This document shows positions 1-64,000 of a stretch of 64,000 nucleotides of DNA, one piece after another. Below the pieces are notes generated by a model, which worked only from the letters and a program-made list of their open reading frames with translations, did not search any database and was not told where the DNA came from. Positions within the stretch are counted from its first letter, which is position 1. Each line of letters opens with the position of its first letter. Position numbers and translations under genes: made by a program. This DNA is from an uncultured Gammaproteobacteria bacterium. Its GTDB lineage: Bacteria; Patescibacteriota; Microgenomatia; UBA12405. The stretch is from contig CAZCYZ010000001.1 in NCBI GenBank assembly GCA_964503465.1, forward strand, positions 195,731 to 259,730, in the 5' to 3' direction.

Positions 1-713
1 TTCCTCGTGTTCAGGAACTTTTTGAGGTCAGAACTCCAAAATTACCTTCCCCATTAGCCGAAGTTGACGGTAAGATCAAAATCAAAGACTCTCTTGATGG
101 CTATGAAATCAAATTAGTAGGCAAAGATAAAACTAATCATTCGAAAACTATTACCTACCTTTTGCCACCCAATGTTACCTTGCTTGTTAATGACGGTGAT
201 CTTGTCGCTGCCGGTACCCAAATTGCTTCCGGATCTCTTGACGTTCGAGAGATTATGGACATCAAAGGTCTTGAGGCCGCCCAAAGATATCTAATCAACA
301 GTATTCAAGCAGTCTACGAATCTCAAGGTATTTCCATTCACGACAAACATCTCGAAGTTATCGTTCGGGAAATGAGTGATAAGGTCAAAATTGAGGATCC
401 TGGCGATACCAACTTCCTTTATGGACAAGTAGTTGCTCGACCGGTATATTCGGCCGAGAACGAGAAAGTCAAGTCCAAAGATGGTAAGTCAGCTAAGGGC
501 AAGAAAGTTCTTTTGGGTCTTATTCAGGCCTCGTTAACTACCAGTTCCTGGTTGTCGGCCGCCTCATTCCAACAGACCACTGGAGTTCTTACCGAAGCAT
601 CTCTGCTGGCCGAAGTCGATAACTTGATCGGACTTAAGGAAAATGTTATTATCGGACGTCTTATTCCAGTAGGGAAGAATCAAACTATTTCCGAGGTTGA
701 TAACTCCGACTAA
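1..713 (+). CDS. rpoC: DNA-directed RNA polymerase beta' subunit, C-terminal fragment (5'-truncated by window edge)
   Basis: In-frame translation from nt 3 ([15 protein letters not shown]...[10 protein letters not shown]) matches the conserved RpoC C-terminus; it is immediately followed by rpsL-rpsG as in the str operon. Confidence 0.85.
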
Positions 714-720
714 ATTCTTT

Positions 721-1143
721 ATGCCAACATTTAATCAACTAATCCGCAAAGGCCGCATTCGTCGACAACTAAAGCTCAAAACAGCGGCTCTTCGTGATAA
801 TTTTAATAGCATCAAAAATCGCCGGATCAAAACTTTAAACCCTCAAAAGAAGGGTGTCGTCACTGTTGTCAAAACTATGACCCCCAAAAAGCCACACTCG
901 GCACTTCGTAAAGTTGCCAAAGTCAGGCTTAGTAATCGTGATTTGGTTACCGCTTATATCCCCGGTATTGGTCATAATCTGGCCGAACATGGTATAGTTT
1001 CCGTTCGAGGCGGTCGCGTCCGAGACTTGCCTGGTGTTCGTTATCATATTGTTCGAGGGAAGTTTGATGCCTCTGGAGTTGCTGGTCGGCTTCAGTCCCG
1101 CAGCAAATACGGCGCCAAACGCCCTGCCGCCTCCTCCACCTAA
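721..1143 (+). CDS. rpsL: 30S ribosomal protein S12
   Basis: [12 protein letters not shown]...[10 protein letters not shown] is the canonical S12 sequence; start taken at the ATG at 721 inside the longer ORF 697..1143. Confidence 0.95.
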
Positions 1144-1147
1144 ATAA

Positions 1148-1180
1148 AAATTTTAAATTATAAATTAGAAATTAATCAAA
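1148..1180. repeat. AT-rich repeat motif, copy immediately upstream of rpsG
   Basis: aaaattttaaattataaattagaaattaa; the 15-mer taaattagaaattaa also occurs at 11766 and 38587. Confidence 0.6.
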
Positions 1181-1666
1181 GTGTCACGCAAAGGACCAAG
1201 CAAAATTCGTCACCACCAGCCCGATCCGGTTTTTCAAAGTGCTCTAGTCACCCAACTTATCAATAAGGTTATGCTTCAGGGCAAAAAAGATGCCGCCCAA
1301 AAACAGGTTTATCAGACTCTCTCCCTTTTCAAAAAAGAGATTCCCAAAGATAGTGACCTTCTAACTACTCTTGAACAAGCCCTAGATAATATCAAGCCTC
1401 GAGTTGAGGTTCGGCCGCGAAGAATTGGCGGTGCGGTTTATCAGGTCCCTACTCCTGTTCGAGGACATCGTCAAACTTCTCTCGCCCTCCGATGGTTAAT
1501 TACTGCTTCTCGGGCCAAACCCAACAAACAGTTTCATACTTTTGCCGAAAAACTTAATTCCGAATTAGTTTTAGCTCTCAAAAACGAAGGATCTGCTATT
1601 TCCAAACGGCTCGAAGTCGAACGTATGGCCGAAGCCAACAAGGCTTTTGCGCATTTGAGATGGTAA
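1181..1666 (+). CDS. rpsG: 30S ribosomal protein S7 (GTG start)
   Basis: SRKGPSKIRHHQPDPVF...AFAHLRW is typical S7; GTG start. Confidence 0.95.
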   Translation: MSRKGPSKIRHHQPDPVFQSALVTQLINKVMLQGKKDAAQKQVYQTLSLFKKEIPKDSDLLTTLEQALDNIKPRVEVRPRRIGGAVYQVPTPVRGHRQTSLALRWLITASRAKPNKQFHTFAEKLNSELVLALKNEGSAISKRLEVERMAEANKAFAHLRW

Positions 1667-1672
1667 AGCCAA

Positions 1673-1716
1673 TCTTGCCGCAGTCCCGATCGTAGCATCG
1701 GGGCAAGGCTTTTGCG
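1673..1716 (+). terminator. Intrinsic terminator hairpin after rpsG
   Basis: cttgccgcagtcccgatcg-tagc-atcggggcaagg stem-loop followed by cttttg. Confidence 0.55.
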
Positions 1717-1749
1717 CATCTTCGTTGGTAATTGTGTTAACATTGTTTA

Positions 1750-3177
1750 ATGTCGTTTCTCTCCAAACGGACCTGTGTTGTTTGGCCGCACAAATCAACA
1801 GTTGACGTTTATCTTGACAATAAAGACACCAATCCAACCTCTTTTGAGCTTAACATTTGGCAATCTATATCTTCTGTCGATCTGGCCCCGTTGATTACTT
1901 TCTTTAAGGACAACCATGTTGCTTCAATATCAGTCTTGATTCCCGACGATGTTATTGTCACCAAGTCATTTGTCTATGATGCCAAAATCACCTCTGTCGA
2001 TACTGATGAAGTCGTCAAGCTGGCCGTTGGTACTACCAGCTTTGACATTACCGCCGAGTCAATTAATTTCAACCTAATCCCCCAGGGTGACAAGACTATC
2101 ATCCGCTCCGAATTCTCCGACCTACCAAAAATCACCAATCTCAAACAAAATATCGCCAATCTCGGTGTTAAGGTAGATATCTTTCAAACAGTATCAACTT
2201 CTGTGGCCAAAGCCATATCCACTTTTTATCAACAGGAATATTTCCTCCTTTACACCCTCAATCTCAACGAATCGTTTTTAATACTTTCGTCAGGCGAATC
2301 GGTCTATCTTACTAATTGTCTAAAAAAGTCAGCTCTTAATATTCAAAAACTTATCAACTACTCCAAACTGTATTTCAATCACACCGTCGAAAAAATATTC
2401 TTGCCCGCCAACAACCCTCCCGAGGTCAGTTCCACCTCAAAGCTTGATAAGACTTTTTATGATCCTGTCCAAATTGCCAACTCACTTCACCTTCCCAGCA
2501 CTCTCCCTTTACCAGTTTTGGGCTTGCTACTTGCTCCAAAAACTAGTAACATTACTATTAGTAAACCTATGACTGATAATCTCCCTCCTCCCACCATTAC
2601 CCCCCAAAACGACAGTCCCAAGAATATTCTTCCCATTATCGCCGTTTTCATTATTACTGCTGCCGTTGCTTCCATCGCCATTTGGTTTGTTCTTAATCGT
2701 AATCAACCAGATGGTTTGACCACTCCTTCGGGTCAGCAGGAACCAACCCCGATAATAACCGAGGCACCCACTGTTGCTCCCACTCCTACCTCTCCGCCGA
2801 TTGATAAAAAACTTAAGCTCCAAGTTCTCAATGCTACCGACATCAATGGCCAAGCCGCCACCCTTAAGGCTATTTTAATCGAACTCGGTTTCGAAAATGT
2901 TACTGTTGGTAATAGTAAAGAAAAAGTTACCGGTAACGAAATTCGTTTCAAACCCTCACTTTTGGCCGTCGAAACCTATTTCCAACCTCAACTTGTCACT
3001 CGTTTTCCAGCCAAGTACTCCTCAGCACTTAAAGAAACTTCCACCTACGATGTTGTTTTTGTCATTGGTAGTGATCTTTCCAAACCTACTGCTGCCACTA
3101 GTACTTCACCTACCGAATCAACTTCTACTCCGACCATTAAAACCTCTCCTTCTCCCTCTCCTACTCTCGCTCCATAG
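1750..3177 (+). CDS. Membrane protein with C-terminal LytR_C (cell-envelope) domain, Pro/Thr-rich linker and one TM helix; N-terminal cytoplasmic domain of unknown function
   Basis: TM segment ILPIIAVFIITAAVASIAIWFVL; C-terminal LKLQVLNATDINGQAATLKAILIELGFENVTVGN resembles the LytR_C domain; PT/ST-rich low-complexity stretches. Confidence 0.55.
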   Translation: MSFLSKRTCVVWPHKSTVDVYLDNKDTNPTSFELNIWQSISSVDLAPLITFFKDNHVASISVLIPDDVIVTKSFVYDAKITSVDTDEVVKLAVGTTSFDITAESINFNLIPQGDKTIIRSEFSDLPKITNLKQNIANLGVKVDIFQTVSTSVAKAISTFYQQEYFLLYTLNLNESFLILSSGESVYLTNCLKKSALNIQKLINYSKLYFNHTVEKIFLPANNPPEVSSTSKLDKTFYDPVQIANSLHLPSTLPLPVLGLLLAPKTSNITISKPMTDNLPPPTITPQNDSPKNILPIIAVFIITAAVASIAIWFVLNRNQPDGLTTPSGQQEPTPIITEAPTVAPTPTSPPIDKKLKLQVLNATDINGQAATLKAILIELGFENVTVGNSKEKVTGNEIRFKPSLLAVETYFQPQLVTRFPAKYSSALKETSTYDVVFVIGSDLSKPTAATSTSPTESTSTPTIKTSPSPSPTLAP

Positions 3178-3182
3178 TTTCC

Positions 3183-3890
3183 ATGAAAGGTATTATCCTA
3201 GCAGGAGGTAAAGCTACCCGTCTTCGCCCATTGACTTGGGTTATCAGTAAACAACTCCTTCCGGTTTACAATCAGCCGATGATTTACTATCCAATTCAAA
3301 CCCTGATTCGGGCCGGTATCACCGATATTCTTCTTATCATCGCCCCCGAAAATTCGGGCATGTTTCTTAATCTTTTAGGAACTGGTGAAGATTTTGGAGC
3401 TCATTTTAGTTATGCCGTTCAAAAAGAACCCCGTGGTTTAGCCGACGCTTTTATTATTGGAGCCGATTTTATTGACCACGATAATGTTACTATGATTTTG
3501 GGTGATAATATTTTCGATCCAAGTTTTATCGCCGACGTCAGAAAGTTCCATGGAGGAGCCCAAATTTATGCCAAAAAAGTACCCGATCCTCAACGTTATG
3601 GTGTCGTTGAGTTTGATCATAACCTAAAAGCAATTTCAATCGAAGAAAAACCTCAAAAACCAAAAAGTGACTATGCTGTTGTTGGTCTTTATACCTACGA
3701 CTCACGGGTTATTAATTATGCCAAAAACCTCCGCCCCTCAACTCGAAACGAAATCGAGATTACCGACCTAAACAACCTCTATCTTCAAAATAACGAGCTA
3801 CATGTTTCCATCATCGACAGTTATTGGCAAGACGCTGGTACTTTTGATAGTTTGCTTGAGGCTGGTAATTACATGTCTTCAATCAGATGA
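3183..3890 (+). CDS. rfbA: Glucose-1-phosphate thymidylyltransferase (short form)
   Basis: MKGIILAGGKATRLRPLT...QLLPVYNQPMIYYPI nucleotidyltransferase signature; first of a contiguous rfbABCD block. Confidence 0.85.
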   Translation: MKGIILAGGKATRLRPLTWVISKQLLPVYNQPMIYYPIQTLIRAGITDILLIIAPENSGMFLNLLGTGEDFGAHFSYAVQKEPRGLADAFIIGADFIDHDNVTMILGDNIFDPSFIADVRKFHGGAQIYAKKVPDPQRYGVVEFDHNLKAISIEEKPQKPKSDYAVVGLYTYDSRVINYAKNLRPSTRNEIEITDLNNLYLQNNELHVSIIDSYWQDAGTFDSLLEAGNYMSSIR

Positions 3891-4906
3891 AACTTCTAAT
3901 CACCGGGGGCCTTGGTTTTATTGGTAGCAATTTCATTCGTTATTGGCTCAAACATCATTCTGCCGACCAGGTTACAAACTTAGATTGCATCACCTATGCC
4001 GCCAATCCACATAGTCTCTTAGATCTTGAAGCCAACCCCAATTACAAATTCATTAAAGGTAATATTCTTGATCCCGAACTTTTGGACCGGATCATTCCAG
4101 GCACGGATTTGATTGTCCACTTTGCCGCTGAGTCTCATGTTGATCGTTCTATCGATGATCCATTTCTGTTTGTCAAAACCAATGTTTTAGGTACCTACAC
4201 CCTCCTTTCTGCCGCCAAAGAATACGGTAACATCCGTTTTCACCACATTTCCACTGACGAAGTTTTTGGCTCCATTATTCCCGGCATAGTCGACATTTTT
4301 AGTGAAAACACCCCCTACAATCCATCCTCTCCCTACTCTGCTTCCAAGGCCTCATCCGATCACTTTGTCAGGTCGTTTGGCAAAACGTTCTCCCTACCGA
4401 TTACCATTAGTAACTGCTCCAATAATTACGGTCCCTATCAACACCCCGAAAAAATGATTCCCAGAATGATTACCAATCTTATTGATGATAAAAAAATTCC
4501 GGTTTATGGTCGGGGTGATAACTATCGTGACTGGTTGTATGTTGACGATCACTGTTCGGCCATTGAAGCCATCATCGATCGAGGAACAGTCGGTCAAACA
4601 TATTGTATCGGTGGTCTTAAGGAAACCACTCGTAATATTGATCTCGTTAAGCAAACAATCAAACTTATGGGTAAAAGTGAAGACCAAATTGAATTCGTCC
4701 CTGATCGCCCAGCCCACGACAATTATGCCGTTGACTGGACCAAAATCCATCACGAGCTGGGTTGGCAGCCGCAAGAAACATTAACCACCGGCTTGCAGAA
4801 AACTATCGATTGGTATCTTTCCCATCAATCTTGGTGGCGAACTGCCAAAATCGAAGCCGAAAGTTTCTATAAAAAACTTAATAATTATCAAACTATTAAC
4901 CGATGA
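3887..4906 (+). CDS. rfbB: dTDP-glucose 4,6-dehydratase
   Basis: MKLLITGGLGFIGSNF... YxxxK SDR motif (PYSASKAS); 4-nt overlap with rfbA. Confidence 0.9.
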   Translation: MKLLITGGLGFIGSNFIRYWLKHHSADQVTNLDCITYAANPHSLLDLEANPNYKFIKGNILDPELLDRIIPGTDLIVHFAAESHVDRSIDDPFLFVKTNVLGTYTLLSAAKEYGNIRFHHISTDEVFGSIIPGIVDIFSENTPYNPSSPYSASKASSDHFVRSFGKTFSLPITISNCSNNYGPYQHPEKMIPRMITNLIDDKKIPVYGRGDNYRDWLYVDDHCSAIEAIIDRGTVGQTYCIGGLKETTRNIDLVKQTIKLMGKSEDQIEFVPDRPAHDNYAVDWTKIHHELGWQPQETLTTGLQKTIDWYLSHQSWWRTAKIEAESFYKKLNNYQTINR

Positions 4907-5460
4907 AATTTATCGAATCATCTCAAATCTCCGACCTTTTTTTAATCAAACCAGAAACTTTTGGTGATAATCGGGGTAATTTCTTTGAGTCATATAGCCA
5001 AAGACTTTTCCACGATGCCGGTATCAAGGCTGATTTTGTTCAAGACAATCAATCTTTTTCTTCCCAGCAAGGAACTCTGCGTGGACTTCATTTCCAAAAA
5101 GGCGAATTTGCCCAAGCCAAATTGGTTCGAGTGGTACAGGGTGCGATTTTTGACGTTGCTGTCGATCTTAGGCCGGAATCCTCCTCCTTTGGCCAGTGGG
5201 AGGGTTATGAACTTTCCGGCGAAACCAACAATATGTTGTTTATTCCTCGTGGTTTTGCTCATGGTTTTATTACTCTTACCCCAAACGTTTTCTTTATCTA
5301 CAAATGTGACAATTATTACCACAAGATCTCCGAAGGTGGAATTATTTGGAATGATCAAACTTTAGGAGTAAAATGGCCACTTACAATCGAACCGATATTG
5401 TCAAAGAAAGATAAATTACTTGCCACCTTCAAAGAATACAAATTAAATCCAGCATTCTAA
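4903..5460 (+). CDS. rfbC: dTDP-4-dehydrorhamnose 3,5-epimerase
   Basis: FGDNRGNFFESY...GTLRGLHFQ cupin epimerase motifs. Confidence 0.9.
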   Translation: MKFIESSQISDLFLIKPETFGDNRGNFFESYSQRLFHDAGIKADFVQDNQSFSSQQGTLRGLHFQKGEFAQAKLVRVVQGAIFDVAVDLRPESSSFGQWEGYELSGETNNMLFIPRGFAHGFITLTPNVFFIYKCDNYYHKISEGGIIWNDQTLGVKWPLTIEPILSKKDKLLATFKEYKLNPAF

Positions 5461-6335
5461 TGTCAATTCTTGGCACTGGTCTTTCGGGACTTGTTGGTTC
5501 ACGAATAGTTGAGCTAAATCCTCAATACGAATTTATCGACATTTCCCTCGAATCAGGCTTTGATATATTAAATCCGGGATCTTTAAATAAGGTTTTTCAA
5601 AATTTTACCGGTGACACTGTCATTCATCTGGCCGCTTTTACCGACACCAACTCTGCTTGGGAACAACGTGGTGACCACAACGGTCTTTGTTACCAACTTA
5701 ACGTTGTTGGTACCCAGAACATCCTGGATCTCTGTCAAAAATACAAAAAATACTTGATTTATTTTTCGACAGATTTTGTTTTTGATGGAACCAAAAAGGG
5801 AAGTTATCTTGAAACCGATACTCCCAACCCCATTGAGTGGTATGGCCACACCAAATGTCTTGCCGAAAAACTAATTCAACAATCAGGCCACCCTGCCACC
5901 ATTATCCGTATTGCCTATCCCTATCGTAGCCACTTTGATGCCAAGTCTGACATTGTTCGCAAAATTATCACCAAGTTCCAAAATGGTGAGAATTTGAAAA
6001 TGTTTACCGATCAAACTACCACTCCCACCTTTATCGATGACATTGCGCTCGGTTTACAGCATTTCTTTACTCACCAGCCAGTCGGTATTTATCATTTAGT
6101 CGGCTCCTCATCACAATCACCCTATGATCTTGCCGTTCTCATTGCCGATATTTTTCACCTAAACAAAAATCAACTTCAGCCGAGTTCACTTCGTGATTAT
6201 TTGGTTGCAAATCCTCCCCCCGCTCGGCCGTGGCAAATAAATCTTAGCCTTTCGAATCACAAAGTTTATACTTTGGGGATAAAAACGCGAACTATCACTG
6301 ATGGCTTAATGGAACTCAAAAAACAGTTGGGTTGA
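5460..6335 (+). CDS. rfbD: dTDP-4-dehydrorhamnose reductase
   Basis: MSILGTGLSGLVGSRI... RmlD-like SDR; completes the dTDP-L-rhamnose pathway. Confidence 0.85.
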   Translation: MSILGTGLSGLVGSRIVELNPQYEFIDISLESGFDILNPGSLNKVFQNFTGDTVIHLAAFTDTNSAWEQRGDHNGLCYQLNVVGTQNILDLCQKYKKYLIYFSTDFVFDGTKKGSYLETDTPNPIEWYGHTKCLAEKLIQQSGHPATIIRIAYPYRSHFDAKSDIVRKIITKFQNGENLKMFTDQTTTPTFIDDIALGLQHFFTHQPVGIYHLVGSSSQSPYDLAVLIADIFHLNKNQLQPSSLRDYLVANPPPARPWQINLSLSNHKVYTLGIKTRTITDGLMELKKQLG

Positions 6336-6840
6336 CATTTTTTCTCTTTTCTAGCCTCACGATCTCATCCATCGACATGGTCTTAAACTTTACATTAGCC
6401 CGGTCTGGGAAATATATAGCAACTTCTGGACCAATTTCTCTATCAATTCCGTTAATATTCCATTCTAAATCGGGATACCTACCAACAAAACTATGTAAAT
6501 CCATATTTATAACGAATTCAGCGTGTTCAAGTCCTTCGGAGAACTTGTCACCTTCAGCTGGGGCTAAAACTTCAAAGTACTTTATTTCACTACTCTGATA
6601 CTTTAATGGTCGATCCAGCAAATAAATATCCACCGGCCGGTTGCGGATGATATTGTGAGAAATCCGTTTACCATATCCACCCAAAAGCCTACTTATTGAG
6701 TCGTAAGATTTATTCGAGATCGCCCTATAAGCAATATGGTCAAACTTGCATCCTTTAATCTCAATTCCCACACTATCAATATTCTTAAAAACTCTGGCCA
6801 AAAAATTCGTATAATCACCAATTATTTCCTCAACCCTCAT
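6316..6840 (-). CDS. Hypothetical protein, possibly VOC/glyoxalase-like fold
   Basis: 174-aa ORF with FDHIAYR motif; no confident family assignment. Confidence 0.4.
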   Translation of the reverse strand: MRVEEIIGDYTNFLARVFKNIDSVGIEIKGCKFDHIAYRAISNKSYDSISRLLGGYGKRISHNIIRNRPVDIYLLDRPLKYQSSEIKYFEVLAPAEGDKFSEGLEHAEFVINMDLHSFVGRYPDLEWNINGIDREIGPEVAIYFPDRANVKFKTMSMDEIVRLEKRKNVNPTVF

Positions 6841-7969
6841 TGTTAATTATATCAGCCACTATCTCTCCCTCCCTAACCGCAAAGTTCATTCCTCTGTCCT
6901 CAGGATATATTCGAGCAAAGTTCACCTGATAAGTTTTTTTATTAAGCTTCATTTCTGGTACCTTATATCCAGTACTTACTACATGTTGGGCATACTTAAA
7001 GCTAAAAATGGACTTCTGTTCAACTTTCTCAATACCAAAACTTGGAAAAATCTTTTTAAGATAATCAAACCACTCCTTCTCGTCTACTTTTGTTTTTCCA
7101 TATGCCCCCAGATAATAAACATTGTCTCCGCCATAATTTTCCTTGTCTATAAAATTAGTGTGCTGAATAAAGGCCAAAAAAGGGGATTGGGTATCGTTTA
7201 TATTGTGCCAATAATACTTTGACAGGTTCTGTTTACTGGTAAAAACCAGACACACTGCTGGCAGGTAGTCTATTCTCTTAATTGGAGCGCTGGTTATTAT
7301 CTTGTCAAAGTTTTTTTCCTCTTTAAGCTCTGTCCCCAACTTTATTGCTCCACCGTTCGCTTTAATTCTTTTTGCCAGTTCATCGGTTACCTGTTGGAAT
7401 CCTCCCATTAAGTAACCCAAACCCCCGCTTCCTCTAGTATGAATCCTGGCCCACATCCAGGCCATAGAGACATCTCTGTATCTATCATTAAATTTGCCCC
7501 GTAACAGTGGTTCCCATACCACCTTGTAAGCTCTTCTCCCGCACCACTTTTCCATCCACTCTGCCGCTGTTACTTTTTCAAATTTCTTCCAATTGCGCTC
7601 TTTTTCCAGATAAATTTTTACTAGCCCTAACCTTAACTTGTCCATTAGCCCCAGTGGTTTAAATCGGAACAAGTCCACTGCCCCAGCAAACGGATAAACC
7701 TGACTATCATAATAAATTGCCGTCACATCTTTTCGCCAAACTAATTTGTCAATCAGCCCCAATTCTTTTACCAGAGCTATATAGTCTTTGTCTTTTCTAA
7801 AAATATGATGATATGTTTTTTCTAGATTTGTTCCATTTATTTCAAATCCTCCTGCCAGTCCCCCTAGTTCTTTTTCCTTTTCAAAAACCGTTATCTTGTG
7901 TCCCTCTTGGCTCAACCTATACCCAGCTACTAATCCCGTTAGCCCCCCTCCCACAATTGCTATTTTCAT
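6830..7969 (-). CDS. NAD(P)/FAD-dependent oxidoreductase (amine-oxidase / protoporphyrinogen-oxidase-like Rossmann N-terminus)
   Basis: MKIAIVGGGLTGLVAGYRL...VFEKEKELGG dinucleotide-binding motif; 379 aa. Confidence 0.65.
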   Translation of the reverse strand: MKIAIVGGGLTGLVAGYRLSQEGHKITVFEKEKELGGLAGGFEINGTNLEKTYHHIFRKDKDYIALVKELGLIDKLVWRKDVTAIYYDSQVYPFAGAVDLFRFKPLGLMDKLRLGLVKIYLEKERNWKKFEKVTAAEWMEKWCGRRAYKVVWEPLLRGKFNDRYRDVSMAWMWARIHTRGSGGLGYLMGGFQQVTDELAKRIKANGGAIKLGTELKEEKNFDKIITSAPIKRIDYLPAVCLVFTSKQNLSKYYWHNINDTQSPFLAFIQHTNFIDKENYGGDNVYYLGAYGKTKVDEKEWFDYLKKIFPSFGIEKVEQKSIFSFKYAQHVVSTGYKVPEMKLNKKTYQVNFARIYPEDRGMNFAVREGEIVADIINNEG

Positions 7970-8008
7970 AATTGGATCAATTCTACCAAAGTTGTGCTAT
8001 AAATCACC

Positions 8009-8206
8009 ATGAACCGTCCAGACTGGATAAGAGGAATGTCAGACCAGCAGCTTAGGCAATTTGTTAACAACTCTGGTCAGTTGCTTAATCTTTACGAGCA
8101 TCAGCGGAAACCCGATGCCGCTACCATAGTTCGTCACCATATGGCCATGGCCTGGGAAGAACAATTATCTCGCCGAAAGCCTTCCCCATTTTCCAACCAT
8201 TCTTAG
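8009..8206 (+). CDS. Small hypothetical protein (65 aa)
   Basis: ORF followed by the hairpin ccccgcagccgcgggg + T-run at 8232-8256; no homology recognised. Confidence 0.3.
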   Translation: MNRPDWIRGMSDQQLRQFVNNSGQLLNLYEHQRKPDAATIVRHHMAMAWEEQLSRRKPSPFSNHS

Positions 8207-8275
8207 TGTGTTATCATCATTCACCCGACCCCGCAGCCGCGGGGCCACAGTTTTTATTTTGTATACTAACTAACT

Positions 8276-10387
8276 ATGGCCGATGCCATCAAACTTTCTA
8301 AAAATCGCGACGTTCCCATGGACAAGGTTCGCAATATTGGTATCATTGCCCACATTGACGGCGGTAAAACCACTACTACTGAACGACTTTTATTTTATAC
8401 TGGAAAAATCCACAAAATAGGTTCAGTTGACGAAGGTACTACTACTACTGATAGTATGGTCCAGGAGCGGGAGCGGGGGATTACCATTCAATCAGCCTGC
8501 ATTACTACTTTTTGGAAAGATTTTCGTATTAATATTATTGATACCCCCGGTCATGTCGATTTTACTGCCGAAGTCGAGCGCTCGCTTCGTGTTCTTGACG
8601 GCGCCATCATGATCTTTGATGGTAATGCTGGTGTTCAGGCGCAGTCGGAAACTGTTTGGCGTCAAGCCGACAAATATCATGTTCCTCGAATTGCTTTTGT
8701 CAACAAAATGGACAAAATTGGTGCCTCATTCCAGAAAACGCTTGAGTCAATCACAGCTAAGCTTCGTGCTCCAATCGTTCCAATGGTTCTTCCTGTCGGT
8801 GAGGAACACGCTCACATTGGTGTCATCGATCTTATGGAAATGAAAATGATTGTTTACGACAAAGACGAGGAGGGGATGGAATTTACTATCAAAGATGTTA
8901 CCCCAGAATATTTAGACTCTGCCACCAAAGCTCGTCATCTTATGGTCGAAAAAATCGCTGGTGAGGACGAAGTGCTGATGGAGAAATTTTTAAATGATCA
9001 GGAAATTACTGTTCCGGAACTTAAAGTTGCTCTTCGTAAAGCCTGTATTGATCGAAAATTATTTCCGGTTTTTTGTGGTGCTGCTTGGCGCAACAAAGGT
9101 ATTCATCCAATTCTTGACGCTATTATTGACTATCTTCCTTCCCCGCTTGATTTGCCCCCAATTGAGGGTTTTGATGTTAATACCCAGGAAAAGATTGCTC
9201 GTAAACCTCTCAAGAATGAACCATTTTCTGGTATGTTGTTCAAGGTTCAATCCGACCCTCATGTTGGTACTCTTTCTTACGTCCGTGTCTATTCCGGAAC
9301 CCTCAAAGCTGGCTCCGAAGTTTACAACGCTACTCGCCAAAAGAGTGAACGAATTGGTCGTTTGTTATTGATGCATGCCGACAAACGTGAAGGGATTGAA
9401 GAAGGTTATGCTGGTGAAATAATTGCCTGTATTGGCCTTAAGGAATCCTACACTGGTGACACTCTCTGTGATCGAACCCAGCCAATTTCTTTGTCTCCTA
9501 TTCAATTTCCTGACCCGGTTATTTCTCTTAGTATCGAACCGGTAACCACCGACGATCAGGAAAAAATGGGCCAGGCTCTTAATCGTCTCGCTATCGAAGA
9601 TCCAACTTTTAAGGTTTCCTACAACCACGAAACCGGCCAAAGCATCATTGCCGGTATGGGTGAACTTTACTTGGAAATTGTCGTCGATCGTCTCAACCGC
9701 GAGTTCGGTGTCAAGGTCAAAACTGGTGCTCCCCAAGTTGCTTATCGGGAAACCATTTCTATTAATGCCGAGGGTGAGGGTAAGTACATTCACCAATCCG
9801 GTGGTCATGGTCAGTATGGTCACTGTAAGATCCGCATCGAACCAAAAAACCGCGGCGAGGGTGTTGAATTTGTCAATGCCGTCAAGGGTGGAGCAATTCC
9901 TAGTAATTTTATTCCTGCCATTGAAAAAGGTATTCGCGAAAGCCTTCAAAAAGGTATTATTGCCGGTTACCCTGCTACTGACCTCAAAGTTACTGTTTAT
10001 GACGGTACTTATCACGAGGTTGATTCGTCCGAAATGGCCTTTAAATTGGCCGGTTCCTATGCTATCAAGGATGCCTTCGAAGCCGCCAAGCCATTGGTTT
10101 TAGAGCCTATCATGAAGCTTGAGGTTGCCTGTCCGTCAGATTTCTTAGGTACAGTCATGGGCGATCTTTCCTCTCGACGTGGCCAAATTACTGGCACTAC
10201 TGAAAGTTTTGGTTTCACTACTATTCTGGCCCTTATCCCTCTTGAGGCCATTCGTGGTTATGCCACCATCATTCGTTCTCTTACTCAGGGAAGGGGATCT
10301 TTCTATATGGAACCAAGCCATTATGATCCAGTCCCCGCCAACGTCCAGGCCCAACTTGTTCTAGCAAAAAATGGAGGCAAGCAGTAA
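8276..10387 (+). CDS. fusA: Elongation factor G
   Basis: AHIDGGKTTTTERLL... GTPase motifs and full-length EF-G architecture (703 aa). Confidence 0.97.
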   Translation: MADAIKLSKNRDVPMDKVRNIGIIAHIDGGKTTTTERLLFYTGKIHKIGSVDEGTTTTDSMVQERERGITIQSACITTFWKDFRINIIDTPGHVDFTAEVERSLRVLDGAIMIFDGNAGVQAQSETVWRQADKYHVPRIAFVNKMDKIGASFQKTLESITAKLRAPIVPMVLPVGEEHAHIGVIDLMEMKMIVYDKDEEGMEFTIKDVTPEYLDSATKARHLMVEKIAGEDEVLMEKFLNDQEITVPELKVALRKACIDRKLFPVFCGAAWRNKGIHPILDAIIDYLPSPLDLPPIEGFDVNTQEKIARKPLKNEPFSGMLFKVQSDPHVGTLSYVRVYSGTLKAGSEVYNATRQKSERIGRLLLMHADKREGIEEGYAGEIIACIGLKESYTGDTLCDRTQPISLSPIQFPDPVISLSIEPVTTDDQEKMGQALNRLAIEDPTFKVSYNHETGQSIIAGMGELYLEIVVDRLNREFGVKVKTGAPQVAYRETISINAEGEGKYIHQSGGHGQYGHCKIRIEPKNRGEGVEFVNAVKGGAIPSNFIPAIEKGIRESLQKGIIAGYPATDLKVTVYDGTYHEVDSSEMAFKLAGSYAIKDAFEAAKPLVLEPIMKLEVACPSDFLGTVMGDLSSRRGQITGTTESFGFTTILALIPLEAIRGYATIIRSLTQGRGSFYMEPSHYDPVPANVQAQLVLAKNGGKQ

Positions 10388-10400
10388 GATCAATTTCGCC

Positions 10401-10429
10401 TTGCATTGAAGGTAAACTGCTGATACAAT
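10401..10429 (+). promoter_or_regulatory. Sigma70-like promoter upstream of tuf (TTGCAT-17nt-TACAAT)
   Basis: ttgcat at 10401-10406 and tacaat at 10424-10429 with a 17-nt spacer. Confidence 0.5.
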
Positions 10430-10503
10430 CTTAAAGCGTTTTTTGTTACACTTTAATTGTTACTTTTTCTCCCGCAAGTCCGGGACAAAACATCTAAAAA
10501 ACT

Positions 10504-11679
10504 ATGGCAGACAACAAGTTTGTAAGAAACAAACCGCATCTTAACGTTGGTACTATTGGTCATGTTGACCATGGAAAAACTACCTTAACAGCGGCAATTA
10601 CTAAGATTCAAGGTAATCCAAAATCATATGCCGACATCGCCAAGGGCGGTACCGTTCGTGATGCCAGCAAAATCGTTACCATCGCTATTTCTCACGTTGA
10701 ATACGAAACCGACAAGCGACACTATGCTCACATTGACTGCCCTGGACATGCCGACTATGTCAAAAACATGATTACCGGTGCGGCTCAAATGGATGGTGCT
10801 ATCCTTGTCGTCTCTGCTCCTGATGGTCCCATGCCTCAGACCCGGGAACACGTTCTTCTGGCCAACCAAGTTAATGTCCCCAATCTAGTGGTTTACCTTA
10901 ACAAAGTTGATCTGGTCACTGATCCGGAATTTTTGGATCTAGTCGAAATGGAAATCCGTGAACTTCTCAAAAAATACCAGTATCCCGGTGACGAAATTCC
11001 TATCATTCGAGGTTCAGCTCTCAAAGCTCTTGAAGGTGATCCTGCCGGTGTCGAGTCCATCAAAAAGCTTCTAGAGGCTCTCGATTCATACATTCCCGAA
11101 CCCAAACGCGAACTTGATCAACCGTTCTTGATGCCAATTGAAGACGTTTTTTCAATTAAAGGTCGTGGCACCGTTGCCACCGGTAGAATTGAACGCGGTG
11201 TCATTAAAGTCAACGAGGAAGTCGAGATTGTCGGTCTCAACGCTACCAAAAAGTGTGTTGTTACCGGTGTCGAAATGTTCCACAAACAACTTGACCAAGG
11301 TCAAGCCGGGGACAATGTTGGTATCCTTCTTCGCGGTATTGAAAAAGACGACATTGAACGTGGTCAGGTCTTATCAAAACCTGGCACTATTACTCCTCAC
11401 ACCGAATTTAAGGCTGAAATTTACCTTCTCAAAAAAGAAGAAGGTGGTCGACACACCCCAGTTTTCACTGGTTATCGTCCTCAAGTCTTTATTCGTACCA
11501 CCGATGTCACCGGCGAGGTTACTCTGCCAAGTGGTGTCGAAATGGTCATGCCAGGGGATAATGCCACTGTTTCAGTTAAATTAATTAAACCAGTAGCTAT
11601 GGAAAAAGGACAACGTTTTGCTATCCGTGAGGGTGGTTTAACTGTTGGTGCCGGTGCCATAGTTGAGATCATCAAATAA
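10504..11679 (+). CDS. tuf: Elongation factor Tu
   Basis: [13 protein letters not shown]...[26 protein letters not shown]. Confidence 0.97.
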
Positions 11680-11695
11680 ACCAAGGAATCAATAC

Positions 11696-11728
11696 CCCGT
11701 TCCGAAAGCTTTCGGAACGGGGTTTTCA
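11696..11728 (+). terminator. Intrinsic terminator after tuf
   Basis: ccccgttccgaaagctttcggaacgggg perfect hairpin followed by tttt. Confidence 0.8.
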
Positions 11729-11745
11729 AAAAAAGCACCTTAACT

Positions 11746-11784
11746 TATTTTAAAAATCAAACTTATAAATTAGAAATTAAATTA
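11746..11784. repeat. AT-rich repeat motif, copy immediately upstream of rpsJ
   Basis: tattttaaaaatcaaacttataaattagaaattaaatt. Confidence 0.6.
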
Positions 11785-11789
11785 ACGGT

Positions 11790-12101
11790 ATGGCCAAGGG
11801 AAATCATATTCGTATTAAGCTCAAATCCTTCGATCATCGCATCATTGATGAAGCCGCCGTTAAGATTGTTGAAACCGCCGTTACCGCTGGCGCCACTATT
11901 CAAGGACCAATTCCTCTGCCTACCTCAAAAAAAACCATCGTTATCCTTACCAGTCCTCATACTGACAAAAATGCCCGTGATCATTTCCAAATATCTACTC
12001 ACAAAAGACTAATCGATATTAGCAACGCCAGTGTTAGGACAATTGACAGCCTTCAGCACCTTGATCTCCCTTCCGGCGTTGAGGTTGAAGTTAAAATGTA
12101 A
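11790..12101 (+). CDS. rpsJ: 30S ribosomal protein S10
   Basis: IRIKLKSFDHRIIDEA... S10 signature. Confidence 0.95.
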   Translation: MAKGNHIRIKLKSFDHRIIDEAAVKIVETAVTAGATIQGPIPLPTSKKTIVILTSPHTDKNARDHFQISTHKRLIDISNASVRTIDSLQHLDLPSGVEVEVKM

Positions 12102-12103
12102 CT

Positions 12104-12712
12104 ATGATTACCGGATTTGTTGCCAAAAAACTTTCCATGACCAACGTCTATCAAGACAATGGCATTAGGATCTCCGCTACTCGCTGTTTTTGCCCCGATC
12201 TTACCGTTACCCAGATCAAACCGGCTTCTATTCAGATTGCCTATGGTATCAAGAAAAAACAAAACCAAGCAGTTGCTGGTTTCTTGAAAAAATCCAAACT
12301 AAAAATTACCCCCCAGCACTTTAAAGAATTTCAAAAAATTGCCAATCAACCCATTGCTGTTGGAGATCAAATCACTATTGATTCTGTTTTTCAGCCCGGC
12401 GAGACCGTTAATGTCACTGGTATCAGTAAAGGTCGTGGTTTTGCTGGTGTTATCAAGCGATACGGCTTCCATCGCCAACCAGTGTCTGGTGGCCAATCGG
12501 ATCGTGTCCGAGCTCCCGGTGCCATTGGCGCCCAAACTCCTGGTAAAGTCTTAAAGGGTAAAAAAATGCCGGGGCACTATGGGAATGCTACTGCCACTGT
12601 TACTGGTCTAAAAATTCTCTCTTTTGATCCAGTCAACCATCAGGTTCTCATTAATGGACCAATTCCAGGTCATTTTAATTCTTGGGTTATTATCAACAAA
12701 GTCAAAAATTAG
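12104..12712 (+). CDS. rplC: 50S ribosomal protein L3
   Basis: Conserved position after rpsJ; L3-like sequence FRAPGAIGAQTPGKV. Confidence 0.9.
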   Translation: MITGFVAKKLSMTNVYQDNGIRISATRCFCPDLTVTQIKPASIQIAYGIKKKQNQAVAGFLKKSKLKITPQHFKEFQKIANQPIAVGDQITIDSVFQPGETVNVTGISKGRGFAGVIKRYGFHRQPVSGGQSDRVRAPGAIGAQTPGKVLKGKKMPGHYGNATATVTGLKILSFDPVNHQVLINGPIPGHFNSWVIINKVKN

Positions 12713-12720
12713 TCACCAAA

Positions 12721-13368
12721 ATGAAAGCACCGTTATACAATATCCAAGCAGAACAAATTGGTGAAGTCACCCTCCCCAAGGCTGTCTTCGAAACCGATCC
12801 CAACCATCCTTTGTTAATCCAATCAATTAAGTCATATCTTGGTAATCAGCGAACTGCCTACGCCAAGACTAAGCACCGCGGTGAAGTCGCCGGGACTACC
12901 AAAAAAATGTGGGCTCAAAAGGGTACTGGTCGTGCTCGTCACGGTTCAGCTAAAGCCCCTATTTTTGTCGGTGGTGGTAGTGCTCACGGTCCACGAGGAG
13001 ATCGAAATTTCAAAACTACCCTCAATGCTCAACAACGTCAAGTCGCCCTTTATGCCGCTCTCTCCAAATTTGCCAAAAATAAGTCTATTATTGTCGTCGA
13101 CAAACTTAGTCAAATTACTCCCAAAACTAAAGCCGCTTGGGAATTTATCGATGACCTCGAAAAGAAAGATCAGATTCTTGCCCAAAGTAATCGAATAGGT
13201 ATCATTACCCACCAAATTCCTACCAATGTCAAGCGAGCCTTTAGGAATATCCCCGGGTTTACCCTGTCTTCAGTTACATCGCTCAATCCATATCTTCTCG
13301 TATCCCAAAATTTTCTTATTTTCTCCAAGAAATCAATCACCTCTCTTACCGCTAAAAAAACAAAATAA
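12721..13368 (+). CDS. rplD: 50S ribosomal protein L4
   Basis: MKAPLYN... start at the ATG at 12721 inside the longer ORF; L4 position and sequence. Confidence 0.85.
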   Translation: MKAPLYNIQAEQIGEVTLPKAVFETDPNHPLLIQSIKSYLGNQRTAYAKTKHRGEVAGTTKKMWAQKGTGRARHGSAKAPIFVGGGSAHGPRGDRNFKTTLNAQQRQVALYAALSKFAKNKSIIVVDKLSQITPKTKAAWEFIDDLEKKDQILAQSNRIGIITHQIPTNVKRAFRNIPGFTLSSVTSLNPYLLVSQNFLIFSKKSITSLTAKKTK

Positions 13369-13369
13369 T

Positions 13370-13657
13370 ATGAAATTTATCCTCAAGCCTATCATTACCG
13401 AAAAAGCTCTAATTGACCAGGAAAAAGGCCGTTATCATTTTTCTGTTGATAAATCCGCTACTAAAAACCAAATTAAGTCAGCCTTTATCTCGATTTTTTC
13501 TCAAAATCCAGTTAAAATCAACATCCTTAACAAAAAAGGCAAAATTAAAACCGACTGGCGTCGTCGTCAAACAATAACCAAGGTCAGTTACAAAAAAGCC
13601 GTTATCACTCTTGCTAAGGGTCAAAAAATCGAATCCCTAACCCTTAAGAAAAAATAA
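13370..13657 (+). CDS. rplW: 50S ribosomal protein L23
   Basis: MKFILKPIITEKA... start at the ATG at 13370 inside ORF 13226..13657. Confidence 0.85.
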   Translation: MKFILKPIITEKALIDQEKGRYHFSVDKSATKNQIKSAFISIFSQNPVKINILNKKGKIKTDWRRRQTITKVSYKKAVITLAKGQKIESLTLKKK

Positions 13658-13661
13658 ATTT

Positions 13662-14396
13662 ATGAAACTTCTTACTATTAAAAAAACCACTAGCGGACGC
13701 GACTCTCAAGGCCACGTTTCCGTTCGACATCGTGGCGGCGAGCACAAGCGTTTTCTTCGCCGCATTGATTGGAAACGGCCGTTCACTGACGTCAAGGCTA
13801 AAGTTATTTCCATCGAATATGATCCCAACCGCACTGCCAAAGTTGCCCTTCTGGTCTACACCAATGGTTGTAAATCATACATTTTAGCCTCATCAAATCT
13901 CAAAGTTGGTGACATTATTACCTCGTCCCCAAAAACCCTAATCAAAGATGGTAACCGTCTTCCCCTCAAAAACATTCCCGTTGGTATTCCTATTCACTGT
14001 ATTGAATCCTATCCCGGTGCCGGAGCTAAATTAGTTAAAAGCGCTGGTTCGGCTGCTTATCTTCAAAGTGTCGAAGGTAACAAAGCCATCGTTAAGTTGC
14101 CTTCAGGAGAAATCAAAATCTTTCCTGCTACAGCTTCCGCCACTATTGGCCAACTCGGCAATGAACTTCATTCAAGCCGCAAATTACGCAAAGCTGGAGA
14201 TTCGCGCCACCGTGGTATTCGACCCAGTGTTCGCGGAGTTGCTCAACATCCCGACTCTCATCCTCATGGAGGCGGTGAAGGTCGTAGCTCTGTTGGCATG
14301 AATCCAAAAACTCCTTGGGGTCGACCAGCTATGGGTAAAAAAACCCGAAAGTTAAAAAAATCCAGTAACCGGTTAATTATTAAACGCCGCAAGTAA
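13662..14396 (+). CDS. rplB: 50S ribosomal protein L2
   Basis: GRDSQGHVSVRHRGGEHKR...PSVRGVAQHP...HPHGGGEG. Confidence 0.95.
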   Translation: MKLLTIKKTTSGRDSQGHVSVRHRGGEHKRFLRRIDWKRPFTDVKAKVISIEYDPNRTAKVALLVYTNGCKSYILASSNLKVGDIITSSPKTLIKDGNRLPLKNIPVGIPIHCIESYPGAGAKLVKSAGSAAYLQSVEGNKAIVKLPSGEIKIFPATASATIGQLGNELHSSRKLRKAGDSRHRGIRPSVRGVAQHPDSHPHGGGEGRSSVGMNPKTPWGRPAMGKKTRKLKKSSNRLIIKRRK

Positions 14397-14411
14397 TCCG
14401 CGCCAACCACT

Positions 14412-14684
14412 ATGAGAAGTTCAAAAAAAGGACCACATGTTGACCCCAAACTCCTAAAAAAGGTTACTACCTCTTCTGGTACTGATCCTATTACCACCTA
14501 TGCTCGTCATTCACAAATTCCCCCAGAATTCGTTGGTCGCACCTTCTTGGTTCACAATGGTCGCAAGTTTATTAGCGTTTATGTCACCGAGGACATGGTC
14601 AGTCATCGTTTAGGGGAATTTTCTCCCACTCGTACCTTCAAAGGTCATGGACGTGTCGTTAAAAGAGTTATCGAAAAAACCTAA
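14412..14684 (+). CDS. rpsS: 30S ribosomal protein S19
   Basis: [11 protein letters not shown]...[14 protein letters not shown]. Confidence 0.95.
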
Positions 14685-14690
14685 ACTCAT

Positions 14691-15125
14691 ATGACATCAA
14701 CTTCCTCTTCGTTTACTCAAGTCAGATTTCTCAACAAAAACGTCAAGATTTCCCCTCGAAAGCTTCGTCTCTGGGTTGCTGGTATCAAAAAACTTTCCCC
14801 CATCACTGCCCTAACCCGGTTAAGGCTTACCAACAACAAATCAGCTCGAATCCTTGTCAAAGCCCTGACCAATGTTTTGGCTGATGCCAAAAATAATTTC
14901 CACCTTGACCCAAACAGTCTTAAATTTTCTGAGATCCGAGTTGACGAAGGGCTAAAAATTAAACGTATGGACAAATCCCACGGTTCACGTTTTGCTCGCG
15001 GTTTAATTTACAAACGCCATAGCCGTCTGACTATCATTTTGTCCGGAACTTCTGCTACAATACCGGAGGTCAAAAAACCAGAAAAATCAACCAAAATAGT
15101 TAAAACACCAAAAATTAAAAAGTAA
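14691..15125 (+). CDS. rplV: 50S ribosomal protein L22
   Basis: ISPRKLRLWVAGIKK; conserved position. Confidence 0.9.
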   Translation: MTSTSSSFTQVRFLNKNVKISPRKLRLWVAGIKKLSPITALTRLRLTNNKSARILVKALTNVLADAKNNFHLDPNSLKFSEIRVDEGLKIKRMDKSHGSRFARGLIYKRHSRLTIILSGTSATIPEVKKPEKSTKIVKTPKIKK

Positions 15126-15130
15126 ATTAT

Positions 15131-15772
15131 ATGGGTCAAAAAGTTAATCCTCTAAGCTTTCGGCTTGAAACTTCTGCAACCGCTCCTCGGTGGCAGTCTT
15201 CTTGGTATGCCGGAACTGGTAAATACGCCAAATATCTTCTTGAGGACAAAAAAATCCGTGATTTTCTTGAAAAGAAATTATCCGCCGCCGGAATTGTTTC
15301 CATCAGAATTGAACGTTCTAATAAAAAAGTAAAAATTACTCTTGTCGTTAGTCGACCCGGATTGGTTATTGGACGAGGCGGCAAAGAACTAGAAATAATC
15401 AAACTTGGCGTTCAAAAACTTCTTCCCAAATCAGTCGGTAAACAAAGTCTTGAGATCCAAGTCGAAGAATTCCGCCATGTTGATTTGTCGGCCAAACTTA
15501 TCGCCGAAAAAATTGCCTACCAACTAACTAAACGTCTACCTTATCGTCGAGTTGTTCTTTCTTCCATGGAAAAAGCCATTGGTAGCGGGGCCAAAGGAAT
15601 TAAAGTTATTCTTGGAGGTCGTATCAATGGAGCTGAAATCAGCCGTCGCGAAAAGTTTTCCCAGGGAACAGTTCCTCTTAGCACTCTCCGTTCTCGAATT
15701 GATTATTTTGAATGTCCTTCACTAACTCGCTCCGGCTATATTGGTGTTAAAGTTTACCTTTGTTTAGATTAA
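15131..15772 (+). CDS. rpsC: 30S ribosomal protein S3
   Basis: MGQKVNPLSFRL...KH domain; conserved position. Confidence 0.95.
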   Translation: MGQKVNPLSFRLETSATAPRWQSSWYAGTGKYAKYLLEDKKIRDFLEKKLSAAGIVSIRIERSNKKVKITLVVSRPGLVIGRGGKELEIIKLGVQKLLPKSVGKQSLEIQVEEFRHVDLSAKLIAEKIAYQLTKRLPYRRVVLSSMEKAIGSGAKGIKVILGGRINGAEISRREKFSQGTVPLSTLRSRIDYFECPSLTRSGYIGVKVYLCLD

Positions 15773-15773
15773 T

Positions 15774-16178
15774 ATGCTTCAGCCTAGTCGCACCAAATAT
15801 AGAAAACAGTTTCGGGGTCGAATGCGTGGCCAATCCGCCGGTAATCTAGTTGCTTTTGGTGAATATGGCCTTAAGTCTCTTTCTTGCGGTTGGATCTCAA
15901 GCAATCAGATTGAAGCTGCCCGTAAAAGTATTTCTCATGCTACCAAAAGAAATGGCCGTCTTTGGATCCGTGTCTTTCCCGATAAACCTATTACTCAAAA
16001 AGGTGCCGGGGCCCCACTTGGAGCTGGTAAAGGTGATGTTAAAGGCTACGTTGCCGTCATTCGACCTGGTCGAGTTATGTTTGAAGTTTCCGGAATTTCC
16101 GATACTGAAGCTCACCGTGCCCTTAATCTTGCTGCCGCCAAGTTATCAGTTTCAACTAAAGTAATCAAACGACTTTAG
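15774..16178 (+). CDS. rplP: 50S ribosomal protein L16
   Basis: MLQPSRTKYRKQFRGRMRG. Confidence 0.95.
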   Translation: MLQPSRTKYRKQFRGRMRGQSAGNLVAFGEYGLKSLSCGWISSNQIEAARKSISHATKRNGRLWIRVFPDKPITQKGAGAPLGAGKGDVKGYVAVIRPGRVMFEVSGISDTEAHRALNLAAAKLSVSTKVIKRL

Positions 16179-16188
16179 TCAAAATTCT

Positions 16189-16392
16189 ATGAAGAAATCT
16201 GATAAAATCTCCTACCACCAAAAAGATATTGCTAGTCTTACCAAATTAATATCTGACCTAAACCAAAAACTGGTCGAAAGTAAAGCCAAACAGCAACTCG
16301 GTGGTCTCAAGGATACTTCGGTTTTTAAGAAAATTAAATACGAGATTGCTCTGGTTCAGAGCCTAATTTCATCCAAACATGACTCCAAATAA
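16189..16392 (+). CDS. rpmC: 50S ribosomal protein L29
   Basis: 67 aa, coiled-coil L29-like; conserved position. Confidence 0.85.
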   Translation: MKKSDKISYHQKDIASLTKLISDLNQKLVESKAKQQLGGLKDTSVFKKIKYEIALVQSLISSKHDSK

Positions 16393-16678
16393 TCCCAAAA
16401 CAGGCTTGCCTCGACGTAGTCCAAATACTTTGGAGACGAAGGCGGGTAAAACCTTTACCGGTCAAGTAGTTTCAAGCAAAATGGCCAACACCATTGTCGT
16501 TTCCATGGACTATCAACGTCGCCATCCTCTCTACAAAAAAATTATTCGTAAATCCAAAAAAATCTATGCCGACAACAACCTTTCCGCTACAGTGGGGGAT
16601 ATTGTCAAAGTTCGCGAAACTCGACCATTAAGTAAACTTAAGCGTTTTACTACCATCGAAATTATTCAAAAGAATTAA
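16379..16678 (+). CDS. rpsQ: 30S ribosomal protein S17
   Basis: TFTGQVVSSKMANTIVV...IVKVRETRPLSK. Confidence 0.9.
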   Translation: MTPNNPKTGLPRRSPNTLETKAGKTFTGQVVSSKMANTIVVSMDYQRRHPLYKKIIRKSKKIYADNNLSATVGDIVKVRETRPLSKLKRFTTIEIIQKN

Positions 16679-16683
16679 TATCC

Positions 16684-17052
16684 ATGATCCAACTTCGTTC
16701 AATTATTAAACCAGCCGATAACTGTGGAGCCAAACAACTCCAGGTGGTCCACGTTTATGGTGGATTTCGCCACAAAAAAACCTCAATTGGAGGTATCGTT
16801 TTGGCGGTAGTTAGGGATGCCATTCCTAACGGTCTTCTGCACAAAAAAGAAAAAGTCAAAATGGTCATTGTTCGTACCAAAAAAGAGATTAATCGTCCCG
16901 ATGGTTCTTATATTCGTTTTAGCGACAATGCCGGAGTAGTTATCGACAGTCAAAAAAATCCGCGAGGTACCCGTATATTTGGGCCTATTGCCCGTGAAAT
17001 CAAGGATGCTGGCTTTGTTAAAATTGCCTCTATGGCCAAGGAAGTTTATTAA
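16684..17052 (+). CDS. rplN: 50S ribosomal protein L14
   Basis: MIQLRSIIKPADNCGAKQL. Confidence 0.95.
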   Translation: MIQLRSIIKPADNCGAKQLQVVHVYGGFRHKKTSIGGIVLAVVRDAIPNGLLHKKEKVKMVIVRTKKEINRPDGSYIRFSDNAGVVIDSQKNPRGTRIFGPIAREIKDAGFVKIASMAKEVY

Positions 17053-17057
17053 ACTCT

Positions 17058-17384
17058 ATGAAGATTATTAAAGGCGATACTGTCAAAATCATTTCCGGTA
17101 AAGACAAAGGTCGGCAAGGTCAGGTCGTGGCTACTTCCCCCAAAATCCTCAAAGTTACTGTCAAAGGTCTTAATTTGTTTCGCAAACATATCAAATCACA
17201 AAAAGGTCAAAAAGGTGGCATCATCGAGAAGGAACGGCCACTTAATATTGCCAAAGTAGCCCTTATTTGTCCTAACTGTCAGAAAATTACCCGCGTCGGT
17301 TATCAGATTGACAAATCAGGTAGCAAGTATCGTCTTTGTCGTCGTTGTCATCAAATTATTCAATCTGCCCCCAAGGCCAAATAA
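17058..17384 (+). CDS. rplX: 50S ribosomal protein L24
   Basis: MKIIKGDTVKIISGKDKGRQGQVV, KOW motif. Confidence 0.9.
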   Translation: MKIIKGDTVKIISGKDKGRQGQVVATSPKILKVTVKGLNLFRKHIKSQKGQKGGIIEKERPLNIAKVALICPNCQKITRVGYQIDKSGSKYRLCRRCHQIIQSAPKAK

Positions 17385-17386
17385 CT

Positions 17387-17923
17387 ATGCTTAGAAGTGA
17401 CATCAAAACTATCACCCGCCAACTCCGAGAAAGTTTATTTCCAACTACTAACCCCAATGCCTTACCGCGTCTAAACAAGGTAGTAATCAATTATCGTGTT
17501 TCGGAGGCTCGAGAAAGTCAAGAATCCTTAACTGCTGCTACTAACGAACTCACTGTTATTGCTGGCCAGAAGCCTTCTATTTGCAAAGCCAAGAAATCTG
17601 TTGCTTCATTTAAGCTTCGCCAAAACGACCCCCTAGCTCTAAAAGTTACTCTGCGAGGTAGCCGAATGTACGATTTCGTTGAAAAACTCTTTAACCTTGT
17701 TCTGCCTCGTCTACGTGATTTTAAGGGCATGCCAGATACCGCTTTTGACCAAAGCGGAAACTATAACTTAACCCTCCATGATCAAACCTATTTTCCCGAA
17801 GTTGATCTTGACCGTGTTAACAAAATCAGGTCAGTTCAGGTGACTCTTAATATCCAAAGTCATTCAAAAGAAGACGCAAAAATGTTATTATCTCATCTTG
17901 GTTTTCCCTTTAAGAAAAATTAA
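17387..17923 (+). CDS. rplE: 50S ribosomal protein L5
   Basis: Start at the ATG at 17387 (MLRSDIKT...); L5 sequence and position. Confidence 0.9.
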   Translation: MLRSDIKTITRQLRESLFPTTNPNALPRLNKVVINYRVSEARESQESLTAATNELTVIAGQKPSICKAKKSVASFKLRQNDPLALKVTLRGSRMYDFVEKLFNLVLPRLRDFKGMPDTAFDQSGNYNLTLHDQTYFPEVDLDRVNKIRSVQVTLNIQSHSKEDAKMLLSHLGFPFKKN

Positions 17924-17960
17924 TGAAATTAAAATCTATTTATTCAACTCACCGAGCTAA

Positions 17961-18000
17961 CTCCCTGCCCTGTCAAGGGAAGGGTGGGGGAAGGGTTTTG
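17961..18000. repeat. G-rich hairpin element, copy 1 (CCCTGCC..TCAAGGGAAGGG + GGGGGAAGGGTTTTG)
   Basis: Shares the CAAGGGA(G/A)GGG arm and the G-tract+TTTTG tail with copies at 23128, 39714, 40081 and 54887. Confidence 0.6.
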
Positions 18001-18008
18001 TAACTCTT

Positions 18009-18194
18009 ATGGCCAATAAATCTAAAATTATTCGTGAATCTACCAAGTTAAAATACAAGGTACGTTATCATCATCGATGCGCCCTCTGTGGTCGTCCTCG
18101 CGCTTTCATTCGTCTTTTTGGCCTTTGTCGTTTATGTTTTCGAAAACTTGCCAACCAGGGTTCACTTCCTGGAGTTAAAAAAGCCAGTTGGTAA
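18009..18194 (+). CDS. rpsN: 30S ribosomal protein S14 type Z (zinc-binding)
   Basis: 61 aa with CALCGR...CRLC Cys4. Confidence 0.9.
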
Positions 18195-18199
18195 CAAAT

Positions 18200-18580
18200 A
18201 TGAACAACGCACCCCATCTTGATTTTCTTACTCGGCTCAAAAACGCTTACCTGGCTCACAACTCTACTGTTGTGGCTCCATCTTCAAAGCTCATTGTTTC
18301 TATGGCTGAGCTACTCAAACGCTTCCACCTTTTGGCAGATTACAAAATCACCGACGGTCAGATTACTGCCGAGTTGGTTTATCCAGGTGGTCTACCCGCA
18401 TTCACCAACGTTCGCATGTTCTCCACCCCCGGCCGTCGTTATTATCAGAAAGTTTTTTCACTTCCTTGGGGTAAAACTCCTAATTCTTTAATTATTATTT
18501 CCACTCCCCAGGGCCTCATGTCTCAAAAAGAGGCCAAGATTAAGGGGATTGGAGGCGAAATTTTCGCCGAACTTTATTAA
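18200..18580 (+). CDS. rpsH: 30S ribosomal protein S8
   Basis: Start at the ATG at 18200 (MNNAPHLDFLTRLKNA). Confidence 0.9.
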   Translation: MNNAPHLDFLTRLKNAYLAHNSTVVAPSSKLIVSMAELLKRFHLLADYKITDGQITAELVYPGGLPAFTNVRMFSTPGRRYYQKVFSLPWGKTPNSLIIISTPQGLMSQKEAKIKGIGGEIFAELY

Positions 18581-18585
18581 ACAAA

Positions 18586-19125
18586 ATGTCTCGGATCGGC
18601 AAACAAGTTATCAATATTCCCCAGGGTGTTACTGTGGCCGTCTCAGGGTCAACTATCAACGTCGCTGGCCCCAAAGGAGAGCTATCTCTACCTTTAGCTA
18701 CCAAGATCAAAGTTGAAGTTAAGGATAATCAAATTCTTGTTACTCGTTTAACAGATGATAAGCAAACACGTGCCAACCATGGTACTACCAGAGCCCACTT
18801 GGCCAATATGGTTCTTGGGGTTGTTAATCCCTGGAAAAAAGAAATGGAAATTCGCGGCACTGGTTACAAATTTGCCGTCAGCAATGACACTCTAACTATT
18901 ACTGCGGGTTATATCCACCCGGTCATTATCAAAGCTCCAAATGGTGTTCAGTTTGCTGTTTCCGAAGATACCAAACTAACTATCACCGGCTGCAACAAAG
19001 AGGTTGTTGGCCAAGTTGCTAGCAATATCCGAAAAGTTAGAAAACCCGAACCATACAAAGGTAAGGGTATTCGTTATCTTAATGAATTTATCAAACTAAA
19101 AGCCGGTAAAACGGCCAAAGCCTAA
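18586..19125 (+). CDS. rplF: 50S ribosomal protein L6
   Basis: MSRIGKQVINIPQGV. Confidence 0.95.
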   Translation: MSRIGKQVINIPQGVTVAVSGSTINVAGPKGELSLPLATKIKVEVKDNQILVTRLTDDKQTRANHGTTRAHLANMVLGVVNPWKKEMEIRGTGYKFAVSNDTLTITAGYIHPVIIKAPNGVQFAVSEDTKLTITGCNKEVVGQVASNIRKVRKPEPYKGKGIRYLNEFIKLKAGKTAKA

Positions 19126-19131
19126 ATTATT

Positions 19132-19482
19132 ATGACCACTCTTATCGTTACCAATCCAGCCCTCCGCCGCGCTCAACGTGTTCGAGCCAAACTTAAGACC
19201 AACATTACTCTTCCGCGGTTAAGTGTCTTCCGAAGCAATCAACATCTTTGGGTTCAAATTATTGATGATCGTAAGAGTATTACTTTGGTTAGCGCTTCAA
19301 CCAAGAACCTCAAAACCACCGGTACTAAAACTGAAAAAGCCTTAGCATTGGGTAAAGTTATTGCTAAAGCCGCTATTGACAAACATATTACTCAGGTTCG
19401 ATTTGACCGTGGAGCCTACAAATACCACGGCCGTGTTAAAGCTTTAGCTACTGGTGCCAGAGAAGCTGGTTTAAAATTTTAA
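19132..19482 (+). CDS. rplR: 50S ribosomal protein L18
   Basis: Conserved position; L18-like basic N-terminus. Confidence 0.9.
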   Translation: MTTLIVTNPALRRAQRVRAKLKTNITLPRLSVFRSNQHLWVQIIDDRKSITLVSASTKNLKTTGTKTEKALALGKVIAKAAIDKHITQVRFDRGAYKYHGRVKALATGAREAGLKF

Positions 19483-19491
19483 AACTGATCT

Positions 19492-19950
19492 ATGTATCAA
19501 CGTCAAGACAACACCCCCCCCAGTGAATTTTCTGAAAAAGTCATCCAAATCAAACGCGTCTCCAAAAAGACCAAAGGTGGCAATCAAATTTCCTTTACTG
19601 CTTTGGTTGTTTCGGGGGACAAAAAATCTCGGGTCGGTGTTAGTCTCGGACGCGCCAAAAACGTTGCTGATGCTATCAAAAAAGCTACTCAACGGGCTCG
19701 TAATAATCTCATTACTGTTCCAGTTGTTAACAACACCATTCCTTCCGAAGTTACTCTTAAGTTTAAAGGAGCCATTATTCTTATTCGTCCAGGCAAGCCG
19801 GGATCTGGGCTAATTGCTGGTGGACCCATTCGGGCTGTTGTCGAACTGGCCGGTGTCAAGGATATCGCCAGCAAAATCATCGGTTCCAAAAACAAATCTG
19901 TTAATGTTTGGGCTACTTATCAAGCTCTAAAGTTACTTGCTCAAAAGTAA
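19492..19950 (+). CDS. rpsE: 30S ribosomal protein S5
   Basis: IQIKRVSKKTKGG...GRAKNVADAIKKA. Confidence 0.95.
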   Translation: MYQRQDNTPPSEFSEKVIQIKRVSKKTKGGNQISFTALVVSGDKKSRVGVSLGRAKNVADAIKKATQRARNNLITVPVVNNTIPSEVTLKFKGAIILIRPGKPGSGLIAGGPIRAVVELAGVKDIASKIIGSKNKSVNVWATYQALKLLAQK

Positions 19951-19967
19951 TTATCATCTTAACACCT

Positions 19968-20390
19968 ATGGAAACTCTATCTAAGTTACCAAAAACAATC
20001 GCTAAGTCTCAAAAACGCCGTGGTCGCGGTATTGGTTCTGGTGTTGGTGGTCACACCACCGGTCGCGGGGCCAAAGGTGACAAGGTTCGTGGTAAAACCA
20101 AAATTACTTTTGATGGTACCAAAATTAAAAAAGGCTGGATCAAACGTCTACCTTTTCTTCGGGGTAAACATCGTAATCTCAAAAGAAATCTTTACCGAAT
20201 TTACAATCTTGGTCAAATTGATAAATTATTTTCCAAAAACCAAACTGTTAGTCCCGAAACTCTCAAATCAACCAATGTAAAAATTTTGGCCGGCGGTCAG
20301 CTTACCAAACCATTAACCTTTACTGGTCTTCATCTTTCAGCTTCTGCCCGAAAGCAAATTATTGCCCTTGGTGGTACTATCAGTCAATGA
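19968..20390 (+). CDS. rplO: 50S ribosomal protein L15
   Basis: Start at the ATG at 19968 (METLSKLPK...[10 protein letters not shown]); no L30 gene between S5 and L15. Confidence 0.9.
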
Positions 20391-21667
20391 ATCGTCTAGT
20401 CAAGTCTCTTTCCCTGTATTTTCAAGGTTTCAAAACCCCACTTCTCCAGAAAAAAATTACCCTTACCATTGGAATTCTAGTTCTTTTTCGTCTTATTGCT
20501 CACATTCCCGTCCCCGGTGTTAATCTGGAACTGCTCAAAAGTTTTTTTGCCCAAAATCAACTCTTATCGCTTCTAGACATTTTTTCCGGTGGTACTTTGG
20601 CTAACTTCTCAATTGCCGCCCTCGGTTTAAACCCCTATATTAACGCTTCAGTCATGTTTCAACTTTTGTCACTAGTTATCCCCGAACTTGAAGAACTAAG
20701 CAAGGAAGGGGAATACGGTCGTGCCAAAATCAATCAATATACTCGCCTGGCCACCATTCCCTTATCTTTAGTCCAATCTATTGGCATGTATAGTATTCTC
20801 CGATCCCAAAACATTATTACCAACCTCTCCCCGCTAACCCTCGTTGCCATGATGACCAGTATGTTAGCTGGCACCTTTATCATGATTTTTTTGGGCGAAC
20901 TTATTAATCAGTATGGTGTCGGTAATGGCGTTTCCGTTATCATTTTTGCCGGTATCGTTGCCCGGTTACCCATTGGTTTTATCCAAACTCTATCGGTTTC
21001 CGATTTTTCTAATCCTCAAACCATGATTAACTTAATTGTTTTTGCCGCTCTAGCTTTTGGGTTAGTTTTAGGAATTGTTACTGTTGAGGAAGCTATTCTT
21101 CGAGTCCCGATTGGTTATGCCAAACGCGCTCAAACCACTTATCTTCCAATCAAAGTTGACACTGCCGGAGTCATGCCAATTATTTTTGCCGTTTCTCTGG
21201 CCACTGCTCCCTCTTTTGTTGGTCAGTTTTTGTCCCGTCTTCCTCAAGCCGCTATTGCCCAACTAGGTCTCAATTTATCTCGTTGGTTTCGGGCCGATAG
21301 TTATGCCTATATTCTCTTCTATTTTGTTTTAGTTATTGGCTTTACTTTTTTCTATACCTCCGTAGTTTTCAAGCCCAAGGACATTGCCGACGAACTTCGC
21401 AAATCAGGTGGTTTTATTCCTGGTATCCGTCCTGGCATTTCCACCGAAAAGCGTCTTCAATATTTAATTACCCGGGTCATCGCTATTGGGTCAGTCTTTT
21501 TGGGCCTAATTGCCGTCACCCCCTCTATTGTTCAAAAAATAACTGGTATTACCACCCTTACTATCGGTGGAACCTCGGTTTTAATCGTTGTTTCTGTCAT
21601 TATCGAACTAACTCGTAAAATTGAAAACGTTGTTCAAACTTATAATTACGACAAACTGACTTATTAA
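20387..21667 (+). CDS. secY: Preprotein translocase subunit SecY
   Basis: 426 aa polytopic membrane protein in the canonical position after rplO. Confidence 0.95.
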
Positions 21668-22131
21668 TGAATCGTACCGTTACAGCTTTAGATGTGTTTC
21701 AAAACACCCATACTGTCACCACTGATCAACTCAAGTGGAGAGTTAGCGTTTACGGTGTTTTGTTGAAAGGTAATTCCATTATGTTTCAAAAAAATCCACA
21801 TTTTGATAAGTTGAGCTTACCAGGAGGGATGGTTGAATTCGGTGAAAATTTAGAAGAAGCACTTTGTCGGGAATTTTCAGAAGAAACTGGTTACAAGATT
21901 AAACCAACGAAATTTCTTCAGGCAAATCAACGCTATTTTGCCTCTAATGGGTCTTTCTTCCAAAATATTTGTCTCTATTACCTGGTTGAGCAACAGTCGG
22001 ACATTGTGGAGGCTATCAATAGCCCTGACAATGACAGTGTTCAAGCCATTTTTATCGATCTGAGATCAATCAGTTTGGATAATATTCAGCCCATGTTTCA
22101 GGATATTATTAAGACACACCTATGCCACTAA
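21667..22131 (+). CDS. NUDIX hydrolase
   Basis: Nudix box GGMVEFGENLEEALCREFSEETG (GX5EX7REUXEEXGU). Confidence 0.8.
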   Translation: MNRTVTALDVFQNTHTVTTDQLKWRVSVYGVLLKGNSIMFQKNPHFDKLSLPGGMVEFGENLEEALCREFSEETGYKIKPTKFLQANQRYFASNGSFFQNICLYYLVEQQSDIVEAINSPDNDSVQAIFIDLRSISLDNIQPMFQDIIKTHLCH

Positions 22132-22703
22132 GCTTATTTATCATCGGTCCCAGCGGTTGTGGTAAAAGTACTCAAGCTAAGTTGATTGCCGACAAGTACC
22201 ACTTGACTCATATCTCCATGGGTCAACTTTTTCGCGACGAAATTGCCGCCAATTCTGGTTTTGGTCTCGAGGCCAAGCCATACCTTGACCAAGGAATCTG
22301 GGTTCCTGATGACTTAACTTTTGATATTCTGGTTAACAAGCTAAATTCAATTGACACTCAAAATTTTATTATCGATGGTTTCCCCCGGGTGCTAAACCAA
22401 GGCAAAATTATGGAATATTTTCTTCGAAAGAAAAATCTTCCTTTCTCTCTTCTAATTCACCTTGACTTGTCCTTTGAGGATATTATGGCTCGTCGGCTAA
22501 AGTCTGGCGAGGAGTTTCAAGACCAAAGCAGAACCGATAATACCCCTGAGGCCATTGCTACTCGTCAAAAATCATATCTCGAAACCATTACTCCAATCCG
22601 GGAATATTTCGAATCCAAGGGTAAGTTTTTTAATGTTGACGGCAACCGTCCCGTCGAACCAATTTTTGAGGATATATGTTTGCAAATTAACAACCTTATA
22701 TGA
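22122..22703 (+). CDS. adk: Adenylate kinase
   Basis: IIGPSGCGKSTQAKLIA P-loop; position after secY. Confidence 0.9.
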   Translation: MPLSLFIIGPSGCGKSTQAKLIADKYHLTHISMGQLFRDEIAANSGFGLEAKPYLDQGIWVPDDLTFDILVNKLNSIDTQNFIIDGFPRVLNQGKIMEYFLRKKNLPFSLLIHLDLSFEDIMARRLKSGEEFQDQSRTDNTPEAIATRQKSYLETITPIREYFESKGKFFNVDGNRPVEPIFEDICLQINNLI

Positions 22704-23092
22704 TTTCTATTCCAGACCACATCAAAAAACTTATTGAAACTGTTCCTGTCTCATTCGCTTCAAGTACCAAAACTGGACAACCCAACAACATTGTCGTTTC
22801 TGACATCAAAGTTATTTCTCCAAATCAAATCATTATTGCCGATAATTTCTTTAACAAAACTAGACAGAATATTGATGTCAATCACTATGTGGCCTTAATT
22901 GCACATTCCATCGATTATCACCAGGCATATCAACTCAAGGGCACCTCAGAAGTGTTTACTGATCAGGATCATCGAGCACAATTGATTCAGCTGTTTGGAG
23001 ATGACCCCCGCTGGTCAAAAAAAGCCACTGTTATCATCACCGTTACTGAAATTTGGGATCTAGCCAATCCGGGACTAATTACCAAAGAATAA
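22700..23092 (+). CDS. Pyridoxamine 5'-phosphate oxidase-like (FMN-binding split-barrel) family protein
   Basis: 130 aa; overall PNPOx-like pattern; occupies the slot usually held by map. Confidence 0.4.
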   Translation: MISIPDHIKKLIETVPVSFASSTKTGQPNNIVVSDIKVISPNQIIIADNFFNKTRQNIDVNHYVALIAHSIDYHQAYQLKGTSEVFTDQDHRAQLIQLFGDDPRWSKKATVIITVTEIWDLANPGLITKE

Positions 23093-23127
23093 TAGTTTCA
23101 AATATGACTAGCAATTACAAATTAAAA

Positions 23128-23182
23128 TCCTCCCTTTCCTCAAGGGGAGGTGTCCCGACAAACGTCGGGACGGAGGGGTTTT
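23128..23182. repeat. G-rich hairpin element, copy 2 (double hairpin CCTCCC..GGGGAGG and TCCCGAC..GTCGGGA, then GGAGGGGTTTT)
   Basis: Same CAAGGGGAGG arm and GGGGTTTT tail as the other copies; lies between the PNPOx-like gene and infA. Confidence 0.55.
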
Positions 23183-23187
23183 AATCA

Positions 23188-23391
23188 ATGAAAGATCCAA
23201 CTGTTCGTGGTACGGTTACTGAAGTCCTCCCCAACCAGCTCTTTCGGGTTCAGCTCGAAGATGGCAAGATAATAATTGCCCATTTAGCTGGCAAACTTCG
23301 TCTCAACCACATCCGTTGCCTTGCTGGTGACGCCGTCACCCTCGTTCTAAGTCCAGAAGGGGACAAGGGTCGGATAGTTTACCGGGGGTAA
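23188..23391 (+). CDS. infA: Translation initiation factor IF-1
   Basis: S1-like OB fold, 67 aa, GKLRLNHIR. Confidence 0.9.
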   Translation: MKDPTVRGTVTEVLPNQLFRVQLEDGKIIIAHLAGKLRLNHIRCLAGDAVTLVLSPEGDKGRIVYRG

Positions 23392-23450
23392 AACCACAAT
23401 TTAGTCTTTGATATCCGCCTATTTTTAGGTTACAATACCAAAAGTCTTTT

Positions 23451-23567
23451 ATGAAGGTCAAATCAAGCGTAAAATTACGCTGTAAAAAATGCAAAATTGT
23501 TATCCGTCGAGGAGTTCGACGGGTCGTTTGTTCTATTAAGAAACATACCCAAAAACAGGGTTAATAT
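23451..23567 (+). CDS. rpmJ: 50S ribosomal protein L36 (38 aa; not in the supplied ORF track)
   Basis: Manual translation [37 protein letters not shown]; C-x2-C...C-x4-H zinc ribbon; preceded by a TTGATA-17-TACAAT promoter-like sequence at 23407-23435. Confidence 0.85.
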
Positions 23568-23573
23568 AAATAT

Positions 23574-23993
23574 ATGAGAATCTCTGGAAACGATATCCCC
23601 GACAACGAGCGCGCCGAAGTTGGCCTAACCCGTTTTTATGGCATCGGCCCAACCAATGTCGTCAAACTTCTCAAGGACGCCTCCATCAGCCCCGACACTC
23701 GTATCAAAGACCTATCCCGAGACGACATTAACAATCTCATGAAAGCTTTGGAAGGCTTCAAGGTTGAGGGTGATCTTAAAAAAGAAATTCGAGAAAACAT
23801 TGAACGTCTTAAGGCCATCAAAAGTTATCGTGGTATTCGTCATATCGTCGGTCTTCCCGCTCGCGGACAGCGAACCCGATCAAATTCTCGTACCCGTAAA
23901 GGTCGAAAGAAGACAGTTGGTTCGCTTACCAAAGAAGCCTGGGCCAAAATTGAGGCTCAACAAAAAGCCGCCTCCATTGCTAAATCCAAATAA
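23574..23993 (+). CDS. rpsM: 30S ribosomal protein S13
   Basis: RISGNDIP...GIGPTNV. Confidence 0.95.
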   Translation: MRISGNDIPDNERAEVGLTRFYGIGPTNVVKLLKDASISPDTRIKDLSRDDINNLMKALEGFKVEGDLKKEIRENIERLKAIKSYRGIRHIVGLPARGQRTRSNSRTRKGRKKTVGSLTKEAWAKIEAQQKAASIAKSK

Positions 23994-23995
23994 TT

Positions 23996-24397
23996 ATGAC
24001 TCCAAAAAAATCATCTTCTTCAAGTACCGCCAAGAAAGTCTTTAAAAACATTGCCGAGGGTCGGCTCTGTGTCAAATCCACTTTCAACAACACTCTTATT
24101 TCTGTCACCGACATTAAAGGCAACGTCCTCTCCTGGTCAAGTTCCGGTCATGCTGGTTTCAAGGGTGCTCGCAAATCAACTCCCTATGCTGCCACCACCG
24201 CCCTCGAAAAATGTTTGGATATTGCCAGAAAACACGGCATCAAAAAATTAAACGTTTATTTCAAAGGTCCTGGCGTCGGTCGTGACGCCACTCTTCGTTT
24301 TTTGCGAACCAAAAAAGACTTTGATGTTGATCAAATTGCCGATATTACTCCTATTCCACACAATGGACCTCGTCCTCCCAAGGCCAGGAGAGTATAA
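23996..24397 (+). CDS. rpsK: 30S ribosomal protein S11
   Basis: CVKSTFNNTLISVTDIKGNVLSWSSSG. Confidence 0.95.
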   Translation: MTPKKSSSSSTAKKVFKNIAEGRLCVKSTFNNTLISVTDIKGNVLSWSSSGHAGFKGARKSTPYAATTALEKCLDIARKHGIKKLNVYFKGPGVGRDATLRFLRTKKDFDVDQIADITPIPHNGPRPPKARRV

Positions 24398-24412
24398 TAT
24401 AACTTTCAATTT

Positions 24413-24441
24413 TATATTTTATTTAGAAATTAAAAATTAAA
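24413..24441. repeat. AT-rich repeat motif, copy immediately upstream of rpsD
   Basis: atattttatttagaaattaaaaattaaa; its 16-mer ttagaaattaaaaatt also occurs at 38591. Confidence 0.55.
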
Positions 24442-24445
24442 CCAA

Positions 24446-25084
24446 GTGTCCCGAATAACCGTCAACACCAAATGTCGTTTGTGTAAAGCCGCAGGTAAAA
24501 AGCTCTATCTAAAGGGGGCCCGCTGTTTGTCATCCAAATGTCCTATCGACAAAAAAGGTGCTGTACCTCCAGGGATGCATGGTATTAAGGGTCACCACCG
24601 TAAATCCACTGACTATAGTTTCCAGCTCAAGGCCAAGCAGGAGGCCAAGCGTCTTTATGGCATCAACGAAACCCAATTCAAGAATCTTTATCTTAAAGCC
24701 AAGAAACTTAAGGGACTTACCGGTGATAATTTCTTAAGCCTTCTTGAAAGCCGTCTTGATAACGTTGTTTACCAGTCCGGGTTAGCCCTGTCCCGATCCC
24801 ACGCCCGCCAACTTATTTCTCACCGTCACTTTCGTGTCAACGACAAAGTACTTAACATTTCCTCTTACCTTCTTAAGCCTGGTGACAAAGTTACTCTCGA
24901 CCAAAACACTTTTGACCAATTGGGCGACAGTCTCCGTTTCCAGGACAAGGACTTCAAGGTGGGCAACTGGCTCGAACTCGACAAGTCTCACCACGGAGTT
25001 ATTTTCCGTTCTCGTCCCTCTCGTGCCGACGAGATCGGTCAAGGTTTAGATATCAATTTAATTATTGAGTACTATAGTAGATAG
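24446..25084 (+). CDS. rpsD: 30S ribosomal protein S4 (GTG start)
   Basis: CRLCKAAG...S4 domain; GTG start. Confidence 0.9.
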   Translation: MSRITVNTKCRLCKAAGKKLYLKGARCLSSKCPIDKKGAVPPGMHGIKGHHRKSTDYSFQLKAKQEAKRLYGINETQFKNLYLKAKKLKGLTGDNFLSLLESRLDNVVYQSGLALSRSHARQLISHRHFRVNDKVLNISSYLLKPGDKVTLDQNTFDQLGDSLRFQDKDFKVGNWLELDKSHHGVIFRSRPSRADEIGQGLDINLIIEYYSR

Positions 25085-25093
25085 GAGCAAAAT

Positions 25094-26011
25094 ATGATTG
25101 ACACAGCAAAATTTCATGTCAAATCCATTAAAACCACCCCAACTTATGGGAAGTTTGAACTTACACCATTAATTGGTGGTTTTGGTCATACTATTGGTAA
25201 CAGTCTTCGTCGGGTCCTCTTTATCACCATTCCCGGCGCTGCTATCACTCGGATCAAAATTGACGGAGCTAATCACTTATTTACTTCACTTCCAGGAGTC
25301 AAAGAAGATCTTGTTGAGGTCTCTCTTAATCTCAAAAAAATCAAGTTCCGATACCACCAAGATGAACCAATTGTTCTCCATCTCAACAAGAAGGGTCCCG
25401 GAGTTGTTACTGCTGCCGATATTGCCGATACCGAAAGTTGTAAGGTTGTTAACCCCACCCAACCAATCGCCACTCTCTCCGATGCCAAGTCAAGTCTTAA
25501 AATTGATCTTACTGTCGAAAGTGGAGTCGGTTATACTTTGGCCAAAGAACAAAAAAGTGATATTGTCGGAGAAATAATTCTTGACGCCGCTTTTACTCCG
25601 GTTACTAAGGTCAATTTTTCTGTCCAGCCTACCCGCTTAGGGAAAAAATCAAACTATGATCAGGTTACCCTAGAAGTTTGGACCGACGGTTCCATTCTCC
25701 CCCTCGATGCCATTAAACAAGCCACCAAAGACCTTATCAAATCTTTATCTCAAATTGTTGACCCGAAGGAATTCGAAGAAGAAGTTGTTACTCTCGCTTC
25801 AAATCCTTTAAGTCAGGGAGCCGATATCTCAGTTGAGGAAATCGAACTTCCCCTGCGGGTCACCAACGCTCTCAAAAAAGCTGGTTTTGCCACCATTGAT
25901 TCTCTTACCAAAGCCGGTCGTTCTGAGGTGAGTAAAGCCAAAAATGTTGGTGAAAAATCCTTAAAAATTATCGATAACTGGTTGCAAGAAAAAGGATTTT
26001 CTTGGAAATAA
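25094..26011 (+). CDS. rpoA: DNA-directed RNA polymerase alpha subunit
   Basis: 305 aa; N-terminal dimerisation and C-terminal domain; position after rpsD. Confidence 0.9.
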   Translation: MIDTAKFHVKSIKTTPTYGKFELTPLIGGFGHTIGNSLRRVLFITIPGAAITRIKIDGANHLFTSLPGVKEDLVEVSLNLKKIKFRYHQDEPIVLHLNKKGPGVVTAADIADTESCKVVNPTQPIATLSDAKSSLKIDLTVESGVGYTLAKEQKSDIVGEIILDAAFTPVTKVNFSVQPTRLGKKSNYDQVTLEVWTDGSILPLDAIKQATKDLIKSLSQIVDPKEFEEEVVTLASNPLSQGADISVEEIELPLRVTNALKKAGFATIDSLTKAGRSEVSKAKNVGEKSLKIIDNWLQEKGFSWK

Positions 26012-26021
26012 GCTTCCAAAT

Positions 26022-26465
26022 ATGAGGCATCGAATCTCTGGTAAAAAATTAGGACGGGATCACAATCAACGGCAAGCATTGCTACGCTCCCTGGTCAGGG
26101 CCATGTTTGTTCATGGACACCTCACTACTACCCATGCCAAGGCAAAATTTGTTAACTCCCTAATTGAGAAGCTTTGTACCCTTAGCAAACAAGACGATCT
26201 AACTGCCAGTCGTGGCTTTTTTCGTTATTTTCAAGATCGCCACCTCAGCCTTACTATCGTCAAAGCTCTTCGTCAAAGTTTCGCCGCTCAATCATCCAAC
26301 TTTACCAAGCTAACCAAGATCTTTCGTCGCCTTGGTGATCAGGCCGTTGTGGTTAGATTATCATTCACTCAACCGTATAAACTGCAACTACCAGTCAAAG
26401 ACAAAGATCAAAAGAATCAGGATCAAAAAGTCACCAAAGTTACCAAGAAAAAAGAAACCAAATGA
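26022..26465 (+). CDS. rplQ: 50S ribosomal protein L17 (with Lys-rich C-terminal extension)
   Basis: MRHRISGKKLGRDHNQRQALLRSL. Confidence 0.9.
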   Translation: MRHRISGKKLGRDHNQRQALLRSLVRAMFVHGHLTTTHAKAKFVNSLIEKLCTLSKQDDLTASRGFFRYFQDRHLSLTIVKALRQSFAAQSSNFTKLTKIFRRLGDQAVVVRLSFTQPYKLQLPVKDKDQKNQDQKVTKVTKKKETK

Positions 26466-26893
26466 TAAACTCTCACACTACCGTTATTCAAGGCAACCAA
26501 CCCCAACGTAACTGGCATCTTGTTGATCTTGATGGCCAAACTCTTGGTCGTGTTGCCACTATTATTAGTGCTTTTTTGATCGGCAAAAACAAAACTGCAT
26601 ATTCGTATCACCGTGACGATGGTGACTATGTCGTTGCCATTAATGCTGCCAAGATTAAAGTTACCGGTAAAAAACTCACCCAAAAACTTTATCAAAGTTA
26701 TTCTGGTCACCCCGGTGGTCTCAAGGAAATCAAACTTTCCCAATTGCTTCACCAAGACCCAAGGCTTGTCATTGTTCATGCTGTCAAAGGCATGCTTCCC
26801 AAAAACAAACTTCGAGATCCCCGAATGGCCCGTCTCAAAGTTTTTGTTGATGCCAATCATACTTTCGCCGACAAGTTAACAGCCAAAAAATAA
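26462..26893 (+). CDS. rplM: 50S ribosomal protein L13
   Basis: WHLVDLDGQTLGRVAT. Confidence 0.9.
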   Translation: MINSHTTVIQGNQPQRNWHLVDLDGQTLGRVATIISAFLIGKNKTAYSYHRDDGDYVVAINAAKIKVTGKKLTQKLYQSYSGHPGGLKEIKLSQLLHQDPRLVIVHAVKGMLPKNKLRDPRMARLKVFVDANHTFADKLTAKK

Positions 26894-26895
26894 AT

Positions 26896-27309
26896 ATGCC
26901 TAAAACCACCAAAAGCCAAAAATATACTGCCGCCATCGGTCGACGTCGATCAGCTATTGCCAATGTAAAAATCTTTTCCGGTAAAGGAGACAGTTTGGTT
27001 AACACCAAAACTGTCGATCGTTACTTCCCTGGCATTGTTAGCCAAATAACCTATCAAAAACCATTTAAAATCACCGATACTGAAGGTAAGTATTACTTTA
27101 TGGCCAAAATAGTTGGTGGTGGTATCAAAAGTCAAGCCCAGGCTCTGTCGTTGGCCATTTCTCGATCTCTGGTCAAAGTTAATCCAGAAACTTACAAACC
27201 TCTTCTCCGGACTGCCGGACTACTAACCGTTGATTCCCGTGTTCGTCAGCGTCGTCATGTCGGTACTGGTGGCAAATCTCGTCGTCAGAAACAAAGTCCA
27301 AAGCGCTAA
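26896..27309 (+). CDS. rpsI: 30S ribosomal protein S9
   Basis: C-terminal GGKSRRQKQSPKR; conserved position. Confidence 0.9.
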   Translation: MPKTTKSQKYTAAIGRRRSAIANVKIFSGKGDSLVNTKTVDRYFPGIVSQITYQKPFKITDTEGKYYFMAKIVGGGIKSQAQALSLAISRSLVKVNPETYKPLLRTAGLLTVDSRVRQRRHVGTGGKSRRQKQSPKR

Positions 27310-27318
27310 AATAAACAC

Positions 27319-28053
27319 ATGACTTTCTTCCCCAGCCTAACTCTGGCGGTTGTCCAAGGGATTACCGAATTTCTTCCCATTTCTTCCGATGGACACTTGA
27401 ATCTTGTTCAATTTCTTTTCCATCTCTCTCCCTCGCTTTCGTTTGACATTTTTCTCCACGCCGCCACCTTTTTGTCTGTTATTTTCTTCTTTCGTCACTC
27501 CGTCCTACTCTTTTTACAAAACCTGAGATATGTTTTTGTTGGGACTATTCCTATTATCATCATTGGTGTTTTTTTAAAAGATTCTATCGAACAATTTGCT
27601 ACTCACTCAGAGTTCTTGCCCATTTTCTTTTTAATTACTTCTGTCTTCGTTCTTTCTACCAAATTTCTACCACGTCGTGACCAATCCCTTAGTTACTTTA
27701 AGGCTGTGATTATTGGTATTTTCCAGGCCGCTGCCATCCTTCCTGGCGTTTCTCGTTCAGCCCTAACCATTTTTTCTGGCTTGGCCCTTGGTTTATCACC
27801 TCTTACGGCCTTCTCGTTTTCTTTTTCTCTCTTTATTCCTGCCTCACTTGGAGCCATCATCCTCGATCTTGGAAGTTCATCTTGGCAAAATTTTCTTAGC
27901 CCCAACTATCTTGTCAGTTTCCTTGTTACTGTTATTATTGGCTATCTTTCCCTCACGGCTCTCAAAAAAATACTTTTGTCTAATTTTTTTTGGCTTTTTG
28001 GAATCTATACCTTTTTCTTAGGCCTACTCCTATGGCTGTTAAAAATAGGATAA
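27319..28053 (+). CDS. uppP: Undecaprenyl-diphosphatase
   Basis: AVVQGITEFLPISSDGHL... BacA/UppP signature; 8 TM helices. Confidence 0.85.
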   Translation: MTFFPSLTLAVVQGITEFLPISSDGHLNLVQFLFHLSPSLSFDIFLHAATFLSVIFFFRHSVLLFLQNLRYVFVGTIPIIIIGVFLKDSIEQFATHSEFLPIFFLITSVFVLSTKFLPRRDQSLSYFKAVIIGIFQAAAILPGVSRSALTIFSGLALGLSPLTAFSFSFSLFIPASLGAIILDLGSSSWQNFLSPNYLVSFLVTVIIGYLSLTALKKILLSNFFWLFGIYTFFLGLLLWLLKIG

Positions 28054-28579
28054 TTTCAAGATAAAACAATCTTGGTAGTGTAAATAGGTAAATCTTAAGC
28101 ACTCCAGCTGTTGTCATCCCCTCACTAATTCTTTTGTTAATAATCCACTCCAGTTCTGTAGCGTATCTGGTATCAAACGGATACCACCAAAAGATTTGTG
28201 GTCTCATCTTGCCTTCTAGTCCGACAAGCGACAACCAGTAACTTAAGTCGTCCAACATTAAGTGGCTTAACATCACCCCAGCCGATAACACCAACGTCCT
28301 TCTTGGCACCCGATGCCTCAATAGTACCCACATCAAAAGCCAAATTATTGCCCCGCCCATTAAGGTGTGAATTGGAAAATAGTGATGTGTTCCTGCCGGA
28401 AAACCAAATAACTCCGGCAAAAACAAATCAAAGTCAAGGATAATAGACGACAAAAAAACAATCCCCAACTCTTGCTTCGTCAATTCTTTTTTGGATGTTT
28501 GGGCAATCAAATACCCAGCCGATAAGTGTCCCAACGGCAGCATACTATTTTTCTCCCAGCAATCTACTAATGTTGGCAA
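27980..28579 (-). CDS. Membrane protein, possibly membrane-bound metal-dependent hydrolase (YdjM/DUF457-like)
   Basis: Multi-TM ORF with His-rich motifs; its 3' end overlaps the uppP 3' end by 74 nt on the opposite strand; start may be the internal ATG (MLPLGHLSAGY). Confidence 0.4.
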   Translation of the reverse strand: MPTLVDCWEKNSMLPLGHLSAGYLIAQTSKKELTKQELGIVFLSSIILDFDLFLPELFGFPAGTHHYFPIHTLMGGAIIWLLMWVLLRHRVPRRTLVLSAGVMLSHLMLDDLSYWLSLVGLEGKMRPQIFWWYPFDTRYATELEWIINKRISEGMTTAGVLKIYLFTLPRLFYLEIILFLTAIGVGLRKRYRFQKAKKN

Positions 28580-29114
28580 ATGATCTAGAATCCATCAATT
28601 CGCCAATAATTTTTCCTTTCTGAGTCATTCTTAGCCTTGGCACCGCCATTTTCGATGCCCTGACGTACGCTATTTCACCCCTATCGAGAAATTCGTAGTA
28701 ACCATCTGATGGTTCAGCAACTGCACCACTACCCCAATTCCATGTTGCACAAACAAGGATAAGGTCAATTTGACGTCCATTCCCCCAGGCCTCACGAACC
28801 AACTCCACTACATCCGTCTCACTGTCCTTGTTTTTTGTTGTCCAATCGCCATTATTCATATGGCCATGACCATCGATTACCATAAGATCTCTACACATAA
28901 TTTCATCGACCCGGAGACAGTCGACTATATAAATGTGTGGCTTGTCTGGTGGATCTATTGCTCCACACCAAGGATCAACTGGGGGAACATCAACAATGTA
29001 ATTCGGTGATTCCTGTACACCCCAAGGTAACTGCGGATGGTTTCGGTAATATTTTCCTAGTCCTCGAAACTCAGTTGGTTCTCGAGAATTAAACCATTCC
29101 GACAGATTTTTCAT
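28545..29114 (-). CDS. Hypothetical protein (189 aa)
   Basis: Intact ORF downstream of tRNA-Pro on the minus strand; DGHGHMNNGDW motif; no confident family. Confidence 0.4.
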   Translation of the reverse strand: MKNLSEWFNSREPTEFRGLGKYYRNHPQLPWGVQESPNYIVDVPPVDPWCGAIDPPDKPHIYIVDCLRVDEIMCRDLMVIDGHGHMNNGDWTTKNKDSETDVVELVREAWGNGRQIDLILVCATWNWGSGAVAEPSDGYYEFLDRGEIAYVRASKMAVPRLRMTQKGKIIGELMDSRSFANISRLLGEK

Positions 29115-29133
29115 AACACTTCATTCTATCAAA

Positions 29134-29209
29134 GGTCGGGGATAGCAGACTCGAACTGCCAGCCTCACGCACCCCATGCGTGCGCGCTAACCAATTGCGC
29201 CAATCCCCG
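29134..29209 (-). tRNA. tRNA-Pro (anticodon GGG)
   Basis: Manual fold of the reverse complement: 7-bp acceptor CGGGGAT/ATCCCCG, D-stem GCGC, anticodon stem CACGC/GCGTG with loop AT-GGG-GT, T-arm GGCAG-TTCGAGT-CTGCT; minus-strand TGaTATAAT extended -10 at about 29224-29233. Confidence 0.8.
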
Positions 29210-29304
29210 TTTTGGATCATCTATTATATCAACAATTCTTGTCTTCGTGTTTTATTCGGATTATCTCCTTGACATGATCTAGTCGTGATTGCTATCACTA
29301 ATCT

Positions 29305-30363
29305 ATGAAAAAGAAAAAAGTCAAAGACACTGCCAATATCTCCACTGGTAAGCTCGAAGCCGTCAAAAGTGCCCTTGAGCTTATCAACAAACAATATGGT
29401 GAAGGTGCCATTATGAAACTTGGACAAAACCAAGCCGAAATCAAAATTGAGGTTATTCCTACTGGTTGTCTTCCTCTCGATATTGCTCTTGGTGTCGGCG
29501 GTTTACCTCGTGGTCGGATTACCGAAATATTTGGACCAGAAGCTTCTGGTAAAACCACTCTTTGTCTTCATGTCATCAAAGAAGCCCAAAAACTTGGTGG
29601 TACTGCCGCCTTTATTGACGCTGAACATGCCCTTGATGCTTCCCGAGCCTCCATTATTGGGGTTGACCTCGACAACCTCTTGGTTTCTCAGCCCGACAAT
29701 GGGGAACAAGCCCTCGAAATCGTTGAAACTTTAGTCCGTAGTAACGCCGTTGATGTTATTGTCGTTGATTCTGTTGCTGCCCTTGTTCCCAAAGCCGAAA
29801 TTGAAGGTGAAATGGGGGATTCAATGATGGGACTTCAAGCTCGTCTTATGTCCCAGGCCCTTCGAAAACTCACTGGTGCTATTTCTAAGTCAAAATCAGT
29901 TGTCATTTTTACCAATCAAATGCGCCAAAAAATTGGTGTCATGTTTGGTAATCCTGAAACCACTACTGGTGGTTTGGCACTCAAATTTTACGCCTCAATT
30001 CGTATTGATGTCCGCAAAATAGCCAATATCAAAACCAGCAGTGGCGATACTGTCGGGTCTCAACATCGAGCTCGTATCATCAAGAACAAAGTTGCTCCTC
30101 CTTTTAAAGAAGCCGAATTTGACATTATGAACACTGAAGGAATCTCGATTTATGGTGGTCTGGTTGATCTTAGTGTCCAGCACGGCCTGATTACCAAATC
30201 CGGGGCCTTCTTCAAAGTTGAAGACCAAAACCTTCAAGGACGAGAGGCCACCAAGCACTATCTTAAAAACAACCCTCAAATCGCTGACAATCTTCGGGAT
30301 AAAATTTGGCAACTCATCAAATCAGGTGCAAACACTAACCAAAGCCCAAATCAATCCGATTAG
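29305..30363 (+). CDS. recA: Recombinase RecA
   Basis: [13 protein letters not shown] Walker A; full-length RecA. Confidence 0.97.
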
Positions 30364-30430
30364 ACAACTGGTCACCTTAAGGTTCTCTGACAACTCTTAT
30401 TTCCCCGTTTCGATTGACGATTATTACCAA

Positions 30431-30934
30431 TTGCATCCAACTACTATTGATGCATCTCTGATTACTGCCTCATTTCTTTTTCTCCTCAAGGATTACGCTC
30501 TTCGTCAACTCAGCTTCTCTCCCAAAACATCTACTATTCTCAAACTAAAACTTCGTCAATATTATTATCAACTCCTTCACCGTTATCGGTATCCTCTAAA
30601 ACCCTCACTTGAGCCACTTTTAAATTCTGTTATCGATTATCTTACTTCCCGCTCTCTTCTTAGTTCGGATTCATTTATTAAGCACTTAATTAATCAAAAT
30701 CCACTCAAGTCAACTCGCCATTTGATATTTTTGTTCCAAAAAGCTGGTTTAAGCCAGTCTGAATATAACCCTTATTTGCCTGATCTCTACCGGGCCGATG
30801 AAACCAAAGTTCGAAAATTGATCTCCAAAAGGCCCACTCTTCCTTATCTTAAGTTGTTTTCCTGGCTCGTAGGTCGTGGTTTTGACCAAAGTACGGTAAA
30901 AACTATCATTGACGAAACCAACTCTAATCGGTAG
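30431..30934 (+). CDS. recX: Regulatory protein RecX (start uncertain; the in-frame ORF extends back to a TTG at 30218 overlapping recA)
   Basis: Follows recA; C-terminal LKLFSWLVGRGFDQSTVKTII resembles the RecX repeat terminus; 30431 is the first in-frame TTG after the recA stop. Confidence 0.5.
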   Translation: MHPTTIDASLITASFLFLLKDYALRQLSFSPKTSTILKLKLRQYYYQLLHRYRYPLKPSLEPLLNSVIDYLTSRSLLSSDSFIKHLINQNPLKSTRHLIFLFQKAGLSQSEYNPYLPDLYRADETKVRKLISKRPTLPYLKLFSWLVGRGFDQSTVKTIIDETNSNR

Positions 30935-31066
30935 AATATATAGTCTTTGGATTACTTTATCTATTCAAATTACTTTTTTACCTAAATTCTACCTAGATGT
31001 TAGACCGCCGTATTCACTTCAAGTCAATCAATCGCTGGTAGGGTCAAGGTTTTTTTAGGAGGTTTT

Positions 31067-32620
31067 ATGTTCGATTTCTTTCTCACTAAAGTCCGGGGTA
31101 TTCTATCCGCTGACAAATCACCCAAAGTCACCCCGCCACCAGTTAAACCCAGTATTCAGCCTGACAACAATCGGGTTGTTTTTGCTCCTCAAAAGCCAGT
31201 AAAAAATCATCCCAAAGTTACTCCTAAGGTTGATCCTGCCCTTCAGCAAGCCGCCAGTGTTGCTCTCCAAAATGCTCAACGTCTTGAGGCCGCTGCTGCC
31301 GCCAAGGAAAATGAAGTTTTTCGCCGTCTCCAATCATTGGACGAGAAAGAACGTTATCTTATTCAAAAAGAAAAGTCACTTGATTCTCAATCAGCTGAAC
31401 TAAAAACAAAACTTGAGTCGGTTGACGATCTATATCGCAAACAGCTCGACAAATTAGAAGCCATTTCTGGCCTAGATATCGAAAAGGCCAAACAACTAAT
31501 TGTTGCCAGTACCGAAAAGAAAATGAGCACTTGGCTTGCCAAAAAAATTGAAGAAACCAAACAAGACCTTCGTCAACGCGAAGAGGAACTGGCCAAAGAA
31601 ATCCTTATTGACTCTATCCGTCATGGCATCACTGACTATGTTGCTGAATACACTGTTTCAGTTATTTCACTCCCTGACGATACTATCAAAGGCAAAATTA
31701 TTGGTCGTGAAGGACGCAACATTCGTACTTTCGAAAAAGTTACTGGTGTCGAACTAGAACTTGACGAAACCAATGACATTCGTATTTCATCTTTCGATTC
31801 TACTCGTCGCGAAATTGCTCGTATTTCCCTGGAACGTCTCATCAAAGATGGTCGTATTCAACCAGTCCGTATCGAGCAAATTGTTGCTCAAACAAAATCA
31901 GAAATGGATAAAATTCTTCTCAATGAAGGTCGAAAGATTTGTCAAGAAGTTGGTGTTTACAATCTTCCAATTGAGCTTATTCAAGCAATTGGTAAATACA
32001 AATATCGTTTCTCTTATGGCCAAAATTTGGCCAAACACACCATTGAAGCCACCAAAATTGCCGTTAACATTGCTCATGAACTTCACGCCGACATCAATAC
32101 CGTTCGTCTCGGCTGTCTACTCCACGATATTGGCAAAGTTATTACCGACCAGGAAGGGACTCATGTTGATTTAGGTGTCGATCTTCTTCGTCAACACAAA
32201 ATCCCCGAGAAAGTTATCGATTGTGTTTCAGAGCATCATCAGGACAAAGAGTTTACCAGTCCAGAAGCTGTTATTGTCTACATGGGTGATGCCGCCTCTG
32301 GCGCCCGGCCCGGTGCACGTTACGAGGTTCACGAGGAATATCTCAAGAGGATGAAAAACATCGAAGAAGTCGCCAAAAGTTTTTCGGGTGTAATTTCTGT
32401 GGCCGCTTACCAGGCTGGCCGTGAAGTTATGGTTATTGTCGAACCAAGCCAGGTCTCCGATGCCGAAGGTGTCGTTCTTTCACAAAACATTGCTGATAAG
32501 CTCGAAGAAGAAGCCAAATGGGCTGGTCAAATAAAAGTTACCGTTGTTCGCGAAACCAGAACCAGTAGTGTAGTTGTTGGTAGCAAGATCAATAAAAGTG
32601 CGGTTAAAAACGAAGCGTAG
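31067..32620 (+). CDS. rny: Ribonuclease Y
   Basis: Coiled-coil N-region, KH domain (IIGREGRNIRTFEKVTGV), HD domain (LLHDIGK); strong RBS taggaggt upstream. Confidence 0.9.
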   Translation: MFDFFLTKVRGILSADKSPKVTPPPVKPSIQPDNNRVVFAPQKPVKNHPKVTPKVDPALQQAASVALQNAQRLEAAAAAKENEVFRRLQSLDEKERYLIQKEKSLDSQSAELKTKLESVDDLYRKQLDKLEAISGLDIEKAKQLIVASTEKKMSTWLAKKIEETKQDLRQREEELAKEILIDSIRHGITDYVAEYTVSVISLPDDTIKGKIIGREGRNIRTFEKVTGVELELDETNDIRISSFDSTRREIARISLERLIKDGRIQPVRIEQIVAQTKSEMDKILLNEGRKICQEVGVYNLPIELIQAIGKYKYRFSYGQNLAKHTIEATKIAVNIAHELHADINTVRLGCLLHDIGKVITDQEGTHVDLGVDLLRQHKIPEKVIDCVSEHHQDKEFTSPEAVIVYMGDAASGARPGARYEVHEEYLKRMKNIEEVAKSFSGVISVAAYQAGREVMVIVEPSQVSDAEGVVLSQNIADKLEEEAKWAGQIKVTVVRETRTSSVVVGSKINKSAVKNEA

Positions 32621-32680
32621 TCCTTGCAAAACTAATAAATTTGGCGTAAATTCAAGAGAATTAAAAATTTAAAAAAAATA

Positions 32681-32953
32681 ATGACCAAAAAAGATCTCAT
32701 CGAACTCGTTGCCCAAAAAGCCCGCCTCAGTAAAAAAGCCGCTAAATCTGCGGTCGAAACATTCTTAACCGAAATCATGAAAGCCTTAAGTGGTGGAGAG
32801 GTTGTTAAACTCTCTGGTTTTGGTACCTTCAAAACCAAAATGTTCAAAGCTAAAACTATTAAAGCTATTGGTTCCAAGGAAGCCAAGAAAATCGTTGCTC
32901 GTCGTATGCCTCGCTACATTCCCGGTACCAAAATCAAGAAAATGGTCAAATAA
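32681..32953 (+). CDS. hup: DNA-binding protein HU
   Basis: MTKKDLIELVA...GFGTFKT...RMPRYIPGTK. Confidence 0.9.
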   Translation: MTKKDLIELVAQKARLSKKAAKSAVETFLTEIMKALSGGEVVKLSGFGTFKTKMFKAKTIKAIGSKEAKKIVARRMPRYIPGTKIKKMVK

Positions 32954-32970
32954 TTAATTTTCTCCATCCA

Positions 32971-33004
32971 AATCCCCCTTGAACTATCTAAAGGGGGATT
33001 TTTG
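32971..33004 (+). terminator. Intrinsic terminator after hup
   Basis: aatccccctt-gaactatcta-aagggggatt hairpin followed by tttt. Confidence 0.8.
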
Positions 33005-33018
33005 GTTTAGAATTGTCC

Positions 33019-33342
33019 ATGACAGTCCTTATTTGGCCAATTGTTAGCATTGTCATTAACGCCTTACTTTCACTGTATCGACACCGGGGCTTCCAAATTT
33101 TTCCAGTTTTTGCCACTTATGATTGTTTCTATTACGATGGGTTCATTCTTTGGTCACTTCGACTACTTCTCGTTTCATCAATTGTCTACCTATCATTTTG
33201 GGTTTTTCGGGAAAAGGTCAGACCCAAAATTATTCTTTATTTTTTAATTATTTTTTGTTTTATATTATTGGTATATTTATATTCCGTTCATATTGAACAA
33301 ACACCCGGTCCCAACGGATCATCCTGGTGTCAATATATATGA
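33019..33342 (+). CDS. Hypothetical small membrane protein (doubtful)
   Basis: Three hydrophobic segments; the 3' half is extremely AT-rich and may be promoter DNA rather than coding. Confidence 0.25.
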   Translation: MTVLIWPIVSIVINALLSLYRHRGFQIFPVFATYDCFYYDGFILWSLRLLLVSSIVYLSFWVFREKVRPKIILYFLIIFCFILLVYLYSVHIEQTPGPNGSSWCQYI

Positions 33343-34298
33343 TTCCGACTATTTCCGTTTCTCACCTCTCCAAATCTTTCAAGGTTTTTGACAAGCAACC
33401 CGGTTTGGTCTCTTCAATTAAATCCATTTTTTACCGTCCCCAACATCTTGTTGAAGCGGTAAAGGACATTAGTTTCACCATCAACGAAGGTGAACTAGTT
33501 GGTTTTATTGGTCCCAACGGCGCCGGCAAAACCACCACCCTCAAAATGCTCTCTGGTCTTCTTTATCCCACCTCGGGCCATATCAATGTCCTTGGATTTA
33601 CTCCTCAGGACAGAAATTATGATTTTTTAAAAAAAATCGGCTTTGTTTTGGGGCAAAAGAATCAACTTTGGTGGGATATTCCACCCCAGGAAAGCTTTCT
33701 TCTTATCAAAGCCATGTACGACATCACTGACCGTGATTATCGTCGTCGCTTGGATTTTTTTATTGAGTCTCTTGAAATTGGAGACATCATTCGAATTCAA
33801 ACCAAAAAACTCTCTCTTGGACAAAGAATGCGCTGTGAGTTTGCTGCCGCCCTTCTCCATTCCCCCAAAGTTATCTTTCTTGATGAACCCACTATCGGCC
33901 TTGATGTTGTTGCCAATCTTAAAATTCGTGATTTTATTCATCAATACAATCAGGAATATAAATCAACCATTATCCTTACTAGCCACAACATGGCTGATGT
34001 TTCCAAACTTTGCCGTCGGGTAATTATTATTGATCGCGGAGCTATTTACTACGATGGCTCTCTTGTCGATCTCACCTCCAAATATACCCAACTCAAACTC
34101 CTCAAATTTACCTTCGAACATCCGGTTACTGTCAAGGAACTCAAGCAATCCGGCCAAACTATCAGTCTGTCTCTCCCAAAACACGAAGCTCTTAAATTAG
34201 CCGCCAAGTTGATTTCCAAATATCCGGTAGTTGATCTTAATATCGAAGATCCCCCAATCGAAGACATTATTCGCCAAATTTTTGTTAATCATGCTTAA
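33327..34298 (+). CDS. ABC transporter ATP-binding protein (NBD plus about 90-aa C-terminal domain)
   Basis: Walker A GPNGAGKTTTLKML, signature LSLGQRMR, Walker B IFLDEPT, H-loop. Confidence 0.9.
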   Translation: MSIYMIPTISVSHLSKSFKVFDKQPGLVSSIKSIFYRPQHLVEAVKDISFTINEGELVGFIGPNGAGKTTTLKMLSGLLYPTSGHINVLGFTPQDRNYDFLKKIGFVLGQKNQLWWDIPPQESFLLIKAMYDITDRDYRRRLDFFIESLEIGDIIRIQTKKLSLGQRMRCEFAAALLHSPKVIFLDEPTIGLDVVANLKIRDFIHQYNQEYKSTIILTSHNMADVSKLCRRVIIIDRGAIYYDGSLVDLTSKYTQLKLLKFTFEHPVTVKELKQSGQTISLSLPKHEALKLAAKLISKYPVVDLNIEDPPIEDIIRQIFVNHA

Positions 34299-35085
34299 GT
34301 ACTACATCATCGCCAAAAACACTCTCCAGGTCTATTTTGCCTACCGGCTCAATTTTATCTTTTGGCGGCTTCAGGTAATCATTTCTTTCCTAATTTTTTA
34401 TTATCTTTGGTTTGCTGTTGCCCAAGGCAAACAAACAGTAGGGGATTATACTATTCCCCAAATTTATTCATATTTTGTTATTGGTTATATTATTCGAGCC
34501 TTAGTTTTTTCCACTCGGACCGGTGATATTGGTGGTGATATTCAGTCCGGTACCCTCTCGTCCCTGCTTCTCAGGCCTATAGGCATTATTAAGTTCTATT
34601 TTAGCCGTGACCTTATCGATAAGCTTTTTAATTTAGTTTTTATGACCATTGAGTTTGGACTTATTGTTCTTGTTCTTCGGCCCCAGTTAGTTATTCCCAG
34701 CCCCCTCGATCTCCTCTACTTCACCATTTCCCTTATTATCGCTATTGTCATTTTCTTTTTTTACAGTCTAATAATTTCTTTTCTAACTTTTTGGACCGAT
34801 CAGGCCTGGTCGTCTCGTTTTCTTTTTGGAGTTGTTTTTATTAACCTTTTTTCGGGTCAATATATTCCCCTCGATCTTCTTCCTCGACCTTTGTTCCAGA
34901 TTCTAAACTACACCCCATTTCCCTACCTTTATTATTATCCTGTTCGTTTTTGGTTGGGCAAAGACATTGGTCTAGAACCGCTTCTGACACTTTTTATATC
35001 CCTTCTTATCTTGGGACTATTTTACTTTTCTGCTAATCTCCTCTGGATTCGAGGAAAACTTCGCTATCAGGCTTATGGCAATTAA
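34291..35085 (+). CDS. ABC-2 family transporter permease (subunit 1)
   Basis: About 6 TM helices; start ATG overlaps the ATPase stop (ATGCTTAAG); ABC-2/COG4587-like. Confidence 0.7.
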   Translation: MLKYYIIAKNTLQVYFAYRLNFIFWRLQVIISFLIFYYLWFAVAQGKQTVGDYTIPQIYSYFVIGYIIRALVFSTRTGDIGGDIQSGTLSSLLLRPIGIIKFYFSRDLIDKLFNLVFMTIEFGLIVLVLRPQLVIPSPLDLLYFTISLIIAIVIFFFYSLIISFLTFWTDQAWSSRFLFGVVFINLFSGQYIPLDLLPRPLFQILNYTPFPYLYYYPVRFWLGKDIGLEPLLTLFISLLILGLFYFSANLLWIRGKLRYQAYGN

Positions 35086-35866
35086 AAACGTTTTTACCAC
35101 TTGGATTATTATCGCCAAGAATAATCTCCAAAACCAGCTTCTGACAGCCTCATCATCGTTTTTTTTTATTATTGGTAAAATTGTTACCTTTATCTTCACC
35201 CTACTTACCATCTTTGCCATTTTTAGTACCACCCAAACAATTGTTGGTTTTTCTCTCCATCAGGCTATTATTGTCACTGTTGTCTACAATCTCATCGACT
35301 CATTTACTCAATTTTTATTTCGTTCCATCTATTCTTTTCGTCCGGTATTACTCCGGGGGGAGTTTGACCTTGATTTACTCAAGCCATTACCTTCATTTTT
35401 TCGCCCACTACTCTCTGGCCCGGACTTCTTTGATCTCCCCTCCATCATTATTCAGGTGGTTAGTCTAATTTTTTTCCTTATTAAATTTAATATTAATCCA
35501 AGTCTTGTTGACATTGCCGCCTTTCTTTCTCTCTTTTTAATTAGTGTCATTGTTGCTTTTTCACTACACTTATTAATGGCCGCCTTTTCCATCCTCACCA
35601 CCGAAATTGACAATATTGCCTGGATATACCGTTCTTTTGTCAGGGCAGGAATTGTTCCCACTGATGTTTATACCGGTAGTTTTAGGTTAATTCTTGACTA
35701 CATTATCCCTGTCACCATTCTCGTGACTGTTCCCGCTAAGGCTATCCTTGGTCTTCTTGATTTCCACTTTATTACCTACGTCGTCATTTTTTCGGCAATT
35801 TTGCTTACCATCTCTCTTTGGTTCTGGCGCTTCACTCTTCGCCACTATACCAGTACTGGCAGCTAA
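35075..35866 (+). CDS. ABC-2 family transporter permease (subunit 2)
   Basis: Second, distinct 6-TM permease overlapping the previous gene by 11 nt. Confidence 0.7.
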   Translation: MAIKNVFTTWIIIAKNNLQNQLLTASSSFFFIIGKIVTFIFTLLTIFAIFSTTQTIVGFSLHQAIIVTVVYNLIDSFTQFLFRSIYSFRPVLLRGEFDLDLLKPLPSFFRPLLSGPDFFDLPSIIIQVVSLIFFLIKFNINPSLVDIAAFLSLFLISVIVAFSLHLLMAAFSILTTEIDNIAWIYRSFVRAGIVPTDVYTGSFRLILDYIIPVTILVTVPAKAILGLLDFHFITYVVIFSAILLTISLWFWRFTLRHYTSTGS

Positions 35867-35886
35867 GTTGAGATATAATATAGGAT

Positions 35887-37626
35887 ATGCAATCGGTAAA
35901 GGTTGTTCTAATCAACTTAACCAAGCCAAATACAGCCAAGGGTTCAGGCCTGGAAGCCTTAGGAATTGAAACTGTCGCAGGACACATTTTGGGGAAATTT
36001 GGCCCTATGATCAAGGTAAGACTGTTCGATGCCCAGCTTGATTCAATATCAAAAATAATATCTAAAGTACGCAATTTTAACCCGGATCTTGTGGGTATCT
36101 CGGTTAATATCGGAGCAATTTCTGCTGCCGGACTGATTACAAAAAAGTTAACTAAATATCAGAACCCAAAAATTGTTTTTGGGGCTCGGGGGGCTGAATT
36201 CTATCCAGATTATTTACCCTGCCCCATAAGAACAGAGTGTTTTATAGCTTCTGGGTGGGGGGAAATAGCTTTGGAAGATATCGTATCCTATATGATTGGG
36301 AAAAAAGACTTAAAGCAGATAAGAAACATCCTAAAATATAGCTCCCCAGATAGCAATCTCTGGCAATCTACACCATGGTCAAAACAAGCAATTTTAGATT
36401 TACGAAAATCATTTCCGCCCTATCGGGCCAACCTAGACAGATATCGAAAACATGAAATGGTGACCATGGAGACTCAAAGAGGTTGCCCATATGCAAAATG
36501 TTATTTTTGTCCTCGGCCACACTCCTTAAAAGAGATACATATTTTTCCGATTGAAAAGAAGTTGAGAGAGTTGGTGTATCTATCCAAAAAGAAAGTTCGA
36601 AGCATTCCCATCATAGACGAAGAGTTTTTTCTTGGAAAAAATGGAATTAGCAAAAAAATAAAGTTGATAGAAGGGATCATTAAATATAAAAACAGAGGAC
36701 AAATTCATCCAGACCTAAACTTTTGTGTTGACATGAGAGCTGATACTATCTGTACGGCTATTGATGAGTTTGGCGGACTTGGTAATTCTAGTAACCCTCT
36801 TAATTTACTCAAAAGTGCCGGGGTGAAATTTATCTTTGTTGGCATAGAGAGTCTTTCTCAAGGAATGCTTGATCATCTCAACAAGGGGACAACTGTTGAA
36901 CAGAATGTAAGAGCTGTAACAGCTTTAAGAGAAGTTGGAATAAAATTTCAAGCAGGTAGCCTCAGTCTGGCTCCATTGATGAGGTTTAATTGGCTCAAGG
37001 AATCAGTAATTAGAATCCGACAACAAAACTTAGCTGAGCTTGCCGATCCTTCCTTACCTTTGATTCTATTTTCCACCTCAGAATATTACAAAAGGTATTT
37101 CGTTGATCATAAAGACAATCAAGAACTTCTTGACCTAACAAATAAAAACTTACCTGCCCTCGACACCTTATCTGGAATTCCCTATAAATACAAAGATCCT
37201 AAAGTTCAGATTATTGCTGGGGTTCACGATTTCCATGAAAAAGAGATGTATTTGCTAATGAAGAAACTAAGAAGTATCAATGCAAAGTTAGTTTATGGTG
37301 GAGAGGAAAAATCCGATATATATATGGAAATTTGGAAGTGGTTGAGTTATGGGCGACTGGAAATTATTCTTTGGGGTATGGAGGAGTTATGTGGTGAGTT
37401 ATCTAAAACTGACTGGAGGAAAACTATCTCCATAAAGCATCGTCTGATTTTTAAAGAGATGCAAAGGAGAAAACAGTATATGGCAACATCGCTCTTGAGG
37501 TTTATTCTACGTTCAAAACAGTCACTAAATCATAATCAAAAAAGATTGGTTGAGGTAAGTGATCTACTTAAGATAACCAAGGAGGTAACCAGCTCTACCC
37601 AATCGGTATATCGATTCGAAAGTTAA
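35887..37626 (+). CDS. B12-binding-domain-containing radical SAM protein (class B-like), function unknown
   Basis: N-terminal cobalamin-binding-like domain (VVLINLTKPN...DLVGISV), Fe-S motif RGCPYAKCYFC (CX4CX2C), Elp3-like FIFVGIESLSQGMLDHLNKG motif, long C-terminal extension without SPASM cysteines; AGA/ATA-rich codon usage unlike neighbouring genes. Confidence 0.75.
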   Translation: MQSVKVVLINLTKPNTAKGSGLEALGIETVAGHILGKFGPMIKVRLFDAQLDSISKIISKVRNFNPDLVGISVNIGAISAAGLITKKLTKYQNPKIVFGARGAEFYPDYLPCPIRTECFIASGWGEIALEDIVSYMIGKKDLKQIRNILKYSSPDSNLWQSTPWSKQAILDLRKSFPPYRANLDRYRKHEMVTMETQRGCPYAKCYFCPRPHSLKEIHIFPIEKKLRELVYLSKKKVRSIPIIDEEFFLGKNGISKKIKLIEGIIKYKNRGQIHPDLNFCVDMRADTICTAIDEFGGLGNSSNPLNLLKSAGVKFIFVGIESLSQGMLDHLNKGTTVEQNVRAVTALREVGIKFQAGSLSLAPLMRFNWLKESVIRIRQQNLAELADPSLPLILFSTSEYYKRYFVDHKDNQELLDLTNKNLPALDTLSGIPYKYKDPKVQIIAGVHDFHEKEMYLLMKKLRSINAKLVYGGEEKSDIYMEIWKWLSYGRLEIILWGMEELCGELSKTDWRKTISIKHRLIFKEMQRRKQYMATSLLRFILRSKQSLNHNQKRLVEVSDLLKITKEVTSSTQSVYRFES

Positions 37627-37731
37627 AACAGAGGGACAATTCTCCTTCGACAATCATCAGAATAAAACTAGTGATGTTTTTCTACCACCTGCCTCTTTAC
37701 AGTCTACATAGTTAATATATACAATAATCCC

Positions 37732-37923
37732 ATGTCTAGTCCAGACCAAAAACCAACAACTCACGCATCATCACCTTCACATCCACAGCAAAGACTGATT
37801 GAGAGTCTTTTACACCCAGAATCTAGCTGCTACTTTCCGGCTCATCCACCATCGGATAGAACCAAACGTATTCTCGAGGACATGGAAAGGAGACTGAACA
37901 GTCAAAGTCAAATTAAACCGTAA
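37732..37923 (+). CDS. Small hypothetical protein (63 aa, Ser/Pro/His-rich), co-located with the rSAM gene
   Basis: Shares the rSAM gene's AGA/AGG codon bias; no SD sequence; no homology recognised. Confidence 0.3.
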   Translation: MSSPDQKPTTHASSPSHPQQRLIESLLHPESSCYFPAHPPSDRTKRILEDMERRLNSQSQIKP

Positions 37924-37935
37924 TATAATACCCTG

Positions 37936-39009
37936 ATGTCCAAACTTTCGATTGGGATTGTCGGTTTGCCAAACGTCGGCAAATCGACTCTATTTAATGC
38001 TCTCCTTGGCCGAGCAGTCGCCAATGCCAGTAACTACCCTTTTTGCACTATTGATCCCAACGTTGGTGTGGTCGAGGTTCCTGACGACAAATTGCCGATT
38101 CTGGCCGACATTGTTAAAACCACCAAAATAATTCCCGCCATTGTCGAGTTTGTTGACATCGCCGGTTTGGTCAAAGGAGCTTCCCAAGGTGAAGGCTTGG
38201 GTAATAAATTCTTAACCAACATCCGCGACTGTGACGCTATCTGTCATGTTGTTAGAAGTTTTTCCGACCCAAATGTTGTTCGTGAAGGCAGCACCGACCC
38301 TCAAGGTGATTTCGAGGTCATTTCTGCTGAGCTAATTATCAAGGATTTAGAAACCATCGATCGCTACCTTGATACCAACAAAAATAATGCTCTCGAAAAA
38401 AACAGTAAAAAGTTTTTATTAGCCACCAAGTTAAAAACCGAACTAGAGAAGGGGATTCTCGCTGTCAATCTGGGTCTGTCTCAAGAAGAAAAACTTCTTC
38501 TGAAAGAGTTTTTCCTTCTTACCGCTAAACCTTATTTTATTGTTTTCAATGTTGATGAAAACTCATACAAGAATGTTGAAAATTTTAAATTAGAAATTAA
38601 AAATTGCCAAGCTGTTATTCCAGTATGTGCCAAAATAGAATTTGAATTATCCGAAATACCACCCGAGGATCGGCAAAGTTATTTGAAGGAATTAGGAATG
38701 GACAAATCAGGTCTCGAACGCGTTATTCAACAAGCTTACAACACTCTCGGTCTTCAATCGTTTTATACCGCTGGGGTCAAAGAAGTTCGGGCTTGGACCA
38801 TTGCCAAAGGGAGCACTGCACCCCAAGCCGCCGGAGTTATTCACACTGATTTTGAGCGTGGATTTATTATGGCCGAAGTTGTTTCTTATCCCGATTTTGT
38901 CGCCAATCAAGGTTTCGAAGGGGCCAAAGTCAAGGGGTTTTTGCGTCACGAAGGCAAAGATTATATAATGTCCCCCGACGACATCGTCGAGTTTAGGTTT
39001 AATGTTTAA
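37936..39009 (+). CDS. ychF: Ribosome-binding ATPase YchF (Obg-family GTPase)
   Basis: [17 protein letters not shown]1 motif; TGS C-terminal domain. Confidence 0.9.
38580..38606. repeat. AT-rich repeat motif (AAAATTTTAAATTAGAAATTAAAAATT), copy inside ychF
   Basis: Identical 15-mer TAAATTAGAAATTAA also at 1161-1175 and 11766-11780; 16-mer TTAGAAATTAAAAATT also at 24423-24438. Confidence 0.6.
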
Positions 39010-39161
39010 TTTCAAAATGCCTTCAGGTGTTAAAGAAATAGTTCAGAAAGTTAAACTAACCCTCGTAACTGATAATCGACTCCCGATACAAGCTCCCGCA
39101 CCAGACGCTAGTGGTCTCATCAATCAAAAAATAACTTTCGATGAAAACGGAAGATTGAAGG

Positions 39162-40118
39162 ATGTTACCTATGAAACCATCCCTCAAGAAACTTCCTAAG
39201 CTTCTTATTATTTCCGGTCCGACGGCTACAGGGAAAACCGCTTTGGCGGTCAAATTGGCTCAAAAATTTAATGGCCAACTTATTTCTGCTGACTCTCGTC
39301 AAATTTATCGTGGTATGGACGTTGGTACCGGCAAAGACCATCCCACCAACACCCCTATTCACCTTGTTGATATTATCAACCCCAACCAATTATTTTCCGC
39401 CGCTCAATACCACCAACTTGCCCTCAACATAATCCACCAAGTTTGGCAAGCCAACAAGCTCCCAATTATTGTCGGCGGTACTGGTCAATATATCGATGCC
39501 ATTATTAATCCCCAGCCTACCTTTGTTGTCCCACCCAACCACATCTTAAGGTTTTTTCTAAACAGATTCCCCCTATCATTCCTTCAACTTATTTTAAAAA
39601 CTTTGGACTTTAAAACCTTTAACTCGCTCAATCATTCCGATTCCTCCAACCCCCACCGCTTGATCAGAAAAATTGAAATTAATATATCAAATAAAATTAG
39701 CCGCTCCCCCTCCATTCTTCAAGGGAGGGGGATGGGGGGTGGGTTTGACGTTCTCCACATATCGTTAACCGCCCCCAACCAATTTTTGTACCAGCGTATC
39801 GACCAACGTGTCGACCAAAGACTCAAACAAGGCCTATTTGACGAAATCAAAATTTTAATCAGAAAATATCACTGGTCCGACCCAGGCCTCAACTGCCTTG
39901 CTTACAAAGAATTCAAAACTGGTTTTACTCAAAAAAATGTTGACACTTGGCGGTTTCACGAACACTCCCTGGCTCGCCGTCAAAAAACATGGTTCAAAGC
40001 TCAACCTAACATCAATTTCATTGACATTACCAAACCAAATTTCGAACCACAAATAATTGCCTTAATTTCTAACTTTATTTCCCCCCTTCTTCAAGGGGGG
40101 AAGACAGGGGGGTTTTGA
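39162..40118 (+). CDS. miaA: tRNA dimethylallyltransferase
   Basis: LLIISGPTATGKTALAVKLA P-loop, ADSRQIYRGMDVGTGK; contains G-rich hairpin elements in-frame at 39714-39756 and at its 3' end (40081-40116). Confidence 0.85.
   Translation: MLPMKPSLKKLPKLLIISGPTATGKTALAVKLAQKFNGQLISADSRQIYRGMDVGTGKDHPTNTPIHLVDIINPNQLFSAAQYHQLALNIIHQVWQANKLPIIVGGTGQYIDAIINPQPTFVVPPNHILRFFLNRFPLSFLQLILKTLDFKTFNSLNHSDSSNPHRLIRKIEINISNKISRSPSILQGRGMGGGFDVLHISLTAPNQFLYQRIDQRVDQRLKQGLFDEIKILIRKYHWSDPGLNCLAYKEFKTGFTQKNVDTWRFHEHSLARRQKTWFKAQPNINFIDITKPNFEPQIIALISNFISPLLQGGKTGGF
39714..39756. repeat. G-rich hairpin element, copy 3 (inside the miaA ORF)
   Basis: ccgctccccctccattcttcaagggagggggatggggggtgggtttg; translated in-frame as SPSILQGRGMGGGFD. 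Confidence 0.6.
40081..40116. repeat. G-rich hairpin element, copy 4 (3' end of miaA)
   Basis: ccccccttcttcaaggggggaagacaggggggttttg supplies the last codons and stop of miaA. Confidence 0.6.
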
Positions 40119-41122
40119 TGGTACAATCAATCATGAAACCTCAACGGGTCGAAATTTCCTACAAAACCATTGTCTTTACTGTAGTTTTTCTCATTGCTCT
40201 TTATGTTCTCTGGCAGGTCAGAAGTCTAATTTATCTTATCCTTTTTTGCTTTGTTTTCATGGAAGCTCTCAACCCTACTGTTAGCCGACTAGAATCCCTC
40301 AAAATTCCCCGCCCTTTTGCTATTCTTTTCCTTTATGCAGTCATTTTGGGCTTTTTCTCCTTCACCATTGCTGGAGTTTTCCCCATATTGGTTGAGCAAA
40401 CTACCAGTCTCATCAAAACCCTTCCCGGCACCTTAGAAAATCTCAACTTTTTTGGCGTCTCCGCCGTTGACCTATCATCTCAACTCAAAATTGTTGAGGG
40501 TCTGCCCGAAAATATTGCCAAAACCGTCATCTCTCTCTTCTCCAATATTTTTTCTGCTTTTGTCATTCTTGTCATTACCTTTTACCTTCTGATGGAAAGG
40601 AGGAATATTGCCAACTATGGCTTTCATCTTTTTGGTACTTCCGGCAAACAAAAAACTATTGAGATTCTTGAACAGCTTGAAAACCGTCTTGGTAGTTGGG
40701 TCAACGCCGAAGTTTTTCTAATGATAACTATTGGTCTTCTTTCGTATCTTGGTTATCTTCTTCTTGGTCTTAACTATACTGTTCCCTTGGCTATTTTGGC
40801 AGGGATGCTTGAAATTGTCCCCAATATCGGGCCAACTGTTGCTACTGTTGCTGCCGCCTTAGTTGGATTAACTATCTCCCCCTTGGTGGCCGTTCTGGCT
40901 GTAGTTTGGGGGATCATTGTTCAACAAGTCGAGAACAACTTCATCGTTCCGCGGGTAATGAGGTCAACTGTCGGTCTTAACCCTCTAGTCACTATTCTTC
41001 TTTTGGCCACTGGTGCCAAGCTAGGTGGAGTAGTTGGAGCCGTCTTGGCTATCCCTGTCTATCTTACAGTTGAAACTATTTTCAAAGTTGTCACCCAACC
41101 CCCCGCCAGGAGCAAAAAATAA
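40115..41122 (+). CDS. AI-2E family transporter (UPF0118/PerM-like)
   Basis: 8-TM protein with LEIVPNIGPTVATVAAALVGL motif. Confidence 0.8.
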   Translation: MMVQSIMKPQRVEISYKTIVFTVVFLIALYVLWQVRSLIYLILFCFVFMEALNPTVSRLESLKIPRPFAILFLYAVILGFFSFTIAGVFPILVEQTTSLIKTLPGTLENLNFFGVSAVDLSSQLKIVEGLPENIAKTVISLFSNIFSAFVILVITFYLLMERRNIANYGFHLFGTSGKQKTIEILEQLENRLGSWVNAEVFLMITIGLLSYLGYLLLGLNYTVPLAILAGMLEIVPNIGPTVATVAAALVGLTISPLVAVLAVVWGIIVQQVENNFIVPRVMRSTVGLNPLVTILLLATGAKLGGVVGAVLAIPVYLTVETIFKVVTQPPARSKK

Positions 41123-41123
41123 C

Positions 41124-41395
41124 TTCAGAGAAGTCGATAAGCCGAATTCTGTTTTTGGGTCATCAATCTATTCTCCCCACCTGAAGCTCTCAAAGGCTAG
41201 ATTTTAACGCTTCAATTTGAGATTTCCACCAAGGGGTTGCTCGTTTCATCTCTCCCGACGTAACGTCGGGATACTCGTCTCTGTAGCAGAGCCCACAGGT
41301 CACCCCGTTTCCGCCGCGGCGGCCCTTGTGCCTTTAGTGGTTCGGACTTTCCTCCCGTCAACTGACGGGTCAACCCTTCCACTTCTCCGAAGTTA
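41124..41395 (-). ncRNA. rnpB: RNase P RNA (reduced bacterial form)
   Basis: Minus strand contains the P4 strands GGAAAGTCCGAAC (revcomp of 41340-41352) and ACAGAATTCGGCTTAT (revcomp of 41137-41152); GC-rich, structured; about 270 nt; boundaries approximate. Confidence 0.7.
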
Positions 41396-41404
41396 TCCTA
41401 TTTT

Positions 41405-41438
41405 ACCAAATTAAACCCCCCCGAGTTCATCGAGGGGG
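41405..41438 (-). terminator. Intrinsic terminator (CCCCCCGAG-TTCA-TCGAGGGGG) for the zinc-ribbon gene
   Basis: Hairpin followed on the minus strand by TTTAATTT; same hairpin type as the one at 49921-49941. Confidence 0.55.
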
Positions 41439-41459
41439 ATAGTTTCAATTCAAAAAATC

Positions 41460-41615
41460 TTATTTAGTTGACAAGATTTTGAACATGCCAGTGCCACAGT
41501 CAGGACAAACTGCCTTGGCTGCAGGTCGACCATTTTTTAGGCTGGTCTTCTGGACTTTACCATCGTCAACTGACTTTGACGATCGGCATTTGACGCAATA
41601 GAAACTTATTGCCAT
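41460..41615 (-). CDS. Small zinc-ribbon protein (51 aa, CxxC...CxxC), not in the ORF track
   Basis: Minus-strand ATG preceded by the strong SD AGGAGGT (revcomp of 41619-41625); MAISFYCVKCRSS...AVCPDCGTGMFKILSTK; followed by a minus-strand terminator hairpin at 41405-41438. Confidence 0.55.
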   Translation of the reverse strand: MAISFYCVKCRSSKSVDDGKVQKTSLKNGRPAAKAVCPDCGTGMFKILSTK

Positions 41616-41792
41616 TCTACCTCCTGATAAAATTATTAACGTAATACATCCCCATTATTGCTCCCATAGAGACAATACTCAACAGGAAGCTTCTTAATAG
41701 ATCTTTTTTAACCCAACTAATCTGATCATCCATGTCATTATTCATGCCTTCAAAGCCAATATAGCACATTACTTTGTTACAATCTAGATATC

Positions 41793-42170
41793 ATGACCTC
41801 GATTATTTTTTCCTTCTGCCTCATTAATTTTTTTGGCATAGTTTATTTGATTTTTCTTTTTTATCAAAAAAATCGCTTCTCTACCACCAAATCTGCCACC
41901 ACTTCCTTGCCTGCTTCCCTGTCTTCCTCCGCCAAGGTTGGACTTACCCGCTATAACCCTTTTAATGACCTTGGGGGTGATCAAAGTTTTATTCTTTGTC
42001 TGTTGGACAATCAAAATTCTGGTGTTATCATTACTTCATTGCATAGCCGCAGTCATACCAGGATCTATGCCAAACAAATTAAAACCGGCCAGACCTCTGG
42101 GGTTACTTTGTCTCCGGAAGAGAAACAAACTCTAACCGAAACCATCAAAAAATATGAATCAAAACACTAA
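41793..42170 (+). CDS. Small membrane protein, hypothetical
   Basis: N-terminal TM helix; overlaps the start of the DUF3048 gene by 17 nt. Confidence 0.4.
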   Translation: MTSIIFSFCLINFFGIVYLIFLFYQKNRFSTTKSATTSLPASLSSSAKVGLTRYNPFNDLGGDQSFILCLLDNQNSGVIITSLHSRSHTRIYAKQIKTGQTSGVTLSPEEKQTLTETIKKYESKH

Positions 42171-43404
42171 AATTGTCATTACCGCCATTGGCCTGTTTTT
42201 AATTATTGCCGGTCTGTCATACATTGGTTTCAATCATTTTTTACCATCAAAGGGTCTGTCTATTATTCCACAAAAAACTAACTCACCCTCGACCACTCCA
42301 GCGGTCACCAAAACCGGCTTTATTACTTTTGAGGGGCCAAAAACCGAAACTTGCCCTCTTAATGGCGCCCTGTATACCACTGAAGAAAAAAACCTTTGGT
42401 CTACCAAAAGACCACTAACGGTTATGATCGAGAACCATGCTGACTCACGGCCGCAGTCTGGACTTGATAATGCCGATGTTGTTTACGAGGCCGTCGCCGA
42501 AGGCGGTATAACCCGTTTTATGGCCGTTTATTATTGCGCGGTCCAAAAGGGCGCTCCCAATCGTTATGATGTTGGTCCAGTTCGCTCTGCCAGAACCTAC
42601 TTTCTTGACTTGGCTTCTGAGTATTCCGACTATCCTTTATACACTCATGTTGGGGGGGCCAATTGTAGTGCCGCTACTCCAGGTGGACCGTGTACCACCA
42701 ATCGCAAAGCTCAAGCCATCGAACAAATATCCTCCTACGGCTGGAACAACAAAGGGACCTGGGGTGATTTGTCCCAGTTCTCCTTGCCCTATAAGGTCTG
42801 TCGCCGCGAACCCGAACGCACCGGCGACGTCCGTGATACCGAACACACCATGTACTGTTCTACTAAGGAGCTTTGGCAAGTTGCCTCCGATCGTGGTTTA
42901 ACCAATTTGACCCAAATTAACAAAAATTCCTGGGACAAAAATTTCAAACCCTGGGGTTTCAAGCAAAAAGATCAAGCCATCGCTGTTCCTAAAGCCAAAA
43001 CTATCTCCTTTGATTTTTGGCCAGGTTACAAGGACTATTCCGTCAGTTGGCTGTATCAACCCGCTACCAACACTTACGCTCGTTCCAATGGGGACAAACC
43101 CCATCTTGACTTTAATACTGGTGAGCAGTTAACCGCCAAAAACATTATCATTGAATTTGTTAAACAAACCCGAGGTGTTGACGAACATGGTCACAACCTT
43201 TACGAAGTCATCGGTAGTGGCAAGGGTTATCTGTTTCAAAATGGTGATAAAATAGATATTACTTGGACCAAACCCAGTCGTGCCTCCAAAACTGTTTTCA
43301 AAGATTCCAGCGGTAAGGAAATAAATTTTGTCCCAGGTACTATTTGGGTTGAGATCGTTCCAAAAGAGAACCCAGTTAATTATGAAGATCCAAAACAACC
43401 TTAA
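42154..43404 (+). CDS. DUF3048 domain-containing secreted/lipoprotein (YerB-like)
   Basis: N-terminal TM/signal anchor; VMIENHADSRPQSGL...YEAVAEGGITRFMAVY matches the DUF3048 N-domain. Confidence 0.7.
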   Translation: MNQNTKIVITAIGLFLIIAGLSYIGFNHFLPSKGLSIIPQKTNSPSTTPAVTKTGFITFEGPKTETCPLNGALYTTEEKNLWSTKRPLTVMIENHADSRPQSGLDNADVVYEAVAEGGITRFMAVYYCAVQKGAPNRYDVGPVRSARTYFLDLASEYSDYPLYTHVGGANCSAATPGGPCTTNRKAQAIEQISSYGWNNKGTWGDLSQFSLPYKVCRREPERTGDVRDTEHTMYCSTKELWQVASDRGLTNLTQINKNSWDKNFKPWGFKQKDQAIAVPKAKTISFDFWPGYKDYSVSWLYQPATNTYARSNGDKPHLDFNTGEQLTAKNIIIEFVKQTRGVDEHGHNLYEVIGSGKGYLFQNGDKIDITWTKPSRASKTVFKDSSGKEINFVPGTIWVEIVPKENPVNYEDPKQP

Positions 43405-43975
43405 ACGACTCTTTGTTTCCCGCACCCGTCTCAAACTGATCCAAATTTTCTTCTACCACCCCCAAAACTTTAGTTATGTCCGTCAACTGGTTCGTCTCAC
43501 CGGAGAGGAAATCAATTCCATTCGTCGAGAACTTTTTAATCTTAAATCTGCCGGAGTTATTCTGTCAGAAAGTCGGGCCAACAAACTCTATTATTGGGCC
43601 AATCCCGACTCCCCCTTTTTTTTGGAATTACTTACCCTCGCCAACCAAACTGTTGGTTTGGGCTTGGCTCTCTACGATCGTCGTGATCAGCTGCTCGGTC
43701 TAAAAAGCTTACTTTACTCCCAACGTTTTGCCGCCGGTGGTCCAGCCGTTTCTAATAGTGTTGATTTGATTTTAATTGGCGACATTGCCCCTCGGGAAAT
43801 CGAACCTCTCATCAAGGACGAAGAACAGCGTCGGGGACGGGAAATCAACTACATGCTTATGCCTCGTTCAGAATACAAACTTCGCCGCCAAAAAAGAGAT
43901 CCATTTATTGTCGATTTCTTTCTTGACCACCCTCTTCTTATTATTGGTACTCCCAAAGATATTACTTTTTCTTGA
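43385..43975 (+). CDS. Winged-helix (ArsR-like) transcriptional regulator with C-terminal domain of unknown function
   Basis: RLKLIQIFFYHPQNFSYVRQLVRLTGEEINSIRRELFNLKSAGVI wHTH; start at the ATG at 43385. Confidence 0.5.
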   Translation, partial: KIQNNLKRLFVSRTRLKLIQIFFYHPQNFSYVRQLVRLTGEEINSIRRELFNLKSAGVILSESRANKLYYWANPDSPFFLELLTLANQTVGLGLALYDRRDQLLGLKSLLYSQRFAAGGPAVSNSVDLILIGDIAPREIEPLIKDEEQRRGREINYMLMPRSEYKLRRQKRDPFIVDFFLDHPLLIIGTPKDITFS

Positions 43976-44175
43976 TGCCAAATCTTCGAAAAATCATTAA
44001 AACCGGGAATAGCCTTTGTCTTACTATTCCATCTATCACCATCAAGGATTTTGATATCCACGAAGGTGATTTAGCCATTTGTTCCATCAATCGTTCCCAT
44101 TCATCTATCACCTACGTTTTTACTGGTCACCCACGCCAATTGTCCTTGATTGACAAAAAGGCTTCTAAAAGTTAA
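43975..44175 (+). CDS. AbrB/MazE/SpoVT-family DNA-binding protein (antitoxin-like), translationally coupled to the upstream regulator
   Basis: IIKTGNSLCLTIPSITIKDFDIHEGDLAI swapped-hairpin motif; ATGA overlap with the upstream stop. Confidence 0.55.
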   Translation: MPNLRKIIKTGNSLCLTIPSITIKDFDIHEGDLAICSINRSHSSITYVFTGHPRQLSLIDKKASKS

Positions 44176-44186
44176 AGTCAGCTGAT

Positions 44187-45521
44187 ATGCCGTCCCTTCG
44201 ATCCACCAAGCAAATTTTTTGGATAATTGTTGGAATTACGTTTATATCCCTGATTATCAACATGCCCGCCAAACTTACTGTTTTTGGTAAAACCTTCTAT
44301 CGCCCCGATTTTAATTTTAAAATTGCCAACTTTACCTTCAAAAAGAATCTTGATCTTCGTTATGGACTTGATCTATCTGGTGGTGCTTCTTTAATTTTCG
44401 AAATTGACACCAAGGATCTCAAAAAGGACGATCTTAATAGCGCCATCGAGTCACTCAAGGCCAATATTGAACGTCGGGTCAACCTTTTTGGTTTAAGTGA
44501 ATCAACTGTTCAGATTTCTTCCAAAGATAATAACTATCGCCTCAATGTTGATCTTCCTGGTCTTACTAATGTTGACGAAGCTATCAGTCTTATTGGCCAA
44601 ACCGCTCAACTGGAATTTAGAGGAGTTGTTGACCTGCCTCCCGAAGCCACCGCTACTGCCAAAATCGAAGATGTTCTCAAAGATATCGGACTCAATGGTT
44701 CCCATCTTGTCCGCTCCACAGTTCAAATCAATCCCAACAACTCCAAACCCGAAGTTGGCTTGGAGTTTAATTCATCCGGAACCATTGCTTTTGAAAAGGC
44801 TACCAAAGAATTCTTGGACAAAAAAATCGCCATTCTTTTGGATAATCAAATTATCACCGCCCCGGTAGTTCAAACCGTTATTTCCGATGGTAAAGCCGTC
44901 ATTAATGGTAATTTTGATATTAAATCTGCCAAGGCCTTATCAGCCCAGCTCAATGCCGGGGCTCTCCCTTTGTCTATCAAGCTTATTCAACAAACTCAAG
45001 TCGGAGCCACTCTTGGTCAAGATTCGATCAATAAAGGTATCAAGGCCGCCCTCGTGGGCTTAGCCCTCGTTTGTTTCTTTATGATAGGTAACTACGGTTT
45101 TCCTGGTTTGATAGCTGATATCGGTCTAATTATTTATGGCCTAATCACCCTTAGTCTCTACCGACTCATCCCCGTTACCCTTACGTTTCCAGGTATAGTT
45201 GGTTTCATTCTTTCTGTTGGTATGGCCGTTGATAGTAACATTCTTGTTTTCGAGAGAATGCGGGAAGAAGTTCGTCGAGGTAAACCGTGGAATGTGGCTA
45301 TGGAACTAGGCTTTGGTCGGGCCTGGGACTCCATCAAGGATGCCAATGCCTGTACCATTATCACCGGCCTCATTCTTCTTAACCCATTCAATTGGAGCTT
45401 TCTTAATACTTCGGGCATGGTCCGCGGTTTTGCTGTTACCCTACTCTTGGGAATCATTATTAGTATTTTTACTGGCGTTTTTGTTACTCGTAATTTATTA
45501 CGTGTTTTAGCCAAAAAATAA
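44187..45521 (+). CDS. secD: Protein translocase subunit SecD
   Basis: LGLDLSGGASLIFE and the C-terminal 6-TM SecDF domain. Confidence 0.9.
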   Translation: MPSLRSTKQIFWIIVGITFISLIINMPAKLTVFGKTFYRPDFNFKIANFTFKKNLDLRYGLDLSGGASLIFEIDTKDLKKDDLNSAIESLKANIERRVNLFGLSESTVQISSKDNNYRLNVDLPGLTNVDEAISLIGQTAQLEFRGVVDLPPEATATAKIEDVLKDIGLNGSHLVRSTVQINPNNSKPEVGLEFNSSGTIAFEKATKEFLDKKIAILLDNQIITAPVVQTVISDGKAVINGNFDIKSAKALSAQLNAGALPLSIKLIQQTQVGATLGQDSINKGIKAALVGLALVCFFMIGNYGFPGLIADIGLIIYGLITLSLYRLIPVTLTFPGIVGFILSVGMAVDSNILVFERMREEVRRGKPWNVAMELGFGRAWDSIKDANACTIITGLILLNPFNWSFLNTSGMVRGFAVTLLLGIIISIFTGVFVTRNLLRVLAKK

Positions 45522-45531
45522 TTCAATCGCT

Positions 45532-46389
45532 ATGAACATCATGAAGTTAAGACCATTGTTTTTTGTTTTATCGGGATTTTTACTGGGTCTTTCTTGTTTT
45601 TCTATTCTTAAATGGGGTTTTCGTCCTTCAATCGACTTTGTTGGTGGCACTATTTACGAAATCAAGATCCCTTCTGTAGACCAATCAAAAGTCGAAAATA
45701 TTTTCAAAACTCAAAACATAACCCTTGGTTTTATTTCCCACACCAACGACACTTTTATTCTCAAGTTTCAAAACATCAGTCAGGAACAAAAACTTGCTCT
45801 TCAGTCAGAGTTCAAAAAACTCAACCCCGATCTCGTTGAACTTCGTTTCGAAACTCTCGGGCCTACCTTGGGTCAGGAACTCCTCCGTAAGACAATTATT
45901 GCCATTATTTTGTCCTCCCTCGCCCTTCTGATTTTTATTGGTAGTCGTTTTCATGATTTTAGTTTCGGCTTTTCTGCAGTTTTGGCTATGTTTCATGATT
46001 CGCTAATTCTTTTGGGCGGTTTTTCCCTTTTAGGTCATTTTTTCGGAGCCGAGCTTGATGCACTTTTTGTCACCGCCCTCCTTACTACTCTTTCTGCTTC
46101 CGTTCACGATACTGTCGTTACCTTCGACCGCATTCGTGAGCTCAAACAGCAGCATTTCCAGGTCGACTGGGTTAATCTTGCCAACCGTGCTGTCACCGAA
46201 GTTATTGTTCGCTCCATTAACAATTCCATGACCATCATCTTTATGTTGTCGTCTTTGGTGGTCCTCGGCGGTTCTACCACCCGTTGGTTTGCCCTTGCTC
46301 TGTTAATTGGAGTCGTTTCTGGTACTTATTCCTCCACTGCCGTGGCCATTCCCTTAGTCCTTTTTTGGAAAAAAAGGTCAAAAAATTAA
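45532..46389 (+). CDS. secF: Protein translocase subunit SecF
   Basis: SIDFVGGTIYEIK, 6 TM. Confidence 0.9.
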   Translation: MNIMKLRPLFFVLSGFLLGLSCFSILKWGFRPSIDFVGGTIYEIKIPSVDQSKVENIFKTQNITLGFISHTNDTFILKFQNISQEQKLALQSEFKKLNPDLVELRFETLGPTLGQELLRKTIIAIILSSLALLIFIGSRFHDFSFGFSAVLAMFHDSLILLGGFSLLGHFFGAELDALFVTALLTTLSASVHDTVVTFDRIRELKQQHFQVDWVNLANRAVTEVIVRSINNSMTIIFMLSSLVVLGGSTTRWFALALLIGVVSGTYSSTAVAIPLVLFWKKRSKN

Positions 46390-48128
46390 TGCGACCAATT
46401 CACTGGCTTTTTGTTTTTTTCATTTCTATTTTTTCGATTTTCATCCATTCTCGGCAAATTCTTGTCAACCCTCCATCCCTTTTTTCCGACGAGGTTGATG
46501 CCGGTTATCAAGCCTTTGTTTTCAATTCTTGCGGTAACGACTATTTTGGCAACAAATTCCCCACCCATTTTCAGTCATTTTCTGACTGGCGCACTCCTCT
46601 TTACATTTACAGCGTCTCTTTAGCCCAAAAACTCCTTGGTCCCACCGAAACTTCTGTTAGGCTTCCCAGCCTCATCTTCGGCCTCCTTAGTATTCTTGTT
46701 TTCTCACTTATTATTCACCATATTTTTCAAAGTCAGCTTGCTTTCATCATTTCGTTTGTTGTTCTCTCTCTCAATCCCTGGCTTTTTCACTACAGTCGTA
46801 CTGCTTTTGAAGCTACTGGTATGATTCTTTCCCTTTTGCTGGCGATCTACCTTTGGCTTCTCTACCTTCAAAAACATCAACTGTCTCGTCTTCTCTTGTC
46901 AGTTGTCTTTTTTGCCGCTTCTTTTTATTTTTACGCCACTGCCAAGCTGTTTGTTTTGACACTCGTCTTCCCTATTTTCCTTATCTGGCGATCAAACTTT
47001 CTAAAATTACCTCGCGTTCATCTTTTTGTTGCTGTTGTTATTGCCTCTGTTATTGCCACCCCTCTTGTCGTCGATACCATCAAAGGTAGGGCCGGTTTCC
47101 GTTTTTCTTACATTAGCATCTTTACCGAGCCAACTTTATCGACTTCAGTTGATTATGCCCGTTATCAGGATTTACCTGTCGGCAGTCTGGATCAGGTTGG
47201 TCTTAGTCCTAATTTAACCACCAAGTTTTTTCACAACAAAATTAGCCACACCTTTACTACTTTCATTCGTAACTACATTTCTGCTTTTTCTACTGACTTT
47301 CTTGTTCTTCGAGGGGATAGTAATCTTCGTCAGGGTTTTGGGGAAAAAGGTAACTTTTACTATCTTGACCTAGTATTTTGTCTTGTTGGTCTTGTTTTTG
47401 CTTTTAGTCAACCTAACTTATCAAAATACCTTTATTTCTTTCTCTCTTTTCTTTTGTTAGCTCCAGTTCCTTTCGCTCTAACTCGTGATGTCACCTCCCC
47501 TCAAAGTACCCGGTTAATCTTAATGCTTATCCCTTTAATGTTTTTTATTGTTCTTGGAATTATGGCTATTATCAAACTTGTTCGCAGTCGTTTTATTTGG
47601 GGTCTGTTGGGGATATTATATCTTTTAGAATTTTCTAGTTTTATCCATTATTACAATCACCACTATCCTTTACTTTCAGCTCGGTCCTGGCATTATGGCA
47701 TGAAGACTGCTGTCCTTGATACCACCCCTCTTTCGGGTCAATTTGGCAAGATTTTTTATGGCAGCGGCAACGAACCGTTTTTACCTTTCTTCTACTTTTA
47801 CACTCATTATCTTCCTAGCAGTGCCAGTTGTAATCCGGTTCTCGATACCAAGAACTATTCTGATTCATATTTTTCAGGGAAAGTCGTCGAAAACAAATTC
47901 TTTTTTGGTCCACTTGAATGGAGTAACTTGGTTGCCAATGAACCAATTCTTGACCAGTATCTCTTTGTCATCTCAAGTCTTGAGTTATCACGTCTCAATG
48001 ATTTTCTTAATCATTCCAGCACTCATCGTGGTTACAAAATTAGTTATCAGCTTTTAAAACAACCCCTCAAGATTTATCCCGACCAGGAAGTTTATTACTA
48101 TCTTCAGTTCCAAAAGAAGCCAGTTTAG
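46389..48128 (+). CDS. GT-C fold glycosyltransferase (ArnT/PMT, family 39-like)
   Basis: Polytopic membrane protein with an N-terminal-loop DE motif (SDEVDAGYQAF); start at the ATG at 46389 (TAATG overlap with secF). Confidence 0.65.
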   Translation: MRPIHWLFVFFISIFSIFIHSRQILVNPPSLFSDEVDAGYQAFVFNSCGNDYFGNKFPTHFQSFSDWRTPLYIYSVSLAQKLLGPTETSVRLPSLIFGLLSILVFSLIIHHIFQSQLAFIISFVVLSLNPWLFHYSRTAFEATGMILSLLLAIYLWLLYLQKHQLSRLLLSVVFFAASFYFYATAKLFVLTLVFPIFLIWRSNFLKLPRVHLFVAVVIASVIATPLVVDTIKGRAGFRFSYISIFTEPTLSTSVDYARYQDLPVGSLDQVGLSPNLTTKFFHNKISHTFTTFIRNYISAFSTDFLVLRGDSNLRQGFGEKGNFYYLDLVFCLVGLVFAFSQPNLSKYLYFFLSFLLLAPVPFALTRDVTSPQSTRLILMLIPLMFFIVLGIMAIIKLVRSRFIWGLLGILYLLEFSSFIHYYNHHYPLLSARSWHYGMKTAVLDTTPLSGQFGKIFYGSGNEPFLPFFYFYTHYLPSSASCNPVLDTKNYSDSYFSGKVVENKFFFGPLEWSNLVANEPILDQYLFVISSLELSRLNDFLNHSSTHRGYKISYQLLKQPLKIYPDQEVYYYLQFQKKPV

Positions 48129-49434
48129 TCAGCAGTACCTCCCGTTCATTTAACTTTGGATCTTTCTCTACTTCGGCAAAAATATTATCAAGAATTTCAC
48201 CAATTTTTCGCCCTGGTCCAATCTCTAGCGCCTTCATCACATCATGGCCATCGATTTTAAGATCTTTGACTGAAAATGGTTGTTTCTGAACTTCAACCAA
48301 TCTTTTTTTAAACAATTCCCAACGCCAACTAGTTTCACTGGCGCCACTCCCCACCCTGTCTGCCCTTCTTAGGGCAATCATCTCTTCGAGGTACTCCGGT
48401 GTAACATTGCGGATAAATCGTCTGACAGCACTATCTGTTTGCATCTCGCTGGCCGTAAACATGTGCCACCTTACCAGCCTAAACAATTGATCTAATTCTT
48501 TGTTTGATAATCGCAATCTTTTTCCTATCGCCATTGCCACTCTTGATCCTATTACTTCGTGATTATGAAAGGTTCTTGCCTCACCCTCACCTTGCATCAC
48601 ACTTGGCTTAGCCACATCGTGAAGCAGTGCTGCTAACCTAGTTACCGGATTGTTACTTTGACAATTATTAAGGGATTCTATTAAATGTTCCCACACATTA
48701 AACACATGATGTCCTTTTTGCGCCACCCCCACCCCTGTCAGTACTTCTGGTAATATTTCTGTCAACAAGCCACTGTTTTTCAATAGCTTCATCCCATCCC
48801 CGGGTGTTGGTGATAGTAGAATCTTAAATAACTCATCTCGGATTCGTTCTCCAGCAATTTCTTTGATCAATTTGGTATTGTTGGTTATCGACACAAAGGT
48901 CGCTTCTTCTATCGTAAATCCAATTTGTGACGCGATCCTGATTGCTCTTATCATTCGTAAGGCATCCTCTCCAAATCTTTCGTCTGGATTACCCACTGCT
49001 TTTATTAGTCTCTTTTTTAAATCACTTTCCCCGCCGTACAAATCAACAATTTCACCGTTTAACCCCATTGCCAGGGCATTAATTGTAAAATCCCTTCTCT
49101 GTAAGTCTTCCTCCAAACTCTCCCCCCAATGGATATTGTCCGGGTGTCTTCTGTCCGAATAACCCTGTTCAGTTCTAAAAGTTGTTACCTCAAATACTTC
49201 CTTATCCTCCATTACTATTCCCACTGTCCCAAATTTATTGTCATAAAAACTATTTTTAGGAAACAGTTTTTGAATTTCTTCTGGTTTTAAGTTTGTCGTA
49301 AAGTCCCAGTCTTTAACCTCTCTGTCCATCAGTAAATCTCTTACTGCTCCTCCCACCACATAAATCTCCGCCCCCGCGGCCTCAAATTTGTCTATCAGTT
49401 TTCTTACCTTCTCTGGTAGGACAATCTTTCCCAT
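48067..49434 (-). CDS. cca: CCA-adding enzyme / poly(A) polymerase family nucleotidyltransferase with HD domain
   Basis: GGAVRDLLMDREVKDWDF head domain; RRDFTINALA; C-terminal HD (HDVAK). Confidence 0.85.
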   Translation of the reverse strand: MGKIVLPEKVRKLIDKFEAAGAEIYVVGGAVRDLLMDREVKDWDFTTNLKPEEIQKLFPKNSFYDNKFGTVGIVMEDKEVFEVTTFRTEQGYSDRRHPDNIHWGESLEEDLQRRDFTINALAMGLNGEIVDLYGGESDLKKRLIKAVGNPDERFGEDALRMIRAIRIASQIGFTIEEATFVSITNNTKLIKEIAGERIRDELFKILLSPTPGDGMKLLKNSGLLTEILPEVLTGVGVAQKGHHVFNVWEHLIESLNNCQSNNPVTRLAALLHDVAKPSVMQGEGEARTFHNHEVIGSRVAMAIGKRLRLSNKELDQLFRLVRWHMFTASEMQTDSAVRRFIRNVTPEYLEEMIALRRADRVGSGASETSWRWELFKKRLVEVQKQPFSVKDLKIDGHDVMKALEIGPGRKIGEILDNIFAEVEKDPKLNEREVLLTKLASFGTEDSNKLPGRDKS

Positions 49435-49516
49435 AGCCTATTTTACATCCTTTCGGTGTCGCACTGACTGATCCCTTTTGTGATAACATTAGACAACTTA
49501 ATAATTTGATAAAACT

Positions 49517-49903
49517 ATGTCAAACATTGTTGAAGTTAGGATCAGAGATTATATTCCTGAAGAGGCAAACCAAACAATTGCAACCGAGTTTATGGGAGCT
49601 CTGAATACCGCCGAACAACAGTTTATGGACGAACAACAATTAAACCTAGGACCTATTGTTGCTCTCCTTAATCGCAACATAAATTCCCCGAAGGACTACG
49701 AAGTTGCTCAAGCAATGGTTAAAGCCTATCAAACAGCGGCTGACTTATATCACGCTCAAGGTAGTCAACTTTATCAGGATGACTTCATTTCACAACAAAG
49801 GGTTGACTTTCGACTTCACGCCCTCCAAGCGGCTATGGCTATATCGGGTCTACCAAGCTACTCCCGGACCGATTTTCAAACATCTCAAATCCCTCAGCTT
49901 TAA
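49517..49903 (+). CDS. Hypothetical protein (128 aa)
   Basis: Intact ORF followed by the terminator hairpin at 49921-49941. Confidence 0.4.
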   Translation: MSNIVEVRIRDYIPEEANQTIATEFMGALNTAEQQFMDEQQLNLGPIVALLNRNINSPKDYEVAQAMVKAYQTAADLYHAQGSQLYQDDFISQQRVDFRLHALQAAMAISGLPSYSRTDFQTSQIPQL

Positions 49904-49914
49904 TTCGAGACAAC

Positions 49915-49946
49915 CAAAAACCCCCCGAGCTTGTCGAGGGGTTTTA
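49915..49946. terminator. Bidirectional intrinsic terminator between convergent genes (CCCCCCGAG-CTTG-TCGAGGGG)
   Basis: Hairpin flanked by A-run upstream and T-run downstream. Confidence 0.6.
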
Positions 49947-49970
49947 GTTTCTAACTTGAATTTCTTCAAA

Positions 49971-50237
49971 TTAAGCTTGTGGTTTATCAGGTCGGGGCAA
50001 GGCCTCTTTGACGGCGATGTTTCTTCCATCCTGTTCGGTTCCATCCAAAGCTTTCATAGCTTCAGCGGCCGCTTCTTCAGTCTCAAACTCCACAAAGGCA
50101 AAGCCCTTGCTTCGTCCGGAGAACTTATCTTTAACCACTACTGCCGACACAATGGTCCCAAATGGGGCGAATATCGCCTGCAATTGGTCGTCGGTCATGT
50201 TGTAGGACAAATTTCCTACGAATAGTTTTTTAGCCAT
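49971..50237 (-). CDS. RRM-domain RNA-binding protein
   Basis: RNP-2 LFVGNL and RNP-1 KGFAFVEF motifs. Confidence 0.9.
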   Translation of the reverse strand: MAKKLFVGNLSYNMTDDQLQAIFAPFGTIVSAVVVKDKFSGRSKGFAFVEFETEEAAAEAMKALDGTEQDGRNIAVKEALPRPDKPQA

Positions 50238-50338
50238 TTGGCAAAAACTCTCCTTTTACCTAAAGTAAATAATATGACCAGGAATATAGGCAAAACCTCC
50301 TGGTCAAGGAAATTATAGCACATTTAGTACAATTAAGG

Positions 50339-51931
50339 GTGAAACTTGTTTTGCGTTCTAACACTCTTATTGACAGTCGCTATTCTTCCCATCAGCTTCA
50401 GGACTTGCTTCTTAGTCTTCGCCATCTTGAACTTAAGCCAGTAATACCATCATTTTCCCTCCCAAAGATCAGTCTTGACCCCTCCCAGTCAATTCTTATC
50501 TATGGTGACTACGATGTTGACGGTATCACCGCTACCGCCATTCTTTGGCAGGCATTATCCCGTCATGGCCTCCGGGTTACTCCATTTATTCCCCATCGAG
50601 AGCATGATGGTTATGGCTTCAAGGCTGATAGTTTTTTCCGGTTTCAGCAAGAAAAGGGGATTACTTTTGACACTTTAATTACTGTTGACAACGGTATTGT
50701 TGCTATCTCTGAATTCAAAAAACTAAAAAACATCAAAATTATCGTTGTTGACCACCACTTGGCTGATGCCAATATTGACAATCTACGGTCTATGGTTGAT
50801 AGCCTAATCCATAGTCCCGACTTATCAGCTGCTGGTTTGGCTTACTTTATTGCCCAACAATTTGATCCTCATCCTGATCTTGGTTTAGCCGCTTTGGGTA
50901 CCGTCGCTGACTGTTTGCCACTTTTGGGAGTCAATCGCTCAATTGTTTATCATGGCCTTAGACAGTTGCGTCTCAATCCTTCCCCCGGTATCAAGAAACT
51001 GATCGACGTTAGCCGAGCCAAAATTGACTCTCTTTCGACCTATGACCTCGGTTTTCTTCTTGGACCACGCATTAACGCTGTTGGTCGTTTATCCGACTCC
51101 ATGGATGCTCTCCGGCTCCTTTGTGCCTCTAACCTTGCCACTGCTGGTAAATATGCCACTGTTTTGAATCAGCACAACCAAGATCGCCAGATCCTTCAGC
51201 AACGGGACCTGGTCAGCGCCGAAGAACAGATTGTAAGGGCGGACCACGGTGTCCGCCCCACCTCCATTTTTGTCACCGGTGACTACAACCCCGGTATTAT
51301 TGGCCTCATCGCTGGTCGTCTCACCGAAAAGTATTACCTACCTTCAATTGTCATCGCCCTAAACGGTGACGTTGCCAAGGGTTCTTGTCGATCCATCAAA
51401 GAACTAAACATAATTGAAACTCTCCGCCAAACCTCCGATTTGTTGGTTGACGTTGGTGGCCACCCCGCAGCTGCGGGATTTAGTATCAAGACCATTAATA
51501 TCCCTAAGTTTCAACAAAAGATTACCAACATTGTCAATCAAAAACTCAATTCCCAAATTCTTGAACCAACTCTGGAGGTCGATGCTGAAATGAAACTCGT
51601 GGCAGTTAACGTCAACAATATCAAAGTCATTAAACAATTTGAGCCTTTCGGTGTTGGTAATCCTGAACCACTATTTTTGTTCAAAAATATTCGGGTAGTT
51701 TCCAAGAAATTATTGGGTACCAACCAAGACCACCTCAAGCTAAAACTTGATGATCCAGAAACCCAAAAGATAGAAAACATATCCACCGATGCTATTGCTT
51801 TCAAAAAAGGGGACTATGATGCCAAAATAAAAGTGGGGGATTTAATATCCCTGATTGCCAAGCTTGATCTTAATATCTGGAACGGCATCACCATTTCTCA
51901 GCTTGTTGTTAAAGACATAATTTTGGAATAA
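50339..51931 (+). CDS. recJ: Single-stranded-DNA-specific exonuclease RecJ (DHH/DHHA1), GTG start
   Basis: ILIYGDYDVDGITATAIL, VDHH motif, GGHPAAAG DHHA1. Confidence 0.85.
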   Translation: MKLVLRSNTLIDSRYSSHQLQDLLLSLRHLELKPVIPSFSLPKISLDPSQSILIYGDYDVDGITATAILWQALSRHGLRVTPFIPHREHDGYGFKADSFFRFQQEKGITFDTLITVDNGIVAISEFKKLKNIKIIVVDHHLADANIDNLRSMVDSLIHSPDLSAAGLAYFIAQQFDPHPDLGLAALGTVADCLPLLGVNRSIVYHGLRQLRLNPSPGIKKLIDVSRAKIDSLSTYDLGFLLGPRINAVGRLSDSMDALRLLCASNLATAGKYATVLNQHNQDRQILQQRDLVSAEEQIVRADHGVRPTSIFVTGDYNPGIIGLIAGRLTEKYYLPSIVIALNGDVAKGSCRSIKELNIIETLRQTSDLLVDVGGHPAAAGFSIKTINIPKFQQKITNIVNQKLNSQILEPTLEVDAEMKLVAVNVNNIKVIKQFEPFGVGNPEPLFLFKNIRVVSKKLLGTNQDHLKLKLDDPETQKIENISTDAIAFKKGDYDAKIKVGDLISLIAKLDLNIWNGITISQLVVKDIILE

Positions 51932-52073
51932 AATAAACCAAAGCGTTGAGGTGCCAACAACACCAAGCTTCGGGAAGAAAAGCCAATCACTTATTAGAAC
52001 CCGACAGAAGTCAAACTGTAAAACAGACACCGTGTGTCGGCAACGGAGCACGAAAAACTAATAGTTTTTTGTT

Positions 52074-52099
52074 ATCCCGCACACGCGGGATTATTTTTT
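52074..52099 (+). terminator. Terminator-like hairpin 15 nt upstream of the aspS start codon
   Basis: atcccgcacacgcgggat followed by tatttttta. Confidence 0.5.
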
Positions 52100-52113
52100 A
52101 TATATACTAAAAT

Positions 52114-53934
52114 ATGGAAAGGACAGTAATTTCTGACACTATTTCTGGGATTGGTCAGGAAGTTCGGATCAAAGGTTGGGTGGTTTCAGTTCGAAGTCAC
52201 GGTCAAATAGTCTTTGCCGACATTCGTGATCGTAGTGGTCTTCTTCAAATTGTTGGCGACAAATCATTAAACGAACTTCGTCAAGAATATGCTGTCGAGA
52301 TTGTCGGTCTGGTTCGTCCTCGTGATCCCAAATATTTCAACCCCAAACTTGTTACTGGTCAAATTGAGCTTGAAGTCAAAAGTCTGACGGTTCTGGCCAA
52401 ATCACGCGATCTCCCTTTTGATATTCACCAACCAGACCTCAATGTTTCTCTCCCCACTCTTCTTGATCATCGTTCGGCTTCCCTTCGTAATCTTAAAATC
52501 CAGGATGTATTTACTGTCCAATCAACCATTGTTAATGCCTTCAGAAATTTTTTACAAAGCCAAAACTTCAAGGAAATTTTTGTCCCTACCATTGTTGCTG
52601 GCTCTACTGAGGGAGGATCAGAAGTTTTTCCCGTCGATTATTTTGGCTACCAGGCTTTTTTGGCTCAAAGTCCTCAACTCTACAAACAAGTTCTTACTTC
52701 AGTCTTCGAAAGAGTGTTTACTATCGCTCACGCCTATCGGGCCGAACCTAGCGTCACCACTCGTCATTTGACCGAATACGTTGGGCTCGACGTTGAAATG
52801 GGATTTATTGATAGTTGGCTTGATGTCCTTGGGGTTGCCGATGCCACTGTCAAAGCCATTTTTGAATTGGTTGGTCAACTCCATCAGGACATTCTTGACA
52901 AGTATCAAGCCACTCTCCCCAAAACTATTGCCAACACCCCCCGAATCAAACTAAAAGATGCCCTGGAGTTAATTTACAAACGCACTGGCCGTGACGTTCG
53001 TCAGGAATTAGACATGGACCCAGAAGGTGAACGGGAGATTTGCCGCTGGTCCTTGGAGGAATTTGGTAGTGATCTTGTTTTCATTACCCATTTTTACACC
53101 AAAAAACGTGCCTGGTATTCATTCGCTGATCCCGAAAACCCCAACGAAACCCTTACTTTCGATCTCATTGGTCGAGGAGTCGAGTGGATCAGTGGTGGCC
53201 AACGGATTCATGACTATGACGAATTTAGACAAAAACTAATTTCTCGTGATCAGAATCCTGATGATTTTGAATCACCTTATGGCCAAACCTTTAAATACGG
53301 TATGCCGCCTGAAGGTGGTTTCTGCATTGGTTTGGAGCGAGTCACTCAAAATATTCTTGGCTTAGAAAATATTCGCCAAGCTTCATTGTTCCCCCGCGAC
53401 ATGGAACGTGTCGATGGTCGTTTATCGGTTATTGGTAAAAGAAAAACTCTTACTACCAAAACCGATCTTCACCAAAAACTGTTAAGTTTCCTCAACGAAA
53501 AATTAATAAAATACCAACACTTGGAGCATGAGGAAGTCAAAACATCAGAGGCGGCCGCTGCTGCCCGTGGTACCAGGCTCGAACAGGGAGCCAAGGCATT
53601 GATTATGTACGCCGACAGCCAACCAATATTGGTTGTTCTTTCGGCCGCTAGTAAGCTCGATAGTGATGAGTTCAAAAAACAATTTGGTGTCAAAGATCTT
53701 CGTATGGCTACCCCCGATGAAGTCGAGACGGTCTCCACTGTTCCCATCGGCGCTGTCCCTCCTTTTGGTAACCTCATTAACTTGGTTACTTACGTTGACG
53801 AGGGTTTGTTGGTCAACAAAGAAATCGCTTTCAATGCTGGTTCACGTCGGCATTCAGTTATAATCAAATCTAGTGATTTCGTCAATGCCGTCCGTCCGAA
53901 AAAAGGCCGCTTCTGTCAAGCCACCAAAGACTAA
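52114..53934 (+). CDS. aspS: Class IIb aspartyl/asparaginyl-tRNA synthetase (archaeal-type core) fused to a C-terminal YbaK/ProX-like aminoacyl-tRNA deacylase domain
   Basis: OB-fold anticodon-binding N-terminus; LAQSPQLYKQ and motif-2 YRAEPS...; the C-terminal roughly 170 aa align to YbaK (KALIMY/LAVAV, GAVPPFG ~ GGISPLG, IAFNAGSRRHSVII ~ IYVSGGKRGLDIEL). Confidence 0.75.
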   Translation: MERTVISDTISGIGQEVRIKGWVVSVRSHGQIVFADIRDRSGLLQIVGDKSLNELRQEYAVEIVGLVRPRDPKYFNPKLVTGQIELEVKSLTVLAKSRDLPFDIHQPDLNVSLPTLLDHRSASLRNLKIQDVFTVQSTIVNAFRNFLQSQNFKEIFVPTIVAGSTEGGSEVFPVDYFGYQAFLAQSPQLYKQVLTSVFERVFTIAHAYRAEPSVTTRHLTEYVGLDVEMGFIDSWLDVLGVADATVKAIFELVGQLHQDILDKYQATLPKTIANTPRIKLKDALELIYKRTGRDVRQELDMDPEGEREICRWSLEEFGSDLVFITHFYTKKRAWYSFADPENPNETLTFDLIGRGVEWISGGQRIHDYDEFRQKLISRDQNPDDFESPYGQTFKYGMPPEGGFCIGLERVTQNILGLENIRQASLFPRDMERVDGRLSVIGKRKTLTTKTDLHQKLLSFLNEKLIKYQHLEHEEVKTSEAAAAARGTRLEQGAKALIMYADSQPILVVLSAASKLDSDEFKKQFGVKDLRMATPDEVETVSTVPIGAVPPFGNLINLVTYVDEGLLVNKEIAFNAGSRRHSVIIKSSDFVNAVRPKKGRFCQATKD

Positions 53935-54871
53935 GTCTATTCCTCCAAAGGTCATTAATCTTTTCCTTTGTGGCTTAATTTTTTGTCTATGTCTGGTCTG
54001 GTTACCTGCCAGCCCTCTTTGGACCATCTATCCCCATCCTAAAATACCCAGTTCCAATATTCTTTCTTCAGGTCTTTACAATTACCGCCATCCTGCTATC
54101 CCTTCTCTTAAATCAACCACTTCTCCCTCCTTATTAACTTCCAGTTATATTCTTCTTGATGTTGACACCAACACTGTCCTTCTTAGTAAAAATTCTCACC
54201 TCAAAACATTTCCCGCTTCTATCACCAAGTTGGCCACTGCCCTCACCGCCCTCAATCTCTACCCTCTCGACGAGATTATTACTATCACCGATCCCTACAA
54301 AGATGGCAAGGTAATGGATTTAAAGCCTGGGGAAAAAATTACAGTTCGATCTCTGGTTACTGGACTTTTGGTCTACTCCGCCAACGATGCTGCCTACAAT
54401 TTAGCCAAATATCATTCCCGTGGTATTACTGGCTTTGTTGACGAAATGAATCTTTTAATGTCGCGTTACCAGCTTAAGGATACCAATTTTGTCAATTATG
54501 ACGGTATTCACCAACCTAATCATTATTCTACTGTTTACGATCTTTCCCAATTAGCCCGTTTAGCTATTAAAAATCCCATTATCACTGACGTGGTCAAATC
54601 AACCAAACTTACTGTTACTGATGTTGAAGGCAAAATTGCCCACCCCCTCTTGTCAACAAACGAGTTACTGGAGGTTGTCCCCGAAATTGAAGGTCTCAAA
54701 ACCGGTTGGACTCCCGAAGCTGGGGGTTGTTTTGTTGGCCTCATCAACATTAACGGCCATCGTCTTATTAGTGTCGTTACTCAAAGTCAGGATCGTTTTG
54801 TCGATACCAGAACTCTCGTTACCTGGGCCAAAGAAAACATCGTTTGGATGCAATATCCAGTAAAAATCTAA
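53873..54871 (+). CDS. dacC: D-alanyl-D-alanine carboxypeptidase (serine peptidase S11 / PBP5 family)
   Basis: SxxK SITKLAT, SxN SANDAA, KTG LKTGWT; signal-anchor; start uncertain (ATGs at 53873 and 53885 overlap the aspS 3' end). Confidence 0.8.
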   Translation: MISSMPSVRKKAASVKPPKTKSIPPKVINLFLCGLIFCLCLVWLPASPLWTIYPHPKIPSSNILSSGLYNYRHPAIPSLKSTTSPSLLTSSYILLDVDTNTVLLSKNSHLKTFPASITKLATALTALNLYPLDEIITITDPYKDGKVMDLKPGEKITVRSLVTGLLVYSANDAAYNLAKYHSRGITGFVDEMNLLMSRYQLKDTNFVNYDGIHQPNHYSTVYDLSQLARLAIKNPIITDVVKSTKLTVTDVEGKIAHPLLSTNELLEVVPEIEGLKTGWTPEAGGCFVGLININGHRLISVVTQSQDRFVDTRTLVTWAKENIVWMQYPVKI

Positions 54872-54886
54872 AAATAAATCGGTCAT

Positions 54887-54927
54887 TCCCCTCCTTTTTT
54901 CAAGGGAGGGGTTAGGGGTGGGTTTTG
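54887..54927. repeat. G-rich hairpin element, copy 5 (bidirectional terminator between convergent genes)
   Basis: ccctcctttttttcaagggaggggttaggggtgggttttg; four G-runs G3-A-G4-TTA-G4-T-G3. Confidence 0.65.
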
Positions 54928-54929
54928 TT

Positions 54930-55973
54930 TTACTTCACCCACTTATCTACCACTGCTGGTATATAAGCCACAAAGTTATTGTCACCCTCAAACACAAAAA
55001 TCGGTTGCATGTAATTTGTCAGTGTCACTGGTTCAAAATAAGCCAGATACATTTTTCTGATGGCTACCTTAGCTGACTTATTATCCACTGCTGGCCAATA
55101 ATTGCCCAATTTCAAATCATTCCACGCCTCTTCAGCTGTTTTAATCGGATACGTTTCATACGATTCCCGATCAATGTTGGTGTGTTTATAACTCACTTCC
55201 ACCACCTTTTTTCCTACTACCGTTGATCCGGTTAACAACAATGACACCGAAGCTCTTCCATACTCTGATGATAAAATCTTTGTCTCTTTTTCCAGCGCCT
55301 TCCTAAAAAAATCAACCCTAACAATATTGGCTTCAGCTTGGGAATTTACTGGTACCAAGCCACTATCTTCAATTTTCCAAAAACTAACCTTTTTCTCCCC
55401 TCCCGCCAGATCATCCGACAGTTTTCCTCCCTGGTCAAGGTAAAGTTTGGCTTGCTCAATGGCCTTGTCTTTGGTCGGTACCATCCCACTACTGGATAAT
55501 GTCTGATCAGTTAAGTATGGATAACTAATTTTAAAACTACCATCCAAAACATTAATCACCAAACTTTGATTTAACTGATCATTCCTAAATTCATAAATAC
55601 CATTATTTTGATCTTTCTCTATTGGTTTGGTTATAAATTGAAAGTTTTGAGCTGTCTTTGTTTCTTCCTCCAGGGCCAAAAAAGTGTTTAGTGGTCTATA
55701 AACAACATATACTTTCGCTTGATCCGCAAACTTGGGTAAACTATCGTTAGGAAGTTCCAACACAAACTCTTTCTTCTCTGCCTTTTTTTCTGGAAATACA
55801 ATTTTTGGCAACACTCCATAACGGGTTGTTGGTGGTGTATATGGTGGGTGGGCTGCTCGGTAGGCTTTCACTCCCGCCACCAAACCTGTCCACAGTATTA
55901 CAAAAATCACCAAACCACTGCCGCCGTACTTAATTAAATTCCTCGATAAATAAGCTGTCTGCGTCAGCGACAT
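54930..55973 (-). CDS. Hypothetical secreted/membrane-anchored protein (347 aa)
   Basis: N-terminal TM anchor (LVIFVILWTGLVAG), large extracytoplasmic domain; no confident family. Confidence 0.45.
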   Translation of the reverse strand: MSLTQTAYLSRNLIKYGGSGLVIFVILWTGLVAGVKAYRAAHPPYTPPTTRYGVLPKIVFPEKKAEKKEFVLELPNDSLPKFADQAKVYVVYRPLNTFLALEEETKTAQNFQFITKPIEKDQNNGIYEFRNDQLNQSLVINVLDGSFKISYPYLTDQTLSSSGMVPTKDKAIEQAKLYLDQGGKLSDDLAGGEKKVSFWKIEDSGLVPVNSQAEANIVRVDFFRKALEKETKILSSEYGRASVSLLLTGSTVVGKKVVEVSYKHTNIDRESYETYPIKTAEEAWNDLKLGNYWPAVDNKSAKVAIRKMYLAYFEPVTLTNYMQPIFVFEGDNNFVAYIPAVVDKWVK

Positions 55974-56003
55974 AAGATCATTTTACATTAAATTCTGCTA
56001 AAA

Positions 56004-57407
56004 TTGCCTATGTCTTCTCCCGCTCGTACCCGCATTGCCCCTAGTCCTACCGGCGAAATGCACATTGGCACACTTCGCACTGCCCTTTACTGTTATGCCC
56101 TGGCTCGTCAAACCGGTGGTCAGTTTATTCTTCGCATCGAGGATACCGACCAAAAACGTTATGTTCCTGGATCTGATGATCGTCTTATTCAATCCCTTAA
56201 CATTTGTGGTCTCAATATCGATGAGGGACCATTTTTTCAAACTCAACGCCTCGATATTTATCAACAATATTGTCAACAACTAGTCGATGCTGGTCATGCC
56301 TATTATTGTTTTTGTAGCGAGGAACGTTTAACTCAAATGCGCCAAACTCAAAAAGCCAATCACCAAACTCCTCGTTATGATCGTCATTGTTTGGCTCTGA
56401 CTTCAAACGAAGTTCAAGCCAAAATTTCTGCTGGTGAAAAATATGTTGTTAGAATGAAGATTCCCGACAACGAAACTATTGTTCATCATGATTTGGTTCG
56501 TGGAGAAGTACGTTTTAATACCCACGATCTCGATGATCAGATATTAATGAAATCAAACGGTATCCCTACTTACCATTTGGCTGTTGTGGTTGATGATCAC
56601 CTCATGAACATCACTCATGTCTTTCGTGCTGAAGAGTGGTTGCCATCTACTCCAAAACAAATTTTACTCCATCGTTATTTTGGTTGGGATATGCCACCAT
56701 ATGCCCACCTTTCGGTTTTTCTTGACCCCTCTCATCCTGGCAAAATGAGTAAACGTTATGGTTCAGTTTCTGTTCAGGGGTTTTTAGCCGAAGGGTATCT
56801 TCCCCAAGCATTGCTCAACTTTGTTATGTTGCTCGGTTGGAATCCCGGCACCGATCAAGAAATTATTTCTCTAGAGGAATTCATTAGGCTGTTCAAACTC
56901 GAACAGCTTAACAAAAAACCAGCTATTTTTGATCGCCAGAAACTTGATTATTTTAATGGTTACTATATTCGTCAATTACCCCCAAACGAGCTATTTACAT
57001 ATTTTAAGAAATTTTTACCTCAAGCCACCGATGATCAGGTAAATGCTCTCATTCCCATTCTTCATGATCGCATTGTTAAATTTTCTGATCTCCCGGTTCA
57101 AACAAAATTCCTCTTTGAAGATTTTGATTACCCCACCGATTTGTTGTTCCAACGTGGTGCCGATAGGGGATTAGTTGTTGATGTTTTAACCAAAACCAAG
57201 AACTTATTTACCGATTTCTCCAATCTTCAGAACCGGCTTATGGAATTAATTAAAGAAAATAATTGGAACGTCGGCCAATTTTTTATGATTCTTCGTGTAG
57301 CTATTTGTGGAGTCACTCAAACTCCGCCCCTGGTTGATTGTCTTCCAATTTTGGGTCAAGCCAAAACTATTCATAAATTAGAACTGGCTCTTGCTAAACT
57401 GAAATAA
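56004..57407 (+). CDS. gltX: Glutamyl-tRNA synthetase
   Basis: PSPTGEMHIGTLRTAL HIGH-type motif; KMSKRYG KMSKS motif. Confidence 0.9.
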   Translation: MPMSSPARTRIAPSPTGEMHIGTLRTALYCYALARQTGGQFILRIEDTDQKRYVPGSDDRLIQSLNICGLNIDEGPFFQTQRLDIYQQYCQQLVDAGHAYYCFCSEERLTQMRQTQKANHQTPRYDRHCLALTSNEVQAKISAGEKYVVRMKIPDNETIVHHDLVRGEVRFNTHDLDDQILMKSNGIPTYHLAVVVDDHLMNITHVFRAEEWLPSTPKQILLHRYFGWDMPPYAHLSVFLDPSHPGKMSKRYGSVSVQGFLAEGYLPQALLNFVMLLGWNPGTDQEIISLEEFIRLFKLEQLNKKPAIFDRQKLDYFNGYYIRQLPPNELFTYFKKFLPQATDDQVNALIPILHDRIVKFSDLPVQTKFLFEDFDYPTDLLFQRGADRGLVVDVLTKTKNLFTDFSNLQNRLMELIKENNWNVGQFFMILRVAICGVTQTPPLVDCLPILGQAKTIHKLELALAKLK

Positions 57408-58258
57408 TGTTAGTGGTTGTTGTCTTGTTTTTGATTTTTACCCAGCCCTCTTTTGCCGTCGACCCGATTGTTAAGATAACCAATTTCTCATCCAATTCTT
57501 CTCCTGAATGGGTCGAAGTTTACAACCAAACCGATACCATTATTGATCTTACCGGTTGGGCTATTGGTGATAGTAATACTCAAGTTCTTTACGATTTACC
57601 ATTGACTGGTTGTTTATCCCCCAATACTTATCAAACTTTTTTCCACGACAGCGGATGGCTCAACGATGACGGCGATACTATTTATCTTTATAATTCCCAA
57701 CCAACACTCATCGATTCTTTTATTTACACCGACGGTAAATACGACCCAAATTATAGATCTACCAATACCTGTACTCCTACTCCGCCAGTTCCGACTTCTT
57801 CTCCGACTCCAATTCCGACTGTTATCCCCACAAATACTCCATTACCCCTACCAACTATCACTCCATCTCCTACCAATATTCCTACGATTATTAATACCCC
57901 AGCAGTCACCAATACTCCTGGGCCTACTAATACCCCCACCGCTACCAAAACTCCCGCCCCTACCAATATTCCCACCGCTACCAAAACCCTCACTCCCACC
58001 AAGAAACCCACCCTTACCCCCAGTGTTACCGAAGAGAAAATTATTGAAACCATTGTCGATGAGTCTTTTCAAACTCCTACCCCCGCCCCAGTTCTTGGTA
58101 TTTCCGACATCATTACCCCATCCCCCACCATTAATCCGCCTCGTCAGCCTGCTGACATTTCCAAGTTTATCCCCACTATCTTTATTACTGTTGGCGGGCT
58201 CCTCCTCCTGTCACCCCTTGCCATCACTGCCTTGTCCAAAATTCGACAAAAATATTAA
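57407..58258 (+). CDS. Secreted lamin-tail-domain (LTD) protein with Pro/Thr-rich repeat linker and C-terminal TM anchor
   Basis: Signal peptide ...PSFA/VDP; LTD motif SPEWVEVYNQTDTIIDLTGWAIGD; PT-rich tandem repeats (TNTPTATKTPAPTNIPTATKT); start overlaps the gltX stop (TAATG). Confidence 0.7.
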   Translation: MLVVVVLFLIFTQPSFAVDPIVKITNFSSNSSPEWVEVYNQTDTIIDLTGWAIGDSNTQVLYDLPLTGCLSPNTYQTFFHDSGWLNDDGDTIYLYNSQPTLIDSFIYTDGKYDPNYRSTNTCTPTPPVPTSSPTPIPTVIPTNTPLPLPTITPSPTNIPTIINTPAVTNTPGPTNTPTATKTPAPTNIPTATKTLTPTKKPTLTPSVTEEKIIETIVDESFQTPTPAPVLGISDIITPSPTINPPRQPADISKFIPTIFITVGGLLLLSPLAITALSKIRQKY

Positions 58259-58499
58259 GTTATAGGAATTCAATAATTGTCTCTTACGGTTATAATGCAG
58301 AAAATATAAGACCATTGTCTATTGACACGACATAAGTAGTTGATATAGCATGAGATGCCAATGGTATTCAGACTAAAAAATAATAAATTGGAATGAACTC
58401 TAAATCCCTCACTTTGTGGGGGATTTTTTGTTCCCCATTGGTTATTATTAATTAACATTTATTAATCCAAAAAGGAGGTGAAAACTTACAAATAAAACC

Positions 58500-59546
58500 A
58501 TGAAAAAAATCTTATTAAGTCTTTTAATTGTTGCAGGGGTAGCTGGATCTATTGCCCTTGGTACTAGTGCTTATTTCACCGACGAAGAACAAGCGCTGGG
58601 TAATACCTTTACTACCGGCACTATTGACATCGCCGTTGATGGTACTAATCCATGGACAAGAACCGCTCCTTACACTTTCGAGGATATGAAACCCAGTCAG
58701 GTTGAGTATTCCAACTTTGAAATCGAAAACGTTGGCACCAATCCTGCTAATGTGTGGAAAAAAGTTGATGTTGTCTCCACCGCAGATGGGTTAATATCAG
58801 AGCCAGAATGTGTTGAGGGTAACGGAACCTGGGATAATGCCACTAAAACATGTGGAGGTAGTTATGTTGCCAAAAACGACATTGATACCGCCATTACTTA
58901 TGATCTTTCAGTTGAACTTTATGACGCCGCAGGTGTCAAACAATGGAATCAAGTGCTTTACGACATGGACAAAACCATTGCCCAAATCAATGGCCAATCT
59001 GTGTCTTTGGGTATGATTCCTGCTGGTTGGTCTATGAAGGTTACTGAAAGCTATCACATGCTTTCCGAAACCACCAACTGGGCTCAGGGCGATGTTATGA
59101 ATTTCAACATCACTCTTAGCGCTGAACAGCTCAAGGGTGTCGCCACTCTAGAAGATAAAAGTGCTGATTGGCAAGTACAAGGTGACACTACACCTAAAGG
59201 TACTCTGACATATGGAGTTAAAGACTCCACTTTTACCTATACCTTTACTGGCGTAGCACCATTAGCAAGTACTAACTACTCGCTAATAGCCTATTACGAA
59301 CCATTCTCAAGCCCATCTGCTTCAGGATGGCCGAGAACTGTTGAGATTTTAGGGACAACCGTCTCTGATGGTAGCGGTAATGTTTCCATTCCCTCTACTC
59401 CATTGACCTTGACCCATGATCTTCTTAACATGAAGGTCTGGTTAGTCCCAAGTTCGAATTTGACTGGTAGCACTATGAGTGGGTTCACTCAAAGCGCCAT
59501 TTTGTTCGATACTGGTCTTCTTGACTATTACCGATCCGGTATCTAG
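58500..59546 (+). CDS. TasA/camelysin-family (Peptidase_M73-like) secreted protein with SipW-cognate signal peptide
   Basis: N-terminus ...GTSAYFTDEEQALGNTFTTGTIDIA aligns to the TasA/CalY signal-proximal motif (AFNDIKSKDATFASGTLDLS); strong RBS aaaggaggtg. Confidence 0.75.
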   Translation: MKKILLSLLIVAGVAGSIALGTSAYFTDEEQALGNTFTTGTIDIAVDGTNPWTRTAPYTFEDMKPSQVEYSNFEIENVGTNPANVWKKVDVVSTADGLISEPECVEGNGTWDNATKTCGGSYVAKNDIDTAITYDLSVELYDAAGVKQWNQVLYDMDKTIAQINGQSVSLGMIPAGWSMKVTESYHMLSETTNWAQGDVMNFNITLSAEQLKGVATLEDKSADWQVQGDTTPKGTLTYGVKDSTFTYTFTGVAPLASTNYSLIAYYEPFSSPSASGWPRTVEILGTTVSDGSGNVSIPSTPLTLTHDLLNMKVWLVPSSNLTGSTMSGFTQSAILFDTGLLDYYRSGI

Positions 59547-59631
59547 TCAATAATCTTTCTGCGTCAGAGTGGGAGTAGTTACTTCCACTCTGACAGGACA
59601 GAGGTGTGAAATATATACAATCAATCTACTA

Positions 59632-60183
59632 ATGTTTAAAAAAGTAACTAGCATCATATATATCCTGACCATTACGTTGGTGGTAGTTATCGCTATTGCT
59701 ACAATACTTACTGTTACAAAAGCTCCCGGAGGAATTCGTCTCTTTGTTGTCCAATCTGGATCAATGGAGCCAACGATAAAAACTGGATCAGTCGTCATAA
59801 TTTCCCCCCGCGACAACTATCAGAAAGACGATATTATTACCTATTTTGCCGATCCGTCTAAAACTAATCTTCGAACACCTAATTCAACTGTCACCCATCG
59901 AATTGTAGATATTAAAACAGAAAAGGAATCCACTCTCTTTCAAACTCGAGGTGACTCCAACAATTCCCCCGACAAAGATCCCGTGTCTCCTAAATCTGTT
60001 CTCGGTAAAGTCGTTTTAAGTATTCCATATGTCGGACGAATTATCGCTTTCACCAAAACCCAAGTTGGTTTTTTATCATTAATTGTCATTCCTGGGACAA
60101 TTATTATCTATAGTGAACTTATCAATATCAAAAGTGAAGTTAAGCGTTTACTGACGTCTAAAAGTAAAAAACCTCCCAAATGA
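59632..60183 (+). CDS. sipW: Signal peptidase I, archaeal/ER type (SipW-like, S26B)
   Basis: FVVQSGSMEPTIKTGSVVII (Ser box), VTHRIV (His box), FQTRGDSNNSPD and LGKVVLSIPYVGR align closely to B. subtilis SipW; start at the ATG at 59632 inside ORF 59569..60183. Confidence 0.8.
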   Translation: MFKKVTSIIYILTITLVVVIAIATILTVTKAPGGIRLFVVQSGSMEPTIKTGSVVIISPRDNYQKDDIITYFADPSKTNLRTPNSTVTHRIVDIKTEKESTLFQTRGDSNNSPDKDPVSPKSVLGKVVLSIPYVGRIIAFTKTQVGFLSLIVIPGTIIIYSELINIKSEVKRLLTSKSKKPPK

Positions 60184-62660
60184 AACGTCTAATATTAAAA
60201 TTTTGTGTGCTAACCACCCTCCTGGTATTAACATATCTTCCATATAGTGGCTCCACCCTCACCGATGAAGAATCATTTGTTAACAACTCAATAACTGCGG
60301 GTTGTTGGTCAGCGCCATCGGTCCCGGTTTTACTAAGTCCAGGAAACAATACTTACGCTGGTAGTGGTTCTCCCTGGGATCTCGATCCTCGTATGGATTG
60401 GGACGACTCATCAATTTACTGTGATGCCCCCAACACTCTCCGCTATCAATATGAGTCTTATTCTGATGCCGCTTTAACCCACCTGCTATATCAATCTGCC
60501 TGGTTAACCGATTCTCAAATCCCTGCTCCTGGCACTCCCGACGGTGTCTATTATTGGCGAGTCCGGGCCAAAGATGGTCAAGAAAATATAAGTGAATTTA
60601 GCTTACCCTGGAAATTTACCGTCGACCGTGTCAATCCCGCTACCCCCTCATTATCTGTCACCGGTTCCTACACCAAAGCCGTCGAAGAACGCCTTACTAA
60701 TGGTAATTTTGAAACTGGTGACATTTCCGGCTGGACTACCGCCGGTAACGTCACCGTTTTAAACAGCGACACTGTCACTGATCCCGCCCTTACCATTAAT
60801 CCAGCCAACGGCAACTATATGGTTCGTTTAGGTGATTCAGCCGACCCTGGTAACTTTGTTTGGGAAAATCGTTTGATGCAGTCTTTTGCTACTGGAGCCA
60901 AAAGTATTTCCCTTCGTTACAATTACTTTAGCCGTGATTATGGGCCTTTTGATGATCCAGGCTTTTTCATTCGACTCGGTGGCCAAGAAGTTTTTCGTCT
61001 CGCTACTAGTGCCGTTAATTCGGGTGGTATCGGCGATGCCCAAGCTCGTTCTACCGATTGGCAGGAATTTTATTACGATCTAAGTTCCCAAAATAACAGT
61101 CAAACAAATCTAGCTATTTATGCCGGTAATACTGGTGACAAAAGCTATCAGTCTTGGGCTTATGTCGACCAATTTACTACCTACTTTGTTTCCGCCCCTC
61201 TCCACGCTAGTTATTCGCTCTCGGGAAATGATAATCCTTCCGGCTCCGGTCTCAATCGTTTTGAATACAACCTTGATAGTACCTCTTGGACTCCGATAGC
61301 TATCGGTGTCACTTTTACTATTTCCTCCGGTGGTGAACATAATCTTCAATACCGCTCCATCGATAATGCCAACAATCACAGTGATATTTCTACCGTTCGT
61401 CTTATAGTTGACGCCACTCCTCCAAATGATATTACCGATCTTGCTTCTACTTCAATTAGTGCCAATCAAGCCACCCTGACTTGGACTGCCCCCGGCAACG
61501 ATGGCTCATCTGGTAAATCCTCAACTTACGATCTCCGTTATTCAACCTCACCTATCACCACTGCTAATTTTGATTCGGCCACAAAAATTGATCATTTACC
61601 CTCACCTCAAACTTCTGGTGCCAGTGAAACTTTTGAGGTTACTGGTCTTAATCCTAGCACTACCTACTATTTTGCTATTAAATCAGCCGACGAAGCCCCC
61701 AACTGGTCAGATGTCAGCAATGTCATTACTCTGACCACCACCGCTGGCCTAACTCTCAACCGCGGCGATATTGTTATCAACGAAATTCTTTGGATTGGTG
61801 GTACCAACCCCGAGCAAATAATTGAAGTCCGCAACACTACCGATCGTCTTTTTACTGATCTTTCAACTCTCTCTCTAAAACTGGGTGGAACCGAAGTTGT
61901 TAACTTTGCTGGTACCACCCTCCCTCCTCATGGTTATCTTTTGATTTCAACTCTTAACAATTCCGATACTAATATTGGCAACACCGCCAGTACTATTGAT
62001 ATTCCCAATGCCGTCCTTGATCTTCCGCGAACTGTTTTGGATTTGGCTCTGGAGAACAACTCTACTCAAATTGATCTTGCCTGGACTACTCTTGAGCCGG
62101 TCACCGAAGGGGTTTTCGATACTACCTCCGGGGCAGAAAAATATTATTCCATGGAACGTCTCTCAACTCCTGGGGAAGGGGACGATCCTCTTAATTGGTA
62201 CACCTGTATCGATGCCGCTTCTGGCCCTGATTTCTTCAAAGTTGTTGTCGGTGTTGACTTCCGCGGTACTCCTAAAGCCGATAATCGTTCTGAGAATGAA
62301 CCTCTAGCTCATCTTCGCCCTGCAAGTCGCCAACCAACCACCACCCCAACTCCGCGTCTTGAACCAAGTATCGCCCTAACCCCAGTTGACAAGGACAACA
62401 AAATCACCCTCAATATTAGCGACTTATTTACCTCGGTTGAATATGAAATCAAATATACCAATTCTGCTGGCGAACAAGGTTTTGGCGGCAAACTTGATAT
62501 CACTGATATAGTTAATGGTCAGATTAGCCGTCAATTTTATCTTGGCACTTGTTCCTCAGGTGGTATCTGTATCCCCGACGCTGATATCGGTTCAACCGCC
62601 AACGTTACTCTTACCTCCGAAACTGTTAATCTTAGTAAAACCTTTACCATTAAGCCATGA
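60180..62660 (+). CDS. Large secreted cell-surface protein (826 aa) with SipW-cognate-like N-terminal motif, a fibronectin type III domain and a C-terminal LTD-like domain
   Basis: N-terminus ...SGSTLTDEESFVNNSITAG resembles the TasA-class signal motif; FN3 (LTWTAPGNDGSSGKSSTYDLRY...YYFAIKSAD); LTD-like GDIVINEILWIGGTNPEQIIEVRNTTD. Confidence 0.65.
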   Translation: MKRLILKFCVLTTLLVLTYLPYSGSTLTDEESFVNNSITAGCWSAPSVPVLLSPGNNTYAGSGSPWDLDPRMDWDDSSIYCDAPNTLRYQYESYSDAALTHLLYQSAWLTDSQIPAPGTPDGVYYWRVRAKDGQENISEFSLPWKFTVDRVNPATPSLSVTGSYTKAVEERLTNGNFETGDISGWTTAGNVTVLNSDTVTDPALTINPANGNYMVRLGDSADPGNFVWENRLMQSFATGAKSISLRYNYFSRDYGPFDDPGFFIRLGGQEVFRLATSAVNSGGIGDAQARSTDWQEFYYDLSSQNNSQTNLAIYAGNTGDKSYQSWAYVDQFTTYFVSAPLHASYSLSGNDNPSGSGLNRFEYNLDSTSWTPIAIGVTFTISSGGEHNLQYRSIDNANNHSDISTVRLIVDATPPNDITDLASTSISANQATLTWTAPGNDGSSGKSSTYDLRYSTSPITTANFDSATKIDHLPSPQTSGASETFEVTGLNPSTTYYFAIKSADEAPNWSDVSNVITLTTTAGLTLNRGDIVINEILWIGGTNPEQIIEVRNTTDRLFTDLSTLSLKLGGTEVVNFAGTTLPPHGYLLISTLNNSDTNIGNTASTIDIPNAVLDLPRTVLDLALENNSTQIDLAWTTLEPVTEGVFDTTSGAEKYYSMERLSTPGEGDDPLNWYTCIDAASGPDFFKVVVGVDFRGTPKADNRSENEPLAHLRPASRQPTTTPTPRLEPSIALTPVDKDNKITLNISDLFTSVEYEIKYTNSAGEQGFGGKLDITDIVNGQISRQFYLGTCSSGGICIPDADIGSTANVTLTSETVNLSKTFTIKP

Positions 62661-63886
62661 TTCGTAAAATATTTACCTCATTAATAGCCTTCTCTTTTAT
62701 ATCCTGTCTTCTTCCCACTTCAACTTTTGCTACCAATGCCGTTATTACCTGTGAGCTGTCAGGTTGTACCAAAGACACTGGCACCAACCCTTTGTTTTAT
62801 GAAGAAAATATTTTACCTGGCTTTTCAGTTACTCGGCAAGTCACTGTTACCAACAACCGGCCCGACGACTGTAATTTATATTACAAAGCTTATAATCCCC
62901 GTTTCGATATTTTAGCCGACAAGATTTTTATTACTCGTGACACCACTACTAAAACTTTAAACCAATTTACTGATTCAGCTAATTATTTTCTTGGCACTCT
63001 TACTCCTGGTCAATCCCAAGTTTATTCCTGGAAAGCAGTTTTTGACCCTACTGCTGGCAACGAGTATCAAAACAAGAAAAGTATTTTTGATTTTGATTTT
63101 ATTTTTGAATGCAATGAATCTTATCTAACTCCTACTCCCACCTCTACATCCACCACTACCAGTACTGGTGGTGGGGGTGGTAATGCCAACAATCCTCCAG
63201 TCTGTAACGATTCTTATCCCCAAGCTCCGACAGGGTTTTATGCCCGCCGCAACGTTGGTGGTGCCAGTGTTACTTTGTTTTGGAATCAAAGTACTTCTCC
63301 GCATACTCACTACTTAATCGCCTATGGTGTTCGCCCTGGTGAATATATTTACGGTAATCCCAATGTTGGTGATGTTGACAACTACACTGTTCGTAGTCTC
63401 GTACCAGGAGCTCAATATTGTTTCTATGTTCGTACCATCAATGGTTGTATGCCAGGGGACAAGACAATTGAAGACTGTGTTAACGTCGGCGGACCGGAAA
63501 TTATTCCTGCTACACCTCCTGAAGGTTTTCAGCCCGGTGTTTTAGGAACTCAAGAAACTACTCCCATCGTTTCTGAAACCGGTGAAGTTGGTGGCGTTAC
63601 TACCTCTGCTTGTCAGCGTTACTGGTTACCAATCCTTTATTTTATTGCCCTTATCATCAATTTACTTTATCTTCACCGTCAGGCTAATCTTAAACCCGAC
63701 AATCGCTCCATCTGGCGTTATCTTTTGCCACCGGTACTTTCACTTTTCCTTTACTGGGTCGATCTTTATATTCTTCGCCAGCGTTGTTGTCTTATTGTTA
63801 ATACCTATTGTCGTTATTTCTGGATTGGGAATATCCTTTCGGCCCTCGTTCCAGTCTGGTTCTATAACAAAATCAAGGAAAAGTAG
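62657..63886 (+). CDS. Secreted surface protein with TasA-like N-domain, Thr/Gly-rich linker, FN3 domain and C-terminal TM anchor
   Basis: Signal peptide; FYEENILPGFSVTRQVTVTNN resembles the TasA core start (LKPGDKLTKDFQFENNGS); FN3 (SVTLFWNQST...YCFYVRTING); C-terminal hydrophobic helices. Confidence 0.55.
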   Translation: MIRKIFTSLIAFSFISCLLPTSTFATNAVITCELSGCTKDTGTNPLFYEENILPGFSVTRQVTVTNNRPDDCNLYYKAYNPRFDILADKIFITRDTTTKTLNQFTDSANYFLGTLTPGQSQVYSWKAVFDPTAGNEYQNKKSIFDFDFIFECNESYLTPTPTSTSTTTSTGGGGGNANNPPVCNDSYPQAPTGFYARRNVGGASVTLFWNQSTSPHTHYLIAYGVRPGEYIYGNPNVGDVDNYTVRSLVPGAQYCFYVRTINGCMPGDKTIEDCVNVGGPEIIPATPPEGFQPGVLGTQETTPIVSETGEVGGVTTSACQRYWLPILYFIALIINLLYLHRQANLKPDNRSIWRYLLPPVLSLFLYWVDLYILRQRCCLIVNTYCRYFWIGNILSALVPVWFYNKIKEK

Positions 63887-64000
63887 TATACACTAATCTT
63901 GTGGCCCGCTTTATTTCTTTACTTTTTATCCCCCAGAAAAAAAACAATCATCGGGCCCTGCTCCTCCAACCATCGTTTTTAGGTATTTTTATTGCTGTTT

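What the first reader, a model, noticed from the sequence alone, without database searches (positions are those of the whole stretch)
52114..53934. Asp/Asn-tRNA synthetase fused to a YbaK/ProX-type trans-editing deacylase domain
The first roughly 435 residues are a class IIb synthetase. They carry the OB-fold anticodon binder, LAQSPQLYKQ and the YRAEPS motif 2. The gene continues in-frame for another roughly 170 residues. This extension aligns to the free-standing Cys/Ala-tRNA(Pro) deacylase YbaK: KALIMY...ILVVLSAA / LDSDEFKKQFGVKDLRMATPDEVETVSTVPIGAVPPFG / IAFNAGSRRHSVII against the YbaK GYLVGGISPLG and IYVSGGKRGLDIEL regions. YbaK-like domains are known as insertions in ProRS and as stand-alone proteins. 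A C-terminal fusion to an AspRS-type enzyme is an unusual architecture. It may compensate for loss of other editing factors in a reduced genome.
Basis: partly seen in the sequence, partly recalled or inferred. Interest (0 to 1): 0.65.

Follow-up and report, generated by a model that had tools for sequence, protein, structure and literature searches.

The report
AspRS fused to YeaK-like editing domain
This gene joins an aspartyl-tRNA synthetase to a tRNA-proofreading (deacylase) domain of the YbaK/YeaK superfamily in one protein, a real and long-conserved architecture in Microgenomates (CPR) bacteria that I could not find described, for a synthetase not known to have an editing domain.

Summary
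**Observation confirmed.** Window 52114-53934 (+) is one uninterrupted 606-aa ORF with three parts:
- An archaeal-type AspRS at residues 1-435, probably non-discriminating.
- A disordered, basic linker of about 20 residues.
- A PF04073 aminoacyl-tRNA editing domain at about residues 450-603.

**Not an artefact.** The same in-frame fusion occurs in 33 of 80 GTDB species-representative loci across Microgenomates, at 47-75% identity. It also occurs in more than 50 protein clusters.

**Subfamily refined.** The domain is not YbaK proper. It belongs to the YeaK (ProXp-ST1)/3OP6 branch of the INS superfamily. The catalytic Lys (K494) and the GXXXP loop are invariant.

**Origin.** The fusion derives from an aspS-deacylase gene pair that still exists unfused in relatives (TAATG overlap). 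The same domain is also fused to, or adjacent to, bacterial-type AspRS with and without the GAD insertion. It was lost cleanly in several Shapirobacteria lineages.

**Function (inferred).** The domain is most likely an active post-transfer editing module tethered to AspRS. Its probable clients are tRNAs leaving AspRS. The substrate is unknown; Ser/Thr is suggested by analogy with YeaK.

**Main rival.** It may be a general trans-editing factor fused neutrally in a compact genome.

**Novelty.** New variant of a known kind. Interest is moderate to high.

The parts
52114..53934 (+). Complete aspS-deacylase fusion gene (606 aa plus stop)
   Evidence: Single ORF. Three Pfam domains. Exact protein P0001 sits on a 470-kb NCBI/Logan contig.
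52162..52395 (+). N-terminal OB-fold anticodon-binding domain (aa 17-94)
   Evidence: PF01336, 6e-11. AF2 pLDDT above 90.
52456..53400 (+). Class IIb catalytic core (aa 115-429), with the TEGG flipping loop (165-168), QSPQ (185-188), motif 2 YRAEPS..R217, motif 3 GLER409, and the C-terminal FPRD
   Evidence: PF00152, 1.1e-64. NF003483 aspartate--tRNA(Asn) ligase scores 437 bits against a cut-off of 353. Closest solved structure is T. thermophilus ND-AspRS2, 1N9W, 5.9e-86. Pocket residues are invariant in 119 relatives.
53398..53460 (+). Flexible Lys/Arg-rich linker (aa 429-449; ...RLSVIGKRKTLTTKT)
   Evidence: pLDDT below 50 over 429-449 and pTM 0.68. No internal ATG. 'LTTKTDLHQKL' aligns with the N-terminus 'MTTDSELFQKL' of the separate gene in L008.
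53461..53922 (+). INS-superfamily (YeaK/3OP6-like) aminoacyl-tRNA deacylase domain (aa 450-603; Pfam match 472-590)
   Evidence: PF04073, 3.5e-26. E. coli YeaK, 34% identity, E=3e-25. 3OP6, 2e-17. Domain model pLDDT 94.9. All 37 significant Foldseek PDB hits are INS-superfamily structures.
53593..53595 (+). Codon of K494, the predicted catalytic lysine (motif QGAKAL)
   Evidence: Invariant in 58 fused and 111 free-standing homologues. Aligns with the conserved Lys of YeaK, 3OP6, 2CX5 and YbaK.
53749..53769 (+). GXXXP substrate-stabilising loop (G546-A-V-P-P550-F-G552)
   Evidence: G546, P549, P550, F551 and G552 are conserved in 96-100% of copies. The GXXXP loop is a defining INS-superfamily feature (PMC11286415).
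50339..51931 (+). Context: upstream recJ-like gene (DHH/DHHA1), part of the conserved syntenic block
   Evidence: ORF. The same neighbour is found in L001, L003, L007, L008, L010, L011 and L012.
53873..54871 (+). Context: downstream D-Ala-D-Ala carboxypeptidase (Peptidase_S11) gene, overlapping the 3' end of the fusion gene
   Evidence: ORF. The same neighbour follows the deacylase, or follows aspS directly where the deacylase is absent, in all loci examined.

Best explanation
The gene encodes a bifunctional enzyme. The N-terminal 435 residues are a complete archaeal-type AspRS, most likely non-discriminating. A disordered, basic linker of about 20 residues tethers it to a catalytically intact aminoacyl-tRNA deacylase of the YeaK (ProXp-ST1)/3OP6 branch of the INS (YbaK) superfamily.

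The fusion arose in Microgenomates from a translationally coupled aspS-deacylase gene pair through loss of the stop/start overlap.

Proposed mechanism: tethering holds the deacylase at 1:1 stoichiometry beside the site where tRNA leaves AspRS. A domain that has little tRNA specificity of its own would then preferentially inspect tRNAAsp and tRNAAsn charged by AspRS. It would hydrolyse those carrying a small non-cognate amino acid, Ser or Thr by analogy with YeaK. This parallels how free-standing YbaK gains tRNAPro specificity by binding ProRS.

Shown: the architecture, the intact catalytic motifs, the fold, the ancestry from adjacent genes, and long-term retention.
Inferred: hydrolytic activity, the identity of the substrate, and action on AspRS products rather than in trans.
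For: Architecture and motifs: (K494, GXXXP, H472 and FNAG are invariant in 58 fused and 111 free-standing copies).

Fold.

Flexible tether.

YeaK relationship.

Link to AspRS:
- In all seven free-standing or split contexts examined, the deacylase gene lies immediately 3' of aspS.
- It overlaps aspS as TAATG in L008 and L010.
- The same domain is fused to three AspRS architectures. These are the archaeal type (window, 33 GTDB loci), the bacterial type without GAD (L006, L007, P0318), and the bacterial type with GAD (P0311).

Retention: the fused form is retained across Shapiro-, Woese-, Roizman-, Ames- and Gottesmanbacteria and CPR3, down to 47% identity.

Precedent for specificity by association: the YbaK-ProRS-tRNA ternary complex (PMC11286415; PMC7373986).
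Against: - No AspRS is known to need editing.
- The Asp-binding pocket is canonical and identical in fused and unfused relatives, so there is no sign of relaxed specificity.
- The domain has been lost cleanly several times within Shapirobacteria, so it is dispensable there.
- The whole neighbourhood is syntenic, so adjacency alone may reflect shared ancestry rather than function.
- The same domain is occasionally fused to its downstream neighbour Peptidase_S11 (P0266, P0268), which shows that neighbour fusions happen without an obvious functional link.
- AF2 does not fix an inter-domain geometry (pTM 0.68).
- Identity to YeaK is only 34%, and the domain is equally close to the uncharacterised 3OP6, so Ser/Thr specificity cannot be transferred with confidence.
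Confidence: 0.45

Rival explanations
1. General trans-editing factor, fused neutrally. The domain is a broad-specificity deacylase, like YeaK, that clears mischarged tRNAs made by other synthetases. Its fusion to AspRS would be a by-product of overlapping genes in a compact CPR genome. At most it would secure co-expression, with no special relationship to tRNAAsp or tRNAAsn.
For: - ProXp-ST1 and ProXp-ST2 have broad tRNA specificity (PMC11295145).
- Split genes overlap by one nucleotide, so a single indel is enough to fuse them.
- Fusions to the downstream Peptidase_S11 also exist.
- The domain was lost repeatedly.
- The AspRS pocket is unchanged.
- The long, flexible linker is compatible with action in trans.
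Against: - Fusion or adjacency recurs with three different AspRS backbones, always in the same order and orientation.
- The fused state outnumbers the split state 33 to 4 among species representatives and has persisted down to 47% identity. That is unexpected if the fusion brought no benefit.
Confidence: 0.35
2. Surveillance of the indirect pathway. The domain hydrolyses Asp-tRNAAsn made by the non-discriminating AspRS. This would either make the enzyme effectively discriminating in genomes that have AsnRS but lack GatCAB, or recycle tRNAAsn when the amidotransferase is limiting.
For: The AspRS half passes the NCBIfam aspartate--tRNA(Asn) ligase equivalog (437 bits against a cut-off of 353). 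It is closest to the ND-AspRS2 of T. thermophilus. The link to AspRS is specific.
Against: - No INS-family enzyme is known to take an acidic aminoacyl moiety.
- The domain is also linked to bacterial-type AspRS of unknown discrimination status.
- The window holds no asnS or gatCAB to judge by.
- The idea is purely inferential.
Confidence: 0.1
3. Non-catalytic appended domain. The YbaK-fold module serves only as an extra tRNA-binding or protein-interaction domain, as appended domains do in other synthetases.
For: 3OP6 and 1VKI were deposited as 'oligo-nucleotide binding proteins'. The linker is basic.
Against: The catalytic Lys, the GXXXP loop and other active-site motifs are invariant across every fused and free-standing copy. 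That is the pattern expected of an active hydrolase.
Confidence: 0.05
4. Assembly or gene-calling artefact that joins two separate genes.
For: Split versions exist in some genomes.
Against: The fusion is in frame with no stop in the window. The same is true of 33 independent species-representative genomes and more than 50 protein clusters from four data sources, with diverged sequences.
Confidence: 0.01

Closest known systems
YeaK / ProXp-ST1 (E. coli b1787, 'mischarged aminoacyl-tRNA deacylase'), Ser-/Thr-tRNA deacylase of the INS superfamily
   Same: End-to-end homology: 34% identity over 154 aa, E=3e-25. Shared motifs RGTxLxQGAKAL, GA(V/I)PPF and FNAG. Same fold.
   Different: YeaK is a free-standing single-domain protein, while here the domain is the C-terminus of AspRS. 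The residues after the GXXXP loop are GNL, as in 3OP6, rather than SFH. The domain is equally close to the uncharacterised Legionella 3OP6. Substrate specificity is untested.
Legionella pneumophila lpg1207 (PDB 3OP6), uncharacterised INS-superfamily protein
   Same: Best PDB match by both sequence (2e-17) and fold (Foldseek E=2.4e-13, 32% identity).
   Different: Free-standing and of unknown function.
INS editing domain of bacterial ProRS, and the ProXp-ala-ProRS N-terminal fusion of lower eukaryotes (Plasmodium, Trypanosoma)
   Same: An INS-superfamily deacylase sits in the same polypeptide as a class II synthetase. The conserved Lys and GXXXP loop are present.
   Different: The partner is AspRS (class IIb), not ProRS (class IIa). 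The domain is appended at the C-terminus through a flexible linker rather than inserted between motifs 2 and 3 or placed at the N-terminus. It belongs to a different INS subfamily, with TM-scores of only 0.65-0.73 and 14-19% identity to INS and ProXp-ala.
YbaK (Cys-tRNAPro deacylase) acting in a ProRS-YbaK-tRNA ternary complex
   Same: Same superfamily. It serves as the model for a deacylase with little tRNA specificity that gains specificity by associating with a synthetase (PMC11286415).
   Different: The association is non-covalent and with ProRS. Sequence similarity is weak (E=8e-6), and the NCBIfam YbaK equivalogs are not met.
Thermus thermophilus AspRS2 (PDB 1N9W, 3KFU), archaeal-type non-discriminating AspRS of the transamidosome
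   Same: Closest solved relative of residues 1-435 (5.9e-86, aligned 3-433). Same domain order and class II motifs.
   Different: AspRS2 ends at ...FPRDRHRL and has no appended domain.
Trypanosoma brucei MCP3 (ProXp-7) in the multi-synthetase complex
   Same: An INS-superfamily deacylase held physically close to synthetases, including AspRS, which limits promiscuous deacylation (PMC11286415).
   Different: It is eukaryotic, associates non-covalently, belongs to a different subfamily, and acts on Ala-tRNA.

Membership tests
INS (YbaK/ProX) editing-domain superfamily, Pfam PF04073 | Match to PF04073 above the gathering score | tested here: met
   92.1 bits against a cut-off of 25.5; residues 472-590 cover profile positions 1-121 of 123.
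INS (YbaK/ProX) editing-domain superfamily, Pfam PF04073 | Strictly conserved catalytic lysine | tested here: met
   K494 is invariant in 58 fused and 111 free-standing homologues and aligns with the Lys of YbaK, YeaK, 2CX5 and 3OP6. The feature is taken from PMC11286415.
INS (YbaK/ProX) editing-domain superfamily, Pfam PF04073 | GXXXP loop | tested here: met
   G546-A-V-P-P550. G546 and P550 are 100% conserved.
INS (YbaK/ProX) editing-domain superfamily, Pfam PF04073 | YbaK alpha/beta fold | tested here: met
   AF2 domain model with pLDDT 94.9. All 37 Foldseek PDB hits at E<=1e-3 are INS-superfamily structures, with TM-scores of 0.63-0.82.
INS (YbaK/ProX) editing-domain superfamily, Pfam PF04073 | Hydrolysis of a mischarged aminoacyl-tRNA | not testable with these tools
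   Needs a biochemical assay.
YbaK proper (Cys-tRNAPro deacylase; TIGR00011, NF007951) | Score above the NCBIfam equivalog cut-off | tested here: not met
   TIGR00011 scores 52.4 against 153.25. NF007951 scores 20.1 against 243. E. coli YbaK matches at only 24% identity over 84 aa.
ProXp-ST1 / YeaK | Full-length homology to E. coli YeaK, closer than to other INS families | tested here: inconclusive
   34% identity, E=3e-25. Median score among fused proteins is 68 bits to YeaK and 64 bits to 3OP6, against 41 to ProXp-x and 21 to YbaK. No curated ProXp-ST1 model or published sequence-similarity-network boundary was available.
ProXp-ST1 / YeaK | Free-standing single-domain protein | tested here: not met
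   Here it is the C-terminal domain of a 606-aa AspRS. The review states that INS-superfamily members other than INS are single-domain.
ProXp-ST1 / YeaK | Ser-/Thr-tRNA deacylase activity with broad tRNA specificity | not testable with these tools
   Needs a biochemical assay.
Archaeal-type non-discriminating AspRS (aspartate--tRNA(Asn) ligase) | NCBIfam equivalog cut-off | tested here: met
   NF003483 scores 437 bits against 353. The older TIGR00458 scores 316 against 368.4 and is not reached.
Archaeal-type non-discriminating AspRS (aspartate--tRNA(Asn) ligase) | Intact class II motifs and Asp-binding residues | tested here: met
   TEGG, QSPQ, K191, R217, D226, E228, R364 and R409 are invariant across 119 relatives.
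Archaeal-type non-discriminating AspRS (aspartate--tRNA(Asn) ligase) | Charges tRNAAsn; genome has GatCAB and/or lacks AsnRS | not testable with these tools
The closest solved structure is the ND enzyme 1N9W. From memory of Feng et al. 2003, the positions equivalent to T. kodakarensis W26 and K85 are both Val here, so the D-specific residues are absent. That is suggestive only.
Synthetases with a cis post-transfer editing domain (ProRS, ThrRS, AlaRS, PheRS and others) | Editing domain in the same polypeptide as the synthetic site | tested here: met
Synthetases with a cis post-transfer editing domain (ProRS, ThrRS, AlaRS, PheRS and others) | The editing domain clears the enzyme's own misacylation products | not testable with these tools
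   No misacylation by AspRS is known. The inter-domain geometry is not fixed by AF2 (pTM 0.68).

The most novel reading that the evidence does not exclude
Microgenomates AspRS would be the first aspartyl-tRNA synthetase with a dedicated post-transfer editing domain. The domain's client would be a product specific to this enzyme. The most radical possibility is Asp-tRNAAsn itself, giving hydrolytic quality control of the indirect Asn pathway; another is an AspRS misacylation product not yet recognised. Either would add AspRS to the list of editing synthetases and reveal a fidelity problem at Asp/Asn codons that has not been described.
Probability: 0.12. Interest if true: 0.85.

Novelty: new variant of a known kind. 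Interest (0 to 1): 0.6.

Why it matters
Editing activity has been described for 10 of 23 synthetase types (PMC7373986). To my knowledge AspRS is not one of them. INS-superfamily domains are reported only inside ProRS, fused to eukaryotic ProRS, or free-standing (PMC11295145).

A conserved and repeatedly formed AspRS-deacylase partnership in a large bacterial radiation has two possible meanings. One is that AspRS has a fidelity problem under CPR physiology that nobody has looked for. The other is that evolution uses AspRS as a scaffold for a general proofreader. Either way, several things become directly testable with one recombinant protein and its natural split, fused and lost variants:
- What the uncharacterised YeaK/3OP6 branch does.
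- Whether covalent tethering confers tRNA specificity on a promiscuous deacylase.
- How translational fidelity is maintained in minimal genomes.

There is also an annotation issue. These proteins are currently named only 'aspartate--tRNA(Asn) ligase', and in two genomes only the C-terminal piece was called as a gene.

Tried and rejected
- **YbaK identity:** rejected. Similarity is weak and the NCBIfam equivalogs are far below cut-off.
- **ProXp-ala identity (JGI's 'Ala-tRNA(Pro) deacylase' label):** not supported. C. crescentus ProXp-ala (1VJF, 5VXB) was not found by sequence at E<=10. By fold it ranks low, with TM 0.73 and 17% identity.
- **Artefact:** rejected.
- **Relaxed AspRS active site in fused forms:** looked for and not found.
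- **gatCAB, asnS or proS in the window, to infer discrimination status:** none among the ten largest unassigned ORFs.
- **Taxon names for the multi-domain representatives:** none on record.
- **Literature:** searches for YbaK/YeaK + AspRS + fusion, Patescibacteria + aaRS + YbaK, 3OP6, ProXp-7/8/9, and GatCAB + CPR found no description of this fusion. The primary YeaK paper (Liu et al. 2015) is not held.
- **AF2 full-length model:** did not give a confident inter-domain arrangement (pTM 0.68), so cis-editing geometry could not be assessed.
- **NJ tree of the 150-residue domain:** too poorly resolved to count independent fusion events. It shows only that the copies linked to aspS, with either AspRS type, fall in one Patescibacteria clade.
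- **L032:** first scored as 'split', but its junction is continuous. The stop lies elsewhere in that locus.
Full report
**1. The observation**

Window 52114-53934 (+) is a single 606-aa ORF. It starts at ATG and has no stop or frameshift at the proposed junction.

Pfam finds three domains, all above their curated cut-offs:
- tRNA_anti-codon at residues 17-94 (6e-11).
- tRNA-synt_2 at residues 115-429 (1.1e-64).
- tRNA_edit PF04073 at residues 472-590 (3.5e-26; 92.1 bits against a cut-off of 25.5).

**2. Not an artefact**

The exact protein is on record from a 470-kb contig. More than 50 further protein clusters from NCBI, JGI, ENA and Logan assemblies carry the same three domains at 53-75% identity. 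Where named, they are Shapirobacteria, Woesebacteria or Patescibacteria.

A scan of GTDB species representatives returned 80 loci. I classified them by tblastn and reading frame:

| State | Loci |
|---|---|
| Fused in frame, no stop | 33 |
| Split | 4 |
| No deacylase within about 3 kb downstream | 40 |
| Cut by a contig end | 3 |

The fused genomes span Shapiro-, Woese-, Roizman-, Ames- and Gottesmanbacteria, CPR3 and 'Microgenomatus', down to 47% identity. One of the four 'split' loci, L032, has a continuous junction on inspection.

**3. The synthetase half**

- NCBIfam's equivalog for aspartate--tRNA(Asn) ligase (NF003483) is passed, at 437 bits against a cut-off of 353.
- The closest solved structure is T. 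thermophilus AspRS2, the archaeal-type non-discriminating enzyme of the transamidosome (1N9W/3KFU, 5.9e-86). It scores ahead of the discriminating T. kodakarensis enzyme (2e-72).
- The flipping loop, QSPQ, K191, motif-2 R217, D226/E228, R364 and motif-3 R409 are invariant in 55 fused and 64 unfused relatives.

The synthetase is therefore intact, and its amino-acid pocket is no different in fused enzymes. Discrimination status could not be settled from gene content, because the large ORFs of the window include no gatCAB, asnS or proS.

**4. The C-terminal half**

It is not YbaK proper:

| Comparison | Result |
|---|---|
| E. coli YbaK | 24% identity over 84 aa, E=8e-6 |
| NCBIfam YbaK equivalogs | Far below cut-off |
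| E. coli YeaK (ProXp-ST1, 'mischarged aminoacyl-tRNA deacylase') | 34% identity end-to-end, E=3e-25 |
| Legionella 3OP6 (uncharacterised), best PDB sequence match | E=2e-17 |

Across all fused proteins, median phmmer scores are 68 bits to YeaK, 64 to 3OP6, 41 to ProXp-x (2CX5) and 21 to YbaK.

A domain-only AF2 model has pLDDT 94.9. Its significant Foldseek hits in the PDB are all INS-superfamily structures, with 3OP6 first.

The two features that define the superfamily are a strictly conserved Lys and a GXXXP loop (PMC11286415). Both are present, as K494 and G546-P550. They are invariant in 58 fused and 111 free-standing homologues, as are H472 and F573-N-A-G576.

I therefore place the domain in the YeaK/3OP6 branch of the INS superfamily and regard it as catalytically competent. 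Strict membership of ProXp-ST1 is unproven.

**5. Linker**

The full-length AF2 model has mean pLDDT 85.5. It shows two confident modules joined by residues 429-449 at pLDDT below 50. With pTM 0.68, the relative orientation of the modules is not defined.

The linker is Lys/Arg-rich (RLSVIGKRKTLTTKT) and contains no internal start codon.

**6. Origin and evolutionary behaviour**

The neighbourhood is conserved: CCA-adding enzyme, RRM protein, RecJ, aspS, deacylase, Peptidase_S11, a hypothetical gene, then GluRS. Within it the aspS-deacylase slot exists in five states:

| State | Description | Loci |
|---|---|---|
| A | Bacterial-type AspRS with GAD, then a separate 159-aa deacylase gene (TAAAAATG junction) | L001, L002 |
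| B | Bacterial-type AspRS without GAD, fused to the deacylase in continuous 636- and 630-aa ORFs (NCBI had called only the C-terminal piece) | L006, L007 |
| C | Archaeal-type AspRS, then a separate deacylase gene overlapping as TAATG | L008-L010 |
| D | Archaeal-type AspRS fused to the deacylase | The window and many others |
| E | Archaeal-type AspRS alone, followed directly by Peptidase_S11 | L003, L011, L012 |

An exhaustive search of 1.84 billion representatives found further architectures:
- A 744-aa bacterial AspRS with GAD fused to the deacylase (P0311), on a groundwater 0.1-um-filter contig.
- A GAD-less bacterial AspRS fusion (P0318).
- Rare fusions to the downstream Peptidase_S11 (P0266, P0268).
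- An ATP-grasp protein carrying the domain (P0373).
- Proteins with three tandem copies of the domain (P0247, P0285).

In the fused window protein, 'LTTKTDLHQKL' aligns with the N-terminus 'MTTDSELFQKL' of the separate gene in L008. This fits fusion by loss of the stop/start overlap.

On an NJ tree of the AspRS parts, split forms are basal, fused forms make up the backbone, and unfused forms nest inside them in several places. Parsimony counts about 10 state changes, which points to an ancestral fusion followed by repeated loss. The tree is crude, so the count is approximate.

**7. Mechanism**

Shown:
- A complete AspRS.
- A complete deacylase with conserved catalytic motifs.
- A flexible tether between them.
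- An aspS-deacylase partnership that persists across three AspRS backbones and has been held fused for a long time.

Inferred: the domain hydrolyses mischarged aminoacyl-tRNA, and its position beside AspRS biases it toward tRNAAsp and tRNAAsn. This follows the precedent of YbaK, which has no tRNA discrimination of its own and acquires it in a ProRS-YbaK-tRNA complex. The aminoacyl specificity is unknown. Ser/Thr is suggested by YeaK, but only at 34% identity.

The main rival is that the domain is a general trans-editing factor and the fusion is a neutral consequence of gene overlap in a compact genome. In its favour are the repeated losses, the Peptidase_S11 fusions and the unchanged AspRS pocket.

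A more radical possibility is hydrolysis of Asp-tRNAAsn. The evidence does not exclude it, but nothing supports it beyond the specific link to AspRS.

**8. Comparison with what is known, and novelty**

A 2024 review states that, apart from INS, members of the INS superfamily are single-domain proteins. The only fusions it lists are ProXp-ala-ProRS in lower eukaryotes and a plant-specific C-terminal domain (PMC11295145). A 2020 review counts editing activity in 10 of 23 synthetases (PMC7373986). That AspRS is not among them is my own knowledge.

Five literature searches found no description of an AspRS-INS fusion.

Databases already hold these proteins and their Pfam domains. The sequences are therefore not new, but the architecture has apparently not been recognised or studied. 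I rate it a new variant of a known kind, namely a known editing-domain superfamily attached to a new synthetase partner.

Interest is 0.6. An aaRS specialist would find it clearly surprising, and it is directly testable. The mechanism and substrate, however, remain inferred.

Noticed in passing
window 41126-41389 (-): The only Rfam gathering-threshold hit in the window is the archaeal RNase P RNA model. It is RF00373, 121.5 bits, E=1.8e-33, covering the full model 1-288 in only 264 nt. Yet the genome is a Microgenomates (CPR) bacterium. This suggests a reduced or atypical RNase P RNA.
   Followed up: no
L001 4241-5998; L006 2525-4435; L007 2609-4501; window 52114-53418; L003 6001-7380: The same syntenic slot between recJ and the Peptidase_S11 gene holds a bacterial-type AspRS with GAD, a bacterial-type AspRS without GAD, or an archaeal-type AspRS in different Microgenomates. 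This looks like an in-situ displacement of one AspRS lineage by another.
   Followed up: partly
L006 2525-4435, L007 2609-4501, P0318: These bacterial-type AspRS enzymes pass NF001750 in two stretches and lack the GAD insertion domain that is normally universal in bacterial AspRS.
   Followed up: partly
P0266, P0268, P0373, P0247, P0285: Other architectures of the same YeaK-like domain: an N-terminal fusion to D-Ala-D-Ala carboxypeptidase (Peptidase_S11, the downstream neighbour); a 1012-aa protein with ATP-grasp domains plus the deacylase; and proteins made of three tandem deacylase domains.
   Followed up: partly
L006 4001-4435 and L007 4001-4501: In two NCBI assemblies (GCA_042568845.1, GCA_042570465.1), only the C-terminal 144- or 166-aa 'aminoacyl-tRNA deacylase' piece is on record as a gene, although the ORF is continuous for 636 or 630 aa and includes a full AspRS. 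The fusion appears to be under-annotated.
   Followed up: yes
window 52076-52099: A terminator-like hairpin (CCCGC-acac-GCGGG followed by a T-run) lies between recJ and the aspS fusion gene, just upstream of an AT-rich stretch and the ATG. This suggests the fusion gene is transcribed separately from recJ.
   Followed up: no
window 53873-53934: The longest ORF of the downstream Peptidase_S11 gene (GTG at 53873) overlaps the 3' end of the fusion gene by 62 nt. Similar overlaps are seen in L003, L010 and L001, which is typical of the tight gene packing that makes neighbour fusions easy.
   Followed up: no
window 29134-29209 (-): A tRNA-Pro(GGG) gene is the only tRNA in the 64-kb window.
   Followed up: no

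Follow-up and report, generated by a model that had tools for sequence, protein, structure and literature searches.

Four adjacent genes of an ultra-small (CPR/Patescibacteria-type) bacterium, named g1 to g4 in what follows, probably make up an operon for a TasA-type surface fibre, in which g3 would be the tip or nucleator, g1 the shaft and g4 the membrane base. The cassette looks like a known kind of fibre, that of TasA, in an unstudied form. It lies in a window of 64,000 nucleotides, the whole stretch of DNA that was analysed. An earlier note on this DNA had described TasA-like and SipW genes in one cassette, with at least two SipW-cognate substrates and another secreted protein of TasA-like character, probably forming a surface fibre, and profile searches and gene linkage support this core claim. 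Polymerisation, adhesion and an episymbiotic lifestyle are inferences.

Much of bacterial diversity falls within the CPR/Patescibacteria, whose cells seem to spend their lives attached to others. Type IV pili aside, hardly anything seems to be known of their attachment structures.

A 2022 paper had pointed out that Patescibacteria have TasA homologues (PMC9245690). Beyond that remark on distribution, the literature covered here (non-exhaustive) has no description of the cassette in CPR.

Locus layout

The features of the locus are as follows.
57407..58258, + strand: g0, LTD/PT-repeat surface protein with a C-terminal transmembrane segment, coupled to gltX (LTD 49 bits)
58402..58426, + strand: terminator-like hairpin between the gltX-LTD gene pair and g1, an 11-bp stem followed by a T run (consensus scan)
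58500..59546, + strand: g1, 348-aa TasA-family protein, proposed major fibre subunit
58500..58571, + strand: g1 signal peptide, residues 1-24 (TIGR04088 30.5 bits, residues 9-42; predicted SipW cleavage after A24)
58572..58637, + strand: g1 donor-strand-like segment, the mature N-terminus, residues 25-46, YFTDEEQALGNTFTTGTIDIAV (alignment with the TasA donor strand and linker)
59632..60183, + strand: g2, 183-aa SipW-type (archaeal/ER-type, S26B) signal peptidase I (TIGR02228 112 bits)
60180..62660, + strand: g3, 826-aa second SipW substrate, proposed TapA-like tip or nucleator adhesin
60180..60308, + strand: g3 signal peptide (residues 1-25) and donor-strand-like segment (residues 26-41, TLTDEESFVNNSITAG) (family profiles)
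62657..63886, + strand: g4, 409-aa protein, proposed membrane-anchored acceptor-only base subunit

An ORF check of the window places g1 to g4 at the coordinates given by the earlier note, and public collections call the same four products. The g3 start overlaps the g2 stop by 4 nt (60180-60183), and g3 and g4 overlap at 62657-62660. The hairpin at 58402-58426, a consensus match only (scan plus sequence reading), suggests that g1 begins a separate transcription unit.

The PT-rich g0 had been described as an LTD/PT protein coupled to gltX, and this is correct: its LTD domain (PF00932) scores 49 bits against a gathering threshold of 34.3, and the last base of the gltX stop codon is also part of the g0 start. 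Its signal is of the ordinary type, with no SipW-type motif detected by TIGR04088 or the local signal profile. As a conserved member of the cassette it does not hold up: in the closest relative, L078, gltX and the cassette have no g0 between them, a terminator-like hairpin lies between g0 and g1 here, and none of 77 loci has a g0 homologue upstream of the cassette. We reject g0 as a member of the system and treat it as a neighbour only.

The signal peptidase

The product of g2 is predicted to be a dedicated Ser/His/Asp (S26B) signal peptidase, with one N-terminal and one C-terminal membrane helix. The archaeal-type model TIGR02228 scores 112.1 bits (cut-off 51.85), while the bacterial-type TIGR02227 reaches only 25.7 bits (cut-off 47), in agreement with the proposed archaeal/ER type; the SGSMEP, HR and GDxN..D boxes of SipW are present. 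The Bacillus SipW equivalog model NF046067 gives 123.4 bits, below its cut-off of 190, and g2 is therefore SipW-like and no orthologue by NCBI's criterion. Conservation across 53 homologues is 1.00 for S44, 1.00 for H89, 0.98 for D108 and 1.00 for D114, and no conserved Lys is found among them. We take S44, H89 and the Asp residues to be catalytic, as is established for SipW/SPC18-type enzymes.

The TasA-family protein

By profile and fold, g1 is a TasA-fold protein with a signal peptide of the predicted SipW-dependent type. The signal model TIGR04088 scores 30.5 bits (33.9 on the isolated N-terminus; cut-off 19) and PF12389 (Peptidase_M73) 34 bits (cut-off 22.5) over residues 14-80 only, which bears out the assignment to the TasA/camelysin family with a SipW-cognate signal; nearly all g1 homologues listed carry a precomputed PF12389 match. 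A single-sequence search of the PDB returned nothing relevant, and because a profile search gave only a weak match to TasA (E 1.2e-3), a fold comparison was needed. The model has a jelly-roll like that of the TasA fibre subunit at residues ~44-215, followed by an extra Cu/Zn-SOD-like beta-barrel domain (~220-348) with a conserved C-terminal tail.

A cleavage site after the AYFTD-like motif had been named as a point to check. The cut is predicted after A24 (GTSA|YFTD), a residue invariant across 48 homologues, and puts Phe at P2' as in TasA; the position is taken from alignment with the TasA site A27|A28-F29, as given in PMC10269814. The TasA donor strand is residues 28-38, the 11 residues directly after the SipW cut, with contacts F29/I32/F39 (PMC9674648). 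Residues 25-46 of g1, which would correspond to it, form the most conserved stretch of the family, with D28, N35 and G40 invariant, and have low to medium pLDDT (50-72) in the monomer model. This donor-strand assignment, like that in g3, relies on alignment with TasA at 14-18% identity.

Database names would make g1 a camelysin-type metalloprotease (PF12389, 'Camelysin metallo-endopeptidase') or the precursor of a ribosomally synthesised peptide (JGI, 'predicted ribosomally synthesized peptide with SipW-like signal peptide'). The names are all that favours this highly improbable reading, which we reject: there is no HExxH or other metal-site motif in g1, g3 or g4, the g1 fold is the TasA-like jelly-roll, a folded two-domain protein of 348 aa is no RiPP precursor, and the invariant residues are concentrated in the sandwich core and the strand at the N-terminus.

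Another reading, which we consider unlikely, is that SipW matures g1 and g3 as non-polymerising monomeric surface or S-layer-associated proteins, and that g4 is unrelated and shares a beta-sandwich fold. Polymerisation is putative for all of these proteins, monomeric TasA is stable and soluble in vitro (PMC9674648), and the extra C-terminal domain of g1 is absent from TasA. However, the ~20 residues past the cut, the best conserved of g1, are far more than a signal peptidase would require and fall where TasA has its donor strand, and all structurally characterised relatives matched by the g1 model are donor-strand filament subunits. Both points argue against the monomeric reading.

The large proposed second substrate

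The predicted signal of g3 is of the same type as that of g1. The N-terminal string STLTDEESFVNNSITAG is present as the earlier note stated, with a predicted cut at SGS|TLTD (after S25). Residues L27, F33/V34 and I38 are at positions corresponding to the TasA contacts F29/I32/F39, the D-to-N and D-to-G spacings equal those of g1 (both read from the sequences), and a family-invariant C42-W43 follows the donor-strand-like segment.

The claim that this N-terminus repeats the SipW-cognate motif stands at the level of the family and fails with the curated model. TIGR04088 gives no match to g3 at E<=10, for the full length or the isolated 62-residue N-terminus, and matches only one of 34 full-length homologues; local signal profiles were built because it is inadequate for the g3 family. 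The g1-family signal profile is marginal on g3 itself (E 0.75 within the ORF, 0.011 on the isolated N-terminus) and matches 22 of 34 g3-family N-termini at E<1e-3. With a profile of positional orthologues, g3 is the second-best ORF of the window (E 0.047), and none of 3000 shuffles reaches its score. An HMM of the g3-family segment preceding the CW, prepared with the window left out, finds g3 at 7.6e-8, g1 at 3.8e-4 and nothing else among 676 ORFs. The g1 and g3 signal profiles thus recognise each other reciprocally.

The g3 family comprises 274 matches, of which 61 share the N-domain, keep the N-terminal motif and have the invariant CW after it; 19 of the 61 are fused to SipW. A SipW domain is present in 25 of the 120 g3-family matches listed. 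Where SipW and g3 are fused in frame (L007, L035, L040, L066 and L079, and also among the g3 homologues), both h-region and motif are preserved at the junction. The putative SipW-type motif of g3 is validated by this family-level and fusion evidence only. Two SipW-cognate substrates are recognised in the cassette, g1 by TIGR04088 and g3 by family profiles, where at least two had been proposed; HMM scans of the window find no third signal of the SipW type.

P0152 and P0153, the closest relatives of g3, retain the cut-site part of the motif but have a degenerate strand-like part (SSLSSG, ATVGSG), so peptidase recognition rather than strand donation may be the conserved function in this clade. 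This counts towards the reading in which g1 and g3 are monomeric surface proteins.

After the signal and strand segment, g3 contains Ig/FN3-like, CBM-like jelly-roll (weak), OmpL47-type barrel (residues 346-410), FN3 (419-516), LTD (528-~700) and C-terminal domains. FN3 (PF00041, 34.1 bits, cut-off 25) and the barrel (45.7 bits, cut-off 40) are above threshold. The description as an 826-aa FN3/LTD protein is right for FN3; LTD scores 22.3 bits in the window copy, below the cut-off of 34.3, and most homologues carry a precomputed PF00932 match. A Pfam scan of sub-segments of g1, g3 and g4 gave sub-threshold matches only (CBM_4_9, E 0.015; Ig_Rha78A_N; Phage_VG64), which were used solely for the label 'CBM-like (weak)'. 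Thus g3 is not the large, domain-decorated fibre subunit that had been envisaged, since it has no TasA fold, just a signal and donor-strand-like segment and then other domains. No TapA-related family is among its Pfam and NCBIfam matches at E<=0.1. Its resemblance to TapA would be in functional logic, not by homology, and strand donation is putative.

The membrane-anchored TasA-like protein

In g4, a TasA-like domain is combined with a predicted C-terminal membrane anchor. The protein consists of a signal (cut after A25), a TasA-like beta-sandwich (26-154), a linker, FN3 (190-275; PF00041 32.4 bits, cut-off 25), a conserved GFQPGVLG motif and three Cys-rich transmembrane helices (327-408). The expected secreted FN3 protein with a TasA-like stretch proves to have a real TasA-like domain: the g4 family aligns with the g1 family (hhalign 96.5%, E 9.8e-10), g4 46-154 on g1 59-206. 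The assignment depends on hhalign and not on Foldseek, since a Foldseek search with the whole model gave FN3 matches only and does not address the N-domain. This N-domain is found in 569 representatives.

The signal of g4 is of the ordinary A-x-A type (family consensus ...FA|GND...), and neither TIGR04088, on full length and N-terminal fragments, nor any local signal profile finds a SipW-type motif in it. A donor-strand segment is lacking: only a few residues of the mature protein precede its first strand, and on the g1 side the hhalign match sets in at residue 59.

The AF2 model of g4 (pLDDT 79) places the helices at 327-344, 357-375 and 382-408, and they make g4 a candidate for the anchor. 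These three C-terminal helices were absent from the earlier note. A sortase/exosortase-type sorting signal was considered for the C-terminus and rejected, given the three conserved helices and a weak XrtV-accessory match (E 0.007) as the sole related one.

Conservation of the cassette

The order TasA-like protein, SipW, LTD protein and anchored TasA-like protein recurs across Patescibacteria, and in L078, too, the four genes stand in this order. Of 77 loci, 63 have SipW no more than 5 kb from the TasA-like gene; among the remaining 14, 12 are cut off, so that SipW is missing in just 2 of 65 evaluable loci, a co-occurrence that favours the cassette as proposed. Of 37 loci, 34 have a signal-profile match in the ORF directly after SipW (31 at E<0.01), and g4-like genes with C-terminal transmembrane segments are last in the cassette in about 35 loci. 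This constant set across phyla (a protein with both donor and acceptor, a donor-rich partner and an anchored acceptor) is hard to explain if the products are monomeric surface proteins.

Two to four TasA-like paralogues accompany SipW in many relatives from the CPR and Dehalococcoidia. The protein after SipW contains a TasA-like domain in many other CPR loci, and a tip that only donates a strand is thus not general.

Proposed fibre assembly

The fibre that we favour would be built as follows. SipW would cut g1 after A24 and g3 after S25, each time exposing an N-terminus that would correspond to the donor strand of TasA. The TapA N-terminus resembles the TasA donor strand and nucleates fibres (PMC10151520). 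Having a donor strand and no TasA acceptor domain, g3 would, like TapA, donate its strand into the first g1 and so nucleate polymerisation; it would end up as the distal tip, an adhesin presenting CBM-like, FN3 and LTD domains. Further g1 subunits would chain head-to-tail via donor-strand exchange until the free donor strand of the last g1 inserts into the acceptor sandwich of g4. Because g4 has an acceptor sandwich without a donor segment and three helices in the membrane, it would cap and anchor the fibre. With SipW and g3 frequently fused, the nucleator would be released where the subunits are processed, at one site of the membrane. In the CPR cell the fibre would probably serve for attachment to a host or surface. 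The polarity of tip and base is purely deduced; g4 could self-complement and never join the fibre, and the SOD-like domain of g1, without a TasA counterpart, might hinder TasA-like packing.

A released matrix fibre or bundling pilus like those of Bacillus, shed or forming cell-cell bundles, with g3 as a sub-stoichiometric nucleator near the cell surface and g4 non-anchoring, seems to us quite improbable. Characterised relatives do behave in this way, TasA as a matrix scaffold (PMC9674648) and AbpA in bundling pili (PMC9245690), and TapA is thought to be outside the filament beyond initiation (PMC10151520). But TapA needs only residues 44-57, whereas g3 has ~780 residues of binding-type domains (CBM-like, FN3, LTD), and the membrane-anchored TasA-like last gene is conserved with no counterpart in the Bacillus operon.

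Comparison with known systems

As in B. subtilis tapA-sipW-tasA, a dedicated archaeal/ER-type signal peptidase is encoded beside its substrates, although the order here is tasA-like, sipW, partner, anchor. TasA and g1 have in common the jelly-roll, a post-cleavage N-terminus that is the donor strand (in g1 by alignment) and Phe at P2'; g1 differs in its additional SOD-like C-terminal domain and shares only 14-18% identity. TapA and g3 are both second substrates whose N-terminus mimics the donor strand without a TasA fold, but the 826-aa g3, with its CBM-like, OmpL47-barrel, FN3 and LTD domains, is non-homologous and often peptidase-fused in relatives. [quoted passage not shown]

In B. cereus sipW-tasA-calY (camelysin), SipW is likewise near TasA-family substrates. 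That system has two paralogue substrates and no LTD/FN3 adhesin or membrane-anchored member, whereas here a single full TasA-family subunit is accompanied by two divergent partners. The AbpA/AbpB pili of Pyrobaculum calidifontis and other archaeal TasA homologues are also built of TasA-superfamily subunits by N-terminal donor-strand complementation with no chaperone or usher, and a larger multi-beta-domain partner, AbpB, proposed as assembly initiator and adhesin, is encoded alongside.

Chaperone-usher (type 1/P) pili would offer a parallel as functional analogy only: the tip adhesin comes first, then a strand-exchange shaft and a terminating or anchoring last subunit (a PapH-like role). Homology is absent, and the present system, in a monoderm cell, has neither periplasmic chaperone nor usher and would use an integral membrane protein as its anchor. 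Tentatively, the cassette might encode a complete chaperone- and usher-free donor-strand-exchange pilus for host attachment, with g3 as donor-only tip, the SipW fusion as nucleation site, g1 as two-domain shaft and g4 as three-helix terminator; if so, it would be a third Gram-positive-type pilus class beside sortase pili and type IV pili.

Implications

If the proposed fibre is real, a conserved TasA-type cassette with tip, shaft and membrane base would be a concrete and testable candidate for another CPR surface fibre besides type IV pili. The TasA/AbpA donor-strand principle would then gain an integral-membrane terminator and a signal peptidase-nucleator fusion, both undescribed for Bacillus or archaea. 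For annotation, TIGR04088 misses a whole family of likely SipW substrates (the g3 type), and fused SipW-adhesin proteins are now annotated as 'signal peptidase I' only.

The cassette and its limits

All ORFs proposed in the earlier note were found, on the + strand and with the coordinates claimed.

Features of the locus (window positions)
56004-57407, +, ORF of gltX
57407-58258, +, ORF of g0, an LTD/PT-repeat protein
58402-58426, terminator-like hairpin between g0 and g1
58500-59546, +, ORF of g1, TasA-family protein, 348 aa
59632-60183, +, ORF of g2, SipW-type signal peptidase, 183 aa
60180-62660, +, ORF of g3, FN3/LTD surface protein, 826 aa
62657-63886, +, ORF of g4, FN3 protein with TasA-like domain and membrane helices, 409 aa

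Four-base overlaps at g2/g3 and g3/g4 indicate that g2, g3 and g4 are probably translationally coupled; g1 and g2 are 85 nt apart. Exactly these four products, g1 to g4, are called in public collections, without names, on a contig of 470 kb.

Scanning one genome per species for the pattern gave 77 loci, mostly from Patescibacteria, with some from Dehalococcoidia and a few from archaea. In 63 of these, SipW is encoded no more than 5 kb away; since 12 of the other 14 loci are truncated, just 2 of the 65 loci that can be evaluated are without it. A four-gene order recurs: TasA-like, SipW, LTD protein and anchored TasA-like protein. In the closest relative (L078), gltX is followed by a small ORF on the minus strand, then by these four genes, and last by a CAP-domain gene unrelated to them. 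From this layout and the recurrent order, the cassette is g1 to g4, and g0 is a neighbour.

A Shapirobacteria locus (L079, GCA_028704885.1) encodes at 9322-17209, directly 3′ of its g4-like gene, a 3112-aa protein with VWA and SpaA-type pilin domains, which could mean that another adhesin or pilus system is linked to the cassette or lies beside it. CPR-type TasA/SipW contigs at eight loci (L009, L012, L024, L031, L035, L037, L040, L049) come from bins labelled Gammaproteobacteria, Pseudomonadales or Bdellovibrionales, probably through mis-binning or mislabelling in public records.

The TasA-family protein and its signal peptidase

By curated tests g1 belongs to the TasA family and g2 to S26B, as the earlier note had read them. 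For g1, Pfam TasA/Peptidase_M73 scored 34 bits (threshold 22.5) and TIGR04088, the model of the SipW-dependent signal, 30.5 bits (cut-off 19). Its family is tight (268 matches, proteins of ~350 aa), and its relatives, where named, are 'TasA family protein' at NCBI (bins labelled Levybacteria and Pacebacteria) or SipW-signal proteins at JGI. Conservation over 48 aligned members is highest at the N-terminus, where A24, D28, N35 and G40 are invariant; the C-terminal tail, LFDTGLIDYYDSDL, is conserved too.

Against TIGR02228, which models archaeal-type signal peptidase I, g2 scored 112 bits (cut-off 51.85), and it fell below the threshold of the bacterial-type model. S44, H89 and D114 do not vary among 53 homologues taken from related loci, D108 is kept in 98% of them, and there is no conserved Lys; g2 has one N-terminal and one C-terminal hydrophobic helix. 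Profile scores and conserved residues thus point to a SipW-like S26B enzyme which is not a strict SipW orthologue by the NCBI criterion (123 bits to the Bacillus SipW equivalog, under the 190 cut-off).

A probable second SipW-type substrate

The SipW-type motif claimed for g3 is present as a string, but its N-terminus, even isolated, received no TIGR04088 score, and by this alone that part of the claim would have failed on the earlier note's own terms. The g1-family signal profile was marginal (E 0.75 within the ORF, 0.011 isolated). Three independent lines, position, family and fusion, rescue the motif as a SipW-type signal.

Position. Of 37 related loci, 34 have an ORF directly 3′ of SipW that matches the signal profile (31 at E<0.01). 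When the 676 ORFs of the window were ranked by a profile of the positional orthologues, g3 came second, with the match correctly placed, and none of 3000 shuffles scored as high.

Family. The N-terminal domain of g3, which has 274 homologues, is common to 61 of them. Family N-termini have a hydrophobic segment, then [S/A] and, across the putative cut, [Y/F][F/L]xDxExSxGNxFxA, followed by an invariant Cys-Trp. Of 34 such N-termini, 22 match the g1-family signal profile (E<1e-3); conversely, when a profile was built from the stretch that precedes the CW in the g3 family, leaving the window sequence out, its only matches in the window were g3 (7.6e-8) and g1 (3.8e-4).

Fusion. SipW and a g3-like protein form one in-frame polypeptide in five loci, and in proteins such as P0166, P0172, P0185, P0203 and P0205.

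SipW-g3-like fusions with the cleavage motif kept at the junction
L007, 11110-13053
L035, 2926-4683
L040, 11059-12858
L066, 854-2116
L079, 6283-8001

The fusion occurs in 19 of the 61 homologues having the N-domain, and a SipW domain is on 25 of 120 g3 matches listed; NCBI names these fusions just 'signal peptidase I'. Peptidase and C-terminal helix are followed by a basic linker, a hydrophobic segment, the cut-site motif and the remainder. Fusion of SipW to its own g3-like substrate, with the junction motif kept, implies self-release of the adhesin-like part.

Behind its motif g3 has no TasA domain; there follow Ig/FN3-like, CBM-like jelly-roll (weak), OmpL47-type barrel, FN3, LTD and C-terminal domains. 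Named relatives of g3 and g4 are from Shapirobacteria, Roizmanbacteria and Gottesmanbacteria, which makes this CPR group the probable origin of the window.

The anchored TasA-like protein

The signal peptide of g4 is ordinary (A25 nearly invariant), and no SipW-type motif is present. The 'TasA-like stretch' noticed earlier proved to be a true TasA-like domain without a donor-strand segment: residues 46-154 align profile-to-profile with the g1 jelly-roll at 59-206 (96.5% probability, E 1e-9). In the structural model (pLDDT 79) a disordered linker joins the sandwich to FN3, and a further linker leads to three C-terminal helices that carry conserved cysteines. Across 569 representatives (50% clustering) the TasA-like domain is N-terminal in every case, and in related loci the cassette ends with the g4-like gene, whose product nearly always has at least one terminal membrane helix. 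Residues ~290-409 (window 63530-63886) comprise a conserved GFQPGVLG motif and a membrane domain of three helices whose conserved cysteines (C319, C377, C378, C385) include a CC pair; the sole family match was a weak XrtV-accessory one (E 0.007).

P0147, a relative of the FN3/C-terminal part, combines a sortase domain (PF04203) with FN3. In four other g4 relatives (P0124, P0125, P0139, P0143) a lamin-tail domain is inserted between the TasA-like N-domain and FN3; LTD thus moves between g3-like and g4-like proteins.

Proposed assembly

The donor strand of B. subtilis TasA, residues 28-38, follows the SipW cut directly, and its main contacts are F29, I32 and F39 (PMC9674648); one stretch is therefore both 'SipW-cognate motif' and donor strand. 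The TapA N-terminus resembles this strand, and TapA donates it, nucleating fibres (PMC10151520; PMC9674648). With cleavage at the corresponding positions, g1 would have donor strand and acceptor sandwich and g3 a donor-like strand only (L27, F33/V34 and I38 at hydrophobic positions); g4, anchored in the membrane, would contribute just an acceptor sandwich. The simplest assembly by strand exchange fitting this anatomy would be g3 -> (g1)n -> g4, a polarity in which g3 may be the tip or nucleator adhesin, g1 the shaft and g4 the membrane base of an attachment fibre. SipW-g3 fusion would place nucleator release where subunits are processed. Against this assembly, the closest relatives of g3 have a motif whose strand-like part is degenerate, and the post-SipW protein has a TasA domain in many other loci. 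The interpretation of the earlier note is supported overall, with corrections: g3 has no TasA fold and its motif goes unrecognised by TIGR04088, g4 has an ordinary signal and ends in membrane helices, and g0 lies outside the cassette.

The system may be likened in its working to tapA-sipW-tasA, and it resembles AbpA/AbpB; g3 is not homologous to TapA. TasA relatives in Patescibacteria are already known, at distribution level (PMC9245690), as are the NCBI-named g1 relatives; the literature searched yielded no description of the conserved four-gene cassette, a two-domain shaft subunit, SipW-substrate fusions or a membrane-anchored TasA-like protein.

Other features of the window

A class II aspartyl-tRNA synthetase (52114-53934, +; PF00152 and OB anticodon domain) has, unusually for AspRS, a C-terminal aminoacyl-tRNA editing domain of YbaK/ProX type fused to it (PF04073, residues 472-590, 92 bits). 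The ORF at 54930-55973 (-) encodes a protein of 347 aa that has a membrane helix at its N-terminus and matches no Pfam family; it is one of few long minus-strand ORFs in a window whose long ORFs lie almost all on the + strand. In 31 of 32 2-kb bins (1-64000) the GC skew is negative, and cumulative skew falls almost monotonically, which together with ORF strand is consistent with a position inside one replichore with strong gene-strand bias.
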